A DNA stretch of 64,000 nucleotides from positions 9,731-73,730 of the forward strand of contig NIVC01003852.1 of the NCBI GenBank assembly GCA_002269645.1, in the 5' to 3' direction. The stretch's first letter is position 1. Each line of letters opens with the position of its first letter. Position numbers and translations under genes: made by a program. This stretch comes from Macrostomum lignano (lineage: Eukaryota). Shown here one piece after another: positions 1-64,000 of this stretch. The notes under the pieces are model-generated. The model ran no database searches and was not told the origin of the DNA. It saw nothing but the letters and a program-made list of their open reading frames with translations.

Positions 1-65
1 CAACAGAGTGGCGAATCTCCGGCGAGTTGAAAATTGAAATTTTGGCAAGCAGTTTTTGCCTGGAG

Positions 66-2190
66 CATCATTCCGAATCCTGTGTCAAATCATCATTCCG
101 AATCCTGTGTCAAATCATCATTCCGAATCCTGTGTCAAATCATCATTCCGAATCCTGTGTCAAATCATCATTCCGAATCCTGTGTCAAATCATCATTCCG
201 AATCCTGTGTCAAATCATCATTCCGAATCCTGTGTCAAATCATCATTCCGAATCCTGTGTCAAATCATCATTCCGAATCGTGTGTCAAATCATCATTCAG
301 AATCCTGTGTCAAATCATCATTCCGAATCGTGTGTCAAATCATCATTCCGAATCCTGTGTCAAATCATCATTCCGAATCCTGTGTCAAATCATCATTCCG
401 AATCGTGTGTCAAATCATCATTCCGAATCCTGTGTCAAATCATCATTCCGAATCCTGTGTCAAATCATCATTCCGAATCGTGTGTCAAATCATCATTCCG
501 AATCGTGTGTCAAATCATCATTCAGAATCCTGTGTCAAATCATCATTCCGAATCCTGTGTCAAATCATCATTCCGAATCCTGTGTCAAATCATCATTCCG
601 AATCCTGTGTCAAATCATCATTCAGAATCCTGTGTCAAATCATCATTCCGAATCCTGTGTCAAATCATCATTCCGAATCCTGTGTCAAATCATCATTCCG
701 AATCCTGTGTCAAATCATCATTCCGAATCGTGTGTCAAATCATCATTCCGAATCCTGTGTCAAATCATCATTCCGAATCGTGTGTCAAATCATCATTCCG
801 AATCCTGTGTCAAATCATCATTCCGAATCCTGTGTCAAATCATCATTCCGAATCCTGTGTCAAATCATCATTCCGAATCCTGTGTCAAATCATCATTCCG
901 AATCCTGTGTCAAATCATCATTCCGAATCCTGTGTCAAATCATCATTCCGAATCCTGTGTCAAATCATCATTCCGAATCGTGTGTCAAATCATCATTCCG
1001 AATCCTGTGTCAAATCATCATTCCGAATCGTGTGTCAAATCATCATTCAGAATCCTGTGTCAAATCATCATTCCGAATCCTGTGTCAAATCATCATTCCG
1101 AATCCTGTGTCAAATCATCATTCAGAATCGTGTGTCAAATCATCATTCCGAATCGTGTGTCAAATCATCATTCCGAATCCTGTGTCAAATCATCATTCCG
1201 AATCCTGTGTCAAATCATCATTCCGAATCGTGTGTCAAATCATCATTCCGAATCGTGTGTCAAATCATCATTCCGAATCCTGTTTCAAATCATCATTCCG
1301 AATCCTGTGTCAAATCATCATTCAGAATCCTGTGTCAAATCATCATTCCGAATCGTGTGTCAAATCATCATTCCGAATCGTGTGTCAAATCATCATTCCG
1401 AATCGTGTGTCAAATCATCATTCAGAATCCTGTATCAAATCATCATTCCGAATCGTGTGTCAAATCATCATTCAGAATCCTGTGTCAAATCATCATTCCG
1501 AATCGTGTGTCAAATCATCATTCCGAATCCTGTGTCAAATCATCATTCCGAATCGTGTGTCAAATCATCATTCCGAATCCTGTGTCAAATCATCATTCCG
1601 AATCCTGTGTCAAATCATCATTCCGAATCCTGTGTCAAATCATCATTCCGAATCCTGTGTCAAATCATCATTCCGAATCCTGTTTCAAATCATCATTCCG
1701 AATCCTGTGTCAAATCATCATTCCGAATCCTGTGTCAAATCATCATTCCGAATCCTGTGTCAAATCATCATTCCGAATCCTGTGTCAAATCATCATTCCG
1801 AATCCTGTGTCAAATCATCATTCCGAATCCTGTGTCAAATCATCATTCCGAATCCTGTGTCAAATCATCATTCCGAATCCTGTTTCAAATCATCATTCCG
1901 AATCCTGTGTCAAATCATCATTCAGAATCCTGTGTCAAATCATCATTCCGAATCCTGTGTCAAATCATCATTCCGAATCCTGTGTCAAATCATCATTCCG
2001 AATCCTGTGTCAAATCATCATTCCGAATCCTGTGTCAAATCATCATTCAGAATCCTGTGTCAAATCATCATTCCGAATCCTGTGTCAAATCATCATTCCG
2101 AATCCTGTGTCAAATCATCATTCCGAATCCTGTGTCAAATCATCATTCCGAATCCTGTGTCAAATCATCATTCCGAATCGTGTGTCAAAT
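66..2190. repeat. 25-bp tandem satellite, about 85 copies
   Basis: Unit CATCATTCCGAATCCTGTGTCAAAT, with only single-base variants (C/G, C/A). It explains the three 720-730 aa pseudo-ORFs. Confidence 0.97.
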
Positions 2191-2420
2191 GACCTCCCCA
2201 CTCCAAGGCCCCACTCTACCTGACCTCCCCACTCGAAAGCCTCCGTCCACCTGACCTCCCCACTCCAAAGCCCTCCCTCTACCTGACCTCTCCACTCCAA
2301 ATCCCTTCTGCCTGACCTCCCCACCCCAAATCTCATCTGCCTGACCCCCTCACTCCAAAGCCCCCTCTGCCTGACCCCCTCACTCCAAAGCCTCCCTCCA
2401 CCTGACCTCCCCACTCCACA
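2191..2420. repeat. Degenerate C-rich tandem repeat
   Basis: Recurrent CTGACCTCCCCACTCCAAAGCCC-like units directly abutting the 25-bp array. Confidence 0.75.
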
Positions 2421-2929
2421 GCCCTCCTCCCAGCTCAGCCCCGGGACCCCCCGAGCAGCCGGGCTGATCAGCTGCCCTGGGCCGAAGTTGCGGCCTCCAT
2501 AATGAAAGCATTGAGGCAGCTTTGGCGAGGCCGGGAAAATATTTAGCGGTCTTCCGCCCCAGTCCGAATCGAATTTGCTATTCGAGCTCGAGGCCCAGGC
2601 TCCTCTTGGACTCGCCTAGCATTTTTTACTGGATGATGATGAAGCGCTACGTGTTGGAAGCTGCGGCTGCCGCTGCCTGTCTCGCTTCTGGAAGCACTTT
2701 TGTCTGCTTGCCAATCCAGAAAAATACTGAAAAATGAAGAGCTGAGAGGCACTTCGAAGAAGTCTCTACTTGCTTCCCCAAGACTTTTTTTCGCGAAAAC
2801 TGGGGTCTGGGGATTTGGAGGTGGGGCGATGGGAAGGCAGAAATTCAAATCCCATCAAGAGAAAAGGTGTCAACTCTAATGAGGTGTAAAAAGTCCCGGA
2901 AATGTGCCAAAAAATTAGATATTAAATTT

Positions 2930-3675
2930 CCTAGAAATTAGAAACTCCAATTCCTAGAAAGTCCAATTCCTAGAAAGTCCAATTCCTAGAAAGTCCAATT
3001 CCTAGAAAGTCCAATTCCTACGAGTATAAAGTCCAATTCTTAGAAAGTCCAATTCCTAGAAATTCCAATTCCTAGAAAGTCAAATTCCTAGAAAGTATAA
3101 ACTCCAATTCTTAGAAAGTATAAACTACAATTCCTAGAAAAATAGATACTCCAATTCCTAGAAATTAGGTAGCTCCAATTCCTAGAAAGTCCAATTCCTA
3201 GAAAGTCCAACTCCTAGAAAGTCAAATTCTTAGAAAGTATAAACTCCAACTCGTAGAAAGTATAAACTATAATACAATTCCTAGAAAAAAAAGATACTCC
3301 AATTTGTAGAAAGTAGAAACTCCAATTCCTAGAAAGTATAAACTCCAATTCGTAGAAAGTATAAACTACAATTCCTAGAAAAATAGATACTCCAATTCGT
3401 AGAAAGTAGAAACTCCAATTCGAAGAAAGTAGAAACTCCAATTCCTAGAAAGTATAAACTCCAATTCTTAGAAAGTATAAACTCAAATTCGTAGAAAGTA
3501 TAAACTCCAATTCGTAGAAAGTATAAACTCCAATTCGTAGAAAGTATAAACTACAATTCGTAGAAAGTATAAACTACAATTCCTAGAAAAATAGATACTC
3601 CAATTCTTAGAAAGTAGAAACTCCAATTCGTAGAAAGTAGAAACTCCAATTCGTAGAAAGTAGAAACTCCAATTT
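2930..3675. repeat. Degenerate 15-22-bp minisatellite
   Basis: Recurrent AAACTCCAATTCCTAGAAAGTA / GTCCAATTCCTAGAAA units. Confidence 0.9.
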
Positions 3676-4082
3676 CCTGAATTCCCATGGCTCCGAGTTC
3701 CCATGGCTCCCCAGCAGATCTCGGGGATCCACCTGAGACAGAGGATGCGTTTCCTTAAATCTTTATTTTCGGTTTTAAAGCCCACTTGAGCACGGCTTTG
3801 AGTCTGTTGGAAAGAAGACACTGGCAGACTGACAGAAGCACGAGCAGCCACTCCAGTTTGAATTTGAATCGTTTGGCATTCGGCTCGCTGCACCCTGTCA
3901 CAAAATGGGACGGGTTGGACCGGTTGTCGCTGGCAGCTGGCGGGCTTTCGTCCCGTAGAGGCGGCCTCATCCGGATGCTCCATCGAGTTGAACTGACAGA
4001 GCGATTGAAATTCGTGAAAATTGAAATCTTTTTTTGCCCGACACTGAAAAAAGTTGATTGACAAATCCCTAATCCCACCCAG

Positions 4083-9032
<4,950 letters not shown>

Positions 9033-9044
9033 CCGGCGGCCATG

Positions 9045-9808
9045 GTTCAAGGACAGATAGGAGTTCCTGCAGGAACAGCTAAGAATTCCAAGGACAGCTA
9101 GGAGTTCCAAGGACAGCTAATAGTTCCAAGCACAGCTAGGAGTTCCAAGCACAGCTAGGAGTTCCAAGCACAGCTAGGAGTTCCAAGCACAGATAGGAGT
9201 TCCAAGCACAGCTAGGAGTTCCAAGCACAGCTAGGAGTTCCAAGCACAGCTAGGAGTTCCAAGCACAGATAGGAGTTCCAAGCACAGATAGGAGTTCCAA
9301 GCACAGCTAGGAGTTCCAAGCACAGATAGGAGTTCCAAGCACAGCTAATAGTTCCAAGCACAGCTAGGAGTTCCAAGGACAGCTAATAGTTCCAAGCACA
9401 GCTAATAGTTCCAAGCACAGCTAGGAGTTCCAAGCACAGATAGGAGTTCCAAGGACAGCTAATAGTTCCAAGCACAGCTAGGAGTTCCAAGCACAGATAG
9501 GAGTTCCAAGGACAGCTAATAGTTCCAAGCACAGCTAATAGTTCCAAGGACAGCTAGGAGTTCCAAGCACAGCTAGGAGTTCCAAGCACAGCTAATAGTT
9601 CCAAGGACAGCTAATAGTTCCAAGCACAGCTAATAGTTCCAAGGACAGCTAATAGTTCCAAACACAGCTAAGAGTTCCAAGGACAGATAGGAGTTCCAAG
9701 GACAGATAGGAGTTCCAAGGACAGCTAAGAATTCCAAGGACAGCTAGGAGTTCCAAGGACAGCTAGGAGTTCCAAGGACAGCTAGGAGTTCCAAAGAAAG
9801 CTAGGAGC
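9045..9808. repeat. 19-bp minisatellite just downstream of the nAChR stop
   Basis: Unit GTTCCAAGCACAGCTAGGA. Confidence 0.95.
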
Positions 9809-10184
9809 CATAAAAAACAGATATTTGACATTTATGATGCAAATTGCGGAAAATTGCGCAAACAGAAATCCAAAAAAATTACGCTTTTATGTTGTCTCTG
9901 ATCACCTGTAGCGGTGTACTGCTTTGTATCTTCCTGCGCGATTTGTTCAGCGTGATTACCAATTTATTCTATTCAAATCAAGTTGAACGAATTGTACTCG
10001 GAAATATAACTTGAAACCATTGCAATATTGCAATAAAAACATTGAAATTTTAATCAGCCTATAACTTTCGTGCTGAAGACACACTAGCTTGTACTAACCA
10101 AATCGGCATAAGTAGTGCTGTAAGCAAACTTTTCCCAATGGGGTCCCCATTAATTATTGCAAGATTTTGAGATGTACAAGCTTT

Positions 10185-11213
10185 GAGATTGGAGCTTGTG
10201 ATGTGTGTGATCAGAGCTTGTGGTTTGTGATCGGAGCTTGTGAATTGTGATCGCCGATTGTGGTTTGTGATCAGAGATTGTGGTTTGTGATCAGAGATTG
10301 TGGCTTGTGATCAGAGATTGTGGCTTGTGATCAGAGATTGTGGTTTGTGATCAGAGATTGTGGCTTGTGATCAGAGATTGTGGTTTGTGATCAGAGATTG
10401 TGGTTTGTGATCAGAGATTGTGGTTTGTGATCAGAGATTGTGGTTTGTGATCAGAGATTGTGGTTTGTGATCAGAGATTGTGGTTTGTGATCAGAGATTG
10501 TGGTTTGTGATAAGAGATTGTGGTTTGTGATCAGAGATTGTGGTTTGTGATCAGAGATTGTGGTTTGTGATCAGAGATTGTGGTTTGTGATCAGAGATTG
10601 TGGTTTGTGATCAGAGATTGTGGTTTGTGATCAGAGATTGTGGCTTGTGATCGGAGCTTGTGGTTTGTGATCGAAGCTTGTGGTTTGTGATCAGAGATTG
10701 TGGTTTGTGATCGGAGCTTGTGGCTTGTGATCGGAGCTTGTGGTTTGTGATCGAAGCTTGTGGTTTGTGATCAGAGATTGTGGTTTGTGATCAGAGATTG
10801 TGGTTTGTGATCAGAGATTGTGGCTTCTGATCAGAGATTGTGGTTTGTGATCAGAGATTGTGGTTTGTGATAAGAGATTGTGGTTTGTGATCAGAGATTG
10901 TGGTTTGTGATCAGAGATTGTGGTTTGTGATCAGAGATTGTGGTTTGTGATCAGAGATTGTGGTTTGTGATCAGAGATTGTGGTTTGTGATCAGAGATTG
11001 TGGTTTGTGATCAGAGATTGTGGCTTGTGATCAGAGATTGTGGTTTGTGATCAGAGATTGTGGTTTGTGATCAGAGATTGTGGTTTGTGATCAGAGATTG
11101 TGGTTTGTGATCAGAGATTGTGGCTTGTGATCAGAGATTGTGGTTTGTGATCAGAGATTGTGGTTTGTGATCAGAGATTGTGGTTTGTGATCAGAGATTG
11201 TGGTTTATGATCA
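10185..11213. repeat. 20-bp intergenic minisatellite
   Basis: Unit TTTGTGATCAGAGATTGTGG. Confidence 0.96.
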
Positions 11214-12072
11214 ATCATGCAGATACTCGTATGCTAAGTACATCTGTCCTGGCGTCTACAGTAACATGCACCTGCGGTTTGCTCTCATTTAGCGTAATTT
11301 AGTCGAAACTGCTCAGCCAGATGATGTAGGCAACCCGCCATTTTATGGCCATAATCAGAGTCACGTGATCCGGGATCCGTCAGGTCACGTGACTGTGTCT
11401 CAGCGCAGCGCAATTGAACTACACGAAGGCTTATCCGATGCCAAAGTGTTTGATGACAAAGGCGAACTCAAGGAAATAACATTATGATTGATACGATTAT
11501 ATTTTTAATCAAGCAAAATTGACCCAAAGTACAGTAAAAAAGTGCGCGCGCAGATCAGAGAAAGTGAGCGAGAACGCCTTGGCGCAATACTTACTGTAGG
11601 TGAGTAATAAGTTAATTAATTAGTTTAACTTAGCAAAGCTTACCGAGCCAAGCGAACATTGATTACGGGCAAGTACAGAGTAGAAATGGCTAACAAAGGG
11701 GTTATAATGAAGCAGAGAAACATCAGAAAAGCTGCTTGTGTTGCCAGGCGATCAGAAATTCATCAAGGTCGGCTTTGGAAAAAAATTTGCGCGTTTTACG
11801 CTACTATGAGTAGGCGAGTTCAAACAGTTTTATTTAACACAAGGGCCACTCCGCAATCAAGCTACTGACATTGAAACTTTTCAGTAGTTTTTGAGGACAT
11901 TAACACTATATTTCTTAGAGCGCAGCAACTAACTACAAAGAACCCAACCTCCAATTTTCTCATTTCTCAATTGGCAACGATGTGCATGTTATACTACTGA
12001 AAAGCTACTGACCTCTCTTCCACAAGTCTCAAATTTTGTCCTAAATTTTCGGCATTACAAGAAACCCGCAGG

Positions 12073-12582
12073 CTACTCAGTGGCCTCCCGCTTGGACGGC
12101 GGGCAGATGAGCACCGGCCTGTAGGCGTGGTGCAGCACGTAGTCGCTCACGGAGCCCAGGAAGGTGCGCCGCAGGGTGCCGAGGCCGCGGCTGCCCATCA
12201 CCACCAGGTCCGCCTCGTGCTCCTCGGCCGCTTGCACGATGGCCTCGCCAGGCTCGCCGGACACATTCACGAAGGAGAACTTCTTGATGCCCAGCTGGTG
12301 GCAGGCGTCCTTCCAGCGCTGCTTGAGCCGCTCAGCCTCCGCCAGCTGCTCCTCCATCAGCTCCGTGTGCCGCTTCAAGAAGTTGTCGCTGACGCTCAGC
12401 GCCACCGGCTGGCTTGGCGGCTCCACGGCGTGGACAAGCAGCAGGACGTCCGTGGGCTGGCGCACCTGCTTCAGGTACATGTCGAATGCGCGCTTGCAGT
12501 GCGGCGAGCTGTCCACCGCCAGCAGCACCACCTTCATGGACTTCTCCGCTGCGCCAGCGGTCTCGGCTGCAGGGCTGGACAT
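12073..12582 (-). CDS. Universal stress protein (UspA family), 169 aa, single coding exon
   Basis: ATG at 12582 in GCCGCCATG context. N-terminal VLLAVDSS and C-terminal DLVVMGSRGLGTLRRTFLGSVSDYVLHHA (ATP-binding G-x2-G-x9-GS motif). Confidence 0.93.
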   Translation of the reverse strand: MSSPAAETAGAAEKSMKVVLLAVDSSPHCKRAFDMYLKQVRQPTDVLLLVHAVEPPSQPVALSVSDNFLKRHTELMEEQLAEAERLKQRWKDACHQLGIKKFSFVNVSGEPGEAIVQAAEEHEADLVVMGSRGLGTLRRTFLGSVSDYVLHHAYRPVLICPPSKREATE

Positions 12583-12596
12583 GGCGGCGCGCTGTG

Positions 12597-13086
12597 GCAT
12601 GAATGGCAGGATGGCAAATGGAATAGGAGGATGGGAAATGAATGGCAGGATGGCAAATGGAATGGCAGGATGGCAAATGGAATGGCAGGATGGCAAATGG
12701 AATGACAGGATGGGAAATGGAATGACAGGATGGGAAATGGAATGACAGGATGGGAAATGGAATGACAGGATGGGAAATGGAACGGCAGGATGGCAAATGG
12801 AATGACAGGATGGGAAATAAAATGGCAGGATAGGAAATGGAATTACAGGATGGGAAATGGAATTACAGGATGGGAAATGGAATTACAGGATGGGAAATGG
12901 AATGGCAGGATGGGAAATGGAATTACAGGATGGGAAATGGAATGACAGGATGGGAAATGGAATGGCAGGATGGGAAATGGAATGGCAGGATGGGAAATGG
13001 AATGGCAGGATGGGAAATGGAATGACAGGATGGGAAATGGAATGGCAGGATGGGAAATGGAATGACAGGGTGGGAAATGGAATGGC
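12597..13086. repeat. 20-bp minisatellite immediately 5' of the USP gene
   Basis: Unit GGCAGGATGGGAAATGGAAT; ends just before a CCACAG acceptor-like site 9 nt upstream of the ATG on the minus strand. Confidence 0.94.
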
Positions 13087-13769
13087 CAGTTGAAAAATGA
13101 ACTGAGAGCAATCAGCACAGATAAGACACGCTAGGCTGTGCAGCGGTAGGGTTAAAGCCAGATAAGAGAATTCGTATCTTAAAATTCGCCAAGATAACAG
13201 ACGGCCCCTCCAAGCTGAGCAGCTCAGCTAATCATTGGGACTCTTATCTAGAAAACAGCTTAGCGAAAGCAGTTCAGCTGCATGAGAAAGAATTTCACCA
13301 AGGCCGACCCGAAAGTTCAAAGAAAACTTTGCAACCTTTCAAGTTCTCACAAATAGCAATAAAACCACAAGCAATTCTTTGTACTTTTGCTAATTGATTA
13401 TTGATTTTAAAAATTGAAATTCCGGCTACAAAGCTTGAAAATGATAGACACAGAAAGTCAGTTGCGTTAAGCGTGGCATGACTCTGCCGCACCATGGGCA
13501 GGTAAGGTAGGCATTGAGTAGCAGGGTGCGCCGACAGGCACCCAGGAAGCACATGCGGTGTAAACAATGGGATAAAAAAGTGCAAAACAGGCATGCGGCC
13601 GAGTAGAGTTCGAGTGTACGAACAGTGTTGCCACTGATAAAACATCTGCAGTACAAACGCCTGATAGTGTCTGTAAAAAGCTAATTAACAGAGCAAATAA
13701 AATACTTATTGACAGTATTGAAGATAGAAATGAGCGAGCAGTGGTTGCGCCAGTACAGGCTTGGTTTGG

Positions 13770-14233
13770 GATTCGAGCTCATCTAACCGAGGATTCGAGC
13801 TTAGCTAACTTGGGGATTCGAGCTCAGATAACTTGGGGATTCGAGCTCAGATAACTTGGGGATTCGAGCTCAGATAACTTGGGGATTCGAGCTCAGCTAA
13901 CATGGAGATTCGAGCTCAGCTAACATGGGGATTCGAGCTCAGCTAACATGGGGATTCGAGCTCAGCTAACATGGGGATTCGAGCTCAGCTAACATGGGGA
14001 TTCGAGCTCAGCTAACATGGGGATTCGAGCTCAGCTAACATGGAGATTCGAGCTCAGCTAACATGGGGATTCGAGCTCAGCTAACTTGGGGATTCGAGCT
14101 CAGATAACTTGGAGATTCGAGCTCAGATAACTTGGGGATTCGAGCTCAGCTAACTTGGGGATTCGAGCTCAGATAACTTGGAGATTCGAGCTCAGATAAC
14201 ATGGGGATTCGAGTTTTAACATGGGGATTCGAG
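13770..14233. repeat. 23-bp minisatellite starting at the SUFU stop codon
   Basis: Unit TAACATGGGGATTCGAGCTCAGC. Confidence 0.94.
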
Positions 14234-14235
14234 TC

Positions 14236-16015
14236 TCAAATCGGAGAGTCGGGCGGCGGGTCGGGCAGAGTGGCGCCGGGCCCATGGACGGTGATGGCGA
14301 GGCCCTTGGACTCCCAGCGGAAGCAGCGCGGCCACTCCTGCCGGTCTGGCGGCAGCCGCAGGCAGTGCATTTCGTAGTCCATCTGCTCCAGCAGCTCGTC
14401 CGAGATCAGCGCGTGCAGCCACAGGCCTCTGGCCGCGTACGGAAGCTCCTCCGTCACCACGACGCCGCGGACGGCGCTGGGCACCAGGGAAACGGCGTGG
14501 CCGCCGCCGCCGGCCGACACGAGGGTGAAATGGCGGCCTTTGCGGAGCCGCGACTCCAGCGCGTCAGGCAGCGCCAGGCCGGCCTCGTGCGACACGTGGA
14601 TGTGCGGCCGGGACACCGTGGTCACCTCGGCGGCGCCACCGGATGGCCCGTCCTCGTCCAGCCACATCAGGCGGCACGTGACCGCCGCCAGGCCGCTGCC
14701 GTGCTGCTCCTGGGAGAAGAAAACCGGGATGGCTGGCTTTGAGATCTGGGACGCGGGATTTGGCACGTTGTGTTTGGCATCTGAGACATGGGATGCTGGC
14801 TTTGGGATCTGGGATGCTGGCTTTGGGATCTGGGATGCTGGCTTTGGGATCTGGGATGCTGGCTTTGGGATCTGGGATGCTGGCTTTTGGATCTGGGATG
14901 CTGGCTTTCGGATCCGGGGTCCGGATTCTTAGGCATCTGGAATGCTGGCTTTGGGATCCGGGTTGCTATCTTAGGCATCTGGAATGCTGACTTTGGGATC
15001 CGGGTTGCTATCTTAGGGATCTGGTATGCTGGCTTTGGGATCCGGGTTGCTATCTTAGGGATCTGGGATGCTGACTTTGGGATCTGGGATGCTGACTTTG
15101 GGATCTGGGATGCTGGCGTTGGGATCCGGATTGCTATTTTAGGGATCTGGGACTGGGATGCTGACTTTGGGATCTGGGAGGCTGACTTTGGGATCCGGAT
15201 TGCTATCTTAGGGATCTCGGATCTACAGCAGAGACATTGTCAATGATGATAGAAATAAGACAAGCAGGAAGTCAGTCGCCACAGACCTGCTGATCGCGCA
15301 CCATCTCGCGCAGCTCGGGGTGCAGGTCGAACAGGGACTCGCCCCGGCGCATGTCAGTGACGATGGGCAGCATGCTGGCGATGGCCGGCACAGACCAGGC
15401 CTGGGCGGCCGCCAGCTCGTCCGCAGTTGCTCCGAGCAGCAGGGGGAAGCGGACGCTGCCCAGCGGGCCCTGGGCGCAGGGCGGCAGGCGCGGGTCGGAG
15501 GCCAGCAGCAGGTGCTGCAGCCGGGAATCGCGGCTGCCGTCAAGCGGGCCGGGCCAGGGCACGAAGTCGCCGGCGCTGATGAGGCAGCCGGTGGCGAACA
15601 CGTAGCGGGCCAGCGACTGCAGCAGGCGGGCCGCCCACTGCGGCGGCGGCGAGATCGGGTCCTCGCGGCGCACCCGGAACGACAGCTCGAAGCCGAAGCC
15701 GGAGGCGTCGCCGGGCCCGGCTGCCCGCTCGTGGACGCGGCCGTCGCCATGGAGGTCGGAGAGGCCGGCGGTGACGAAGTGCCAGTGCGGTGACACCTCG
15801 GAATCGCCCGGGTGGGCGAAGGCGAGCACGCAGTCCAGCGGGTCGGGGCCGCCCTGCCAGTACTTGAGCACAGAGTAAAAGTGCAGCGGGCAGGTCTGGC
15901 TGGGGTAGAGCGCCAGGCAGGTTGTGCGCAGCAGCTCAAGGCCGGGCGGAACGGCCTCGTCTGGCGCCGCGACTGGCGCCGCGACTGGCGCTGCGACTGG
16001 GGCTGCGGCCGACTG
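14236..16015 (-). CDS. SUFU: Suppressor of fused homolog (Hedgehog pathway); start exon not located
   Basis: Exons 16015-15287 and 14709-14236 (phase 0). Motifs KYWQGGPDPLD, HWHFVTAGLSDLHGDGRVHE, SGFGFELSFR, LARYVF, TDMRRGE, GRHFT and PYAARGLWL match SUFU N- and C-domains. Confidence 0.93.
14785..15220. repeat. 21-bp minisatellite (with longer variants) in SUFU intron
   Basis: Unit GGGATCTGGGATGCTGGCTTT. Confidence 0.92.
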
Positions 16016-16032
16016 CTGCGGGAGCGAGAGTC

Positions 16033-16996
16033 GGGAGCTGAATCTCAGGTGCCAGTTGCTGGGGGATCTGGGAGCTCAATCTCAGGTGCCAGTTGCTGGG
16101 GGATCTGGGAGCTCAATCTCAGGTGCCAGTTGCTGGGGGATCTGGGAGCTGCATCTCAGGTGCCAGTTGCTGGGGGATCTGGGAGCTGCATCTCAGGTGC
16201 CAGTTGCTGGGGGATCTGGGAGCTGCATCTCAGGTGCCAGTTGCTGGGGGATCTGGGAGCTCAATCTCAGGTGCCAGTTGCTGGGGGATCTGGGAGCTCA
16301 ATCTCAGGTGCCAGTTGCTGGGGGATCTGGGAGCTCAATCTCAGGTGCCAGTTGCTGGGGGATCTGGGAGCTCAATCTCAGGTGCCAGTTGCTGGGGGAT
16401 CTGGGAGCTCAATCTCAGGTGCCAGTTGCTGGGGGATCTGGGAGCTCAATCTCAGGTGCCAGTTGCTGGGGGATCTGGGAGCTCAATCTCAGGTGCCAGT
16501 TGCTGGGGGATCTGGGAGCTCAATCTCAGGTGCCAGTTGCTGGGGGATCTGGGAGCTCAATCTCAGGTGCCAGTTGCTGGGGGATCTGGGAGCTCAATCT
16601 CAGGTGCCAGTTGCTGGGGGATCTGGGAGCTCAATCTCAGGTGCCAGTTGCTGGGGGATCTGGGAGCTCAATCTCAGGTGCCAGTTGCTGGGGGATCTGG
16701 GAGCTCAATCTCAGGTGCCAGTTGCTGGGGGATCTGGGAGCTCAATCTCAGGTGCCAGTTGCTGGGGGATCTGGGAGCTCAATCTCAGGTGCCAGTTGCT
16801 GGGGGATCTGGGAGCTCAATCTCAGGTGCCAGTTGCTGGGGGATCTGGGAGCTCAATCTCAGGTGCCAGTTGCTGGGGGATCTGGGAGCTCAATCTCAGG
16901 TGCCAGTTGCTGGGGGATCTGGGAGCTCAATCTCAGGTGCCAGTTGCTGGGGGATCTGGGAGCTCAATCTCAGGTGCCAGTTGCTGGGGGATCTGG
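16033..16996. repeat. 37-bp minisatellite, about 26 near-identical copies, 5' of the SUFU coding exon
   Basis: Unit GGGAGCTCAATCTCAGGTGCCAGTTGCTGGGGGATCT. Confidence 0.96.
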
Positions 16997-17575
16997 AAAC
17001 CAGACATCTAGCGTCTCCAAAGAAACACACAAAATGAAAGAGCCAAATAATGCTGAAATGAAGAACAACAAAGAAAACAGGTATCCCAAAAGTTGTTAAG
17101 TTGTTGGATTTTATCCCGCTGGGTTGATTCGCAATGAAATTAAAAAATCGCATTAAGAATTGAAAGTGCCAGTCGATAGCAGGGAGCGGAATAATCTAAT
17201 AATCAATATGCTGTGAAAATAATAAAGCTGCAAAAATACGTGCAATTTAACAATCAGCGCAATCCATACTTATAATGTCTACACTAGCTGGAATAAAAAC
17301 TGCGGCGAGTCACAAATTGGTTCGAATACTCGGAGCTTGAGTCCAATCAGCCCCGGAGCTCTGAGTCTGAGAGCGCGTATGAAAGAAATGACAAATTCTA
17401 TGAATATGAAGCCCAGGAGTGTCAATTAGAAGCACAGTGCAGGCATGCTAAAACAGAAAAATTACACAGGTAAACTGAATCCCAGCCTACAGTTACCGAA
17501 TCCTCCGCATCCCAGCCCCATAGCAACCAGTACCCAGTATTGCGATTATTGTAATGCTCAAAGCGCCGAGCACTT

Positions 17576-20500
17576 TCACACGCTGACGCTGCCCTCACGG
17601 AAGTCGGTCTTGCCAATCAGGCAGTTCACAAGGCAGGGCGTCCCTCCGCGCGTGGCCTGCAGGGCTTCGGCGAACACCTCGGACAGGCGGCCGGCGTCCG
17701 GTTCGTCCACCAGAATGCCGCGGCAGTCGAAGGCGGACATGGCCTGGTCGTAGCGGCTGTAGCTCAGCTCGCAGCCCACGCTGCTGCCGAACAGGGGAAT
17801 CTGCGAGGCGTGGGGAATGCACGAGCTTTAGCAACTGCGGGACTTCCTTCACTGCATAATGCAATTCAGCATATCAGCCCTGCTAACTGCCCCGCTATCA
17901 GCCCTGCTAACTGCCCCGCTATCAGCCCTGCTAACTGCCCCGCTATCAGCCCTGCTAACTGCCCCGCTATCAGCTCTGCTAACTGCCCCGCTATCAGCCC
18001 TGCTAACTGCCCAGCTATCAGCACTGCTAACTGCCCCGCTATCAGCCCTGCTAACTGCCCCGCTATCAGCACTGCTAACTGCCCCGCTATCAGCACTGCT
18101 AACTGCCCCGCTATCAGCCCTGCTAACTGCCCCGCTATCAGCCCTGCTAACTGCCCAGCTATCAGCACTGCTAACTGCCCCGCTATCAGCCCTGCTAACT
18201 GCCCCGCTATCAGCACTGCTAACTGCCCCGCTATCAGCCCTGCTAACTGCCCCGCTATCAGCCCTGCTAACTGCCCCGCTATCAGCCCTGCTAACTGCCC
18301 CGCTATCAGCCCTGCTAACTGCCCCGCTATCAGCCCTGCTAACTGCCCCGCTATCAGCCCTGCTAACTGCCCCGCTATCAGCCCTGCTAACTGCCCCGCT
18401 ATCAGCCCTGCTAACTGCCCCGCTATCAGCACTGCTAACTGCCCCGCTATCAGCCCTGCTAACTGCCCCGCTATCAGCCCTGCTAACTGCCCCGCTATCA
18501 GCACTGCTAACTGCCCCGCTATCAGCACTGCTAACTGCCCCGCTATCAGCCCTGCTAACTGCCCCGCTATCAGCCCTGCTAACTGCCCTGCTATCAGCCC
18601 TGCTAACTGCCCTGCTATCAGCACTGCTAACTGTCCCGCTATCAGCCCTGCCCCAAAGTCAGATACCGCACCTGCTCCCTGGCAATTTGAGTCCAGCAGG
18701 CATCGTTGCCAACGATGCCCAACACGGGCAGCTCGTGCCGCTTGAAGGTGTCGAACTCGACCAGCGAGTAGCCCAGCGAGCCGTCGCCCCACACCACCAC
18801 AATGTCGTGATCCGGCAGGCAGAGCTTGGCGCCCAGAGCAAAGCCGGCCCCGACCCCGAGGGTGCCAAACGCGCCGGGGTCCAGCCAGCGGAGCGGCCCA
18901 CGCGGCCGGAGCAGGTAGGCGGCCGAGCCGACAAAATCGCCGCCGTCGGCCACAAGGACGGTGCGGTCGGACATGGCGGCTTCCAGCTTGGTGAGGACGT
19001 GAAGTGGATTTAATTTGCCGCTGGCGGCCAGCGGTTCCGCCGCTTTGGCCGAGTTCGACCGGGACTTGTCCGAGTCTAGTGTGCGCAGGCTGGCCAGCCA
19101 GTCCTCGGGCGGCCGGTGGCCGGCCAGGCGCTGGGCGACGCGCTCCAGCGTGGTGCCGACGTCCGCAACGACGGCCAGGGCGGGTGTCCAGAACAGGTCG
19201 GAGTTGCGGCGCAGCTGCGCCTCGGAGCGGTTGACGGCGGCGATGCGGCTGCGGCGGCTCAGCGACCGGCCGTAGTTGAGGCGAAAGTCGCAGACGGTGC
19301 CGGCAAGCAGGACGAAGTCGGCCTCGCGCAGGGCGTCGCGACGGCAGTGGCGGAGCTGAAGGGGCAAGGAGTGATTGGATTGGAAAATTAAGTAGAGGGC
19401 GATTCTCTTCAGGGGAATTTGGGGAGGGCGATTCTCTTCAGGGGAATTTGGGGAGGGCGATTCTTTTCAGGGGAATTTGGGGTAAGCGATTCTCTTCAGG
19501 GGAATTTGGGGAGGGCGATTCTCTTTAGGGGAATTTGGGGAGGGCGATTCTCTGAAGGGGAATTTCGGGAGGGCGATTCTCTTTAGGGGAATTTCGGGAG
19601 GGCGATTCTCTTCAGGAGAATTTGGGGAGGGCGATTCTCTTTAGGGGAATTTGGGGAGGGCGATTCTCTTCAGGGGAATTTGGGGAGGGCGATTCTTTTC
19701 AGGGGAATTTGGGGAAAGCGATTCTCTTCAGGGGAATTTGGGGAGGGCGATTCTCTTTAGGGGAATTTCGGGAGGGCGATTCTCTGAAGGGGAATTTCGG
19801 GAGGGCGATTCTCTTTAGGGGAATTTCGGGAGGGCGATTCTCTTCAGGGGAATTTGGGGAGGGCGATTCTTTTCAGGGGGATTTGGGGAAAGCGATTCTC
19901 TTCAGGGGAATTAGGAGAGGGCGATTCTCTTTAGGGGAATTTCGGGAGGGCGATTCTCTCTTTAGGGGAATTCGGGGAGGGCGATCCTCTTTAGAAGAAT
20001 TCGGGGAGGGTGATTCTCTTCAGGGGAACTTTCTCGAAGGAAATTGAGAGCGGCTAGGAGGCAGTTTACCGAGATATGCAGAAAAATTATTTTCAATGGA
20101 AACTGGGGCAATCACCTGGATCTCCGAGTCCTGACCGAGCAGCCCGCGCGACATGCCGCCCAGGAAGCAGGGCAGGCCCATGGCCTCCAGGCTGGCCCGG
20201 GTGCGGTCGGCTGGCACAGGGGGCAGCACGGCCTGGCTGCCCAGCACCACCACGGGCCGCTTGGCCTGTCGGATCATGTCGGCCAGCCGGTCCACCTGGG
20301 CGTTGCTGGGCATCGGCACGACCGGCGGCAGCGGCGAGACGTCGCGTTTGCGAAACGCGTCGCCAAACAGATTGTGAATGTAGGCGTCCACGATGAACTT
20401 GACGATGCGGGCGCTGAGTCCGGGCGCCTCCTTGACGCCGATCTCGCGGGCAACCAGGCCGATGGGGTACAGGGTGTCGATGGGCAGCTCCACGAACACC

Positions 20501-22017
20501 GGGCCGGGCGTGCCGGAGTGGGCGGCCTGGATGGCGCGGCGCAGGGTCGGCACAATGTCCCGGACAGCTGTGACGGTGGCGTTGAACTTGCAGAGCGGCT
20601 TCAGAAGGGCCAGCTGGTCGATGTCCTGCAAGGGTGTTACGGGTTCAGAGGCATGCAATAGGATTGTAGGCTTAGTTAATTATTAAGACAGCACCGCCCT
20701 AAGGACCAGAGGGGAGCAGCGCCAGTGACAACGGAACTACAAGAGTAAGAGCGCCTACCAAAAGACCAGAGGAAGGGTAGCGACTGCAGCGCCACACAAA
20801 AGGACCAGAGAGAGGGGGGGAGGGTGGCGGCGCTCACCAAAGGACCAGAGGGGAGGGTGGCGGCGCTCCCCAAAGGACCAGAGGGGAGGGTGGCGGCGCT
20901 CACCAAAGGACCAGAGGGGAGGGTGGCGGCGCTCCCCAAAGGACCAGAGGGGAGGGTGGCGGCGCTCACCAAAGGACCAGAGGGGAGGGTGGCGGCGCTC
21001 ACCAAAGGACCAGAGAAGAGGGTGGCGGCGCTCCCCAAAGGACCAGAGAGAGGGGGGAGGGTGGCGGCGCTCACCAAAGGACCAGAGGGGAGGGTGGCGG
21101 CGCTCACCAAAGGACCAGAGGGGAGGGTGGCGGCGCTCACCAAAGGACCAGAGGGGAGGGTGGCGGCGCTCCCCAAAGGACCAGAGGGGAGGGTGGCGGC
21201 GCTCACCAAAGGACCAGAGGGGAGGGTGGCGGCGCTCACCAAAGGACCAGAGAAGAGGGTGGCGGCGCTCCCCAAAGGACCAGAGGCGAGGGTGGCGGCG
21301 CTCCCCAAAGGACCAGAGAGAGGGGGGAGGGTGGCGGCGCTCACCAAAGGACCAGAGGGGAGGGTGGCGGCGCTCACCAAAGGACCAGAGGGGAGGGTGG
21401 CGGCGCTCACTAAAGGACCAGAGGGGAGGGAGGCGGCGCTCACCAAAGGACCAGAGGGGAGGGAGGCGGCGCTCACCAAAGGACCAGAGAGGGGAGGGTG
21501 GCGGCGCCCCACCAGAAACTAATATGAACAGCCGGCCCGGCCGTACCTGCAGAGCGCCCCGGCCCTGCAGAATGCCGGCAGCGGCTCCGCCAAGCAGCAG
21601 CAGCGGCGACTCGGCCATCTGCGCGTTCTTCACCGCGGTGACCGTGTTGGTGAGGCCCGGGCCGGCGGTCACGCAGGCGGCTGCTAGACCGCCGGAGATG
21701 CGGGCGACGGCGTCGGCGGCGAACACGGTGGTGACCTCGTGCCGGGTGTCCACCACGCGCAGGCCGAGCCTCTCGCAGGCGACGAGAATCGGAGACACAT
21801 GGCCGCCGCACAGGGTGAACACGAACTTGACGCCGTGGGATTTGAGCACCTCGGCCACCAGGTCTCCACCGCAGCGGGTGGAGTCCTTGTCCACACTGTA
21901 CACCAGCAGAGAGAAAAAGCCGCGCTTGCGGGCCACGTGCAGCAGAGCGGCAACGAGGGCCAGGAGGATCGCAGCGCCTGCGGCAAGCGACCAACAACAG
22001 CAGCTGCTCATTGGCAT
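17576..22017 (-). CDS. ILVBL: Acetolactate synthase-like protein / 2-hydroxyacyl-CoA lyase 2 (ThDP-dependent), about 629 aa
   Basis: Exons 22017-21547, 20625-20116, 19355-18672 and 17800-17576, all phase 0. N-terminal TM anchor, [37 protein letters not shown], ThDP motif GDGSLG...NDACW, and C-terminus [11 protein letters not shown]. Confidence 0.95.
17871..18650. repeat. 24-bp minisatellite in ILVBL intron
   Basis: Unit ATCAGCCCTGCTAACTGCCCCGCT. Confidence 0.96.
19395..20042. repeat. 29-bp minisatellite in ILVBL intron
   Basis: Unit GGGGAGGGCGATTCTCTTCAGGGGAATTT. Confidence 0.94.
20700..21515. repeat. 33-bp minisatellite in ILVBL intron
   Basis: Unit AAAGGACCAGAGGGGAGGGTGGCGGCGCTCACC. Confidence 0.95.
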
Positions 22018-23008
22018 GCAATGAATTGCAGAGACTACCATATATGAATTCATACATAAATCTTACATTAGAGATATAGCCAACCAAGTGTCGCATTAGA
22101 AGGTGGCACTAATACAAAAATAGTGCTTTAATGTTACAAGTAATGTTACATGTTACAAGATACAACAATAGGGTCAATAAATAGCAAAAAAATTGTTCTG
22201 TACTCATGTCCTCTCACCTTTCTAATCTTAACTATCTATCGACTAAGGTATAGTGAATTCTTTCAGGCTTTTAAGAAGCCTTATGAATTAGTTTGAAATT
22301 TAGGATTTTAAACATGTTTAAGCATGCAGGTACACCAATTGATTTCTTTATCTATGCAGGATGTAATCCATATAAAAAATCAATTGCTCCAAAAGGGAAT
22401 AGATATAATTCTATTCCCTAAGATATAATATATATTGGGTAATTGTTTTTTTTAAATACCCTAGAAAGTTTGTTAAAACCAAGGTCTACAACTTCATCAA
22501 CCAAAAGTTTAGCTTAAAACCAAACAAAGTACAATCAATTTTACTCTGCTATTTATTTGGGAAGCCATCCACATTAAATTTAAACAAAAACTTCAAAATG
22601 CTATCTATAAAACTAGCAAACTGACATTAACATAAACTTTTCTACTATGAAAGTTGGTCAATTTACTTAAATCCTCAAATGTACTATTTTTATGCCACAG
22701 TGTGCTAGTGTTATTTACAAATTTTTGTGTGTTGCTAAGCAGAGCCAGTTTTACATTGATAAACAGAATGACACCTATACATAAGAGTAAAGGAGCATTT
22801 CAAAAGTGTCTACTGTATATGATCACCTTCTTATATGCAACTAATATACCCAATGCAAGCATATTGACCAATTTAGTATTATTGACAACAGTACTAACTT
22901 TATAAGCATTGTATATAAAAGAGCTTAAACCTATCCTCAATAGCCAGATATTTAACAAAGGCACTAGTGTACATTTTAAGATTTTCTAACTTGTCTTTTC
23001 TTATTCTA

Positions 23009-23796
23009 TGGCCCATTCCATATAAGATAGACATATTTGGAAAATAGAAAAAAGTCAATATTTTTGTTTGTCATTGCCTTATCAGCCATTTTTTTACCAA
23101 ATCTTTTTTGTATATAATGTATACAATCTAATAATAAATAAATGATAAAATGTTGGATTAGTATGTTATCAATTGGCAAAAAGTTATTTTTGTAAAAAAT
23201 TGGACATTTTCTAAGCGAAAGACATCATTAAGTTTATGTACCTTTTAAAAACAAATAGAAAGCTTTTGAAGGTTAAAACAAACTATATATAAAATTATAG
23301 TACTTGCATCATCAGATAAAATCATTAGCAACCATATAATCTATTATATTTTTAATATATTAGTACTTCAAAGTTACTGAATTGACAGAAAAAAATATGT
23401 TACAACCATAAAATTACAACCATAAGGCTGCCTTTTCTTTTGTATCTTTGTTGCCTTTTTGAGTTTATATATTCTAATAAAAGAGTATGACTTCTAAAGA
23501 TGTTCTTAGTCAAATTTAAAAAAAATTTTTGCAAAATATCAAAAATGAAAAATGTTATAAGACTTTTACCTTTTAGTTTCTATATGTCAAAAATCCTATT
23601 GTTACAACCATAAGTGCCATTCAAGGTTTAATAGCATCTATACTAATGATGATATCTATATGAAACTTTACAAACATATTCCTGACAAAATAATCTTTCA
23701 TTCAAAATATAGGTTTAGTATATTCTATTATTAGATTTCATTTTGTAAGTAAAAATAGTCTGTTATGTTACAACCATAATTATATGGAATGGCCCC
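23009..23796. mobile_element. Non-autonomous TIR DNA transposon, about 790 bp
   Basis: Left end TGGCCCATTCCATATAA; the right end reverse-complements to GGGGCCATTCCATATAA (15/17 match). TA dinucleotide on both flanks; internal repeated TTACAACCATA motifs; no ORF. Confidence 0.65.
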
Positions 23797-24017
23797 TATG
23801 CATTTATCTATTACTACTTTTGTTAACCTTTATCCTTTTTCTCATATCCCACATATATTTTTGCACAGTTTTCATTTAATCTGTTAATACTAATTGCCTA
23901 ATAATGTCACTTATATAACAAAACATATTGTGATAATTATGATAAAGTTGTTTTTCTTACTACTAATTAATATTAGGCTGTTAGGCATAGCAACCTACCA
24001 AAGCTATACTATGATTG

Positions 24018-24189
24018 ACATGCTTGGGCGCAACCTTGGGATTCACTTGGCCGTTTCTATTGGCAACACACACATGTAAGTTGCTATTGGACGGAATAGT
24101 AGTCACGTGACTGCTCTCAGCCATTGGCGACTTACATGTGTATGTTGCCAATAGAAACGGCCAGGTGATTCCCAAAGTTGCGCATGTAT
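24018..24189. mobile_element. About 170-bp hairpin (MITE-like) element, copy 1
   Basis: Long imperfect inverted arms (GCGCAACCTTGGGATTCACTTGGCCGTTTCTATTGGCAAC... versus ...GTTGCCAATAGAAACGGCCAGGTGATTCCCAAAGTTGCGC). Flanked on both sides by ATGATTG. Confidence 0.75.
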
Positions 24190-25099
24190 GATGATTGATT
24201 TTATTCACTATATAATTCAATTGCCCAATTACAAATTGAATTGATAGAGAACCAAACAAATGAATATCCTATTTTATTTGTGTACAAGTTGACAAAATGG
24301 CCAGTTGATAAAATCATGAGTAGTATTTTAACTTTATTAGCCTTCTGCAAAATATGGTGGTTTTTTGGGCGGGAATTTTACTGCGAAAACCAGCCAAAGA
24401 AGGCCTACCTCTGTAGTGTAGAGGAAACTGCCGATAATCAGCTGGATGTAATGCATAAAATGTGCTGAATCTGCCAAATAACCCACCTAACACTTGGATA
24501 TTGCCTGGGTGGATTTCGTTTCAGAAACTGCCAAAGAACCCGCTAGCCATTAGGCTGTTTCTTGGGTGGATTTCATTTCAGAAACTGCCAAAGAACCTGC
24601 CAGCCATTAGGCTGTTTCCTGGGTGGATTTTGTTTCAATGATTGAATGATGATTGAAATCTAATTATTCTGCAGATCCTTTGTAGAGCACAATTATTGCA
24701 TTAATGGTTAATGCTATTTTAATATACATGTTAATGTTGAAATTTATTGTTAAAATATGAGTAACATAGAAGTGTACTATATCTGTAAAAAACACCTACT
24801 TCAATAATCATTGATTACAAAGACTACAACAGTCAAGGGTAGCCTGAAGCATTTTAATATGATCCAAATAAGTGCAAACAGTAAAAAAACATGAGTTCAC
24901 ATTTTCCAAGGCTAAAGCCAAAAATATAGTGCACTTTTTATTATTAAAATAGTATATTATATTTTTAGTAGACCAAACCAAAGTTGTAAAAAATGGAACA
25001 TAACATGTGATTATAGCAGATGGCATAAAAAACTCGTGCATAAATGCACTACATAGTCAACACTACATCCATAATGCAATACATCCTCTCGATTCTACT

Positions 25100-25500
25100 T
25101 ATTCTTGTATCCTCTCTCCTCACTCCACTTCTCTCTCCCATTGCCTCTCCTTTCTGCTCTTACATATTTCTCTTCTATCTCCTCTGTTGTCTACTCTCAC
25201 ATATCTCATCTATGCTCTCTCTTCTTTCCTTTCTCCTCTTTCATAGCTCTATCTCTATCTCTCTTTCATCTTTTCTCTCTGCTCGCTCATCTCCACTCTA
25301 TAATCTCTCTTGTCTCCTCTCTCATCTCTCTACTCTCCCACTTCTACTCTCCTCTATCACTTCTCTACTTTCTCCTATCTACTCTCTCCTCTCATTTCAT
25401 CTCTCCCTCCTCTCACCTCTACTCTTTCCTCCTGCTTCTCTTGCCCCTCTTTACTCTCTCCTTCCTCTCTTCCATCTCCTCTCACTTCTCTCCTCTCATA
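25100..25500. repeat. CT-rich low-complexity tract
   Basis: Degenerate polypyrimidine run. Confidence 0.85.
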
Positions 25501-26751
25501 GTGAATGTATGAAATCTTCCGATGGAATAACCAAAGGAGTTTTTTGACAAGGATCTGCTGGGAAAAGTCAACATATAGTTTAATGAATTTGTGTTTAAAG
25601 TTTACTTTGCATGCTTTTTATTCAAAAACCTTCGAATTACAAAATGAAACAACTCGGCAGTCGGTTGCTCATTTAGCTGAATTTTTTGGGGACCATCTAT
25701 GACGTAGAAATATAAATGTACTGCATTATATCAGCCAGAATAAAAAACAAGTCAAGAAACTAGGCCTAAAATTGACTATATGGTATGGAGTAACTTGCTT
25801 GCAAACTAGTGACTAAATCACGTCGAATTATCGCGGAAACTAGTCCTGTAATCAGTAAAGATTAATTTCATTACAAAAATAACAAAAATGAGCCTAAAGG
25901 TTGTCTCAATTTGGCAGCATAAATAAATGGAAGAAAAGAAGTACAACTTTTGATAAGCAGTATAGTAAGAAAATGTAGTTGAATCATACTTGCTATATAT
26001 ATTTCATATAGCTAAGCATTTAAGCATTATAGCTAAGCATTTCATATAAGCATATATTTCATGTAAACATTTCAAGCAAATGAATGGCCTCTAAAATGAA
26101 ATGAAATTTGATTCTCTTAGCAGTTTCCTGAAAGAGAGTAAATGGTGGATTCTGCAGGAATCATCCAAAGCTTTGTGAGAACCTGCCAAAGTTTTTGGTG
26201 GGTTCCTTTGTCAATTCCGATTTCCAACATGGCTGGAATCTCTGAAAGAAACCACCAAGTGTTTGGTGGTCTTTTCGGTTGGAAACTCTTTTCTTTGTGG
26301 TTTTTTGGGTGTTTTCTTACTGGGTGGGTTTTTTGGCAGTTTTTTGCACCTAGAATCGTCTCATTGGGAGGGTTTTATGTGTGGGCAGGATTTGTGTGTG
26401 GAAGCATCAGTGTTTCCGCTTGGAATCAGCCAAAGAAACAACCATATTTTGCAGCAGGGAATAGAATCAAAGACAAAAAAGCTGTAGATAATATACAGTT
26501 ATGTGCATATACAACTAGGTAAATGGTGGGAATAATTATAACTATTTAGATAGGCAAATAACTTATCATCTAATTAGCCTATTGTTAGCAAATGGTCAAA
26601 CATATAGCAAGGCATCAATGTTCTATGATATCTAGAACAGTAATAGTCCACTTTGGTAACAGCTATTTCAGGAATAGCCACTTTGGTAACAAGTGAGAAT
26701 AATATAATATGTATTAGGCCTAATTGACATGCTCCAAAAGGATGTGCAAAA

Positions 26752-26921
26752 ATACATGCGCAACCTTGGGAATTACTTAGCCATTTCTATTGGCAAACAC
26801 ACATATAAGTCGCTATTGGCTGAGAGCAGTCATGTGACTACTATTCCGTCTAATAGCAACTTACATTTGTGTTGCCAATAGAAACAGGCCAGGTGAATCC
26901 CTAGGTTGCGCCCAAGCATGT
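26752..26921. mobile_element. About 170-bp hairpin element, copy 2 (inverted relative to copy 1)
   Basis: Reverse complement of 24018-24189; absent from the paralogous site near 62600; ATGTG on both flanks. Confidence 0.75.
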
Positions 26922-27050
26922 ATGTGAACAAACTTTAAAGAAAAAATAACAGAACACATGCATGTGTTTAACTTGTTTAAAAGTAGTTTTAACCAATCGA
27001 TTTTAATTTCCAGATGAGTCAAATATATACACCCAAGACATCTTATAATT

Positions 27051-27696
27051 TAGTGTTTTGCCATAAGGAGGGTCCATGTACTGTAGCTGTAGCCATAAGC
27101 AAAACTATGGGTTATTCTAATTCTCTATATTCTGTAGCCGTAAGGACCTCAAAATTACCATATTCCCATAGTTCCCATAGCCATAGCTGTAGTTTTAACA
27201 AAAAGTCTAGAAAACAAAATATTTTAAATCAAGAGGATAACCTGGTGCTTAAACAACTGCAAATTAAGTTAGAAAATATAAGAAACACTTGATTGCCTTT
27301 GTAAGATTATATTTCATCTTTTTATAAAGCAACAATACTTAATTGTTACTAAAAGTACTAATGCTAAACTTTTTTCACATTGATAAAAATTAGAATTTGC
27401 TAGTGTTTTATTGTACTTTATTAGGTATATTCTATAAGTTTCTAATTTGATAATACAGTTTACTAAAGTATCTTTGTTTTACTTTACCTGTTTCTAATAT
27501 TTTTTCAATTTTTTTAAATTAACAACTATAGCTACAAGAATCTATGAAATGTGACAGCAACTACCATATTTCTGTAGTCATAGCCATAAGAGCAACTAGC
27601 TACCATAGGCATATTTGTAACTGCCATAGGCATCTATTTTACCATATTTGCTATAGGATCAAATAGCCATAGCTATGGCTATAGTGGAACAAACTA
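27051..27696. mobile_element. 646-bp insertion with TAGT...ACTA termini and a 5-bp TAATT duplication
   Basis: TAATT at 27046-27050 and at 27697-27701. The paralog near 62750 has a single TAATT (CCTGTAATTGACC) and lacks the insert. Subterminal TAGCCATA/TATGGCTA repeats. Confidence 0.7.
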
Positions 27697-29567
27697 TAAT
27701 TGACTAAATGTTATATATTGTGTATATTAGAATCTCTGATCTAGTTAGCAAATAGCATCTTAAAATTATATTATCAACTTTTTTCTTCATTAATTGTTTG
27801 AATTTTTTGAATTACAATATATGTATATGACTATGAGCTCTTTGTAACGCTTTGTTCAATTTTCTTTGCCTTTAAATTTTTCATAGTTAATATGCAAGTT
27901 CAAATAAAGTATAATATAGTTTAACTAGAAAGTTTAACAATATGTGCAATAAGATATTTGAAATGTTAATTATTAAACTACTTAAAGCTAAACCTAATTA
28001 TCATTAAAAAAGTGTTAAGAGTCGTAAATCTGCTTAGTTACCAAAGTGGCTATTACTGAAGTGTTTTTTTTACTAAAGTGGCTGTTACCAAAGTGGCTAT
28101 TATTGAAGTGGATTATATTTTATTTTAATATTATATATATTATATATGTTAATATATTTTAATATTTTATGCGCCGCAGCGCGCCATGATAAGGTAAGGT
28201 AAGATAAGGTAATTAATAATTCACTGGTAAACAAATTTGAATTTATGGTAGACAAATTTGAATTTCATTTATGTATTTTATATTGTGATTTACGTAATTT
28301 TAGTACTCTGATAGTATAATATTTTATTTTACGAATTATGGAATTAGGCCTGACACGATATATTTTGCAAAGTATAACGAAGTGTAGGGGGCCTAACTAT
28401 ATCAGGTAAAGTGGCTCGCTTGATGAAGAGTAGATAAATAAAGGTAAATATCAACATGAAGTATTATTTGAGTTGCCGATGCATTTCGTCCATTTGCATT
28501 AGGACATCTGAAGACCCGTTCATAGAAAAGACGACAACATCAGCGAAAGCTATTTCGGCGAAAGGAGAGCAGTAAAACTGTATGTTACCTTCCGCGAAAC
28601 GCGCAAAATCATATAGCAAATGATATCTTTACCTAATTTTTTAAGGGTAATTAATTTTAATTACTGTATGTACGTTTTTAATAGCTAGTAGAAATGAAGA
28701 ATAGTTATAATGATTTTAAAATTAAGAAGCCGGAAGTTGTTTTGTGGAACTTCGTGTCTGTGCATGGAACTTGAAGTCTTACGTCTTACATTCTTTTTAA
28801 CCATTTAGTTGTTATAGTAGCGTAGACAGCATAGTTTGCCACTTGTATATAATTTAAAGTTAAACGTTACGTTTAAACACCAAAAATCCCGCAAACGAAA
28901 TTTAAATGTTTGGGTAATTGCAGCATTCACTCGCTAACATTATACTTGCACATTCGAATATTACACTTACACAGTAGACATGCAAGTATAAAGAATAATC
29001 TGTTACAACTTAACATCACTGAAATCATTCTTGCCCATCTCAGCTTAGCCCAGCTAATCAAATAAAATGTGTAGGTGTAATTCAAAAGCTTTTATTATGC
29101 TACAAAATCGATCAATGTATGTATATTATACAGTTTGGCGGAAGGAATAGAGACAAGGACCACTATCCGGAAGTTACCGCTATCCTTGAGTCAAACAACA
29201 GCTCACAGTAGCCAGAGTCAAACCAACGCAGCTCAAGAGTCCCCACGCTGCCAGAGCGCACCCAGGGCCAGGCCATGAGGGTGCGGCAGTTGAAGGTTCC
29301 AGGCTCCATTTAACGAAGCCAAGCGCGGGATCAAACAGTGCACACAAATATCCCCGTTTGAATTCTGGAAAAAAGCAGCCTGTTTCGCACCCTGTTATAC
29401 GCACCTTGCCTTTATACTACGCACCTTGCCTTCATATGGACCCTGCCTTTATACGGACCCTGCCTTTATACGCACTCTGGTTGCTAAATGCCAAATAAAA
29501 GTCAGCAGCTAGGGCGCCCTGGCTGCAAGTGTGAAGCAGCCCCACGTGCCCGCCTCCCGCCGCCGCC

Positions 29568-30164
29568 ATGAGCTGCAGAAATTTTTTCATCTTCTGCCTG
29601 ATCCTGGCTGACCTCTGCCTCAGCGTGGTCGAGATCATCATGGGGTCCATGTACCTGTACGACTGTCCGGCCCAGCCGAAGGTGCCCGTCTACCTGGTGG
29701 TGGCCGGCTGCACTGGCATCGTCCTGACCGTGAGCAACCTGCCAGCCTGCTGACGAACCGGAGCCGGCGGGAAGAACGAAGTCACCTGCTGCGGATGCCT
29801 GCTGCTGCTGCTGGACCTGTTCGTCGTCATCTGGTTCATCTGCGGCTGCGTCTGGGTCTTCGGCACCGACCCGGTGTTCACCCTGCCGGAGTCGCCCTCG
29901 GTGCCGCCCGTTGGCAACGCAACCGCCATCCCCGCCAGCGCAGGCAGCTACTGCTACAAGCCCATGCTCATGTTCGTCAGGTTCACCCTGCTCATGCGCA
30001 TCGCCCTGCTGGTGCTCAACTTCTCCATCGCCTTCTGCACCTGCTGTGCCGGCTGCGGCGTCCTCATCACCGCCTGCTGCTGCTACCTCTGCAAGAAGCA
30101 GAAACAACGAAAAGAAGAAGAGAAGCCGAAGGCGGAGGCCGAGCTGGCCTCCTTGGAATGCTGA
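29568..30164 (+). CDS. TMEM272-like cysteine-rich four-TM protein, intronless, with in-frame TGA at 29751-29753 (recoded stop, pseudogene or sequencing error)
   Basis: GCCGCCGCCATG start. MGSMYLYDCPAQPKVPVYLVVAG resembles the TMEM272-family motif. The frame continues past the TGA into LLLLLDLFVVIWFICGCVWVFG and YCYKPMLMF, ending at 30164. Confidence 0.65.
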
Positions 30165-30754
30165 CCATGAACAGCTGAAGTAAAAGGACGCTCTGTACTA
30201 CCAGTACTAACTACAAGTAATAGAGGTTGAAGCTATTTATAAATAACTCTTATTCGTTCATAAATGCAGCTAGATAGATTTAGTAATCATAACCCAGCTC
30301 TAAACACAACTGCATGTACATTACATGTAGCAGAGAGTTTTCAAAATTTTGTAAAAAAACTGCCCTCGCTGTTTCTTATCTTTTGAAGCGGCCAGAAATA
30401 AACATGCAGTCTGCCGCAGCTTCTCAAGTCGCTTCAAGCTAAACGTTTGTTCAGCTTTTGTTTTAATCAACGTATACATGTACGAGTACTTGATCGGTTT
30501 CTTTTTTAATTAACTTATTTCTGATGCTTAAAATCATCCGCATGTGGCCACACGCAGCAAGATTTTGGCTTGCCTGCGCTTTCTCTTTACGGAGAAAAGA
30601 CCTGCAGCAGAGTACAGCCCCCAACCCTACCTCTGGCAGCGGAGCTCACCGCTTTTCTATTTTTAGCTTCGGGACGGGTTGAGTTCATTCAGGGAGGAAG
30701 GCAGAGAAACTGAGTCGGCGTGTCGCCACACGCGGCGCCCGCGCAGCAAAAGTC

Positions 30755-30761
30755 TATATAA
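30755..30761 (+). promoter_or_regulatory. Candidate TATA box of the vWA gene
   Basis: TATATAAG in GC-rich context, about 95 nt upstream of the ATG at 30853. Confidence 0.5.
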
Positions 30762-30852
30762 GCGAGCCTCGGGACTCCGGCCAGCTGCTCAGACACAGAG
30801 CAAAACCTTGCCAAGCTTCTGACTCTGAACCGAACGCTTTCTAAATAAAGGC

Positions 30853-32406
30853 ATGGCACTCCCTGGAGCTCAGCCGCTGGACTTGGCCTTCTCTTTCGAC
30901 ACGACCGGCTCAATGGGCTCCGTCATCAACGAGGTGCGCAGCAACATCGCCGAGATGCTGCAGCGGCTCACTACCGACATCCCGGACCTGAGCGTGGCTC
31001 TCATCGCTCACGGAGACTACGGGGACAAGTACGAGACGGAGATCCGCGACTTCGGCACCTCCACAGCGGACCTGGTGCGGTTCGCCAAGACTGTGCAGGG
31101 CACGTACGGCGGGGACGAGCCCGAGTGCTACGAGCTGGTGCTGCAGCAGGCCCGCACCCGCCTCAGCTGGCGCCCGCACAGCAGCCGCGCTCTGGTGCTG
31201 GTCGGCGACGCCTTCCCGCACGAGGTGGGCAGCGCCAGGAACAAGTACAAGATCGACTGGAAGGCGGAGACCGAGCTGTTGCACCAGCTGGGAGTCACCG
31301 TGTACTGCGTGCAGTGCGGCAGCGGCAGGAACTCGCAGAGCTTCATGGACCACGTCGCCAAGGTTACCGGCGGCCTGCGGCTCCCCCTGGCCGAGTTCCG
31401 GGGCGTTCGCGACTTCCTCATGGCCATCGCCTACCGGGAGGGCGGCACCGACGTCCTTCGCGACGGCTACGAGCGCGAGGTGCGCGCCAGGGACGGCGCC
31501 GCGCTGGCCGGCGACGTGAGCGCCATGCTGGGCCTCGTGCGCCGCTCGTCGGCGGTCACCCTGGCGGCCAGCAGCATCGCCGCCGACCCGTCCGGGGCAG
31601 TCACTGGGACAAAGACTGCGGCGAGGCGAACAAAGACTGCCAAAGCGGTGACCGCCGGAACTTCAGGAAAGGCGAAGAAGCCCGTCAGGAAGCCCGTCAC
31701 GAAGCCCGTCACGAAGCCCGTCACGATGCCCGCCAGGAAGCCCGTCACGAAGCCCGTCACGAAGCCCGTCACGAAGCCCGTCACGAAGCCCGCCAGGAAG
31801 CCCGTCACGAAGTCCGTCACGAAGCCCGTCACGAAGCCCGTCACGAAGTCCGTCATGGCAGCTGCGAGAATTTCGCGGGCGCGGGCTGCCAGGGCGGTCC
31901 GAACTCGCCGGGAGACCTGCTCCGACAGGCGCCTGCCCGCTGGGCTGGCCGCTCTCACCTGGTCTCCCTGGCGCTTGGTCGGTCAGCCCGGAAGCGTGTC
32001 CCGGTTGTCATGGCAACGCTTTGGAAGCGTCTCAGTGCGCAAGTCGCTGTTCAGTCGCGGCGGCGGTGGCGGCCAGCAAGTCGTGGAGCTCGCCGTGCAG
32101 CCGCGCCCCGGCGCCCGGCGCTTCCCGCTGTTCGGCCGCGTCCTCTCCGCCGGCAGCAGCCGACACCGCGGCGGCTTGCCGGTGGTCAGCGTGAAGAGGC
32201 TCCTGGCTGGCCGGCCGGCTGTCCGGGCCCAGCTTGAGCGGGTGCTGCGCCAGGGCATGCGGGTGTTCGCCAGGGTGGCCGACGCTGCTCCCGCGAGCCC
32301 GCGGCCCCGGCTGGCCAAGGCGGCGAGCTACGCGTGGAACAGCGGCCGCTCGGCGAGATGCGGCGGCGTCTTCGTGTCCGTGTCGGAGAGGAGCCTGCGC
32401 GGCTGA
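30853..32406 (+). CDS. Intronless vWA (MIDAS) domain protein with a basic KPVT-repeat linker and a possible degenerate GIY-YIG-like C-terminal domain, 517 aa
   Basis: [14 protein letters not shown] (DxTxS MIDAS), [15 protein letters not shown] and [10 protein letters not shown]. 12-bp coding repeats (KPVT/KPAR) at about 31680-31850. GC3-rich codon usage like neighbouring genes. Confidence 0.85.
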
Positions 32407-33064
32407 GCGCGCGAGCGACTCCTGCCGCTTCGTGATAGTCGTGGACTTTTTTGATAGCTTGAAGTTGATATTTTGACATATCTGTAAATCGATCGCATGC
32501 AATCGTAAGCATACCTGATATAAATAAATAAATATTTCAGATTTAGTTATATAAGGATTAAACGGAATGACAAATGAAAAACTTATTTTGCTTGAAGGCC
32601 AATATTCGTCGCTATGACGTCTCCCTGCCGTCACCGTCCCCCATTTCTTCGAGTCGGAGTTTTGACCAATTGAAATTTTCTCTGTTCGATAATATCAGCC
32701 ACACACAGTGCATGCTACTCAGTAGCAAACATGGGAGACATTCAAATAAAGAAGCTTAGCGCATCAAAACGGTTAATACTGTTGAGCCTTTGTAACAACA
32801 AAAGCCAAGCGTGATGAGCCAACCGCGGCGCATGCAGAGTTGCGGCTGCAGCTCCGCCATTTGCCATGTGGCACTGCAGCGAATCAAGTGCAGATCAGCC
32901 AGTGCAGTGGCTGGCTGGGCGATGATCCACTGGAGACTGAACCGACTGCTATTGCAAATACTGTAACTGCTTTTGCTTGACTTCCATCTAAGCAGTAAAA
33001 TTCTGAGCTTTTGCAACCGTTTGAACAAGGTAAGGACCCTTGTGAAACTTCTGCTTCAGGAGCA

Positions 33065-33925
33065 GTCACGATAGTATTAGATGAGTCCGTTTCAGGCCTC
33101 AATGACGCTCAGCTTCAGGACACAGTCCCGACAGTGTTAGATGAGTCCGCACCGCTCAGCTTCAGGACACAGTCCCGACAGTGTTAGATGAGTCCGCACC
33201 GCTCAGCTTCAGGACACAGTCCCGACAGTGTTAGATGAGTCCGCACCGCTCAGCTTCAGGACACAGTCCCGACAGTGTTAGATGAGTCCGCACCGCTCAG
33301 CTTCAGGACACAGTCCCGACAGTGTTAGATGAGTCCGCACCGCTCAGCTTCAGGACACAGTCCCGACAGTGTTAGATGAGTCCGCACCGCTCAGCTTCAG
33401 GACACAGTCCCGACAGTGTTAGATGAGTCCGCACCGCTCAGCTTCAGGACACAGTCCCGACAGTGTTAAATGAGTCCGCACCGCTCAGCTTCAGGACACA
33501 GTCCCGACAGTGTTAGATGAGTCCGCACCGCTCAGCTTCAGGACACAGTCCCGACAGTGTTAGATGAGTCCGCACTGCTCAGCTTCAGGACACAGTCCCG
33601 ACAGTGTTAGATGAGTCCGCACCGCTCAGCTTCAGGACACAGTCCCGACAGTGTTAGATGAGTCCGCACCGCTCAGCTTCAGGACACAGTCCCGACAGTG
33701 TTAGATGAGTCCGCACCGCTCAGCTTCAGGACACAGTCCCGACAGTGTTAGATGAGTCCGCACCGCTCAGCTTCAGGACACAGTCCCGACAGTGTTAGAT
33801 GAGTCCGCACCGCTCAGCTTCAGGACACAGTCCCGACAGTGTTAGATGAGTCCGCACCGCTCAGCTTCAGGACACAGTCCCGACAGTGTTAGATGAGTCC
33901 GCACCGCTCAGCTTCAGGACACAGT
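33065..33925. repeat. 47-bp minisatellite, about 18 near-identical copies
   Basis: Unit GCTCAGCTTCAGGACACAGTCCCGACAGTGTTAGATGAGTCCGCACC, with no spacers. Confidence 0.96.
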
Positions 33926-34359
33926 CCAGACGGGTGCACAAATTTTTAGCCCATTTATTAACTGCTACCAGACAATGTCACTGCAGTACTGCGAATAAAG
34001 TCAATGGCGTTTGCAGAGGCTCAGGAGATCTGCATTTACTCATAAAATTGACAACTCATCTCGCCGCAGACCGGCAGTGCCAAAAAGCATTAAGTGTCAG
34101 CTCGGATGCAGCGCTCAGGTCAGCCTGCAGGTCTTGATTCGATATGGATTCGGGCCAGACCGCCCCGACAGGCAGCCCACCAGATAATTGGGGGTCTCAG
34201 AGGCTGCGCGAGCCGTTTTGCTTCTCGGTGCCTTTTAGTGCTCTTGCTCGCCGAATCGCTGGATCCCATTTAGGGAATTCCGCGAGCTGCTCAAACAGCA
34301 GGGCTAGATAAACGAGGCACTGCTCCAAAGTAAACTGACTGGCGTTAGCCTCTATGAGT

Positions 34360-34560
34360 ATAACCCCAAACCTCAGTGACCCACCACAGCTTGCAGGAAT
34401 CCCAAACCCCAGTGACCCACCACAGCCTGCAGTAATCCCAAACCTCAGTGACCCACCACAGCCTGTAGTAACCCCAAACCTCAGTGACCCACCACAGCCT
34501 GCAGTAACCCCAAACCTCAGTGACCCACCACAGCCTGCAGTAACCCCAGGCCTCAGTGAC
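34360..34560. repeat. 36-bp minisatellite, about 5 copies
   Basis: Unit TAACCCCAAACCTCAGTGACCCACCACAGCCTGCAG. Confidence 0.9.
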
Positions 34561-35087
34561 CCATCAGTCGCTGTCCCCAGGTCAGGTATAAATACGTGTT
34601 TCAAATGAATCGAAGCAAATTTTATGCAGATGTTTCTTACTGCCCACTTTACCAATGGAAAATGACTGGCAATATCCACAAGCCAGATGGAGCTCATCAG
34701 CTCATTAAGCAGAAAGCTGAGCCCACCTGCAGCAACAGCAGGGCACAGCCTGACAGTCGGGCTGGACTCTGGACTGCACGCAGGAAAACGGGCAACGGCT
34801 CAGCCAGGGCTGAGAGATCAGCAGCAGTAGCGGCATCAGCAGCGGCAGCAGTTGGCAGTTGGGGTAGCAGCTGCCCCCCCCCCTTTGTCTCTGCAGGACT
34901 GGCTGGCCCGCAGCGGTCCGGGACCCCCCCCCTCAGCTGCACCTCTCTAAGTTACCTGGCCCGTTCTGAGCAGCCTGCTGGCCATCAATGATTGATTGCG
35001 CTGAGCTGCTGCTGCTGCAGCGGTGGATGCAGCGGCAGGCCGGAGGGGGTCACGCAATTGAGATCCTCAGCTGTTGAGCCGCTTCCA

Positions 35088-35381
35088 GCCCTCAGATTGA
35101 AATCCCCAGCTGCTCACAGCCCTCAGATTGAAATCCCCAGCTGCTCACAGCCCTCAGATTGAAATCCCCAGCTGCTCACAGCCCTCAGATTGAAATCCCC
35201 AACTGCTCACAGCTCACAGATGGAAATCCCCAACTGCTCACAGCTCACAGATGGAAATCCCCAGCTGCTCACAGCTCACAGATGGAAATCCCCAGCTGCT
35301 CACAGCCCACAGATTGAAATCCCCAGCTGCTCACAGCCCTCAGATTGAAATCCCCAGCTGCTCACAGCCCACAGATTGAAA
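35088..35381. repeat. 31-bp minisatellite just 5' of the claudin-like exon
   Basis: Unit CCCTCAGATTGAAATCCCCAGCTGCTCACAG. Confidence 0.92.
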
Positions 35382-35406
35382 TAATCAACTACCCGGCCGC
35401 TCCCAG

Positions 35407-38400
35407 CCTTCACACTGGACGTTCAGAAGTCTCAAGGTCGGCGCGCCGGCCAGCCGCGGCATCTCGACCTGCTGCTGCCGCCGCAGCCGTTGTCACCGCT
35501 GGCGGCATCGTCGTCAGCAGCAGCGGCGGCGGCGGGCCTGACGCCTGGCGACGAGGCGGCGCCGCCGAGGTCGCCGTTCGCGCCGCCGCCTCCACCGCAG
35601 CCGACGCCGACAGCGGGTCTCCGCGACGAGGTCGGCTGGCTGGAGTGGTCGCGCGACCGGCGGCGCTGCGACACCGAGGCGTCGATCGAGGAGGGGGCGA
35701 TCCCGACGCTGCCGCCGCCGGTGCACAAGAAAAAGCCGGCGGCGCGGAAAAATTCCGGCCGAGGCGGGCGCGGCGGGCGGAAGCGGCGTCGGCACCACAA
35801 GCCGGACGAGCCGGAGCTGACGCTGGCGCAGTGGAGCCGCCTGTTGGCCTTCTGGCAGCACCCGTTCTTCGTCCGCTCCCGCCAGCTGGCGCTGCTGCTG
35901 CTGGCGCTGGCCGTTGTCACCGGCGTCACCAGCCTCAGCAGCCGGTCCTGGGCCTTCTACATGCTGGGTGAGCGGACTGGCAGCTCCGACTCGCTAGGGA
36001 TTTAAATGCGTTCTCTGGTCTGCACTCTGCTGAGCTCATTCCCTAGTAACTGTGGTTGCTGACTGTACTCAACAAATCTTATTTCCAGTCTACTATACAG
36101 TCTATTCCGTTATGCATTCCACAGTCTACTCAACAATCTACTTCTCAATCTACTTCACAGTCTACTGAACAATCTACTCCACAATCTACTCCACAATCTA
36201 CTTCATAATTTACTCAACAATCTACTCCTCAATCTAAATCACAATCTACTCAAGAATCTACTCTGCAATCTACTCTACAATCTACTCCACAATCTACTCC
36301 ACAATCTACTCCACAATCTACTCCACAATCTACTTCTTAATCTACTTCACAGCCTACTCAACAATCTACTCCACCACCAACTTCAGACCGCCTCCCATTC
36401 GCTTTAACTGGCCAGCAGCAGGCCAGCACCGCAACCGGCTCGTGTCGCCCCTTCCTCACCGATTTCTCGGGGGAAATTGTCCCAGCCAGGACCAGTTCCC
36501 ACCCCCACTCGAAGCCATTGTATCTGACGCCACCGAAAAAGGAATTTCAGTGGGCGGTTCGCGGGAAAAATGGATGCAGACTCAGAGTGGCGCCTAATTG
36601 GGGTGGCGGTCCCAGCCTCCGCTCCAGCCGGCAGTTGCACCCAGGATTAATATTCCGCGTATTCTGACACGCTCGCTGACCTCGATTTTGGCCCTAACAA
36701 GGAAAATTTAGCAATTTTTGTTTCCCCTCAAAGAAGTTAAAAATTTTAACGCCCGAAAAACCGAAAACGAGGCGAAGCAGAAACTCGAACAGGGCCAGAG
36801 ACTCAAGTTGTCAGCTGTTGAGGCCACTGGGAGACTCTGCTGCACATTCTGACAGTCAGCAAACTGATGGGTCATGTGGCAAGCTCTCAGAGCTGACAGT
36901 CAGCATACTGATGGGTCATGCGGCAAGCTCTCAGAGCTGACAGTCAGCAAACTGATGGGTCATGCGGCAAGCTCTCAGAGCTGACAGTCAGCAAGCTGAT
37001 GGGTCATGCGGCAAGCTCTCAGAGCTGACAGTCAGCAAACTGATGGGTCATGCGGCAAGCTCTCAGAGCTGACAATCAGCAAACTGATGGGTCATGCGGC
37101 AAGCTCTCAGAGCTGACAGTCAGCAAACTGATGGGTCATGCGGCAAGCTCTCAGAGCTGACAGTCAGCAAACTGATGGGTCATGCGGCAAGCTCTCAGAG
37201 CTGACAGTCAGCAAACTGATGGGTCATGCGGCAAGCTCTCAGAGCTGACAGTCAGCAAGCTGATGGGTCATGCGGCAAGCCCTCAGAGCTGACAGTCAGC
37301 AAGTTGAATGCTAAAGAGCCAGGTTCAACTGTTTAAACCTCAACTATTTAAACCTCAATTCAACAAAAGATTCTGCAGCTGACTACTTATCAGTAGAGTA
37401 GCGAGCAAATTATTTTATTTTAAATTTATGCTTAAGAAAACGCTTGCGCTTGAAAATAGATTTCGTCTGACCCGCAGAAAATTCGACCCAGGTGATGTCC
37501 GGCCTGTGGGACACCTGCTTCCTGGCCAACGGCACGTGCGTGCACAACTTCCAGCTGCACTCGCTCTACATCGATGCTCACGGTGAGGAGGTTGCGCTAA
37601 AAAAACCGAGAGGGCTCAGCTGCCGCCCCTGCCAGTCTGAGGAGCAGAAAACTTCCGCCAGTCAGTCAGGAAAGGCGTTGGGCTTCCCGTTTCTCCCATC
37701 TGCTTGGTGCGCAGCCACCGCCCCTGCCGCCCCCGGCTCAACAGTGCGAGTGCAGGGGGTGACCGGCCTCCAAGCCGCCCGCTCACAGCCCGGCCTGCCT
37801 TCCTGTCTGCACCAGCTAAAAGTTCTCCAGCCTCGCCAGAGCTCCCTTCTAGTGGATTCCCCGGCTGCGAGTTACTGCAGCTCCGCGGCTTCCTGCGGTG
37901 CCGCCTCCTCCGGCCCTTCGGTGGTGAACTGGATTCGCTAAGGACATTAAGACAGGCAGACACAGGCAGACGCTAAGACAGGCAGACACAGGCAGACGCT
38001 AAGACAGGCAGACACAGGCAGACGCTAAGACAGGCAGACACAGGCAGACGCTAATGCAGGCAGACACAGGCAGACACAGGCAGATACAGACAGACGCTAA
38101 GACACAGGCAGACACAGGCAGATACAGACAAACGCTAAGACACAGGAAGACAGGCAGACACAGGCAGACACAGGCAGATACAGACAAACGCTAAGACACA
38201 GGAAGACAGGCAGACACAGGCAGACACAGACAGACACAGGCAGAAACAAGCAGAAACAAGCAGACACAGGCAGACACAGGCAAACACTGGCAGACACAGG
38301 GAGACACAGGCAGACACAGGCAGACACAGGCAGACACAGGCAGACACAGGCAGGCCATGAGACCCGGGGTGCAGGGGAAAGTGCAGCCCGCATCACTTGA

Positions 38401-41400
38401 TCGAGCGCGCAGCCGAGAGGGGTGGCAGCCGCCCAGCAGCTCCCCGCCTCCAGCCGGGCGGCTCGACGGAGTTGGTAGCGCAAGGAGGGCAGAAGTTGGA
38501 AAATGAATGAGGCAGAGAAACTGCGATGGAAAGAAATATGGGCGGATGCGAGGGGACAGAAGTGGGAGGAGAGTTGGGGGGAGGGAGACAGACACCCGGA
38601 CCAGGGAAAACTCAGCAGAGGGGAAACCCGAGACTGGGATTGGGAAGACCGATGAGGATAGGAGCAAGGGTAGCAGTGAGGACCCGCTGCCCAAACCCTG
38701 CCAGCGTCGCGGAGCTGCAGGCCGGCAGGGGGAAGAAAGGGGGATCTCAGCTGGTTTGATCCGGCGGCCGCTTCGATCCGCCTTCTGCTTCTGGCCGACC
38801 GCTTGGCGTTTCCGCCAGCCCGGAATTCGCGAACAGCCGGCCGGGCAGGCGGCCTCCCGCAGGCGCTGGCTGGGCGGAGGGCGGAGGGGGGCAGCGGCTG
38901 CATCGCCAGCTGGCCTCATCCCGTCAACTCATTTATCCCCGCCCACTACCACTGCTGCTGCAGCTGGTGGCCTCGTGCCGCAGTGGTGAATTGAATCAGC
39001 AGCCGCTGGCCTCCAGCCGGCAGATCAGCCGGGGACGCCAGTTCCGGGGAGGCGGGCTGCGAAGGGCGCCACCAGCCTCATCCGGGATCGCGCAGGAATT
39101 ATTTATGCGCCGAGCTGGGGGGGGGGCTCTGGGAGACTGGGGAAATCCGAGACAGAAGGCTCTCCGCCCGAAGAGTAGAGATGAAGAACGGAGAGGCTGG
39201 ATAGGCAAGTGGAGTGCAAAGAAAATGAAACTGAGAGGGGAGCTCTCTAAGGCGGGGCATCAGATTGATGGCGCGCTCTGCTCAGCTGAGGCTGTCGCTT
39301 CCAAAGCGGGCTGCCCCGCCCCAGCTGAGCCGGTGCCAAAATTCCAGCGGGCAGATGCAGCTGCTGGCGGGGCCGCGGCACGCGAGGCAGCGCGCCGCAA
39401 TGGAGGAGGCGCTGGCGGCGGCTGGTCCCCCGGTGACCCGTTGAGCCGCCGTTTGCTTCGCCCTCGCCGGACACCCGGCCAGGCGGGGAATTTGCAGAAC
39501 TGGCCGAGGCAAATGCCGCTGCTGTGAGTGGGAAGTGGGAAGTGATGAAGCATGAGGGACAGGGATGCTGGGCAGCCTGAGTGAGATGGGGCTGGGGCAT
39601 CGGAAGGGGCAGCGGCGGCGGATTAAGGCGCGGGCTCACCTGCAGGCTGTACTTTCTCTCCGCCTTCATTTCTCCCCTGCCGGCCTCGGGAGCTGATCTG
39701 AGCTCGCCGTGGATGCCGCGGCCTCCCCCAGCCTCCTCCGTCTGAGGTGTCGCGGGACTTCGAGGATCCGCGGGGAGGAGCCGTTGCCTCCACACCCTCC
39801 CCCGCCGCGGGAAGAGGCGAAAGCGGAGTCGCGGAGAGTAAGCTGGAAGCTGGAAGCCTCATCTCTGCGGAGGGCGGCAGCGGGTGGCCGCCCAGTGGCT
39901 GGCGGCCGGGCGGCCAACCCGAAGTGGAGGCCCCCCGGGGCTCTCGTGAGGGAAAAGTCGAGACGGGCAGGGCCCAGCTTCCCACAGATTCCCCTTCACT
40001 CTGTCGCGACCCGCTGCCCTCGCCCGAATTTCCCGCGCCGGAGCTCCCGACCGACTTCCGGGCGACTGAAGGCCCCCCGCCATCCAGCGAGTCAACCTGC
40101 AGCGATGTTGTCGACGCTTTCGCTGCCTCTGCCGCCGCCTCCGGTGCCGCCGCTGCCATGAGCGGCCGCCGGCGCAGTCGGCACCCGCCGCCGGATGAAG
40201 TCGCTGAAGAATTTCCTGAGCTTCAAGGTGCCGGACAACAGCGCCTACGAGCAGCGCGTTTACACCGAAGATTTCTGCTTCCAGGAGAAGCGGCGGCTGC
40301 GCTGGCGCTGCAGCGGCGCCGGAGCCTCCGTTCTGGCGCTCATCCTGTACGCCAACATGCTGCACCCGGCCTCCCACTGGACGGCCGGGCCGGCTGGCGG
40401 CGGCGGCGGCGAAGGCAGCGGCCGCGGCTCCGCCTGGTCCAGCCTGTGGGACGCCTGCTTCCTGCTGGCCTTTAACAAAACCGTGCCGCACGAGCTGCAG
40501 CACGTCAGCTGCGAGCACTTCGTGCCAGGTAGCTGCTGGCCCGCCACTGACAGCTGCGCCAGCCAGCCCATACCCGCCAGCCCATACCCGCCAGCCCATA
40601 CCCGCCAGCCCATACCCGCCAGCCCATACCCACCAGCCCATCCCCGCCAGCCCATACCCGCCAGCCCATACCCACCAGCCCATCCCCGCCAGCCCATACC
40701 CGCCAGCCCATACCCGCCAGCCCATACCCGCCAGCCCATACCCGCCAGCCCATACCCGCCAGCTCATACCCGCCAGCTCATACCCGCCAGTTCGTACCCG
40801 CCAGCTCATACCCGCCAGCTCATACCCGCCAGTTCGTACCCGCCAGCTCATACCCGCCAGCTCATACCCGCCAGTTCGTACCCACCAGCTCATACTCGCC
40901 AGCCCAGTGGTCTAGCATGATCATGTGACAGGCCCAGGCTCGATTCCAAGTGCAGTCCTATTAATTCGAAGCTAAATGGGAATCTCGGGTTCGCTCTGCT
41001 CGTGAAATTAACGCCCTTTAGGGCCAACCTTCAAGGCACAGTGAAGTGTACATGCCTAACGATAAATACACTCCTGTGTGAGGGTGTGCCTGTGCGTATG
41101 ACTGCGTACGTATCCGCGCGCTTGTGTGCCTGCTCAGTGGAGTCGGCGGAATGGGCAGCAATGCCTCTCCCCGTTTGTGTGCGACAATGTCGCTTAAAGT
41201 TCACCAGGCTGCACGCAGCCCCTGCCTCTGATAAAAAATACCCTCCGGCTGCTCAAAGTCCCATCGCACCGCTTCGCCCACCTCCAATGGAACCCCGCAG
41301 ACTGGCAGAAAGCGATCATCGGCCTGCTGTTCTTCTCCGTGCTGTTCGCTGCCATTGGCTCCGTGCTGGCCGTCTGCGGCCTCTGTGCCGGCCACCTGCC

Positions 41401-41724
41401 CAGAAAGATGTACTATTATCATTCTGCCGGCGAGATCTTCTTCGTGTCCGGTGAGACTCCGGCTTCTGCAGTGCCTAAACCTGTCACTTGGGGTCTGTCA
41501 CACTGATCTGTCACCCCTAAAAAGTCCAACCAGAAAGCAGCCGTCACGCACAAGAGTTAAAAGAGTCCCGGCTGCCTCAGCCCACCCTGAGCTCCTGAGC
41601 TCCATCCTCAAGCCGCAGCAGTAAAATGGCGGCCTTGAAAATTGAATTATGCAAAAATTTGCATCCACCGAAACACGCGGCCTGCCCGGCTGCTCAAATC
41701 TTAATGGAATAAAGCCAGCCAGCT

Positions 41725-41768
<44 letters not shown>

Positions 41769-43560
41769 GCGGCGACGAAATCCGCGACCCGCGCCCGGAG
41801 TGGCGGACAAAAGCGAGCGGAGACTAACAGGATTACGCCGTGCCTGAGAATGCACTTATCTACTGACTGCCCCCAGTTCCGATGAAGATGATAAAATTCC
41901 CACAAGGACTCAGTAGCCGCCCCACGCCGCTTGTCGAGCTGGGGGAGGGGGAAAGTGCAGCGAGGCTCTGGTGAGGAGAGGAAACGGCCGGGATGGAAGC
42001 GACTCCATGCAACTGCTTCAGTGCAATCGATTTCTTGAGCTGCCCAAAGCTTTGACGCCAAATTGGGGCTTCCATGCCCAGCTGAGAAGTGGGAATGAAC
42101 TTCTGCGGGTGCCCGGGGCGGGACGGAACCGGCCTGCCCTGCCCAACCCCGACTCTGCAACTTCAAAGTGAATTTTAAAGCCAGCTCTGCTAGAAGCAGT
42201 TTGTTTGACTGAAAATTCACTGGGTATTTGTTGCATAGCATGACGAATTAATAACGTAACTTTGGAGTACAATGCATACGTTATCTACTCCAGACACTGT
42301 TGTCCTTGCACCACTTTTTTCGCCAACAAAAGTAACCTCGCTCTGTCAATAATAGCCACCTCACTCCGCCAACAACAGCCACCTCACTCCGCCAGAAACA
42401 GCCACCTCACTCCGCTAGAAACAGCCGCCTCACTCCGCCAACAACAGCCACCTCACTCCGCCAGAAACAGCCACCTCACTCCGCTAGAAACAGCCGCCTC
42501 ACTCCGCCAACAACAGCCACCTCACTTCGCCAGAAACAGCCACCTCACTCCGCCAGAAACAGCCACCTCACTCCGCCAGAAACAGCCACCTCACTCCGCC
42601 AGAAACAGCCACCTCACTCCGCCAACAACAGCCACCTCACTTCGCCAGAAACAGCCACCTCACTCCGCCAACAACAGCCACCTCACTCCGCCAACAACAG
42701 CCACCTCACTCCGCCAACAACAGCCACCTCACTCCGCCAGAAACAGCCACCTCACTCCGCCAACAACAGCCACCTCACTCCGCCAGAAACAGCCACCTCA
42801 CTCCGCTAGAAACTGCCACCTCACTCCGCCAACAACAGCCACCTCACTCCGCCAGAAACAGCCACCTCACTCCGCCAACAACAACCACCTCACTCCGCCA
42901 ACAACAGCCACCTCACTCCGCCAACAACAGCCACCTCACTCCGCCAGAAACAGCCACCGTACTCCGCCAGAAACAGCCACCTCACTCCGCCAACAACAGC
43001 CACCTCACTCCGCCAGAAACAGCCACCTCACTCCGCTAGAAACTGCCACCTCACTCCGCCAACAACAGCCACCTCACTCCGCCAGAAACAGCCACCTCAC
43101 TCCGCCAACAACAGCCACCTCACTCCGCCAACAACAGCCACCTCACTCCGCCAACAACAGCCACCTCACTCCGCCAACAACAGCCACCTTAATCCGCCAA
43201 CAACAACCACTTATAAAAGATAGCAAATCACCAATAAAATACAAGCTGCCTCATTTTCTTTGCTCTATACCTCCCTCATTTTAACAGCCACATCATTCCA
43301 TTTGCCCGTCCGCAGCTGTGGCCACCACCATAGCAGTCGGCGTGTATCCCTACGTTGTGCAGCGCTTTGTCTATCAGTCGGCCAGCTACGGCTACGGCTA
43401 CGGCCTGGGCTGGGTCACGGCCGGCCTGCTGTACCTGGCCTCGCTCAGCATGATGCTGGACGACCTGGTGCGCGAGTCCTCTCGGCCCCGGCCCTGGACG
43501 GTCTTGTGCTGCTTCTGCCCGGCCGTGCACCGTTCCGGCGATCACCCGCAGCCAGTCTGA
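35407..43560 (+). CDS. Claudin/PMP22-superfamily tetraspan protein, isoform A (start exon uncertain)
   Basis: Exons about 35407-35967, 37478-37582, 41301-41450 and 43316-43560, all phase 1. TM1 ([17 protein letters not shown]), then W...GLWDTC...C loop motif, TM2 [14 protein letters not shown]3 [10 protein letters not shown], and TM4 YGYGLGW. Confidence 0.8.
36085..36375. repeat. 12-bp degenerate minisatellite (intronic)
   Basis: Unit CAATCTACTCCA. Confidence 0.88.
36850..37303. repeat. 44-bp minisatellite (intronic)
   Basis: Unit GCTGACAGTCAGCAAACTGATGGGTCATGCGGCAAGCTCTCAGA. Confidence 0.94.
37945..38352. repeat. 10-bp/26-bp minisatellite (intronic)
   Basis: CAGGCAGACA units. Confidence 0.92.
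40195..43560 (+). CDS. Claudin/PMP22-superfamily protein, isoform B from an alternative first coding exon, 242 aa
   Basis: Exon 40195-40528 (ATG, TM1 [15 protein letters not shown]...SLWDAC...C) ends at a phase-1 GT. It joins 41301-41450 and 43316-43560 in frame. Confidence 0.72.
40560..40902. repeat. 14-bp minisatellite (intronic)
   Basis: Unit GCCAGCCCATACCC. Confidence 0.93.
42352..43200. repeat. 23-bp minisatellite (intronic)
   Basis: Unit AACAGCCACCTCACTCCGCC(AAC/AGA). Confidence 0.94.
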
Positions 43561-46194
43561 CTTCCTCGTCGGGGCTCATGTGCCGCTACCACCCTATCAG
43601 CCCGCTGCTGCCACCCGGAGCCGGCCGCCAGCTGGACTTGAAGCCCAAACAAAACACGCAGCGCCAACGCCAGGGTGCTAAATTTGTAGCAGTAAAGTGC
43701 GATGCGCCCGTCGCCCCCAGCTGAGCTTGTTATTCTTTTCTATGTACACAATTGGCACACATGTACACTAGATGTACATTCAGTGTGCGCAGAGCTACGT
43801 GCACTTCACTTAGATTGTCTTTGCGCTCAAAGATGAATGCTAATTAATGTTTGAGCACATTATTTTTGAAAGTATTCGATTCCCCCTCTTATTTGCCCTG
43901 CCCGCCCCAAATGCCATTTGATCGAATTTCCTCTGCAAGCCTCGCCTCTGTACCGAAGTCGGGCACAGGTCCTGTCGCTGTCATGCATATTTTTATACAA
44001 TGCTATTATTTGAGTTCCTTACCACCTGCTTAGCTGCTATTAACGCTATAAACGCAATGATGCGCTGCGGCCCGCACTGCACCTGATGCTATATGAATAA
44101 ACTAATTTTTAAAACTAATTCAATTCATACATTGCCACGTACAAAACTATTTCATGTTCTCGAACACAAGACATCACAGGCACTGTGAAAGCCACACTCA
44201 GCTCTGCAGCCTCCGTCATCATCAATTAATAGACTGCATGGCTGGCCGCACCTGGCGGCGCTCGAGAGCCGAGCAGCAGCAGCCGGAGGGCCCAGCCTCG
44301 AACCCCACGGAAGCCTGGGCGGGCGGAAAGAGGCTGGGATGGAGCTGCTGAATTATTGAGGCAGGCAGCAGTCAGCCAAGCTCTTGGCAACAGATGCTCA
44401 CCCCCCCATCCACCAGGCGTCTCTTGAGAGCGGCTCAGGGGGGGGGGCGCCCCGCTGCGCCAATTCTTACTTTGTGAGGTGCGGGCCCGAGACCGCAGGC
44501 TGATAAGTGACTGCTGGCGGGACCGGGGGCGGCGGCACGGGGCGGGGCTGCCAGGCAGCTCGAATTCTTCGAATAAACTGCGCGCGTCCCCCCGCCGGCT
44601 CTCCCGCGGGATTTTTTTCCCATGCAACTCGAGCCGCTTCTTGCCGCTGCCCGGGCCTCCCCCCCCAGCTGGGCAATGAAATTGAAGCCGCCGCTGCTGC
44701 ATTTTGCATGACACCCGACGGCTGACTCGAAAATCAACCGTCCTCGAACAACTCGCGTAGAGACGCGCAGGGGGGCGCCTCAAGTGCAGACTTGAGCACT
44801 GCGGCTCTGCAACAGGCGGACAGGCCGGCTGGTTGGCCCGGCCATGCAAAACTCGCAGCTGGCCGGGAAAGTGGGAAGCAGAAGCGCATAGAGAGGATGA
44901 TGAAGGAGCTGCCGGAGGAGGCTGGATCGGATGGGGATCGATTTTTTGGCACTGGCGCCGGACTCGCGGGGCTGGCGGGGAATATTGACACGCCGGCCGG
45001 AGTGAAGAGCCCCCTTCCCAGCAGAATAACTGGGCTGGGGAAAATGCTCCCAGTGCTCCCAGCTGCCTACCGCGGCTTCATTAAAGCCGGCAGGCCCGCA
45101 CCAGCCAAGCCGCTGGCCGATCGCACGGGGCCGCATAGGTGAGACCGGGAGGCAGGCATGGCTGAACCAGACAGGGGAGCCGAGGGGCTGGAATCGGGAG
45201 GCCGGGGGAGCGGCTTTCTAATGAACTGCCTGAGCCCGCCCGCGCCAGAGCGCCCGGTCCGTCCCAAATTGGGGAGCTGCAAGGCGCTGCGGGGACACAG
45301 GGGGGGGGGAGACAGTTGAAGAGATCTCCCATGCTTTCTGAGCCCGGCCGAGCGAGGGGCAAATTAGGCGGCCGGGCCTGCGAGCGGAAGATGGACTGCG
45401 GGGCAGCGGGTGGATGCGGGGGATTAGCGAGCCAGCCAGGGGAAAATAGTAGGGATTGAGCAGCAGGGATTATGAGATAAGCGCGGATAAAATGGGTGCC
45501 AAACAGACCGGGGGAAGCCGGGAGGTCAGCAGCAGCCCCGCAGACTCCCAGCCGGGGGGGAAAGAAGGATCTCCCGGGCATCCGCAGCGCTGCAAAAGTG
45601 CACGCCCGGGCTGGGAGATGCAGATGCGTATTTGAGAAGGCCGGGCCGTGCAGAGAGCAGCTGTCAGTCAGTGGAGCAGAGAAGAAGGGAAGGGCGCTGA
45701 GCGCCGGTCAAGGAGAATGAGTGCTCAAACCAGAGCAGTCCAGCGCCTGTTCCGCAACCAGCGATTTATCAACGGCTCTCATGAGTTGATCAATAGTATG
45801 AGAGCCGGGCCTGGGGCTCAATACTCATTTTACCGCAGCCCGGAGCGCTAAAGGTCTCCGTGTGCTTCAAATTCCCTTTGCAAAAAACAAAGTCAGAGAA
45901 CGAGCTGTGTGAGCAGTGAATTAATTTTTCAATTAAAATGTATTGGCTGCAACAAGAAATCCGTAATGTACGATCTGCCTGAGAAAATCTAAAAACAAAA
46001 ATATTTCTTCCATATCTGACGTGACAAAAATTGCACAAGAAGTTGGAGAATCAGGACTAAATGATATAATATAACTTTTGATGGCATTGAAATATTGGGA
46101 CGGCAGTGCCCCCCACCCCCTGCAAAATTATTTGGCAGGCAATTGCCCACACTGTCCCCCACGGCTCCGCTGCGCCTGTGTAGCAGCGAGATCC

Positions 46195-47322
46195 TCCCCC
46201 ATAAACTGGCGGCACCGGAATCTCCCCCATAAACTGGCGGCACCGGAATCTCCCCCATAAACTGGCGGCACCGGATTCTCCCCCATAAACTGGCGGCACC
46301 GGAATCTCCCCCATAAACTGGCGGCACCAGAATCTCCCCCATAAACTGGCGGCACCAGAATCTCCCCCATAAACTGGCGGCACCGGAATCTCCCCCATAA
46401 ACTGGCGGCACCGGAATCTCCCCCTCCCTAGACTGGCGGCACCGGAATCTCCCCCTCCCTAGACTGGCGGCACCGGAATCTCCCCCATAAACTGGCGGCA
46501 CCGGAATCTCCCCCTCCCTAGACTGGCGGCACCGGATTCTCCCCCTCCCTAGACTGGCGGCACCGGAATCTCCCCCTCCCTAGACTGGCGGCACCGGAAT
46601 CTCCCCCTCCCTAGACTGGCGGCACCGGAATCTCCCCCTCTCTAGACTGGCGGCACCGGATTCTCCCCCTCTCTAGACTGGCGGCACCGGATTCTCCCCC
46701 TCTCTAGACTGGCGGCACCGGATTCTCCCCCATAGCCTGGCACCGGAATCTCCCTCCCATAGCCTGGCACCGGAATCTCCCCCCCCCATAGACTGGCACC
46801 GGAATCTCCCTCCCATAGACTGGCACCGGAATCTCCCTCCCATAGACTGGCACCGGAATCTCCCTCCCATAGACTGGCACCGGAATCTCCCCCCATAGCC
46901 TGGCACCGGAATCTCCCCCCATAGACTGGCACCGGAATCTCCCCCCATTTCATAGATTGGCGGCACCGTAATCTCCCCCCATAGCCTGGCACCGGAATCT
47001 CCCCCATAGCCTGGCACCGGAATCTCCCCCCCCATAGCCTGGCACCGGAATCTCCCCCCATAGCCTGGCACCGGAATCTCCCTCTCATAGCCTGGCACCG
47101 GAATCTCCCCCATCTCATAGATTGGCGGCACCGGAATCTCCCTCTCATAGCCTGGCACCGGAATCTCCCTCCCATAGCCTGGCACCGGAATCTCCCTCCC
47201 ATAGACTGGCACCGGAATCTCCCCCCATAGACTGGCACCGGAATCTCCCCCCATAGACTGGCACCGGAATCTCCCTCCCATAGACTGGCACCGGAATCTC
47301 CCCCCATAGACTGGCACCGGAA
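46195..47322. repeat. 25-30-bp minisatellite downstream of the helicase stop
   Basis: Unit GCACCGGAATCTCCCCCATAAACTGGCG grading into variants. Confidence 0.94.
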
Positions 47323-47409
47323 TACACCTAGATTGAGATCTTCATCTCCACAGGAAGCTCACTAGTCAATGGGATGGCAAGTCAGGGTGCAGCGGCTGGC
47401 GGCCCCAGT

Positions 47410-50400
47410 TCAGCTGCAGCCTCCCTGCCTGGCGGCCAGCAGCCGCACAGCCTGCAGCAGGTTGGCCTCCCCGGCCAGCAGGTCTTGCAGCCGCTGTCTC
47501 TCCTCGGCGGAGCGGCAGTACACAAGGCAGCGGCCGGCGTCCACCCGGACCCGGCCCCGAGACTGCACCAGCGCGGCCACCCGCGAAGGCGGATCGGCCA
47601 GCACCAGCAGGTCGCAGCGGGGCAGGTCGAGGCCCTCGCAGGCGATGGGCGTGGCAACCAGCGCGTTGGCCTCGCCTCTGGCCACCGAGTACAGCAGGCG
47701 GCGCTGCTGCGCCACCGACATGCCGGCGTCTCCAGCGGCGCCGTGCCCGATCAGGCAGGCCGGGCGGAGGTCGGCGAAGTCAGCAAAGGCCGAGTGAGAG
47801 GCCAGCAGATCGGCGAGGCGGCGCGCAGTGGCGCGTTCGCGCACGATCACCAGCGCCAGTCTGGCACCCCCGGTGCCGCGCAGGTCGTCGGCCAGGGCGC
47901 GCAGCACCGAGCCAGCGCCGGCAGTGGCGGCCTGGCCTTCGCGCAGGAGCTGCAGCGCATCGACAAGCGCCTCCGCGCTCTGGCGCATCTCGGTCAGCAG
48001 CTCCCGCGACAACAGCGACGACAGAGCGGCGTCGTCCAGCTCGGCGACCAACTGGCGGGAGTCCCCGCAGACGGCCAGGCCCAGGGCGCTGCGCAACTGC
48101 GAGGGTAGCGGTATTCACCCACTTATTCACTGCCCCGATTCACCCACTTATTCACTGCCCCGATTCACCCACTTATTCACTGCCCCAATTCACCCACTTT
48201 TTCACTGCCCCGATTCACCCACTTATTCACTGCCCCAATTCACCCACTTATTCACTGCCCCAATTCACCCACTTATTCAATGCCCCAATTCACCCACTTA
48301 TTCACTGCCCCAATTCACCCAATTATTCACTGCCCCAACTCACCCACTTATCACTGCCCAATTCACCCACTTATCACTGCCTAATTCACCCACAATATTT
48401 ACTGCCCAATTCACCCACTTATTCGCTGCCCCAATTCACCCACTTATTCACTCACCTCGCTCAGTCTCCGCAGCTGCTCAACCAGGAGGCGCACCGGTTG
48501 GCTGTCGGCAGTCCGCTCGGCCACCTCGTCCAGCACGCCGGCCAGATTCGGACAGTCGAGCCCGCCATTGCTCAGCAGCTGGTTTACCAGTAGGGCGGCG
48601 TCGGACGCCCCGGATGCTTCGGCAGCCTTCCGCAGGGCGGTGAGCACCAGGGCGGAGTGGTTGATCAGGGCGGCCACCGCGGCCGTCTCCTCCGTCAGCG
48701 GCGGCACGAGTCGGCCAGAGATGCCCGCTCGGACAGAAAACTCGGCTAGCTGAGCCTGGGCGTCCGGCGAGCTCGGCCAGGCCAGTCTAGCGCCGCCCAG
48801 TCTGTCCAGGAGGCCGACCAGCATCTCCTGAGTGGCCGGCAGTGAGGCCTGCGAGGGCGGGCGAATTTTGATAATAAAAGATTTAGATGCCTGCAGGAAA
48901 AATAGTGAGAACTTGCGGAATGCTACTATTAGTAATATAACCTTAGCTTTTGGGTTCGGGTATTGTCACTGACACTGACAGTCAATTGTCACTGACAGTC
49001 AATTGTCACTGACAGTCAATTGTCACTGACAGTCAATTGTCACTGACAGTCAATTGTCAAAGACTGCACCAAGAACAATTCAAACCTGGCCGGCTGGCGA
49101 GGCGGTGAATCCCAGCAAGCGAGGCGACTTCAGCTCCGGCATGCTGAGCACTTGGCCGGCCAGCAGCGAGTACGGGTGCAGGGCGTCGCAGTGGTGCGCC
49201 TCGTCCATGGCCAGCAGGCAGGCCTGGTCCAGGCGCAGCGCCCCGGTGCGCAGGCAGTTGGCGTAGAAAGCGGCGGTGGTCACCACCAGGTCGGCTGCGG
49301 CCAGCGGCTGATCGTCAGGCAGGCTGTGCAGGTCGCCGCAGACCGCAGCCACGGCCAGCGACCGCGTCACCGTCGGGGTTGGCAGGGCTGGCGACGATGG
49401 CGGAGGCAGCGGCCGGAAGAAACGGCGCATGCGAACCTGCGGGAGCAGTGGGGCCCTGTCACTCAGTCACTGGGAAACTGCCCAGCCCTGTCACTCAGTC
49501 ACTGGGAATCTGCCCAGCCCTGTCACTCAGTCACTGGGAATCTGCCCAGCCCTGTCACTCAGTCACTGGGAATCTGCCCAGCCCTGTCACTCAGTCACTG
49601 GGAATCTGCCCAGCCCTGTCACTCAGTCACTGGGAATCTGCCCAGCCCTGTTACTCAGTCACTGGGAATCTGCCCAGCCCTGTCACTCAGTCACTGGGAA
49701 TCTGCCCAGCCCTGTCACTCAGTCACTGGGAATCTGCCCAGCCCTGTCACTCAGTCACTGGGAATCTGCCCAGCCCTGTCACTCAGTCACCAGACATCTG
49801 CTCAGCCCTGTCACTTAGTCAGCAGGAAACCGCCCAGCCCTGTCACTCAGTCAGCAGGAAACCGCCCAGCCCTGTCACTCAGTCCCCAGGAAACCGCCCA
49901 GCCCTGTCACTCAGTCCCCAGGAAACCGCCCAGTTCTCCCAGACCTGAGCCAGCTGAGCCCGCAGGAAGGCGGCCTGCTGCAGCACCAGCAGCACCTTGT
50001 CCACCAGGAACACGGCACTACGGAGCGGATTCGCCTCCAGTGCTGCCAGAATGGCCAGGGCGGCCACCATCGTCTTGCCCGTGCCGGTGGGCAGCACACA
50101 CAGCGCGTTGCCATGGCGACAGCAGAGACGGTACGCCTCCAGCTGGTAAATGCGCGGCCTCAGCTGGGTCGGCCAGTCGGTCCGTGGATTGGCGACGAAC
50201 TCGCACGCTGGCGCCTGTCGGTCCGGCGCCGGACAGCGGACCGCCAGACGGCGCCGATGATCGCGGCCGGCGACGTGAGCCGCCACGTTGTTTCCATGGA
50301 GACGGATGCCGCAAAGGTTGCACAACGAGTAGCCGTCAGGCAGCTGAACAACGGGCTGATAGCTGGCTGCGCGGTGGTACAGGGGTGCGGGCGCAACTGG

Positions 50401-52709
50401 TGAACAGGGTGGCCCGAGCTCTTACTCAGTCCCACCCTAGCCCTACTCAGTGCCACCCGAGTCCCTCAGTCCCATCCGAGTCCCTACTCAGTCCCACCCG
50501 AGTCCCTACTCAGTCCCACCCGAGTCCCTACTCAGTCCCACCCGAGTCCCTACTCAGTCCCACCCGAGTCCCTACTCAGTCCCACCCGAGTCCCTACTCA
50601 GTCCCACCCGAGTCCCTACTCAGTCCCACCCGAGTCCCTACTCAGTCCCACCCGAGTCCCTACTCAGTCCCACCCGAGTCCCTACTCAGTCCCACCCGAG
50701 TCCCTACTCAGTCCCACCCGAGTCCCTACTCAGTCCCACCCGAGTCCCTACTCAGTCCCACCCGAGTCCCTACTCAGTCCCACCCGAGTCCCTACTCAGT
50801 CCCACCCGAGTCCCTACTCAGTCCCACCCGAGTCCCTCAGTACTCAGTAACTCTCTTGAATCCCACCTCGAGTCCATCTTAAGTTCCACTTAAGTCCCAC
50901 CTGTCCCATCCGAGTCCCTCCTGAGCCTCACCTGAGTACCGTTTGAGTCCCTCTTGAGGATAATCATATTTTGCGCGTCACATGGTGCTCACCAGCCTGC
51001 AAGTCCGGCTCCGGCCCAGCCCGATCGGTCGCTGCGGCTGGCTGAGTGATGCCCGAGACGCGCAGCCGCTTCAGATGATTTTTGCCTTGCTTGTGGTTCA
51101 GCATCTGGTCCGGCGTGTTGCACTGCACATTGCACACAGTGCAGCGCAGCATGCCGTTAGCCTGGGATTCAACTAGCGGCTGGGCCTGGCCTGCCGCTTG
51201 ATGGGGAACAGCGGAACCGGATAAGGCTGCGGAGCCTGCGGAGGGCGAGACTGCGGAGGGCGAGGCTGCGGCGTTGAAGCCCCCGGAGGGCGAGGCTGTG
51301 GCGTTGAAGCCAGCGGAGGGCGAGGCTGTGGCGTTGAAGCCAGCGGAGGGAGATGCTGCGGCGTTGAAGCCTGCCGAGGGCGAGGCTGCGGCGTTGAAGC
51401 CCGCGACAGTTGATGAAACGCCGACAGAGCTGGAAGTTGATGAAGATAAGCGGCTGACATCGATGCCCCAGGTAGCCAGGTTGATTGGCGAGGCGCATTT
51501 GCCGTTCAAGTCGAAATTCAGTCCCAGCGTTGATGCACTCCTAATTGCGCTTTGTCTCTGTGAGCCTCCGCCTGCGGCAGCCGGCGCAACCGAGTCTGCA
51601 GGCCGCTGCTGGGGCGGAACTGATTGCGGCGACACTGCAGATGAAGATGAAGAGGCTGCAGATGAAGACGGGGAGGCTGCAGATGAAGACATATGTGAGG
51701 CTGTAGCTGCCGCTCTCCTGGCCTTATTCTTATGTGGCCGGCCATTCCAGTGGTCGGCCAGGTTGCTCATGCTGGTGGCAAAGGTGCCGCAAAGATTGCA
51801 GCGGTAGCGGCCCTCCGATTCAAATTGAAACCAGGGACTGGAAAGGATCTCGCTGTGCAGCTGCGGCTGTTGGACAGGTGGCACGGGCTGGCTGGCGGGT
51901 TGCAAAGGCTGTCTCTCAGGTTGCACGGGCTGGCTGACTGGTTGCACGGTTTGGCTGACTGGTTGCACGGTTTGGCTGACGGATTGCACAGTCTGGCTGG
52001 CGGGTTGCACAGTCTGGCTGGCATACTGTAGTGAGGGCAGCGGCGACTGGCTGACTTGAGCGGCGGGGTGAACCGACATCAGAGAGAATTCGTCAGTTAG
52101 CGAGGCCACAGCGATCCGCGCCGAGTGGTTGGGAATCGAATTGGGAGCAGCAGCGGCGGCGGCGGCAGCTTCGAGGTTGGGAACCAGCGGCTGGGTGGAA
52201 GACGCGGCTTGCTGCTGCTGGTTCCCAGGCAGCACAATCGACGAACTGGTTTCGGAGGCGTCAAAAGCCAGTGAGGGAGCGCCGACGCCAGCCCTGACGA
52301 CGGCATTCTTGTGCCCCCGGCCCTGGAAATGCGAGGCCAAGTCGCTTTTGGACGTGGCGTGGATATTGCAGAGGTCGCACCAGTACCAGACGACGCCGCC
52401 GCCGCGGTCCTCCTGCCGGACATGCTCGGCGGAATTTCTCACGTATTCGAGAGCCTCCGGCATCTTCAGCCGCCGCTGGTGCGCCTGGCCGCGGCAGTGG
52501 GCCGCCAGGCTGGCCTCAGAGTTGCAGGCCACGTCGCAGATGAGGCAGCAGAAGGCCTCGCCAGCGGGCTCGGCATGCAGCGCCCGGCTGACGGCCCGCT
52601 GGTGCGGCCGGCCGCTCAGGTGGTCGGAGCGGTGAACTGCGGACGTGAAGGTCACGCCGCACAGGTCGCAGCGGTTACTGTTGACCTGATTCTGCAAGCG
52701 GTACAGCAT
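47410..52709 (-). CDS. Six matrin/JAZ-type C2H2 zinc fingers fused to a RIG-I/Dicer-like SF2 DExH helicase, 1199 aa
   Basis: Exons 52709-50993, 50396-49945, 49436-49086, 48848-48456 and 48096-47410 sum to 3600 nt with compatible phases (1,0,0,0). Five C-x2-C-x12-H-x5-H fingers plus one x11 finger. Helicase motifs PRIYQLE, LPTGTGKT, DEAHH, HPY, GFTASP, LVATPIACEGLDLP and QSRGRVR. Confidence 0.88.
48113..48450. repeat. 25-bp minisatellite in helicase intron
   Basis: Unit TATTCACTGCCCCAATTCACCCACT. Confidence 0.93.
48965..49058. repeat. 17-bp quasi-palindromic repeat in helicase intron
   Basis: Unit GACAGTCAATTGTCACT, about 5 copies. Confidence 0.88.
49453..49932. repeat. 32-bp minisatellite in helicase intron
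   Basis: Unit GCCCTGTCACTCAGTCACTGGGAATCTGCCCA. Confidence 0.94.
50423..50840. repeat. 22-bp minisatellite in helicase intron
   Basis: Unit CTCAGTCCCACCCGAGTCCCTA. Confidence 0.95.
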
Positions 52710-52944
52710 GCGGGCTTTATAAAACTAGCTTGCCTGGTAGCAGCTCAAGGACCATTTGGAGTAGAAGACCGAGTGCGATTAGGAGTAGCAAGGGCTGAAC
52801 TTCATTTCCTAGAAAATTATTGGAGACAGGCTTTTCTGAGCACCAAAAATACGTTTTTTAAAAGCTAGAATATACAATTTTCAAAGCCAGTTTTCAAACG
52901 TTTAAAAAACAAATCATATGGCTCTGCATTTACTCGTAAGAGCC

Positions 52945-53236
52945 ATTGATCTTCTATTCCTAGTGGTCCTTGATCTTCTATTCCTAGTGGTCCTTGATCT
53001 TCTATTCCTAGTGGTCCTTGATCTTCTATTCCTAGTGGTCCTTGATCTTCTATTCCTAGTGGTCCTTGATATTCTATTCCTAGTGGTCCTTGATCTTCTA
53101 TTCCTAGAGGTCCTTGATATTCTATTCCTAGAGGTCCTTGATATTCTATTCCTAGAGGTCCTTGATATTCTATTCCTAGTGGTCCTTGATCTTCTATTCC
53201 TAGAGGTCCTTGATATTCTATTCCTAGTGGTCCTTG
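52945..53236. repeat. 24-bp minisatellite between TUBGCP2 and the helicase gene
   Basis: Unit CTTGATCTTCTATTCCTAGTGGTC. Confidence 0.94.
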
Positions 53237-53848
53237 AGACGGGGCCTGACAGTGGCAGGCTGATTAGATAGTAAATATTTTCCAGTCCATTAACTTGCTA
53301 GATCGCCCTCCACGGATTACAGTCCTTGCTGAATCAGCCCTGCCAATGTACGCTGCCGGGGCGCATGGGGTGGCTGTGCGGACCGGCCAGCTCCCCAGAT
53401 GCAAAGTACAGTGTGTGCGTACAGAGTGGCTAATCTGGCCTGCCCAATTGGAATAAATCAAGTAGCAGCAGAAAGGCAAATATTTCCTGACTGAATTGGC
53501 CGGCAAAAATAGGAGAAGCGAATCGCGCGCCCTGATTACGGACACAATGTACTTTATAAAGTTACGGCAGAACAGAGTACAAAAATAGTTCAGCTGTAAG
53601 CGAAATGATAGAATATTTTAGACTACTCATTATTATCACAAAGCAAACAAATTACATTATATGGAACTATTAATTTTGGCAACACACTAAGAATGTCAAT
53701 CATTAATAAATTAAACTAAATGTCAATAAGAGACAAGCATATAAAATTAGGAATACTTAACAGAGCAAACTAGAGCACCATGCGACAATGGGTTGCTTTT
53801 TAAAAGAGCAAAGTTACACAATGTGCTGACTGTTCAACTCCGGCCAGC

Positions 53849-54522
53849 CTAACTGGCAGCCACATAGAAGTAGTTGTAGTTCAGCCTGTAGATGAGGTTC
53901 ATCAGGTTGAGACGCTGATTCGAGCAGTGCTCAGCGATGGCCTCAATCAGCTGTTTGAGCAGGCCGCTGAAGTTAGCCGAGAAAGTCTCCACGGTGGCGG
54001 CGAGGTCGGCGGACTCAGCGGAGCCACCGTGCCTGGCGATGCAGTTGCAGAAGGTGACGCAGACGGCCAGCAGTTTGTACAGCAGCTTGAGCAGGTCCGG
54101 CTGCTGCAGCATGCAGTCCGACAGGCAGGAGGTCAGCATGTGCGAGTGCCGCTCGATCAGCTCGTCCAGGTTGCCCACCCTGCAAGCGTTGATAAATTTA
54201 AATGCTTCAATCAGAGCCTGACCGTCTGCTTTCCTAGAAATCTTGGCTGTTTGGGCACCAGTTTGAATTTCTGGGCACAGGACAAGACAAAGATGGGAAT
54301 GAAGGCCAATCCAAGCAAGACACATGAGCCAGGGGAAACTGAAAGCGCATGCCTAAGATGGATGCTCATCCGCTGAATAATCAATAATCAAGAGTCACGA
54401 GTCTGCTGGAACCTAAAGATCGCTAGCTGTGTAGGTCTGGCAATACAGGAAAAAACAGACAGACAGACAGACAGACATACAGACAGACATACAGACAGGC
54501 AGACAGACAGGCAGACATACAT

Positions 54523-54565
<43 letters not shown>

Positions 54566-54578
54566 GGCAGACAGACAT

Positions 54579-54613
<35 letters not shown>

Positions 54614-57600
54614 TACAGACAGACAGACAGACAGACAGGCAGACAGACAGGCAGGCAGACATACAGACAGACAGACAGGCAGACAGACAGACAGGCAGGC
54701 AGACATACAGACAGACAGACAGGCAGACATACAGACAGGCAGACAGACAGGCAGACAGACAGGCAGACAGACAGGCAGACAGACAGACAGACAGGCAGAC
54801 AGGCAGACAGGCAGACATACAGACAGGCAGACAGACAGGCAGACAGACAGATAGGCAGACAGGCAGACAGGCAGACAGACAGACAGACAGGCAGACAGAC
54901 AGGCAGACAGACATACAGACAGACAGACATCCAGACAGACAGACAGACAGACAGACAGACAGGCAGACAGACAGGCAGACAGACAGACAGACAGACAGAC
55001 AGGCAGACAGACAGGCAGACAGACATACAGACAGACATCCAGACAGACAGGCAGACAGACAGAAAGGCAGACAGAATAGGGAAATTGGCCTGGTAGGAAC
55101 TCATCGGACTGTGAAGGCCAACCCACTAAGCCCAGCCTGTACATGCCTAGCCAGGGCCTCTGCACACCCCGTATGCGGTATGCGTGTGCCTGCTGTGGCA
55201 GGGAAAATGGCCTAAACGCTAACGGCAGCCCCGCAAAGCAGAGAAGCAGACTCACTTATCCAGCTGCGTCCACAGCCGGTGCCAGGCGGGCTCAATGACC
55301 TCAAATGTCATGTAGTACTCCAGGTGCTGCACAAAGGTGAGCATCTGCTGGCGAAGCGCGTAGGCGGAGGTGACGCTGGCCCGGTTGCGGTGCTGCTGCA
55401 GCCACACGGAGCCCAGCAGGCGCTCCACGTGCCGGCAGTAGAAGAGGTGGCGGAACAGCATCTGGTAGCGCGTGATGGCCCGCCTGTTAATGAGGAGGCT
55501 GAGCGGGAAGTCGACCTCAATGTCCAAGCTGAAGGCTTCAAGGGCGGTGAGCCGAGCAGCGGCGGTGGCATCGGGGGCGGCCTCTCGCAGGCTGACCAGC
55601 GCCAGCATCTGGCCGATGAGGTCGTGGGGCAGCAGCGCCACCCGCAGGCGGTCCCGGTTGGGATCGGGACCGGCAGCGCTGGTCCGCACCGCTGTCTCCA
55701 GCAGCGACTCCAGCCGGTTGAGGGAGACCCGGCCGGCCTCGCGGCGCATCTCGGAGTCAGCGAGGTCCATGAAGTGCACAAGGAAGTCGCTCTGGTCCAG
55801 CAGGAAGAACCGCTTCAACGAGCACAGAAGGTCGCGCAGGCCCTTCTCACGCAGCAGCCGCATGAGCAGGGCGGCGGCCTTGGCGTGGGCGCTCTCCAGC
55901 TGCTCAACGTAGCGCCCGCCCTCGTAGGCGTAGACCAGCTCCTCGGCCGGATAGTCCAGCAGCGCCTCGCCGCACTGCGCCACCACGTTGAGGTATTTTC
56001 CCGTGCTCAGCACCTTCTCCGCCATCGGCCACAGGAAGCTGGGCACCCGCTGGCTGCACAGCTGGTAGCGATTCTCCCAGTAGTCGCTGTGGAATGTGTT
56101 CGGGGGGTGTCTGCTTGCCAGCCTGGGTTCAGGACGCGAACTACTGGTAGCGAAATACTACTCGGTTTTAGCGTAAATGATTGGCCCTCGCTACTTGTGT
56201 AGGCAGTATGTTATGCATTCTACTGTCATTTCTACTGCTTGGACGCTGTCTGTCTTAGTGCCTGGTCTGTCTAAGTGTCTGCCTTAGTGTCTGCCTTAGT
56301 GTCTGCCTGTCTGTCTTAGTGTCTGCGTGTTTCTGTCTTAGTGCTTGCAGGTCTGTCTGTCTGTCTGTCTGTCCGAGATGGACAGTCACAATAAGATAGA
56401 CAGTGCTTAGTCTGCATGCCTGCCTGTCTCAAGGCTCGTTCACACAGCCATAGAACAGCGCGATTCGCTTGATCACACAGGTTTCGTACTGTACAAATCT
56501 GTACATCAAATACTGGCTTCGTGCATAAGCTGTGTGATTCGATGACCGCGTGAGCGAGTCTTCAGCAGCCACCAGCTACCAGCAGCCCGGCTGAAGATGC
56601 TGACACATGATACCTAATGCTTCAGCAAGTCAAAACAATCCAGTCGAGCACGCACTTGATGTACTCTCTGGTGAGCACCTCCTTAGACGTGGCGGTGTTC
56701 TCGGTGACCATGAACTCGGAGTAGGGGTCGAGCACGCGGCCCCGGTAGACCCAGGTCTGCAGCATGTCGAAGAAGGGCCGACTGGCCGCCTTTGTCAGGT
56801 GCAGCAGCAGGCGGTGCCGCTTCGGGTCGCCGGCCGAGGCGCAGGCTTTGTCGTGCAGCAGCGAGAGCACGGAACCGCCCAGGCACTCTCCCTGGTTGAC
56901 GTCGTGTGCGATCTCGGCCAGGGTCTCCAGTACGCGGGCCGGCTCCTGCAGGCAGCAGTGCAGCCGGTGCAGCCGCAGCTGCCCGATCCGCTGCTGGTGC
57001 TCCAGCTGGCAGACAAGGACGCCGAGATCCCTGCAGGGAGGTGGCATGGACAGGTTAGTGGAGCCCTTTGTTTAGCAATCTGAGGCTGTGAATGCTCTCA
57101 AGATTAAAGCCCTAAGAATCTCCTCTTTTTACATTGCAATTCCCAAATCTCCCCTGAGATGGAGCCCCCAAATCTCCGCTGAGATAGAATCCCCAAATCT
57201 CCCCCGAGATAGAATCCCCAAATCTCCCCTGAGATAGAATCCCCAAATCTCCCCCGAGAGGCTGAGATAGAACCCCAAAATTTCCCCTGAGATAGAATTT
57301 CCAAATCTCCCCGAGATAGAATCCAAATCTCCCCAGAGATGAAATCCAAAATCTCCCCTCGTCCCCTGAGATAGAATCCCTAAATCTACCCTGAGAGGCT
57401 GAGATAGAACCCCAAAATTTCCCCTGAGATAGAATCCAAATCTCCCCAGAGATGAAATCCAAAATCTCCCCTCGTCCCCTGAGATAGAATCCCTAAATCT
57501 CACCAAAGATGGAATACCAAAATCTCCCATGAGATTGAATTCCCAAACCTGCCCTCTTCCCTTGAGATAGAATCTCCAAATCTCCCCGAAGATAGAATCC

Positions 57601-60600
57601 CAAAATCCTCCCTAAGAAAGAATCCCTAAATCTTCCATGAGATTTAATTCCCAAATCTCCTCTCGTCCCCTGAGATAGAATCCCTAAATCTCCCCGAAGA
57701 TAGAATCCCAAAATCCTCCCTAAGAAAGAATCCCTAAATCTTCCATGAGATTTAATTCCCAAATCTCCTCTCGTCCCCTGAGATAGAATCCCTAAATCTC
57801 CCAGGAGATGGAATCTCCAAATCTCCCCTGAGATAGAATCCCCAAATCTCCCCGAAATAGAATCCCCAAATCTCCCCTGAGATAGAATCCCCAAATCTCC
57901 CCCGAAATAGAATCCCCAAATCTCCCCTGAGATGGAATCCACAAATCTCCTATTAGATGGAAATCCCAAAATGTGCCACTCGATAGACATAAAAAATTTT
58001 CCATTTCCAGCCCAAATTGGCACACGGACCCGCACCAGCCTCACCTGAGCAGGGCAGTGATGGAGCCGCTGAGGGCCTGGTTCACCATGCCGTACTCATA
58101 GGCAGCTTTGTCCTCGGCGAAGCGGGTCACATCGGAGCGGTGGCTGCAGACGGGCAGCAGCTGGCCGAGCATCTCCAGCCGGGTGGCGTCCAGGCTGTTG
58201 TCGACATCGAAGCCGCGCCTGTCGGCCCGAGAGGCGAGCGGACGAGGCACAACGAAGGAGCCCTGGATGGGGAGGGGTGGCGGCGTTCAGCTTGCAGCTC
58301 GCGAAACACAGGACTTTCACGCCTTCGTTAATTGAACTCTGATTGCTTGGACAGCAGTTCTACTCCAGACCGGACAGACCCTAGGCCTAGAACTTCATGG
58401 CTGCTTGGACAGCAGTTCCCCTCCAGACCCTAGGCCTAGAACTTTATGGCTGCTTGGACAGCAGTCCCCCTCCAGACCCTAGGCCTAGAACTCCATGGCT
58501 GCTTGGACAGCAGTCCCCCTCCAGACCCTAGGCCTAGAACTCCATGGCTGCTTGGACAGCAGTTCCCCTCCAGACCCTAGGCTTGGAACTCCATGGCTGC
58601 TTGGACAGCAGTTCCCCTCCAGACCTTAGGCCTAGAACTCCATGGCTGCTTGGACAGCAGTCCCCCTCCAGACCCTAGGCTTGGAACTCCATGGCTCAGA
58701 CCAGCCCAGCTACCTCAACTCCGCTAAGCAGGGAGAGCACGTCCTGAATGATCAGCTGCTCCTGCGCCTCGACCGGGTAGACCCCGATGCTGGGAGTCAG
58801 GCGGCGCGGCGGATCGTCCAGGACAAAGTCGCTGGACAAGAACGGCCGCTCGTAGAGCCAGTCCGGCTGCCACGGCACTTCGGCGGGCTCCGAGGCCGGC
58901 GTCTTCTGGCGCAACGGGCCGGCCACTGACGAAGGCAGCGAAGAGTCCGTCGGCCGCTGACGCGCTTCGGCGTTCATGTGGGAGGACAGCGCCGCCACGT
59001 TCAGCCGGGATGTGGAGCCGGCTGGCGCGCCGACGGCTGTCTGGGGGCGCCTTGGCTGCGCGGCGGCGCTGCCAGCGGAAGTCGGCAGCTGAACGGGACC
59101 GGCGATGGCCTCCAAAGTGCGCTGAGTGGCCGGGTCGCGCTTGATGCGGGACAGCAAATCTACGAACGGGTCCAGCTCCTTCACGCTGGGGAGGCGGGGA
59201 GCGGGAGGCGCAGCTTGCAGAAACAAGAGAGTCGGCAAGGTGCAACTGACCGTACGGGCAATCGCGCTTCAACCCGACTCTTGGACTGCCGTGGCTAGTT
59301 TCACAATCTTGGGACTCTGATAGCAGGAGACCCCGACTGAGGGTCTGGGAGTAACTGGTATGGGGGAGGCTTTGGGCACTCGTAGAAGCAAGCAGTCCTT
59401 GCCCATTTCACTGATTCCTAAACACGCACAAGGATGCGTACGCACATATGCACTCGAACAGGGTGTACAGATTATCGTCAGCAACTGAGGATCTGGGACT
59501 CTGGGAGGGATGGCGGTGGCCCCAGCAACTGAGGATCTGGGACTCTGGGAGGGATGGCGGTGGCCCCAGCAACTGAGGATCTGGGACTCTGGTAGGGATG
59601 GCGGTGGCCCCAACAACTGAGAATCTGGGACTCTGGCAGGGATGGCGGTGGCCCCAACAACTGAGGATCTGGGACTCTGGCAGGAATGGCGGTGGCCCCA
59701 ACAACTGAGGATCTGGGACTCTGGCAGGGATGGCGGTGGCCCCAACAACTGAGGATCTGGGACTCTGGGAGGGATGGCGGTGGCCCCAACAACTGAGGAT
59801 CTGGGACTCTGGAGGGATGGCGGTGGCCCCAGCAACTGAGGATCTGGGACTCTGGGAGGGATGGCGGTGGCCCCAGCAACTGAGGATCTGGGACTCTGGG
59901 AGGGATGGCGGTGGCCCCAGCAACTGAGGATCTGGGACTCTGGGAGGGATGGCGGTGGCCCCAGCAACTGAGGATCTGGGACTCTGGGAGAGATGGCGGT
60001 GGCCCCAGCAGCTGAGGATCTGGGACTCTGGGAGGGATGGCGGTGGCCCCAGCAGCTGAGGATCTGGGACTCTGGGAGGGATGGCGGTGGCCCCAGCAGC
60101 TGAGGATCTGGGACTCTGGGAGGGATGGCGGTGGCCCCAGCAGCTGAGGATCTGGGACTCTGGGAGGGATGGCGGTGGCCCCAGCAGCTGAGGATCTGGG
60201 ACTCTGGGAGGGATGGCGGTGGCCCCAGCAGCTGAGGATCTGGGACTCTGGGAGGGATGGCGGTGGCCCCAGCAGCTGAGGATCTGGGAGGGTGGTGGTC
60301 CAGTCTAACGATCTGGGCGAGCAGGCACCAGCAGAGCAGCACCAGCTTACTTTTTAATCTTAAGCTCCTCATATTTGCGGTTGAACTCCTCGGCATGCGG
60401 GTTGTTGTCGCTGATGATCCGCTTGGCCCGGTGAGCGTCGGCCTGGAAGATTTCCTGGTTGTCAGGATTCGAACTCGAGACCTCATCAAATTCAGAACTC
60501 TCTAAGACTCACCAACAGCGATTGCGTGTTGGGGCGGACGGAGCGCTCCAGCAGGTCAATGTAGGTGTCCAGTTCCACGCTGGGCTTGTCCGCGCCCAGT

Positions 60601-60742
60601 CTGCAATGCAAGCACGGGGGTTGCATCAGGTACTACTTGATCTAAAATAGAGCAGCCAGCACTGATAGCGAACTTACATTTGTGAGAAGAGGCTGCTCAC
60701 GTGATGAGTTAGCTGCACTCTGGCATGGTTGATGTCCGCCAT
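53849..60742 (-). CDS. TUBGCP2: Gamma-tubulin complex component 2, about 827 aa
   Basis: Exons 60742-60678, 60600-60513, 60454-60351, 59185-58714, 58262-58045, 57030-56656, 56086-55256 and 54179-53849 sum to 2484 nt in frame. Motifs KYEELK, LDPFVDLLS, WLYERPFLSSDF, DPYSEFMV, KVLSTGKYLNVV, FFLLDQSDF, YQMLFRHLFYCRHVER and LIYRLNYNYFY. Confidence 0.94.
54455..55075. repeat. (CAGA)n microsatellite in TUBGCP2 intron
   Basis: CAGA/CAGG/CATA run of about 620 bp. Confidence 0.96.
57125..57965. repeat. Degenerate minisatellite in TUBGCP2 intron
   Basis: Recurrent GAGATAGAATCCCCAAATCTCCCCT-like units with higher-order duplications. Confidence 0.88.
58340..58697. repeat. 49-bp minisatellite in TUBGCP2 intron
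   Basis: Unit GGCTGCTTGGACAGCAGTCCCCCTCCAGACCCTAGGCCTAGAACTCCAT. Confidence 0.93.
59480..60290. repeat. 44-bp minisatellite in TUBGCP2 intron
   Basis: Unit GCAACTGAGGATCTGGGACTCTGGGAGGGATGGCGGTGGCCCCA. Confidence 0.95.
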
Positions 60743-61155
60743 TTGTTGGCTGAAATACAGACCAAAGTCCTTAGACTTGACCATTGTGAGCTCATTGCAA
60801 GCAAAAATTATATACTGGCTTTAACTTGTGATATGAAGTATGAAAATATGAAATATTTAACTTAGCTAGTCTGTTGTCATTTATTTGGAATTTTAAAGAG
60901 ACAGTGCATGCAAAAATCTGACTTGAGGCAATTCAATGGCTATACAGTTGATTTTACATATTCAATTACAGACTACATATTCAGAAATGTAACTTTGCTA
61001 AACTTTTTATATAATTTATTAATTATTATAATTTTCATTATAAATGGCCCTAAATATTGAAATTATAACAGCAATTGTCTGTACAGAATGTCATATTTCC
61101 AATGATTTATCCATGTTTACTAATTTTCTTCTTTCAGTTTCAGTTTTTTTGACAG

Positions 61156-61735
61156 CTTTGTGGTAAACAAGTACAAAAGTCCGTGTCCAACATTCTTTAT
61201 TGTCTTACGGACAATACTGTGGCACAAAAATTCAGTCTGCGTGGAGCTATCCAGAGTGGAGAATCAAAGCACAGCTTTGAGTCTACAGGACTGTTACCAT
61301 TCATCAAAAGTAAGCAATATTGGTTGTAGGCAACTTTTTGGCAATTGGTTGTAGGCTTGTCTTTTTCTATTGTTTTCATAGCCTTTCAAGATTAATCTAT
61401 TTTGCAGATTTTCTTTGAATTTTCACAGATGTTGGGTGGAGCTGCCACAAAGATGCTAAAAGTGACGCCATCAAGTTGGCCATTTCTGCTCACCTCCACC
61501 AGGTGGTGACTTGAGAATGCCGCCAGAAGAAAATGATCTTGGTGGCCCAGCATTGTGCCTTTTGTGGAGAAGTTGACAATGACAATGACAAAGAGATGGA
61601 CAAGGAAGATGAGCCTGACAAAGAAGAGATTGACAACAAGGAAAAAGAGGCCAATGATGAGGAAGATGGGGGCTGCTTTGCTTGACAGGAACAGTTCTTT
61701 CTAGATGATCTGGCAGCTGATGAAGATATAGCCAT
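61156..61735 (+). pseudogene. DUF4806-like gene fragment with acidic tail, probably a transposon-associated relic
   Basis: Exon 61156-61309 (LCGKQVQKSVSNILYCLTDNTVAQKFSLRG...KHSFESTGL) splices in phase 1 to 61429 (NVGWSCHKDAKSDAIKLAISAHLHQVVT*). An internal TGA precedes ECRQKK and a D/E-rich tail. AT-rich, unlike host genes. Confidence 0.5.
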
Positions 61736-62504
61736 CATTATTGATAGTACTATTTCTCTATATTCTCTTTGATTTAAAGTTTCTACAAGCCAATATTCTA
61801 AAACAGTAATGCTTTTATCAATAATGAACTTTTCTTTTACATTTAATCTGAATTAAAGTAGTTTACTTCACATTTAATTGAATAACATTAGGACATTTAT
61901 TTCACAAAAACATCTTTGCATTAAAGTATCCTATTTGTCATTTGTATATCTTCTATATGTCTTTTGCATAGTCAAATATAATTATTATTGGAATATATTC
62001 ACATTGATATGGTTTTTATAAAATTTTTACTTTTTTATTACCGGGTTGCACCAAATGGCTATAGCAATGAACATTACTAAATAAATAGAGTATATATACC
62101 CCATGCTACAAAGGTTGCACAAATGCTGCTATCTGGTTGATTTCGCAATGTTGCATGTCAACATTCCTGCAATATTCCTGAGCGCAACAAATGAAACATT
62201 TCATCAACATCTTCTAGTTGTTGTCATCAATGTTCCTACAACAGTGCTGCAACAAACTTGGCACTAGGGGATATAGGCCTACCTCATTATAATATTGATT
62301 AATATATAATCCCTTAATATATAATCCCTATTGATTAATATAAAATCCCAATTGCAATGTATAGGCATTTTGGCGAATAGTGTCTAGCACAAGGTGGCGA
62401 AGCAGCAAGAGATAGTAAAAGGTACAGTATGATATGGCAAAGTGGCAAGAGGTGCAATGTGGTAAGACAAAGTGGCGGGAGGTAGCAAGAGGTAGAACAT
62501 GGTA

Positions 62505-63225
62505 TGGTGGTAATAGTCTACTTTGGTAATAGCCATTTCATTAGTAGCCACTTTGATAACAAGTGAGAATAATATATAATATGTATTAATTGATATGCTC
62601 TGATAGAATGAAAGCAAACTTTAAAGAAAGAGTGACAAAACACATGCATACCTGCATGTGTTTAACTTGTTTAAAAGTGTTTTAACTGATGTATTTTAAT
62701 TTCTGGATGAGTCATATACCATGCGGCATGCACCCAAGACATCCTGTAATTGACCAAATATTGTATACCGTATATTTTAGAATCTCTGATCTAGCTAGCG
62801 AATAGTGACTTAGAATTATAGAATCTACTTTTTTCTTTATTAGTTATTTAAAATTTCAATTTCAATGTGTATAGGCCTATGCAAGCTCAATTCAATTTGT
62901 CAATTTTCTTTGCTTTCAAATTTTTCACAAAGTTATTGCACAAGTTTAAACAAATTATAATACAGTTCAACTAGAAAGTTTAACAGATAGATACTTGTTC
63001 AACTAGAAAGATATTTGAGATGTTAATTATTAAAGTAGTTATTGCTAAACTTAATTATCATAAAAATAATGTGTTGATAGTCATAAATCTGCTTTGTTAC
63101 CGAAGTGGCTGTTTATTGAAACGGCTGTTACCGAAGTGGCTGTTTATCGAAATGGCTGTTACCGAAGTGGTTATTTTTTGTTACTGAAGTGGCTGTTACC
63201 AAATGGCTGTTATCAAAGTAGATTG
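62505..63225. mobile_element. Dispersed inverted-repeat element, copy B (empty-site paralog of 26620-28115)
   Basis: Shares AAGTGAGAATAATATATAAT, CATGTGTTTAACTTGTTTAAAAGT and TAGAATCTCTGATCTAG blocks. Has terminal ACTTTGGTAA versus GTTACCGAAGTGGC repeats. Confidence 0.7.
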
Positions 63226-64000
63226 TATTCAGTGTGGCAAAGTGGCAGAAGCCAGAAGGAGTGGTATATTATGACAAAGATTCACAATATTTTATACTTT
63301 CTGCATTAAACTCAACCAAGAACTTGACTGTTCTTGAATTCCAAGCACATTTTTTTAAGTTTGAGAATTTCTCTAAATGACCTAAAAAAGGCCAAGTCTT
63401 CAAATTTTGAAATCAAGATCAAGATCTTAGATTTAGAACTTAGTTGGACTCTAAAATCAATTTATAAATATACAAAAAATGAACAATTTTTAACAATAAT
63501 TGCTCTTAATATATTTCATACCTTCATTTAGGAATTATTTTATTTTAAAGATATAATTTCCCATTTTTGCATATTTTAGGCCCCCTAGATTTTTATAAAA
63601 CAAATTCAATGTATAGCATTAGCAATACCAATCTAATTTAAAAACTATAAAATTTTCTATTTCTTCAACCTATCTATATAATTACTATCACTATCAGTTT
63701 ATTTATTCATCTTTTTACATACCATACGATATAGCGGAGCATACTACAATTAATTGGCTACAATACATTCTACATGCGCATAGTAGCATGTTTTAAAATT
63801 ACGGTAATACGACCATTTAAAACGGATACTAGCTTTCCTTGAAACTTTTTGCAATTAAAACAAACACTCCTTCAGGAGAAAACTCCACTGACAGATTTCC
63901 CATGCTAAGGAAGAAGCGTTAACTAAGTAGGCTAAATAGGTTTAAGATTAAAGTCGTTTTTATTTTGAAGAATCGTGGAATATTGAATAAGACAGCTCTG

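Follow-up and report, generated by a model that had tools for sequence, protein, structure and literature searches.

Can a single flatworm locus build two different tetraspan proteins by exchanging the first part of its coding sequence? This question is raised by a 64-kb stretch of Macrostomum lignano DNA (hereafter, the window), in which a first-pass annotation had seen a claudin-like gene with two N-terminal modules, each bearing a transmembrane (TM) helix and a first-loop signature and each ending at a phase-1 donor that fits one acceptor at 41301. Our analysis bore out the module coordinates and this phase fit, and translation confirmed both modules together with the contrast drawn between their loops, i.e., W-x13-GLW-x2-C-x6-C in cassette A and W-x20-SLW-x2-C-x17-C, with a glycine run, in cassette B. 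All exons lie on the forward strand (exon boundaries are marked here by a slash). Cassette A comprises exon A1 (35407-35967), which encodes a cytoplasmic N-terminal domain (as had been described, proline and basic residues are abundant in it), TM1, and a conserved Trp, and exon A2 (37478-37582; 105 nt), which encodes the first extracellular loop. A1 is bounded by a phase-1 acceptor (ctcccag/) and a phase-1 donor (CTGG/gtgagc), and A2 by cccgcag/ and CACG/gtgagg, again in phase 1 on both sides. Cassette B is the single exon B (40195-40528), which opens with an ATG at 40195 and ends at a phase-1 donor (CCAG/gtagct); it encodes a conserved N-terminus that is short, followed by TM1 and by a first loop that is long and rich in glycine. 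The N-terminus preceding TM1 measures ~165 aa in A and ~40 aa in B. Shared exon S1 (41301-41450; 150 nt, phase 1 at both ends) carries (D)WQKAIIGLL, TM2, and the start of TM3; its acceptor (ccccgcag/ACTGGC) takes the donor of either A2 or B, with an Asp arising at either junction, and its own donor is TCCG/gtgag. Shared exon S2 (43316-43560) encodes the remainder of TM3, the second loop with YGYGYGLGW, TM4, LDDLVRE, and a Cys-rich tail with a C-terminal Val (...HPQPV), followed by a TGA stop at 43558-43560. The A-S1-S2 and B-S1-S2 spliced products are both open frames. Cassette A, cassette B, and the S1/S2 pair each occur once in the window, and no second TM2-TM4 coding region was found on either strand of its whole length.

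Both products belong to the PMP22/EMP/MP20/claudin superfamily, with a predicted claudin fold. More specifically, isoforms A and B scored 47.4 and 40.4 bits against Pfam PF00822 (PMP22_Claudin), above the gathering score of 26.7 bits in both cases, and AlphaFold2 models of the two isoforms (pLDDT of 76.6 and 81.5; pTM of 0.72 and 0.77) predicted four long helices plus extracellular loop strands. Foldseek matched these models to claudin-3, -4, -15, and -19, MP20, and TARP, with target-normalised TM-scores of ~0.7-0.8 suggesting a common fold. A profile search of the PDB returned MP20 (E=9e-9), claudin-15 (E=5e-6), and gamma-7 (E=0.016), and the nearest named entries in a search of 1.8 billion proteins were TMEM47-like and PERP-like (E ~1e-10 to 1e-12, a one-way profile similarity), their source names being "transmembrane protein 47-like" and "p53 apoptosis effector related to PMP-22-like." Within the family itself, source names were "uncharacterized" or a spurious "endoglucanase." The earlier label "claudin-like" thus holds for superfamily and fold, but the nearest named relatives are TMEM47/PERP-like proteins and MP20 rather than pore-forming claudins. 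Identity with the classical tight-junction claudins was considered and rejected, given the long N-termini, the closer match to MP20/TMEM47-like proteins, and the lack of a -YV end: family C-termini are mostly Val, with a few Ile or other residues, and -YV occurred in none of those examined.

Judged from the sequence, the locus is a single gene in which two 5' cassettes, both old and conserved, share one TM2-TM4 half. We consider it likely that the gene extends from 35027 (or 34106) to 43560 and yields two four-helix superfamily proteins. In isoform A (~360 aa), a start exon or a spliced leader, A1, and A2 would be joined to S1 and S2; the protein would have a long N-terminus, cytoplasmic and disordered but with conserved motifs, ahead of a TM1 of its own, and its first loop would be compact. 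Translation of isoform B (242 aa) would begin at the exon B ATG and run on into S1 and S2, with a short N-terminus, likewise conserved, a separate TM1, and a first loop that is long and rich in glycine. Cassettes A and B would be old duplicates, one of which is used per mRNA, and their choice would alter both the outward loop-1 surface and the inward N-terminal domain, while the remainder of the protein (TM2-TM4 with loop 2, and the Cys-rich tail with its terminal Val) would not vary. We infer that cassette use is mutually exclusive in M. lignano, that B probably has a start site of its own, and that the products may act at cell contacts. The cassettes also exchange a conserved cytoplasmic domain, which had not been weighed when the locus was first read in terms of loop selectivity. 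The switch of junction selectivity then proposed finds no support here, the family lying nearest to TMEM47/PERP-like proteins and MP20.

A comparison of orthologous gene structures, suggested in the first-pass annotation, showed that four phyla keep the same order of cassettes. The order A1-A2-B1-B2-S1-S2 recurs in Lingula (locus L007), Tubulanus (L010), and Haliotis (L013), and exon B of Macrostomum corresponds to the B1 and B2 exons of these phyla fused into a single exon. In all three, both cassettes fit the common acceptor in the same phase, S1 measures 150 nt (the match in an M. lignano paralogue likewise spans 150 nt), and the B exons possess an ATG and canonical phase-1 sites and splice to intact proteins of 225-234 aa, even though they are unannotated except for Lingula B2, which is included in a RefSeq model. 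Leave-one-out profiles built on TM1 and loop 1 alone scored the cassette's own type higher in 20 of the 22 cassettes; for the window, own-type versus other-type scores were 46 versus 19 bits for A and 15 versus 7 bits for B, the latter a weak match to the B profile. Since the layout is shared with Lingula (a brachiopod), Tubulanus (a ribbon worm), and Haliotis (an abalone), it is ancient and probably functional, and sequence comparison dates its origin to no later than the ancestor that the four spiralian phyla sampled have in common. In other species, contigs with uninterrupted (intronless) ORFs, which we take to be transcripts, join A directly to the shared exons, B being absent (L004/P0004, and P0030, whose 4,073-nt contig has an ORF of 657 aa), or join B to them without A (L005 and L006/P0002); no single species is represented by both types. 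RefSeq model XP_052285350, from the bivalve Dreissena, runs from an A-type N-terminus into a B exon, a mix implying that both cassettes reside in one gene there too. Dual use is not obligatory, as lineages with single cassettes demonstrate: A-only loci occur in Owenia, Heterobilharzia, and the M. lignano paralogue, and no A cassette was found within 10 kb upstream of B in Octopus or Paralvinella.

The point at which cassette A begins was less readily defined. The A1 frame opens only at 35385, being shut by a stop at 35382-35384, and its sole Met lies in its last codons (FYML). Without an in-frame start ATG, A1 is not a first coding exon, and the start of A must be supplied by a small upstream exon or by an ATG-ending spliced leader. 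One tentative start mini-exon lies at 35027-35048 on the forward strand (ATG CAG CGG CAG GCC GGA GGG G, "MQRQAGG"; compare the N-terminus of the M. lignano paralogue P0164, MQRPTAANGSG...GGGNFTLAAP). Its phase-1 donor (GGGG/gtcacg) is weak, with four of nine consensus positions, and joining it to 35407 creates an open 360-codon frame that begins MQRQAGGAFTLD. The intervening intron of 376 nt would be mostly minisatellite. The second candidate, at 34106-34118 on the same strand ("MQRS," donor CAG/gtcagc, phase 1), has the top donor score (7/9) among the 94 ATG-to-phase-1-GT combinations in 32420-35400. The two candidates, both tentative, cannot be separated on these grounds. In addition, an exon starting at 35427, after the AG at 35426, would preserve the A1 frame, so an ATG-ending spliced leader could also provide the start.

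These uncertainties bear on an unlikely alternative in which the locus makes isoform B alone. In this view the genome has recently undergone polyploidy, cassette A is no longer used or is degenerating, and the A-only paralogue Mlig029213 has taken over its role. A1 lacks an ATG, and the expected N-terminal coding continuation is occupied by a 31-bp minisatellite of 9.6 copies (35086-35382, no strand assigned), which lies directly 5' of A1 and breaks the N-terminal coding region of the cassette. Moreover, no A-type protein from this locus was found in the protein collection, where the search recovered only the B-type model P0001 and the A-only paralogue P0164. An open frame by itself says little in a region so GC-rich that two of the three A1 frames are stop-free. 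A1 nevertheless retains all conserved motifs of its type (W-x2-WS-x2-RR, FWxH-x2-FVRSR, TM1, and the Trp) and scored 54 bits (E=1e-14, among 11,613 ORF pieces) against a profile built solely from other phyla. Likewise, A2 keeps GLW-x2-C-x6-C, canonical cag/.../gtgag sites, the correct phase, and the exact 105-nt length and position of exon A2 in the paralogue (12529-12633 of locus L011), and two phase-correct ATG mini-exons plus an in-frame trans-splice acceptor are on offer to start the frame. We retain the two-product reading.

Exon B is 99% identical to the M. lignano UniRef entry A0A1I8GV57 (P0001), is 51% identical in amino acids to the B exon of another contig (L003), and scored 23.5 bits (E=3e-5, 11,613 ORF pieces) against a B1 profile derived solely from other phyla. 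Like the Pfam scores, the profile hits of A1 and B exceed what chance would give. Immediately upstream lies a GC-rich, repeat-free stretch (38360-40194, forward strand; GC of 0.67, CpG o/e of 0.81), a candidate internal promoter and 5'UTR. Its reading frame differs from that of the P0001 copy by a frame-shifting indel and so is not coding. Within this stretch, the ATG at 40158 is out of frame, and an AG acceptor that would start an exon at 40178 is in frame and in phase 1. A GC-rich island had initially been placed before each module; this stands for B but not for A, where the high GC content (0.73) is that of exon A1 itself and the upstream region (34600-35006) has a GC of 0.57 and a CpG o/e of 0.36.

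How isoform B would be initiated admits a further alternative, in which both isoforms derive from one primary transcript and B is released by an ATG-ending spliced leader trans-spliced just 5' of exon B. Approximately 30% of M. lignano genes are trans-spliced with a leader that ends in ATG (PMC8629364), and given that the first listed exon of A lacks a start codon, alternative trans-splicing could replace alternative promoters. The AG acceptor located 17 nt before the B ATG would also remove the ATG at 40158. However, this acceptor (ggcgcag/) has neither a YTNCAG motif nor a pyrimidine tract, the ATG of the leader would open a 7-codon upstream frame, and 1.8 kb of repeat-free, GC-rich DNA lies 5' of B. 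Furthermore, Lingula, Tubulanus, and Haliotis would need their own B1 start site unless they trans-splice too, which makes a second promoter look the simpler ancestral state. We regard trans-splicing at B as improbable and prefer a separate start site.

Far less plausible is a tandem mRNA (A1-A2-B-S1-S2). Lingula XP_013410926 does place the A2 and B2 loops in tandem, the Dreissena model combines an A N-terminus with a B exon, and the phase-1 acceptor at 40178 would keep the A2-to-B frame open. Yet both RefSeq cases are computed models, into which frame-neutral exons of 99 and 102 nt can be taken up without penalty, the 40178 acceptor is poor, and a product with two TM1 helices would have the membrane orientation of all later segments reversed. 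In P0030 (a Logan-assembled ORF), A2 runs directly to S1; its A-type N-terminus is close to that of Lingula, so it probably comes from a related animal. A split into two genes, the first comprising A1/A2 and a 3' end of its own and the second B-S1-S2 further downstream, is scarcely credible: annotation pipelines did yield single-cassette or mixed models and never two isoforms, but A2 ends in a phase-1 donor rather than a stop, TM1 plus loop 1 by itself is not viable in this fold, neither strand of the window offers a second TM2-TM4 coding region, and the arrangement is kept in four phyla.

On balance, we lean towards a joint reading in which two alternative cassettes have been retained since at least the ancestor of flatworms, molluscs, brachiopods, and nemerteans, so that a single spiralian locus would build two cell-contact tetraspans differing in their outer surface and in a large regulatory cytoplasmic domain. 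Some lineages would later have split the forms into separate or single-form genes (the A-only Macrostomum paralogue, Owenia, and schistosomes, and possibly the B-only octopus and Paralvinella), and public annotations would omit one of the cassettes, or join it wrongly, in each of the dual-cassette species examined. Existing models are B-only (P0001), A-only (Tubulanus, Haliotis, and Lineus), or mixtures of cassette parts (Lingula and Dreissena), and two isoforms are described in none of them; gene models need correction in Lingula, Tubulanus, Haliotis, Dreissena, Paralvinella, and Macrostomum. Conservation of the dual-cassette design in four phyla implies that both forms matter. Little is known of the molecules that form spiralian cell junctions, and no functional annotation exists for the present family; isoform-specific knock-down in Macrostomum offers a clean experimental handle.

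Among known systems, TARP/calcium-channel gamma subunits resemble the predicted models in fold (target-normalised TM-scores of ~0.65-0.79) and in a SAG-I/E-FF-like motif in TM3, but sequence similarity is weak (as seen for gamma-7), the TTPV tail is lacking, and nothing links the family to glutamate receptors. Claudins (the claudin-15, -19, -4, and -3 structures) and septate-junction claudins such as Drosophila Sinuous have the fold and the W-GLW-C-C loop-1 signature in common with it; claudin-family proteins serve invertebrate septate junctions (PMC2172325). Unlike in classical claudins, the N-terminus here is not short and the C-terminus is -x-V instead of -YV. MP20 (LIM2, PDB 9cbv), the best solved-structure match by sequence, also gave the highest target-normalised TM-score with the isoform B model among the matches listed (0.77, rmsd of 3.6 Å), but it is only ~18% identical, has no long N-terminus, and is vertebrate and lens-specific. 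To our knowledge, no alternative first exons have been reported for MP20. TMEM47 (BCMP1; VAB-9 in C. elegans) and PERP-like proteins have in common with the family the (D)WQ at the start of TM2 and the GYGLGW motif in loop 2. TMEM47/PERP tetraspans act at adherens junctions and desmosomes; at ~180-200 aa with short termini, they differ from the present family, which has two N-terminal cassette types, LDDLVRE, and a Cys-rich tail ending in Val. The closest parallel in gene architecture is with CLDN10 (10a/10b) and CLDN18 (18.1/18.2), in which two alternative 5' coding units likewise swap the N-terminus, TM1, and loop 1 onto common exons, giving CLDN10 forms of opposite ion selectivity and lung- and stomach-specific CLDN18 forms (PMC9184838, PMC9153115). 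In contrast to these genes, the Macrostomum family is not orthologous, being nearer to TMEM47/PERP-like proteins and MP20 by sequence, each cassette comprises two exons in most phyla (Macrostomum B is one exon), cassette A adds a cytoplasmic domain of ~160 to >500 aa with conserved motifs, and the arrangement is common to four spiralian phyla. As the likeness is one of mechanism and not of orthology, the independent origin initially proposed is reasonable with respect to vertebrates, but the arrangement is old and not specific to this flatworm. First-exon choice of the CLDN10/CLDN18 kind is known, and this gene would be a further case of it, raising the question of how a single tetraspan scaffold is adjusted at its outer as well as its inner face, as a counterpart to mammalian CLDN10 and CLDN18.

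Re-reading positions 35000-44000 of the window and translating the proposed exons places the gene on the + strand, with two alternative front cassettes ahead of one shared C-terminal half. Cassette A comprises exon A1 (35407-35967), which follows ctcccag/, ends CTGG/gtgagc at a phase-1 donor and encodes a Pro/basic stretch, a hydrophobic helix and a Trp, and exon A2 (37478-37582, 105 nt), which follows cccgcag/ and ends CACG/gtgagg (phase 1 to 1). Cassette B is a single exon (40195-40528) that begins at an ATG, ends CCAG/gtagct in phase 1, and encodes a helix, a Trp, a Gly-rich insert and SLWDAC-x17-C. The shared exons are S1 (41301-41450, 150 nt; acceptor ccccgcag/ACTGGC, phase 1 to 1), carrying TM2 and the start of TM3, and S2 (43316-43560, stop included), carrying the rest of TM3, loop 2, TM4 and the tail. 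The first-pass annotation held that the phase-1 donors of A2 (37582) and B (40528) both fit the S1 acceptor at 41301; splice sites and translation bear this out, and the S1 junction peptide is identical with either donor. Cassette choice swaps the cytoplasmic N-terminus, TM1 and loop 1, and leaves unchanged TM2-TM4, loop 2 (GYGLGW), the LDDLVRE and Cys-rich tail, and the terminal Val. The cassettes have little in common beyond S(G/S)LWD(T/A)CFL, and tblastn with nine relatives, covering both strands of the 64 kb, recovered a single S1/S2 pair and a single copy of each cassette. We dropped the intact A1 reading frame as a sign of selection: at a GC of 0.73, two of the three A1 frames are stop-free.

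Homologues sort into the same two N-terminal types. Type A (i.e., a long N-terminus with W-x2-W(S/G)-x2-RR-x-S, often TPTPVKKARKE, then FWEH-x2-F ahead of TM1) occurs in Lingula, Owenia, Tubulanus, Lineus, Haliotis, Candidula, Saccostrea, schistosomes and Spirometra. Type B, with the N-terminus MKNFLKFKT...RKFGEEYYLREARLWRPFR, occurs in Octopus, Paralvinella, Bugula and many single-exon fragments. We retrieved the loci of relatives and mapped exons on them. Both cassettes precede the shared exons in Lingula (locus L007: A1 10001-11575, A2 57107-57205, B1 67255-67459, B2 79317-79418, S1 80486-80635, S2 82369-82616), Tubulanus (L010: A1 16477-17433, A2 28940-29056, B1 34057-34255, B2 42365-42475, S1 43649-43798, S2 44868-45085) and Haliotis (L013: A1 10001-11029, A2 about 42758-42865, B1 47967-48153, B2 52053-52136, S1 58930-59079, S2 60052-60290). 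Exon B1 lies outside the annotated product in all three; it carries an ATG, its phase-1 splice sites are canonical, and joined to B2, S1 and S2 it encodes an uninterrupted protein (225-234 aa). One profile scan, applied in the same way to six-frame ORF pieces of ten loci, agrees with this mapping, identifying the window, Lingula, Tubulanus and Haliotis as dual-cassette loci, and Owenia, Heterobilharzia and a compact M. lignano paralogue (Mlig029213) as A-only. Octopus (L001) and Paralvinella (L002) have B1-B2-S1-S2 and no A cassette within the 10-kb upstream flank, where a missing and a distant A are indistinguishable because the Lingula A1-A2 intron spans 45 kb. The Octopus name 'isoform X2' hinted at an A-type X1, which we rejected since all cluster members are B-type; for Lineus and Tubulanus, every RefSeq isoform is A-type. 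Contig L003 was set aside as evidence on cassette order: it carries a relative of the B exon (51% aa identity) with a transposon downstream, and no shared exons within 10 kb downstream of that exon.

With leave-one-out profiles of TM1 and loop 1 alone, 20 of 22 cassettes grouped with their own type, including window A (46 bits versus 19 for the other type) and, weakly, window B (15 versus 7). Judged from these comparisons, the two types of cassette, and the order in which they lie, have been conserved between phyla, and the cassette duplication is therefore older than the split of these phyla. Macrostomum has lost the B1/B2 intron and retained the A1/A2 intron. Separately, a set of ~322-aa marine proteins (P0053, P0059 and P0165-P0172; JGI metatranscriptomes, Logan) carries an A-type W-x2-WS-x2-RR N-terminus and a divergent C-terminal half without GYGLGW.

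Short contigs with uninterrupted ORFs were taken as transcripts, because the same genes are split over kilobases in genomes. Cassette A is joined straight to the shared half in contig L004 (protein P0004) and in P0030, a Logan-assembled 657-aa ORF that reads ...VVNR-DWQNAVIG, and cassette B likewise in contigs L005 and L006 (the latter encoding P0002); all come from species other than Macrostomum, and no species is represented by both types. Computed gene models are mutually inconsistent in how they join the cassettes: Lingula XP_013410926 has the A2 and B2 loops in tandem (L007 57107-57205 and 79317-79418; 99 and 102 nt, both frame-neutral), Dreissena XP_052285350 fuses an A-type N-terminus to a B exon, and the Paralvinella model omits exon B2. 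The Lingula and Dreissena mixtures are in all likelihood artefacts, because a tandem product would contain TM1 twice, with its topology inverted. The inconsistent public models involve proteins P0034, P0028, P0005, P0007 and P0006, and the 'endoglucanase' label on Octopus and Plakobranchus proteins has no basis in sequence.

Isoform B matches the M. lignano protein UniRef A0A1I8GV57 (P0001) at 99% identity, from which it differs at two residues and by an upstream indel; the window locus is probably another copy in this polyploid species, or else belongs to a very close relative. The A-only paralogue BOX15_Mlig029213g3 is compact (3.4 kb) and present in two near-identical copies (L011 10001-13411 and L012 10001-13255, GCA_002269645.1). 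Its A2 (105 nt) equals that of the window in length, its S1 match is 150 nt, and only ~285 nt separate A2 from S1, with the B exon absent; it shares 46% aa identity with the window gene, a distance at which synonymous sites are expected to be saturated.

For the dual-cassette gene, a second promoter ahead of B is the simplest reading. The first-pass annotation placed a GC-rich island before each module, which is true of B (1.8 kb ahead of the exon is repeat-free, GC 0.67) and fails for A, where the GC-rich block is exon A1 itself (0.73) and the upstream DNA is ordinary, with a GC of 0.57 and a CpG o/e of 0.36. It is also possible that alternative trans-splicing of one transcript yields both isoforms in Macrostomum: the M. 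lignano spliced leader ends in ATG and is found on about 30% of genes (PMC8629364), and an AG acceptor in phase 1, whose use would start the exon at 40178, lies upstream of exon B. In favor of the second promoter, Lingula, Tubulanus and Haliotis would need a separate B1 start unless trans-splicing operates there too. A short upstream ORF, running from an ATG at 40105 to a TGA whose last base is 40160, overlaps an out-of-frame ATG at 40158, and both lie shortly ahead of the ATG of exon B at 40195; the other M. lignano copy, P0001, lacks a ~34-nt segment ahead of the B start, including this out-of-frame ATG.

The least secure part is the 5' end of isoform A. In A1 the open frame begins only at 35385, directly behind a stop codon (35382-35384), and contains no ATG ahead of the final FYML; a 31-bp minisatellite (35086-35382) lies directly upstream and interrupts the N-terminal reading frame. 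Isoform A could start at either of two + strand mini-exons, 35027-35048 (ATG, MQRQAGG, weak donor GGGG/gtcacg) or 34106-34118 (ATG, MQRS, better donor CAG/gtcagc), or by trans-splicing of the ATG-ending leader to a candidate in-frame acceptor at 35427 (+; ttcag/AAG). The start of the paralogue protein P0164, MQRPTAANGSG...GGGNFTLAAP, resembles MQRQAGG-A-FTLDV, a likeness that would favor a mini-exon and is suggestive only, because 94 ATG-to-phase-1-GT combinations are available upstream of A1. Given these weaknesses, and given that the protein collection searched holds no A-type protein from the window locus, we allow a small chance that this copy makes no use of cassette A.

A long, highly regular minisatellite is present in each intron and in the region upstream of the gene (33106-33931, 34361-34563, 35086-35382, 36118-36374, 36849-37302, 37948-38353, 40562-40906, 41713-41768 and 42321-43210; unit length 4-47 bp, as many as 39 copies, 72-99% matches). 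The same strand also carries an intronless 517-aa ORF (30853-32406, +) that stops 2.6 kb short of the candidate A start; it begins with a von Willebrand factor A domain at the N-terminus (26.9 bits), and a peptide repeated in tandem, KPVTKPVT..., lies within it (about 31690-31850). Elsewhere lie a zf-met/C2H2 zinc-finger protein (50964-52709, -; 100 bits), an ORF with a thiamine-pyrophosphate enzyme N-terminal domain (20755-22053, -; 105 bits) and a Cys-loop receptor transmembrane region (7992-9032, +; 29.7 bits). Composition is strongly patchy, with AT-rich blocks at 22000-29000 and 61000-64000 (GC 0.24-0.37 versus 0.55-0.69 elsewhere).

Both isoforms match Pfam PMP22_Claudin (47.4 bits for A and 40.4 for B; gathering score 26.7 bits). 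AlphaFold2 predicts four long helices and extracellular strands for isoform B and for a 218-aa isoform A core modelled without the hypothetical MQRQAGGA start (pLDDT 76.6 and 81.5, pTM 0.72 and 0.77, respectively), and Foldseek matched both models to claudin-3, -4, -15 and -19, MP20 and TARPs (target-normalised TM-scores ~0.7-0.8). A family-profile search of the PDB placed MP20/LIM2 closest (E=9e-9), ahead of claudin-15 (5e-6), whereas a single-sequence PDB search gave no meaningful match. A TARP/gamma-like identity was rejected, as sequence similarity is weak (gamma-7, E=0.016). In a library of 1.8 billion proteins, the named proteins closest to the family were 'transmembrane protein 47-like' and 'PERP-like'; TMEM47-like RefSeq isoforms vary in length (Lineus cluster P0111, 263/203/195 aa; Paramacrobiotus cluster P0108, 231/206 aa). 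The label 'claudin-like' is therefore correct at the superfamily level. By analogy with the superfamily, the protein would be a cell-contact or membrane-organising tetraspan, with loop 1 as its likely main outward interaction surface; the cassette A domain is long, basic and probably disordered, with motifs that may be phosphorylatable. Ion-selectivity switching, as first proposed, is one possibility among others and not the favored one, because the sequence is closer to TMEM47/PERP/MP20.

The literature searched on Macrostomum claudins, lophotrochozoan septate-junction claudins and invertebrate claudin alternative first exons yielded no description of this family. Classical claudins have a short N-terminus and a -YV C-terminus; the window protein has neither. 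The mechanism itself is already known from CLDN10 and CLDN18; new here are (i) an uncharacterised family, (ii) two-exon cassettes, (iii) a cytoplasmic domain that is swapped along, (iv) conservation across four phyla, and (v) repeated mis-annotation.

What the first reader, a model, noticed from the sequence alone, without database searches (positions are those of the whole stretch)
47410..52709. RIG-I/Dicer-like helicase with six N-terminal dsRNA-type zinc fingers and no CARD, CTD or RNase III: candidate novel dsRNA sensor
Seen: the 1717-nt zinc-finger exon ends at a phase-1 GTGAG donor. It joins in frame (G+TT) to an exon that holds a sixth finger directly ahead of the helicase Q-motif, so this is one 1199-aa protein. 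Walker A, DEAH, TAS and motif VI are intact, and translation stops right after Hel2. Known: C-x2-C-x12-H-x5-H fingers (JAZ/ZNF346, ZNF385/Wig-1, ZFR) bind dsRNA. RLRs normally use CARDs plus a C-terminal domain, and Dicers carry PAZ/RNase III. Inference: the fingers may replace the CTD for dsRNA capture in an antiviral or small-RNA pathway. I do not recognise this architecture from characterised proteins.
Basis: partly seen in the sequence, partly recalled or inferred. Interest (0 to 1): 0.85.

Follow-up and report, generated by a model that had tools for sequence, protein, structure and literature searches.

The report
Zinc-finger Dicer/RIG-I-like helicase in a flatworm
This is a real, intact flatworm gene joining six RNA-type zinc fingers to a Dicer/RIG-I-like helicase; it belongs to an old, almost unstudied animal gene family whose planarian member is switched on by double-stranded RNA stress.

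Summary
On the minus strand, five GT-AG exons (52709-47410) encode about 1,190 aa: six zf-met/JAZ-type fingers, then a DExH helicase with intact ATPase motifs, ending about 45 aa after motif VI. There is no CARD, RIG-I CTD, PAZ or RNase III.

The organism is Macrostomum lignano. An RNA-seq-based GenBank model of a colinear sister locus also fuses fingers and helicase.

The architecture is not unique. It defines a monophyletic family in sponges, cnidarians, molluscs, hemichordates, crinoids and flatworms. All members are uncharacterised or auto-named "RIG-I-like" or "Dicer-like". Montipora coral members add a Z-alpha domain. The Schmidtea member is the published prlr3, which rises about 3-fold on ADAR knockdown; that paper never mentions its fingers.

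Sequence, fold and tree place the helicase in the Dicer/RIG-I group. It lies outside both the RLR and Dicer clades, and FANCM is its most distant relative.

The most likely function is a dsRNA-binding, ATP-driven accessory or sensor helicase of the dsRNA response or RNAi. This is untested. I file it as a new variant of a known kind.

The parts
47410..52709 (-).
   Evidence: model, all introns GT-AG; Pfam; 87% identical M. lignano protein P0001; colinear sister locus
50993..52709 (-). Exon 1: fingers 1-5 separated by long low-complexity linkers; ends at a phase-1 G|GTGAGC donor
52691..52693 (-). AG (52693-52692) of a probable spliced-leader acceptor 'ttgcag'; 52691 is the first base of the mature mRNA in the transcript-based sister model. 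The SL ends in ATG, in frame with AAT CAG
   Evidence: P0001 model starts right after ttgcag; annotation cut at trans-splice sites; SL ...TTGCATG
52602..52670 (-). Zinc finger 1 (CDLCGVTFTSAVHRSDHLSGRPH)
52479..52547 (-). Zinc finger 2 (CLICDVACNSEASLAAHCRGQAH)
52311..52379 (-). Zinc finger 3 (CDLCNIHATSKSDLASHFQGRGH); best zf-met match
51732..51800 (-). Zinc finger 4 (CNLCGTFATSMSNLADHWNGRPH)
51075..51143 (-). Zinc finger 5 (CTVCNVQCNTPDQMLNHKQGKNH); best zf-C2H2_jaz match
50397..50992 (-). Intron 1, filled by a 22-bp x19 tandem array. An alternative in-frame acceptor ends it at 50367, so exon 2 then starts at 50366
49945..50396 (-). Exon 2: finger 6, conserved PAP..R linker, R-x-YQ-x-E motif, Walker A, motif Ia
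50257..50322 (-). Zinc finger 6 (CNLCGIRLHGNNVAAHVAGRDH, x11 spacing), about 80 aa before Walker A as in the relatives checked
50071..50085 (-). Helicase motif I / Walker A (GTGKT)
   Evidence: invariant in family alignment
49086..49436 (-). Exon 3: rest of Hel1, with DEAH (49205-49194) and TAS (49106-49098)
48456..48848 (-). Exon 4: end of Hel1 and first part of the helical insertion
47878..48695 (-). Hel2i-like all-helical insertion (aa ~892-1044), interrupted by intron 4 (48455-48097)
   Evidence: AF2 helices 310-462 of the 617-aa query; full-length structural matches to RIG-I/MDA5/LGP2/ancestral Dicer helicase
47410..48096 (-). Exon 5: end of insertion, Hel2 with motif V (ATPIACEGLD) and motif VI QSRGRVR (47565-47545), one long C-terminal helix, stop TGA 47412-47410

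Best explanation
The locus encodes a member of an ancient animal family of zinc-finger helicases. The family is a separate branch of the duplex-RNA-activated ATPases, the group that holds the Dicer helicase and the RIG-I-like receptors.

**Shown here.** The gene is intact, spliced and under purifying selection. It has six zf-met/JAZ (U1/matrin-type) C2H2 fingers on flexible linkers, then a Hel1-Hel2i-Hel2 core with all ATPase motifs, and nothing after the helicase.

**Inferred.**
- The finger array supplies non-sequence-specific affinity for A-form dsRNA. This is the job done by the CTD in RLRs and by dsRBDs in the closest non-animal relatives. The last finger is held at a fixed distance in front of Hel1.
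- The helicase clamps the duplex and hydrolyses ATP, translocating on or remodelling dsRNA-protein complexes.
- With no CARD or nuclease of its own, it acts through partners. It would work as an accessory or regulatory sensor in the antiviral or endogenous-dsRNA response or in RNAi, in the manner of LGP2, DRH-1/3 or Dictyostelium HelF.
For: **Gene and domains.**

**Transcript support.** The GenBank model P0001 of the colinear sister locus is 87% identical and fuses fingers and helicase. The Mlig_3_7 annotation behind it is RNA-seq-derived.

**Selection.** dN/dS between the two copies is 0.25 overall, 0.045 in the fingers and 0.30 in the helicase.

**Helicase class.**
- The single sequence hits AncD1D2 at 1e-24, Hef at 7e-22, RIG-I and LGP2 at about 1e-17, and FANCM at 6e-12.
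- The family profile covers Hel1-Hel2i-Hel2 in one stretch. It scores AncD1D2 268 bits, RIG-I 223, MDA5 212 and FANCM 138.
- The AF2 model has pLDDT 83 and pTM 0.76, with a 150-aa helical insertion.
- The Foldseek top 50 are all RIG-I, MDA5, LGP2, ancestral Dicer, DRH-1 or Dcr-2.

**Family.**
- The same architecture occurs in sponges, Nematostella, corals, molluscs, hemichordates and crinoids.
- The family is monophyletic at 94.5% bootstrap.

**Functional context.**
- The nearest outgroups are helicases fused to 1-4 dsRBDs (Amoebozoa) or to RdRP.
- Montipora members add a Z-alpha domain at 40 bits, against a cut-off of 21.
- The Schmidtea member is prlr3 (dd_Smed_v6_5587_0_1). It is 2.7-3.0-fold up on ADAR knockdown and serves there as a dsRNA-response marker (PMC8797187).
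Against: - No member has been tested for RNA binding or ATPase activity.
- zf-met/U1-type fingers also occur in nuclear splicing and RNA-processing proteins, and they can bind protein or ssRNA.
- Motif V of the window protein (ATPIACEGLD) departs from the family consensus (ATSVAEEGIDLP).
- The Nematostella and one coral-type member have degenerate ATPase motifs, so ATPase activity is not universal in the family.
- Induction on ADAR knockdown is correlative, and it comes from another flatworm order.
- The tree is neighbour-joining. It has a fragmentary Hef outgroup, no FANCM and no modern animal Dicer. Deep nodes are weak (45-75%).
Confidence: 0.6

Rival explanations
1. Split-Dicer cofactor. 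The protein supplies in trans the dsRNA-translocating helicase that flatworm and lophotrochozoan Dicers have lost. It would work bound to Dicer/Argonaute in siRNA production rather than as a signalling sensor.
For: - The best single structural-sequence match is the ancestral Dicer helicase.
- In the tree the family groups with the amoebozoan dsRBD-helicases and the RdRP-fused helicases. These lineages carry the Dicer-type helicase on a protein other than an RNase III Dicer.
- Published surveys report that flatworm Dcr-1 lacks most of the helicase (PMC5594548).
- They also report that lophotrochozoan DICER2 lacks it (PMC11114477).
Against: - The family also exists in sponges, cnidarians, hemichordates and crinoids. 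A link to Dicer helicase loss is therefore not established, and I did not examine the Dicers of those animals.
- No interaction data exist.
- Schmidtea dicer1-2 appears to keep an N-terminal helicase: its transcript start in S6 Table encodes ..TRDYQIEIYNKA..NTGSGKTFIA (my reading).
Confidence: 0.2
2. Housekeeping nuclear RNA-processing helicase. The U1/matrin-type fingers target it to snRNA/pre-mRNA or rRNA duplexes, and it has no role in immunity or RNAi.
For: - Weak Pfam matches of the fingers in this protein or its relatives to zf-U1 and SF3a60_Prp9_C.
- zf-met fingers are common in nuclear RNA-binding proteins (general knowledge).
Against: - No vertebrate, arthropod or nematode appears among the named family members. 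Most hits are unnamed.
- Finger number varies from 1 to 13.
- Z-alpha has been gained in corals.
- The planarian member is induced by dsRNA stress.
- These traits fit a defence-type gene better than a core processing factor.
Confidence: 0.12
3. FANCM/Hef-type DNA translocase acting on branched DNA.
For: Archaeal Hef scores well (7e-22; 193 bits), and the superfamily is shared.
Against: - FANCM is the weakest of the related structures: 138 bits, against 268 for the Dicer helicase.
- No Hef or FANCM appears in the Foldseek top 50.
- Pfam finds no ERCC4, HhH or MHF-binding region.
- The fusion partners across the family and its neighbours are all RNA-related: dsRBD, RdRP, Z-alpha and zf-JAZ.
Confidence: 0.03
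4. Annotation artefact: the finger exon and the helicase are two separate genes, or this copy is a pseudogene.
For: - The exon 1-exon 2 junction was not checked against reads for this copy.
- Intron 1 is a tandem-repeat array.
Against: - Finger 6 and Walker A share one ORF.
- The RNA-seq-based model of the sister locus joins the exons.
- Multi-finger plus helicase is the rule in more than 30 relatives.
- The ORF is intact, with dN/dS 0.25.
Confidence: 0.05

Closest known systems
Schmidtea mediterranea prlr3 (dd_Smed_v6_5587_0_1; Bar Yaacov 2022, PMC8797187)
   Same: - Same family and architecture: four zf-met-type fingers, then ..PRKYQLEIYEKA..FLPTGTGKT..FLVDKVLLVMQQ.
- The last finger has the same unusual x11 spacing and the I(K/R)(I/L)H.NN signature.
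- hhalign against the family profile gives E 6e-36.
- It is the only member with any experimental data. It is up 2.7-3.0-fold on adar1/adar2 RNAi.
   Different: - It is shorter: 825 aa, four fingers, short linkers.
- It was treated as a divergent RLR. The word 'zinc' does not occur in the paper's main text.
- Its protein is mislabelled PRLR1 in that paper's S1 Table.
- No knockdown phenotype is reported for prlr3 itself.
[quoted passage not shown]
   Same: - Hel1-Hel2i-Hel2 core.
- Full-length structural alignment at TM about 0.6, E 1e-23.
- Family-profile scores of 196-223 bits for RIG-I, MDA5 and LGP2, and 156-165 bits for DRH-1.
- Like LGP2, it has no CARD.
   Different: - No RIG-I_C-RD/CTD.
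- Only one C-terminal helix where RLRs have a two-helix pincer plus CTD.
- N-terminal fingers instead.
- It falls outside the 100%-supported RLR clade.
Dicer helicase domain (best match: resurrected AncD1D2, PDB 9mw6)
   Same: Highest sequence score of any solved structure: 1e-24 for the single sequence and 268 bits for the family profile. AncD1D2 is described as a dsRNA-translocating ATPase (abstract of bioRxiv 10.1101/2025.02.15.638221, listed).
   Different: - No DUF283, PAZ, RNase III or dsRBD.
- Outside the Dicer clade, which has 96.5% support.
Amoebozoan dsRBD-helicases (Polysphondylium, Cavenderia and Balamuthia proteins; Dictyostelium HelF-like) and RdRP-fused Dicer-type helicases
   Same: - They are the nearest helicases outside the family, at E 1e-40 to 1e-32.
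- They form the sister grouping in the tree, at 57-75% support.
- They show the same logic: a free Dicer-type helicase joined to a dsRNA-binding or RNAi module.
   Different: - They use dsrm domains or an RdRP rather than C2H2 fingers.
- They are not animal proteins.
- The HelF identity of these proteins rests on my memory of the literature and was not tested here.
JAZ/ZNF346, ZFR, ZMAT3/Wig-1 and ZNF385 dsRNA-binding zinc-finger proteins
   Same: - Same finger type: C-x2-C-x12-H-x5-H with H-x2-G-[KR]-x-H.
- zf-met scores 92 bits and zf-C2H2_jaz 59 bits.
- The fingers are widely spaced on long linkers.
   Different: Those proteins have no enzymatic domain. dsRNA binding by these particular fingers is untested.

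Membership tests
RIG-I-like receptors (RLR) | SF2 DExD/H core with intact motifs I, II, III, VI | tested here: met
   GTGKT, DEAH, TAS and QSRGRVR are present. Pfam finds ResIII/DEAD and Helicase_C.
RIG-I-like receptors (RLR) | Helical Hel2i insertion between Hel1 and Hel2 | tested here: met
   The AF2 model has an all-helical block at residues 310-462. Alignments to RIG-I, MDA5 and LGP2 span 570-610 columns. The profile match runs in one stretch across the insertion.
RIG-I-like receptors (RLR) | C-terminal zinc-binding regulatory domain (RIG-I_C-RD) | tested here: not met
   No Pfam hit. The protein ends about 45 aa after motif VI, and nearly all 21 relatives measured end about 50 aa after it.
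RIG-I-like receptors (RLR) | Placement inside the RLR clade | tested here: not met
   In the NJ tree, RIG-I plus LGP2 form a clade at 100% that excludes the zinc-finger family. Sampling was limited.
Dicer | RNase III pair, PAZ/platform, DUF283 | tested here: not met
   No Pfam hit. No RNase III signature appears in the zinc-finger relatives.
Dicer | Helicase placed inside the Dicer helicase clade | tested here: not met
   AncD1D2 plus fungal DCLs form a clade at 96.5% without the family. AncD1D2 is nevertheless the best-scoring solved structure.
FANCM/Hef DNA translocases | Closest helicase similarity to FANCM/Hef, plus ERCC4/HhH or MHF-binding regions | tested here: not met
   FANCM scores 138 bits and is the lowest of the related structures. 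It is absent from the Foldseek top 50. Pfam finds no such domains.
zf-met / zf-C2H2_jaz (dsRNA-type C2H2 fingers) | C-x2-C-x12-H-x5-H spacing and a Pfam score above the curated cut-off | tested here: met
   Five fingers have x12 and one has x11. zf-met scores 92.4 bits against a cut-off of 21.2, and zf-C2H2_jaz scores 58.9 against 22.6.
zf-met / zf-C2H2_jaz (dsRNA-type C2H2 fingers) | Binding to A-form dsRNA | not testable with these tools
   Needs EMSA or filter binding with recombinant protein.
Animal zinc-finger helicase family (prlr3 type; my working definition) | Last finger about 80 aa before Walker A, then a PAP..R linker; protein ends about 50 aa after motif VI; helicase monophyletic with the family | tested here: met
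   invariant C16, C19, H31, H37 plus the helicase motifs; 94.5% bootstrap.
Duplex-RNA-activated ATPases (functional class) | ATPase stimulated by dsRNA | not testable with these tools
   Needs an ATPase assay with or without dsRNA, ssRNA and dsDNA.

The most novel reading that the evidence does not exclude
Animals have a third ancient lineage of Dicer/RIG-I-type dsRNA-activated helicases beside Dicer and the RLRs. It dates back at least to the sponge-bilaterian ancestor and was not seen here in vertebrates, arthropods or nematodes. It captures RNA with an array of zf-met fingers, plus Z-alpha in corals, instead of a CTD or dsRBD. It acts as a dsRNA-response sensor or effector, and in flatworms and molluscs it may supply in trans the helicase that their Dicers have lost.
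Probability: 0.3. Interest if true: 0.8.

Novelty: new variant of a known kind. Interest (0 to 1): 0.65.

Why it matters
RLRs and Dicer are currently treated as the two animal branches of dsRNA-activated helicases, and ideas about how antiviral sensing began rest on them.

A third conserved branch with a different RNA-capture module has been missed for two reasons. Surveys define RLRs by the C-terminal domain. The standard model animals also do not appear among the family's named members.

If it binds dsRNA, three things follow.
- It shows that the helicase core has been paired repeatedly with interchangeable dsRNA readers: CTD, dsRBD, zinc fingers and Z-alpha.
- It gives a candidate sensor or RNAi cofactor in molluscs, corals and flatworms, including aquaculture species and two regeneration models where knockdown is routine.
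- It makes the role of the 'free' Dicer-type helicase directly testable.

Tried and rejected
**Searches that led nowhere.**
- The full-length protein search returned only one hit, because the low-complexity linkers swamped the word filter.
- The search with the 15-sequence alignment returned nothing and wasted one of three searches. A majority-consensus query then worked.
- The first bootstrap tree, using Biopython distances, timed out. I redid it with my own Kimura distances.
- Literature searches for Mlig026361, LOC116604124, 'zf-met + helicase + Dicer' and SMART/Pfam domain names found no description of the architecture.
- The systematic lophotrochozoan RLR survey never mentions zinc fingers.

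**Readings rejected.**
- FANCM/Hef DNA translocase.
- Canonical RLR: no CTD, and outside the RLR clade.
- Dicer fragment: no RNase III, the transcript-based model ends at the same stop, and the family-wide C-terminus matches.
- Pseudogene or chance ORF (Pfam E 1e-26; dN/dS 0.25).
- The ZF protein being PRLR1, the knockdown target that rescues adar1 lethality. Primers and transcript tables show it is prlr3, so that phenotype cannot be claimed for this family.

Full report
**What is in the sequence**

The gene lies on the minus strand. An ORF runs from ATG 52709 for 1717 nt to a G|GTGAGC donor at 50993. Four further exons (50396-49945, 49436-49086, 48848-48456, 48096-47410) continue the frame through GT..AG introns to a TGA. 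Together they give 3600 nt, or 1199 aa.

Pfam finds zf-met (1.3e-26, five stretches), zf-C2H2_jaz (5e-16), ResIII/DEAD (aa 651-838) and Helicase_C (aa 1094-1154). It finds no CARD, RIG-I_C-RD, PAZ, Dicer_dimer or RNase III.

A regular-expression scan finds six fingers at aa 14, 55, 111, 304, 523 and 598. Five are C-x2-C-x12-H-x5-H and the sixth has x11. The scan also finds GTGKT (677), DEAH (801), TAS (834) and QSRGRVR (1149). Finger 6 and Walker A sit in one uninterrupted ORF.

**Organism and transcript evidence**

The only close database protein is a Macrostomum lignano hypothetical protein, BOX15_Mlig026361g1 (P0001). It is 1293 aa, partial, and 87% identical.

Its locus is NIVC01002499.1 in assembly Mlig_3_7. 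That locus is colinear with window 44000-58800 at 88-97% nucleotide identity, introns and the upstream gamma-tubulin-complex gene included. The two are alleles or recent duplicates in this hidden polyploid.

The GenBank annotation of that assembly was made from RNA-seq. It used StringTie and TACO, plus the TBONE pipeline, which cuts transcripts at mapped spliced-leader and poly(A) sites (PMC5730564). P0001 is thus indirect RNA-level evidence that fingers and helicase are one mRNA.

- P0001 joins exon 1 to the next in-frame acceptor. In the window this makes exon 2 start at 50366, 30 nt downstream of 50396, and removes VAPAPLYHRA.
- P0001 begins exactly after 'ttgcag', which is window 52691. 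The M. lignano spliced leader ends in ...TTGCATG (PMC8629364). That would give ATG-AAT-CAG in frame, so the true N-terminus may be M-NQVNS.

Comparing the two copies gives dN/dS of 0.25 overall, 0.045 in the fingers and 0.30 in the helicase, at dS 0.05-0.12. Both parts are under purifying selection, although the counts are small.

**The architecture is a family, not a singleton**

I ran an exhaustive phmmer search with the helicase part. After P0001, the next hits scored E 1e-69 to about 1e-44 at 31-40% identity. Most of them carry 1-13 fingers of the same type N-terminal to the helicase. Where present, the last finger sits about 80 aa before Walker A. Nearly all 21 relatives measured end about 50 aa after motif VI.

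Named members come from these groups:
- bivalves: Potamilus, Argopecten, Dreissena, Mactra, Mercenaria, Pinctada, Mytilus, Mya;
- gastropods: Haliotis, Aplysia, Lottia, Bulinus, Babylonia, Nucella, Plakobranchus;
- cephalopods: Octopus, Argonauta;
- hemichordates: Ptychodera, Glandiceps;
- crinoids: Anneissia, Antedon;
- sponges: Oscarella, Sycon, Corticium;
- cnidarians: Nematostella, Montipora.

All are 'uncharacterized' or carry automatic names such as 'RIG-I-like', 'DHX58-like' or 'Dicer-like'. Pfam confirms zf-met/zf-C2H2_jaz plus ResIII/DEAD plus Helicase_C in the ten complete models scanned.

No vertebrate, arthropod or nematode appears among the named members. Most hits are unnamed, however.

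Montipora capricornis XP_068758337.1 and related metagenome proteins add a Z-alpha domain ahead of the fingers. It scores 31-47 bits against a cut-off of 21.

**What kind of helicase**

- Against solved structures, the single sequence matches the resurrected ancestral Dicer helicase AncD1D2 best (1e-24). Then come archaeal Hef, plant DCL1, and RIG-I/LGP2/MDA5 (about 1e-17). FANCM scores 6e-12.
- A profile of 15 family members matches in one stretch across Hel1, the insertion and Hel2. The scores are AncD1D2 268 bits, duck RIG-I 223, MDA5 212, DCL1 210, LGP2 196, Hef 193, human Dicer 186, DRH-1 164, Dcr-2 148 and FANCM 138.
- AlphaFold2 with that alignment gives pLDDT 83.3 and pTM 0.76. The model has a 150-residue all-helical insertion and a single long C-terminal helix.
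- The 50 best Foldseek matches in the PDB are all RIG-I, MDA5, LGP2, ancestral Dicer helicase, DRH-1 or Dcr-2, at E about 1e-23 and TM about 0.6.
- I built a neighbour-joining tree from 41 sequences and 472 columns, with 200 bootstraps and Hef fragments as outgroup. The zinc-finger family, including the window protein, is monophyletic at 94.5%. The RLRs form a separate clade at 100%. Dicers (AncD1D2 plus fungal DCLs) form another at 96.5%. The family groups weakly (57-75%) with the amoebozoan dsRBD-helicases and the RdRP-fused helicases.

It is not FANCM-like, and it is a member of neither the RLRs nor the Dicers. The deep branching order needs a proper ML analysis.

**Link to published work**

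The planarian ADAR study (PMC8797187) named three 'planarian RIG-I-like receptors'. Its S6 Table gives the prlr3 transcript (dd_Smed_v6_5587_0_1, 2701 nt). Its ORF starts MDQCYSEK... and encodes four zf-met-type fingers followed by ..PRKYQLEIYEKA..FLPTGTGKT..FLVDKVLLVMQQ.

Two primers listed for that transcript translate into this protein. 'rig-I_F1' encodes AMHCSGS and 'rig-I_F2' encodes ETNKPSDIS.

hhalign of the available 399 aa against the family profile gives E 6e-36. The last finger shares the flatworm-specific x11 spacing and I(K/R)(I/L)H.NN signature with the window protein.

In that paper's S2 Table the transcript is 2.97- and 2.72-fold up after ADAR knockdown. Its best human hit, DDX58, scores only 2.5e-20. 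The canonical RLR-like prlr1 scores 1e-82.

The word 'zinc' does not occur in the paper's main text. Its S1 Table also labels the same protein PRLR1, which conflicts with S5 and S6. The prlr1 knockdown phenotype therefore cannot be credited to this family.

A systematic survey of lophotrochozoan RLR domain 'grafting' traced RLR phylogeny with the C-terminal RD and never mentions zinc fingers (PMC8998645). I found no paper that describes the architecture. I cannot exclude one outside the searchable library.

**How it most likely works**

Shown: the gene is intact, transcribed in the sister copy, conserved and under constraint. It has six RNA-type fingers on long disordered linkers, a complete Hel1-Hel2i-Hel2 ATPase core, and no output domain.

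Inferred from the families involved:
- zf-met/JAZ fingers bind A-form dsRNA without sequence specificity.
- An array on flexible linkers gives avidity for long duplexes.
- The conserved last finger and PAP..R linker place one RNA-binding unit next to Hel1.
- The core then clamps the duplex and hydrolyses ATP.
- With no CARD or nuclease, the output must go through partners. The protein would act as an LGP2-, DRH- or HelF-like accessory sensor or regulator in the dsRNA response or RNAi.

Several facts are circumstantial support:
- the nearest helicases are fused to dsRBDs or RdRP;
- the coral members carry Z-alpha;
- the planarian member is induced by endogenous dsRNA stress.

I put 0.6 on this general mechanism.

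A more specific version is that it supplies in trans the helicase missing from flatworm Dcr-1 and lophotrochozoan DICER2 (PMC5594548; PMC11114477). This is attractive, but the family also occurs in sponges, cnidarians, hemichordates and crinoids, whose Dicers I did not examine.

A nuclear RNA-processing role is the main non-defence alternative.

**Verdict**

The gene is not unique to this worm. It is a member of a conserved and essentially uncharacterised animal subfamily of Dicer/RIG-I-type helicases, so I file it as a new variant of a known kind. Interest is moderate to high for people working on the evolution of antiviral sensing and RNAi, and the two flatworm models make it directly testable.

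Noticed in passing
window 46196-47315, 48113-48452, 48973-49059, 49453-49916, 50423-50837, 52946-53237: Each of the four introns holds its own tandem array: 25 bp x13.8, 17 bp x5, 32 bp x14.5 and 22 bp x19. Further arrays lie just 3' of the stop (31 bp x39.5) and just 5' of the start (24 bp x12). The arrays differ in copy number between the window and sister locus L001.
   Followed up: partly
window 51253-51405 and 51873-52020 (exon 1): There are in-frame coding repeats in the inter-finger linkers: a 30-nt unit (AGFNAAASPS) x5 and a 21-nt unit (SQTVQPV) x7. The GFN repeat is about three times longer in the sister copy P0001, so linker length is evolving quickly.
   Followed up: partly
window 52691-52709: The genomic ATG at 52709 lies upstream of a 'ttgcag' acceptor. 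The transcript-based sister model starts right after that acceptor, and the spliced leader's own ATG would be in frame. The start codon may therefore be donated by trans-splicing.
   Followed up: partly
window ~54400-58800, minus strand: The same-strand upstream neighbour is a gamma-tubulin complex protein (GCP_N/GCP_C, 4e-48). In sister locus L001 the GCP gene model ends about 1.1 kb before the start of the helicase gene. The same neighbour is present there, so an operon is possible.
   Followed up: no
window 20755-22053 (-), 30853-32406 (+), 7992-9032 (+): Other long ORFs carry TPP_enzyme_N (2e-30), VWA (6.5e-06) and neurotransmitter-gated ion-channel transmembrane (1e-06) domains. These are ordinary animal genes, and I saw no immune gene cluster around the helicase.
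   Followed up: no
PMC8797187 supplementary tables S1, S5, S6: S1 Table labels the zinc-finger helicase protein (MDQCYSEK...) as PRLR1/dd_Smed_v6_3742_0_2. The primer table (S5) and transcript table (S6) show that it is prlr3/dd_Smed_v6_5587_0_1.
   Followed up: yes
L002 8001-11907 (ENA ERZ25073751) and P0258 (Montipora capricornis XP_068758337.1): Coral-type family members carry a Z-alpha domain before two fingers and the helicase. In L002, motifs V and VI look degenerate (ATNESEDCLD, QQTRRRG).
   Followed up: partly
P0194 (Nematostella vectensis LOC116604124): The cnidarian member has fingers and a DExH box, but my regular-expression scan found no GxGKT or QxxGRxR. It may be an ATPase-dead variant.
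   Followed up: no
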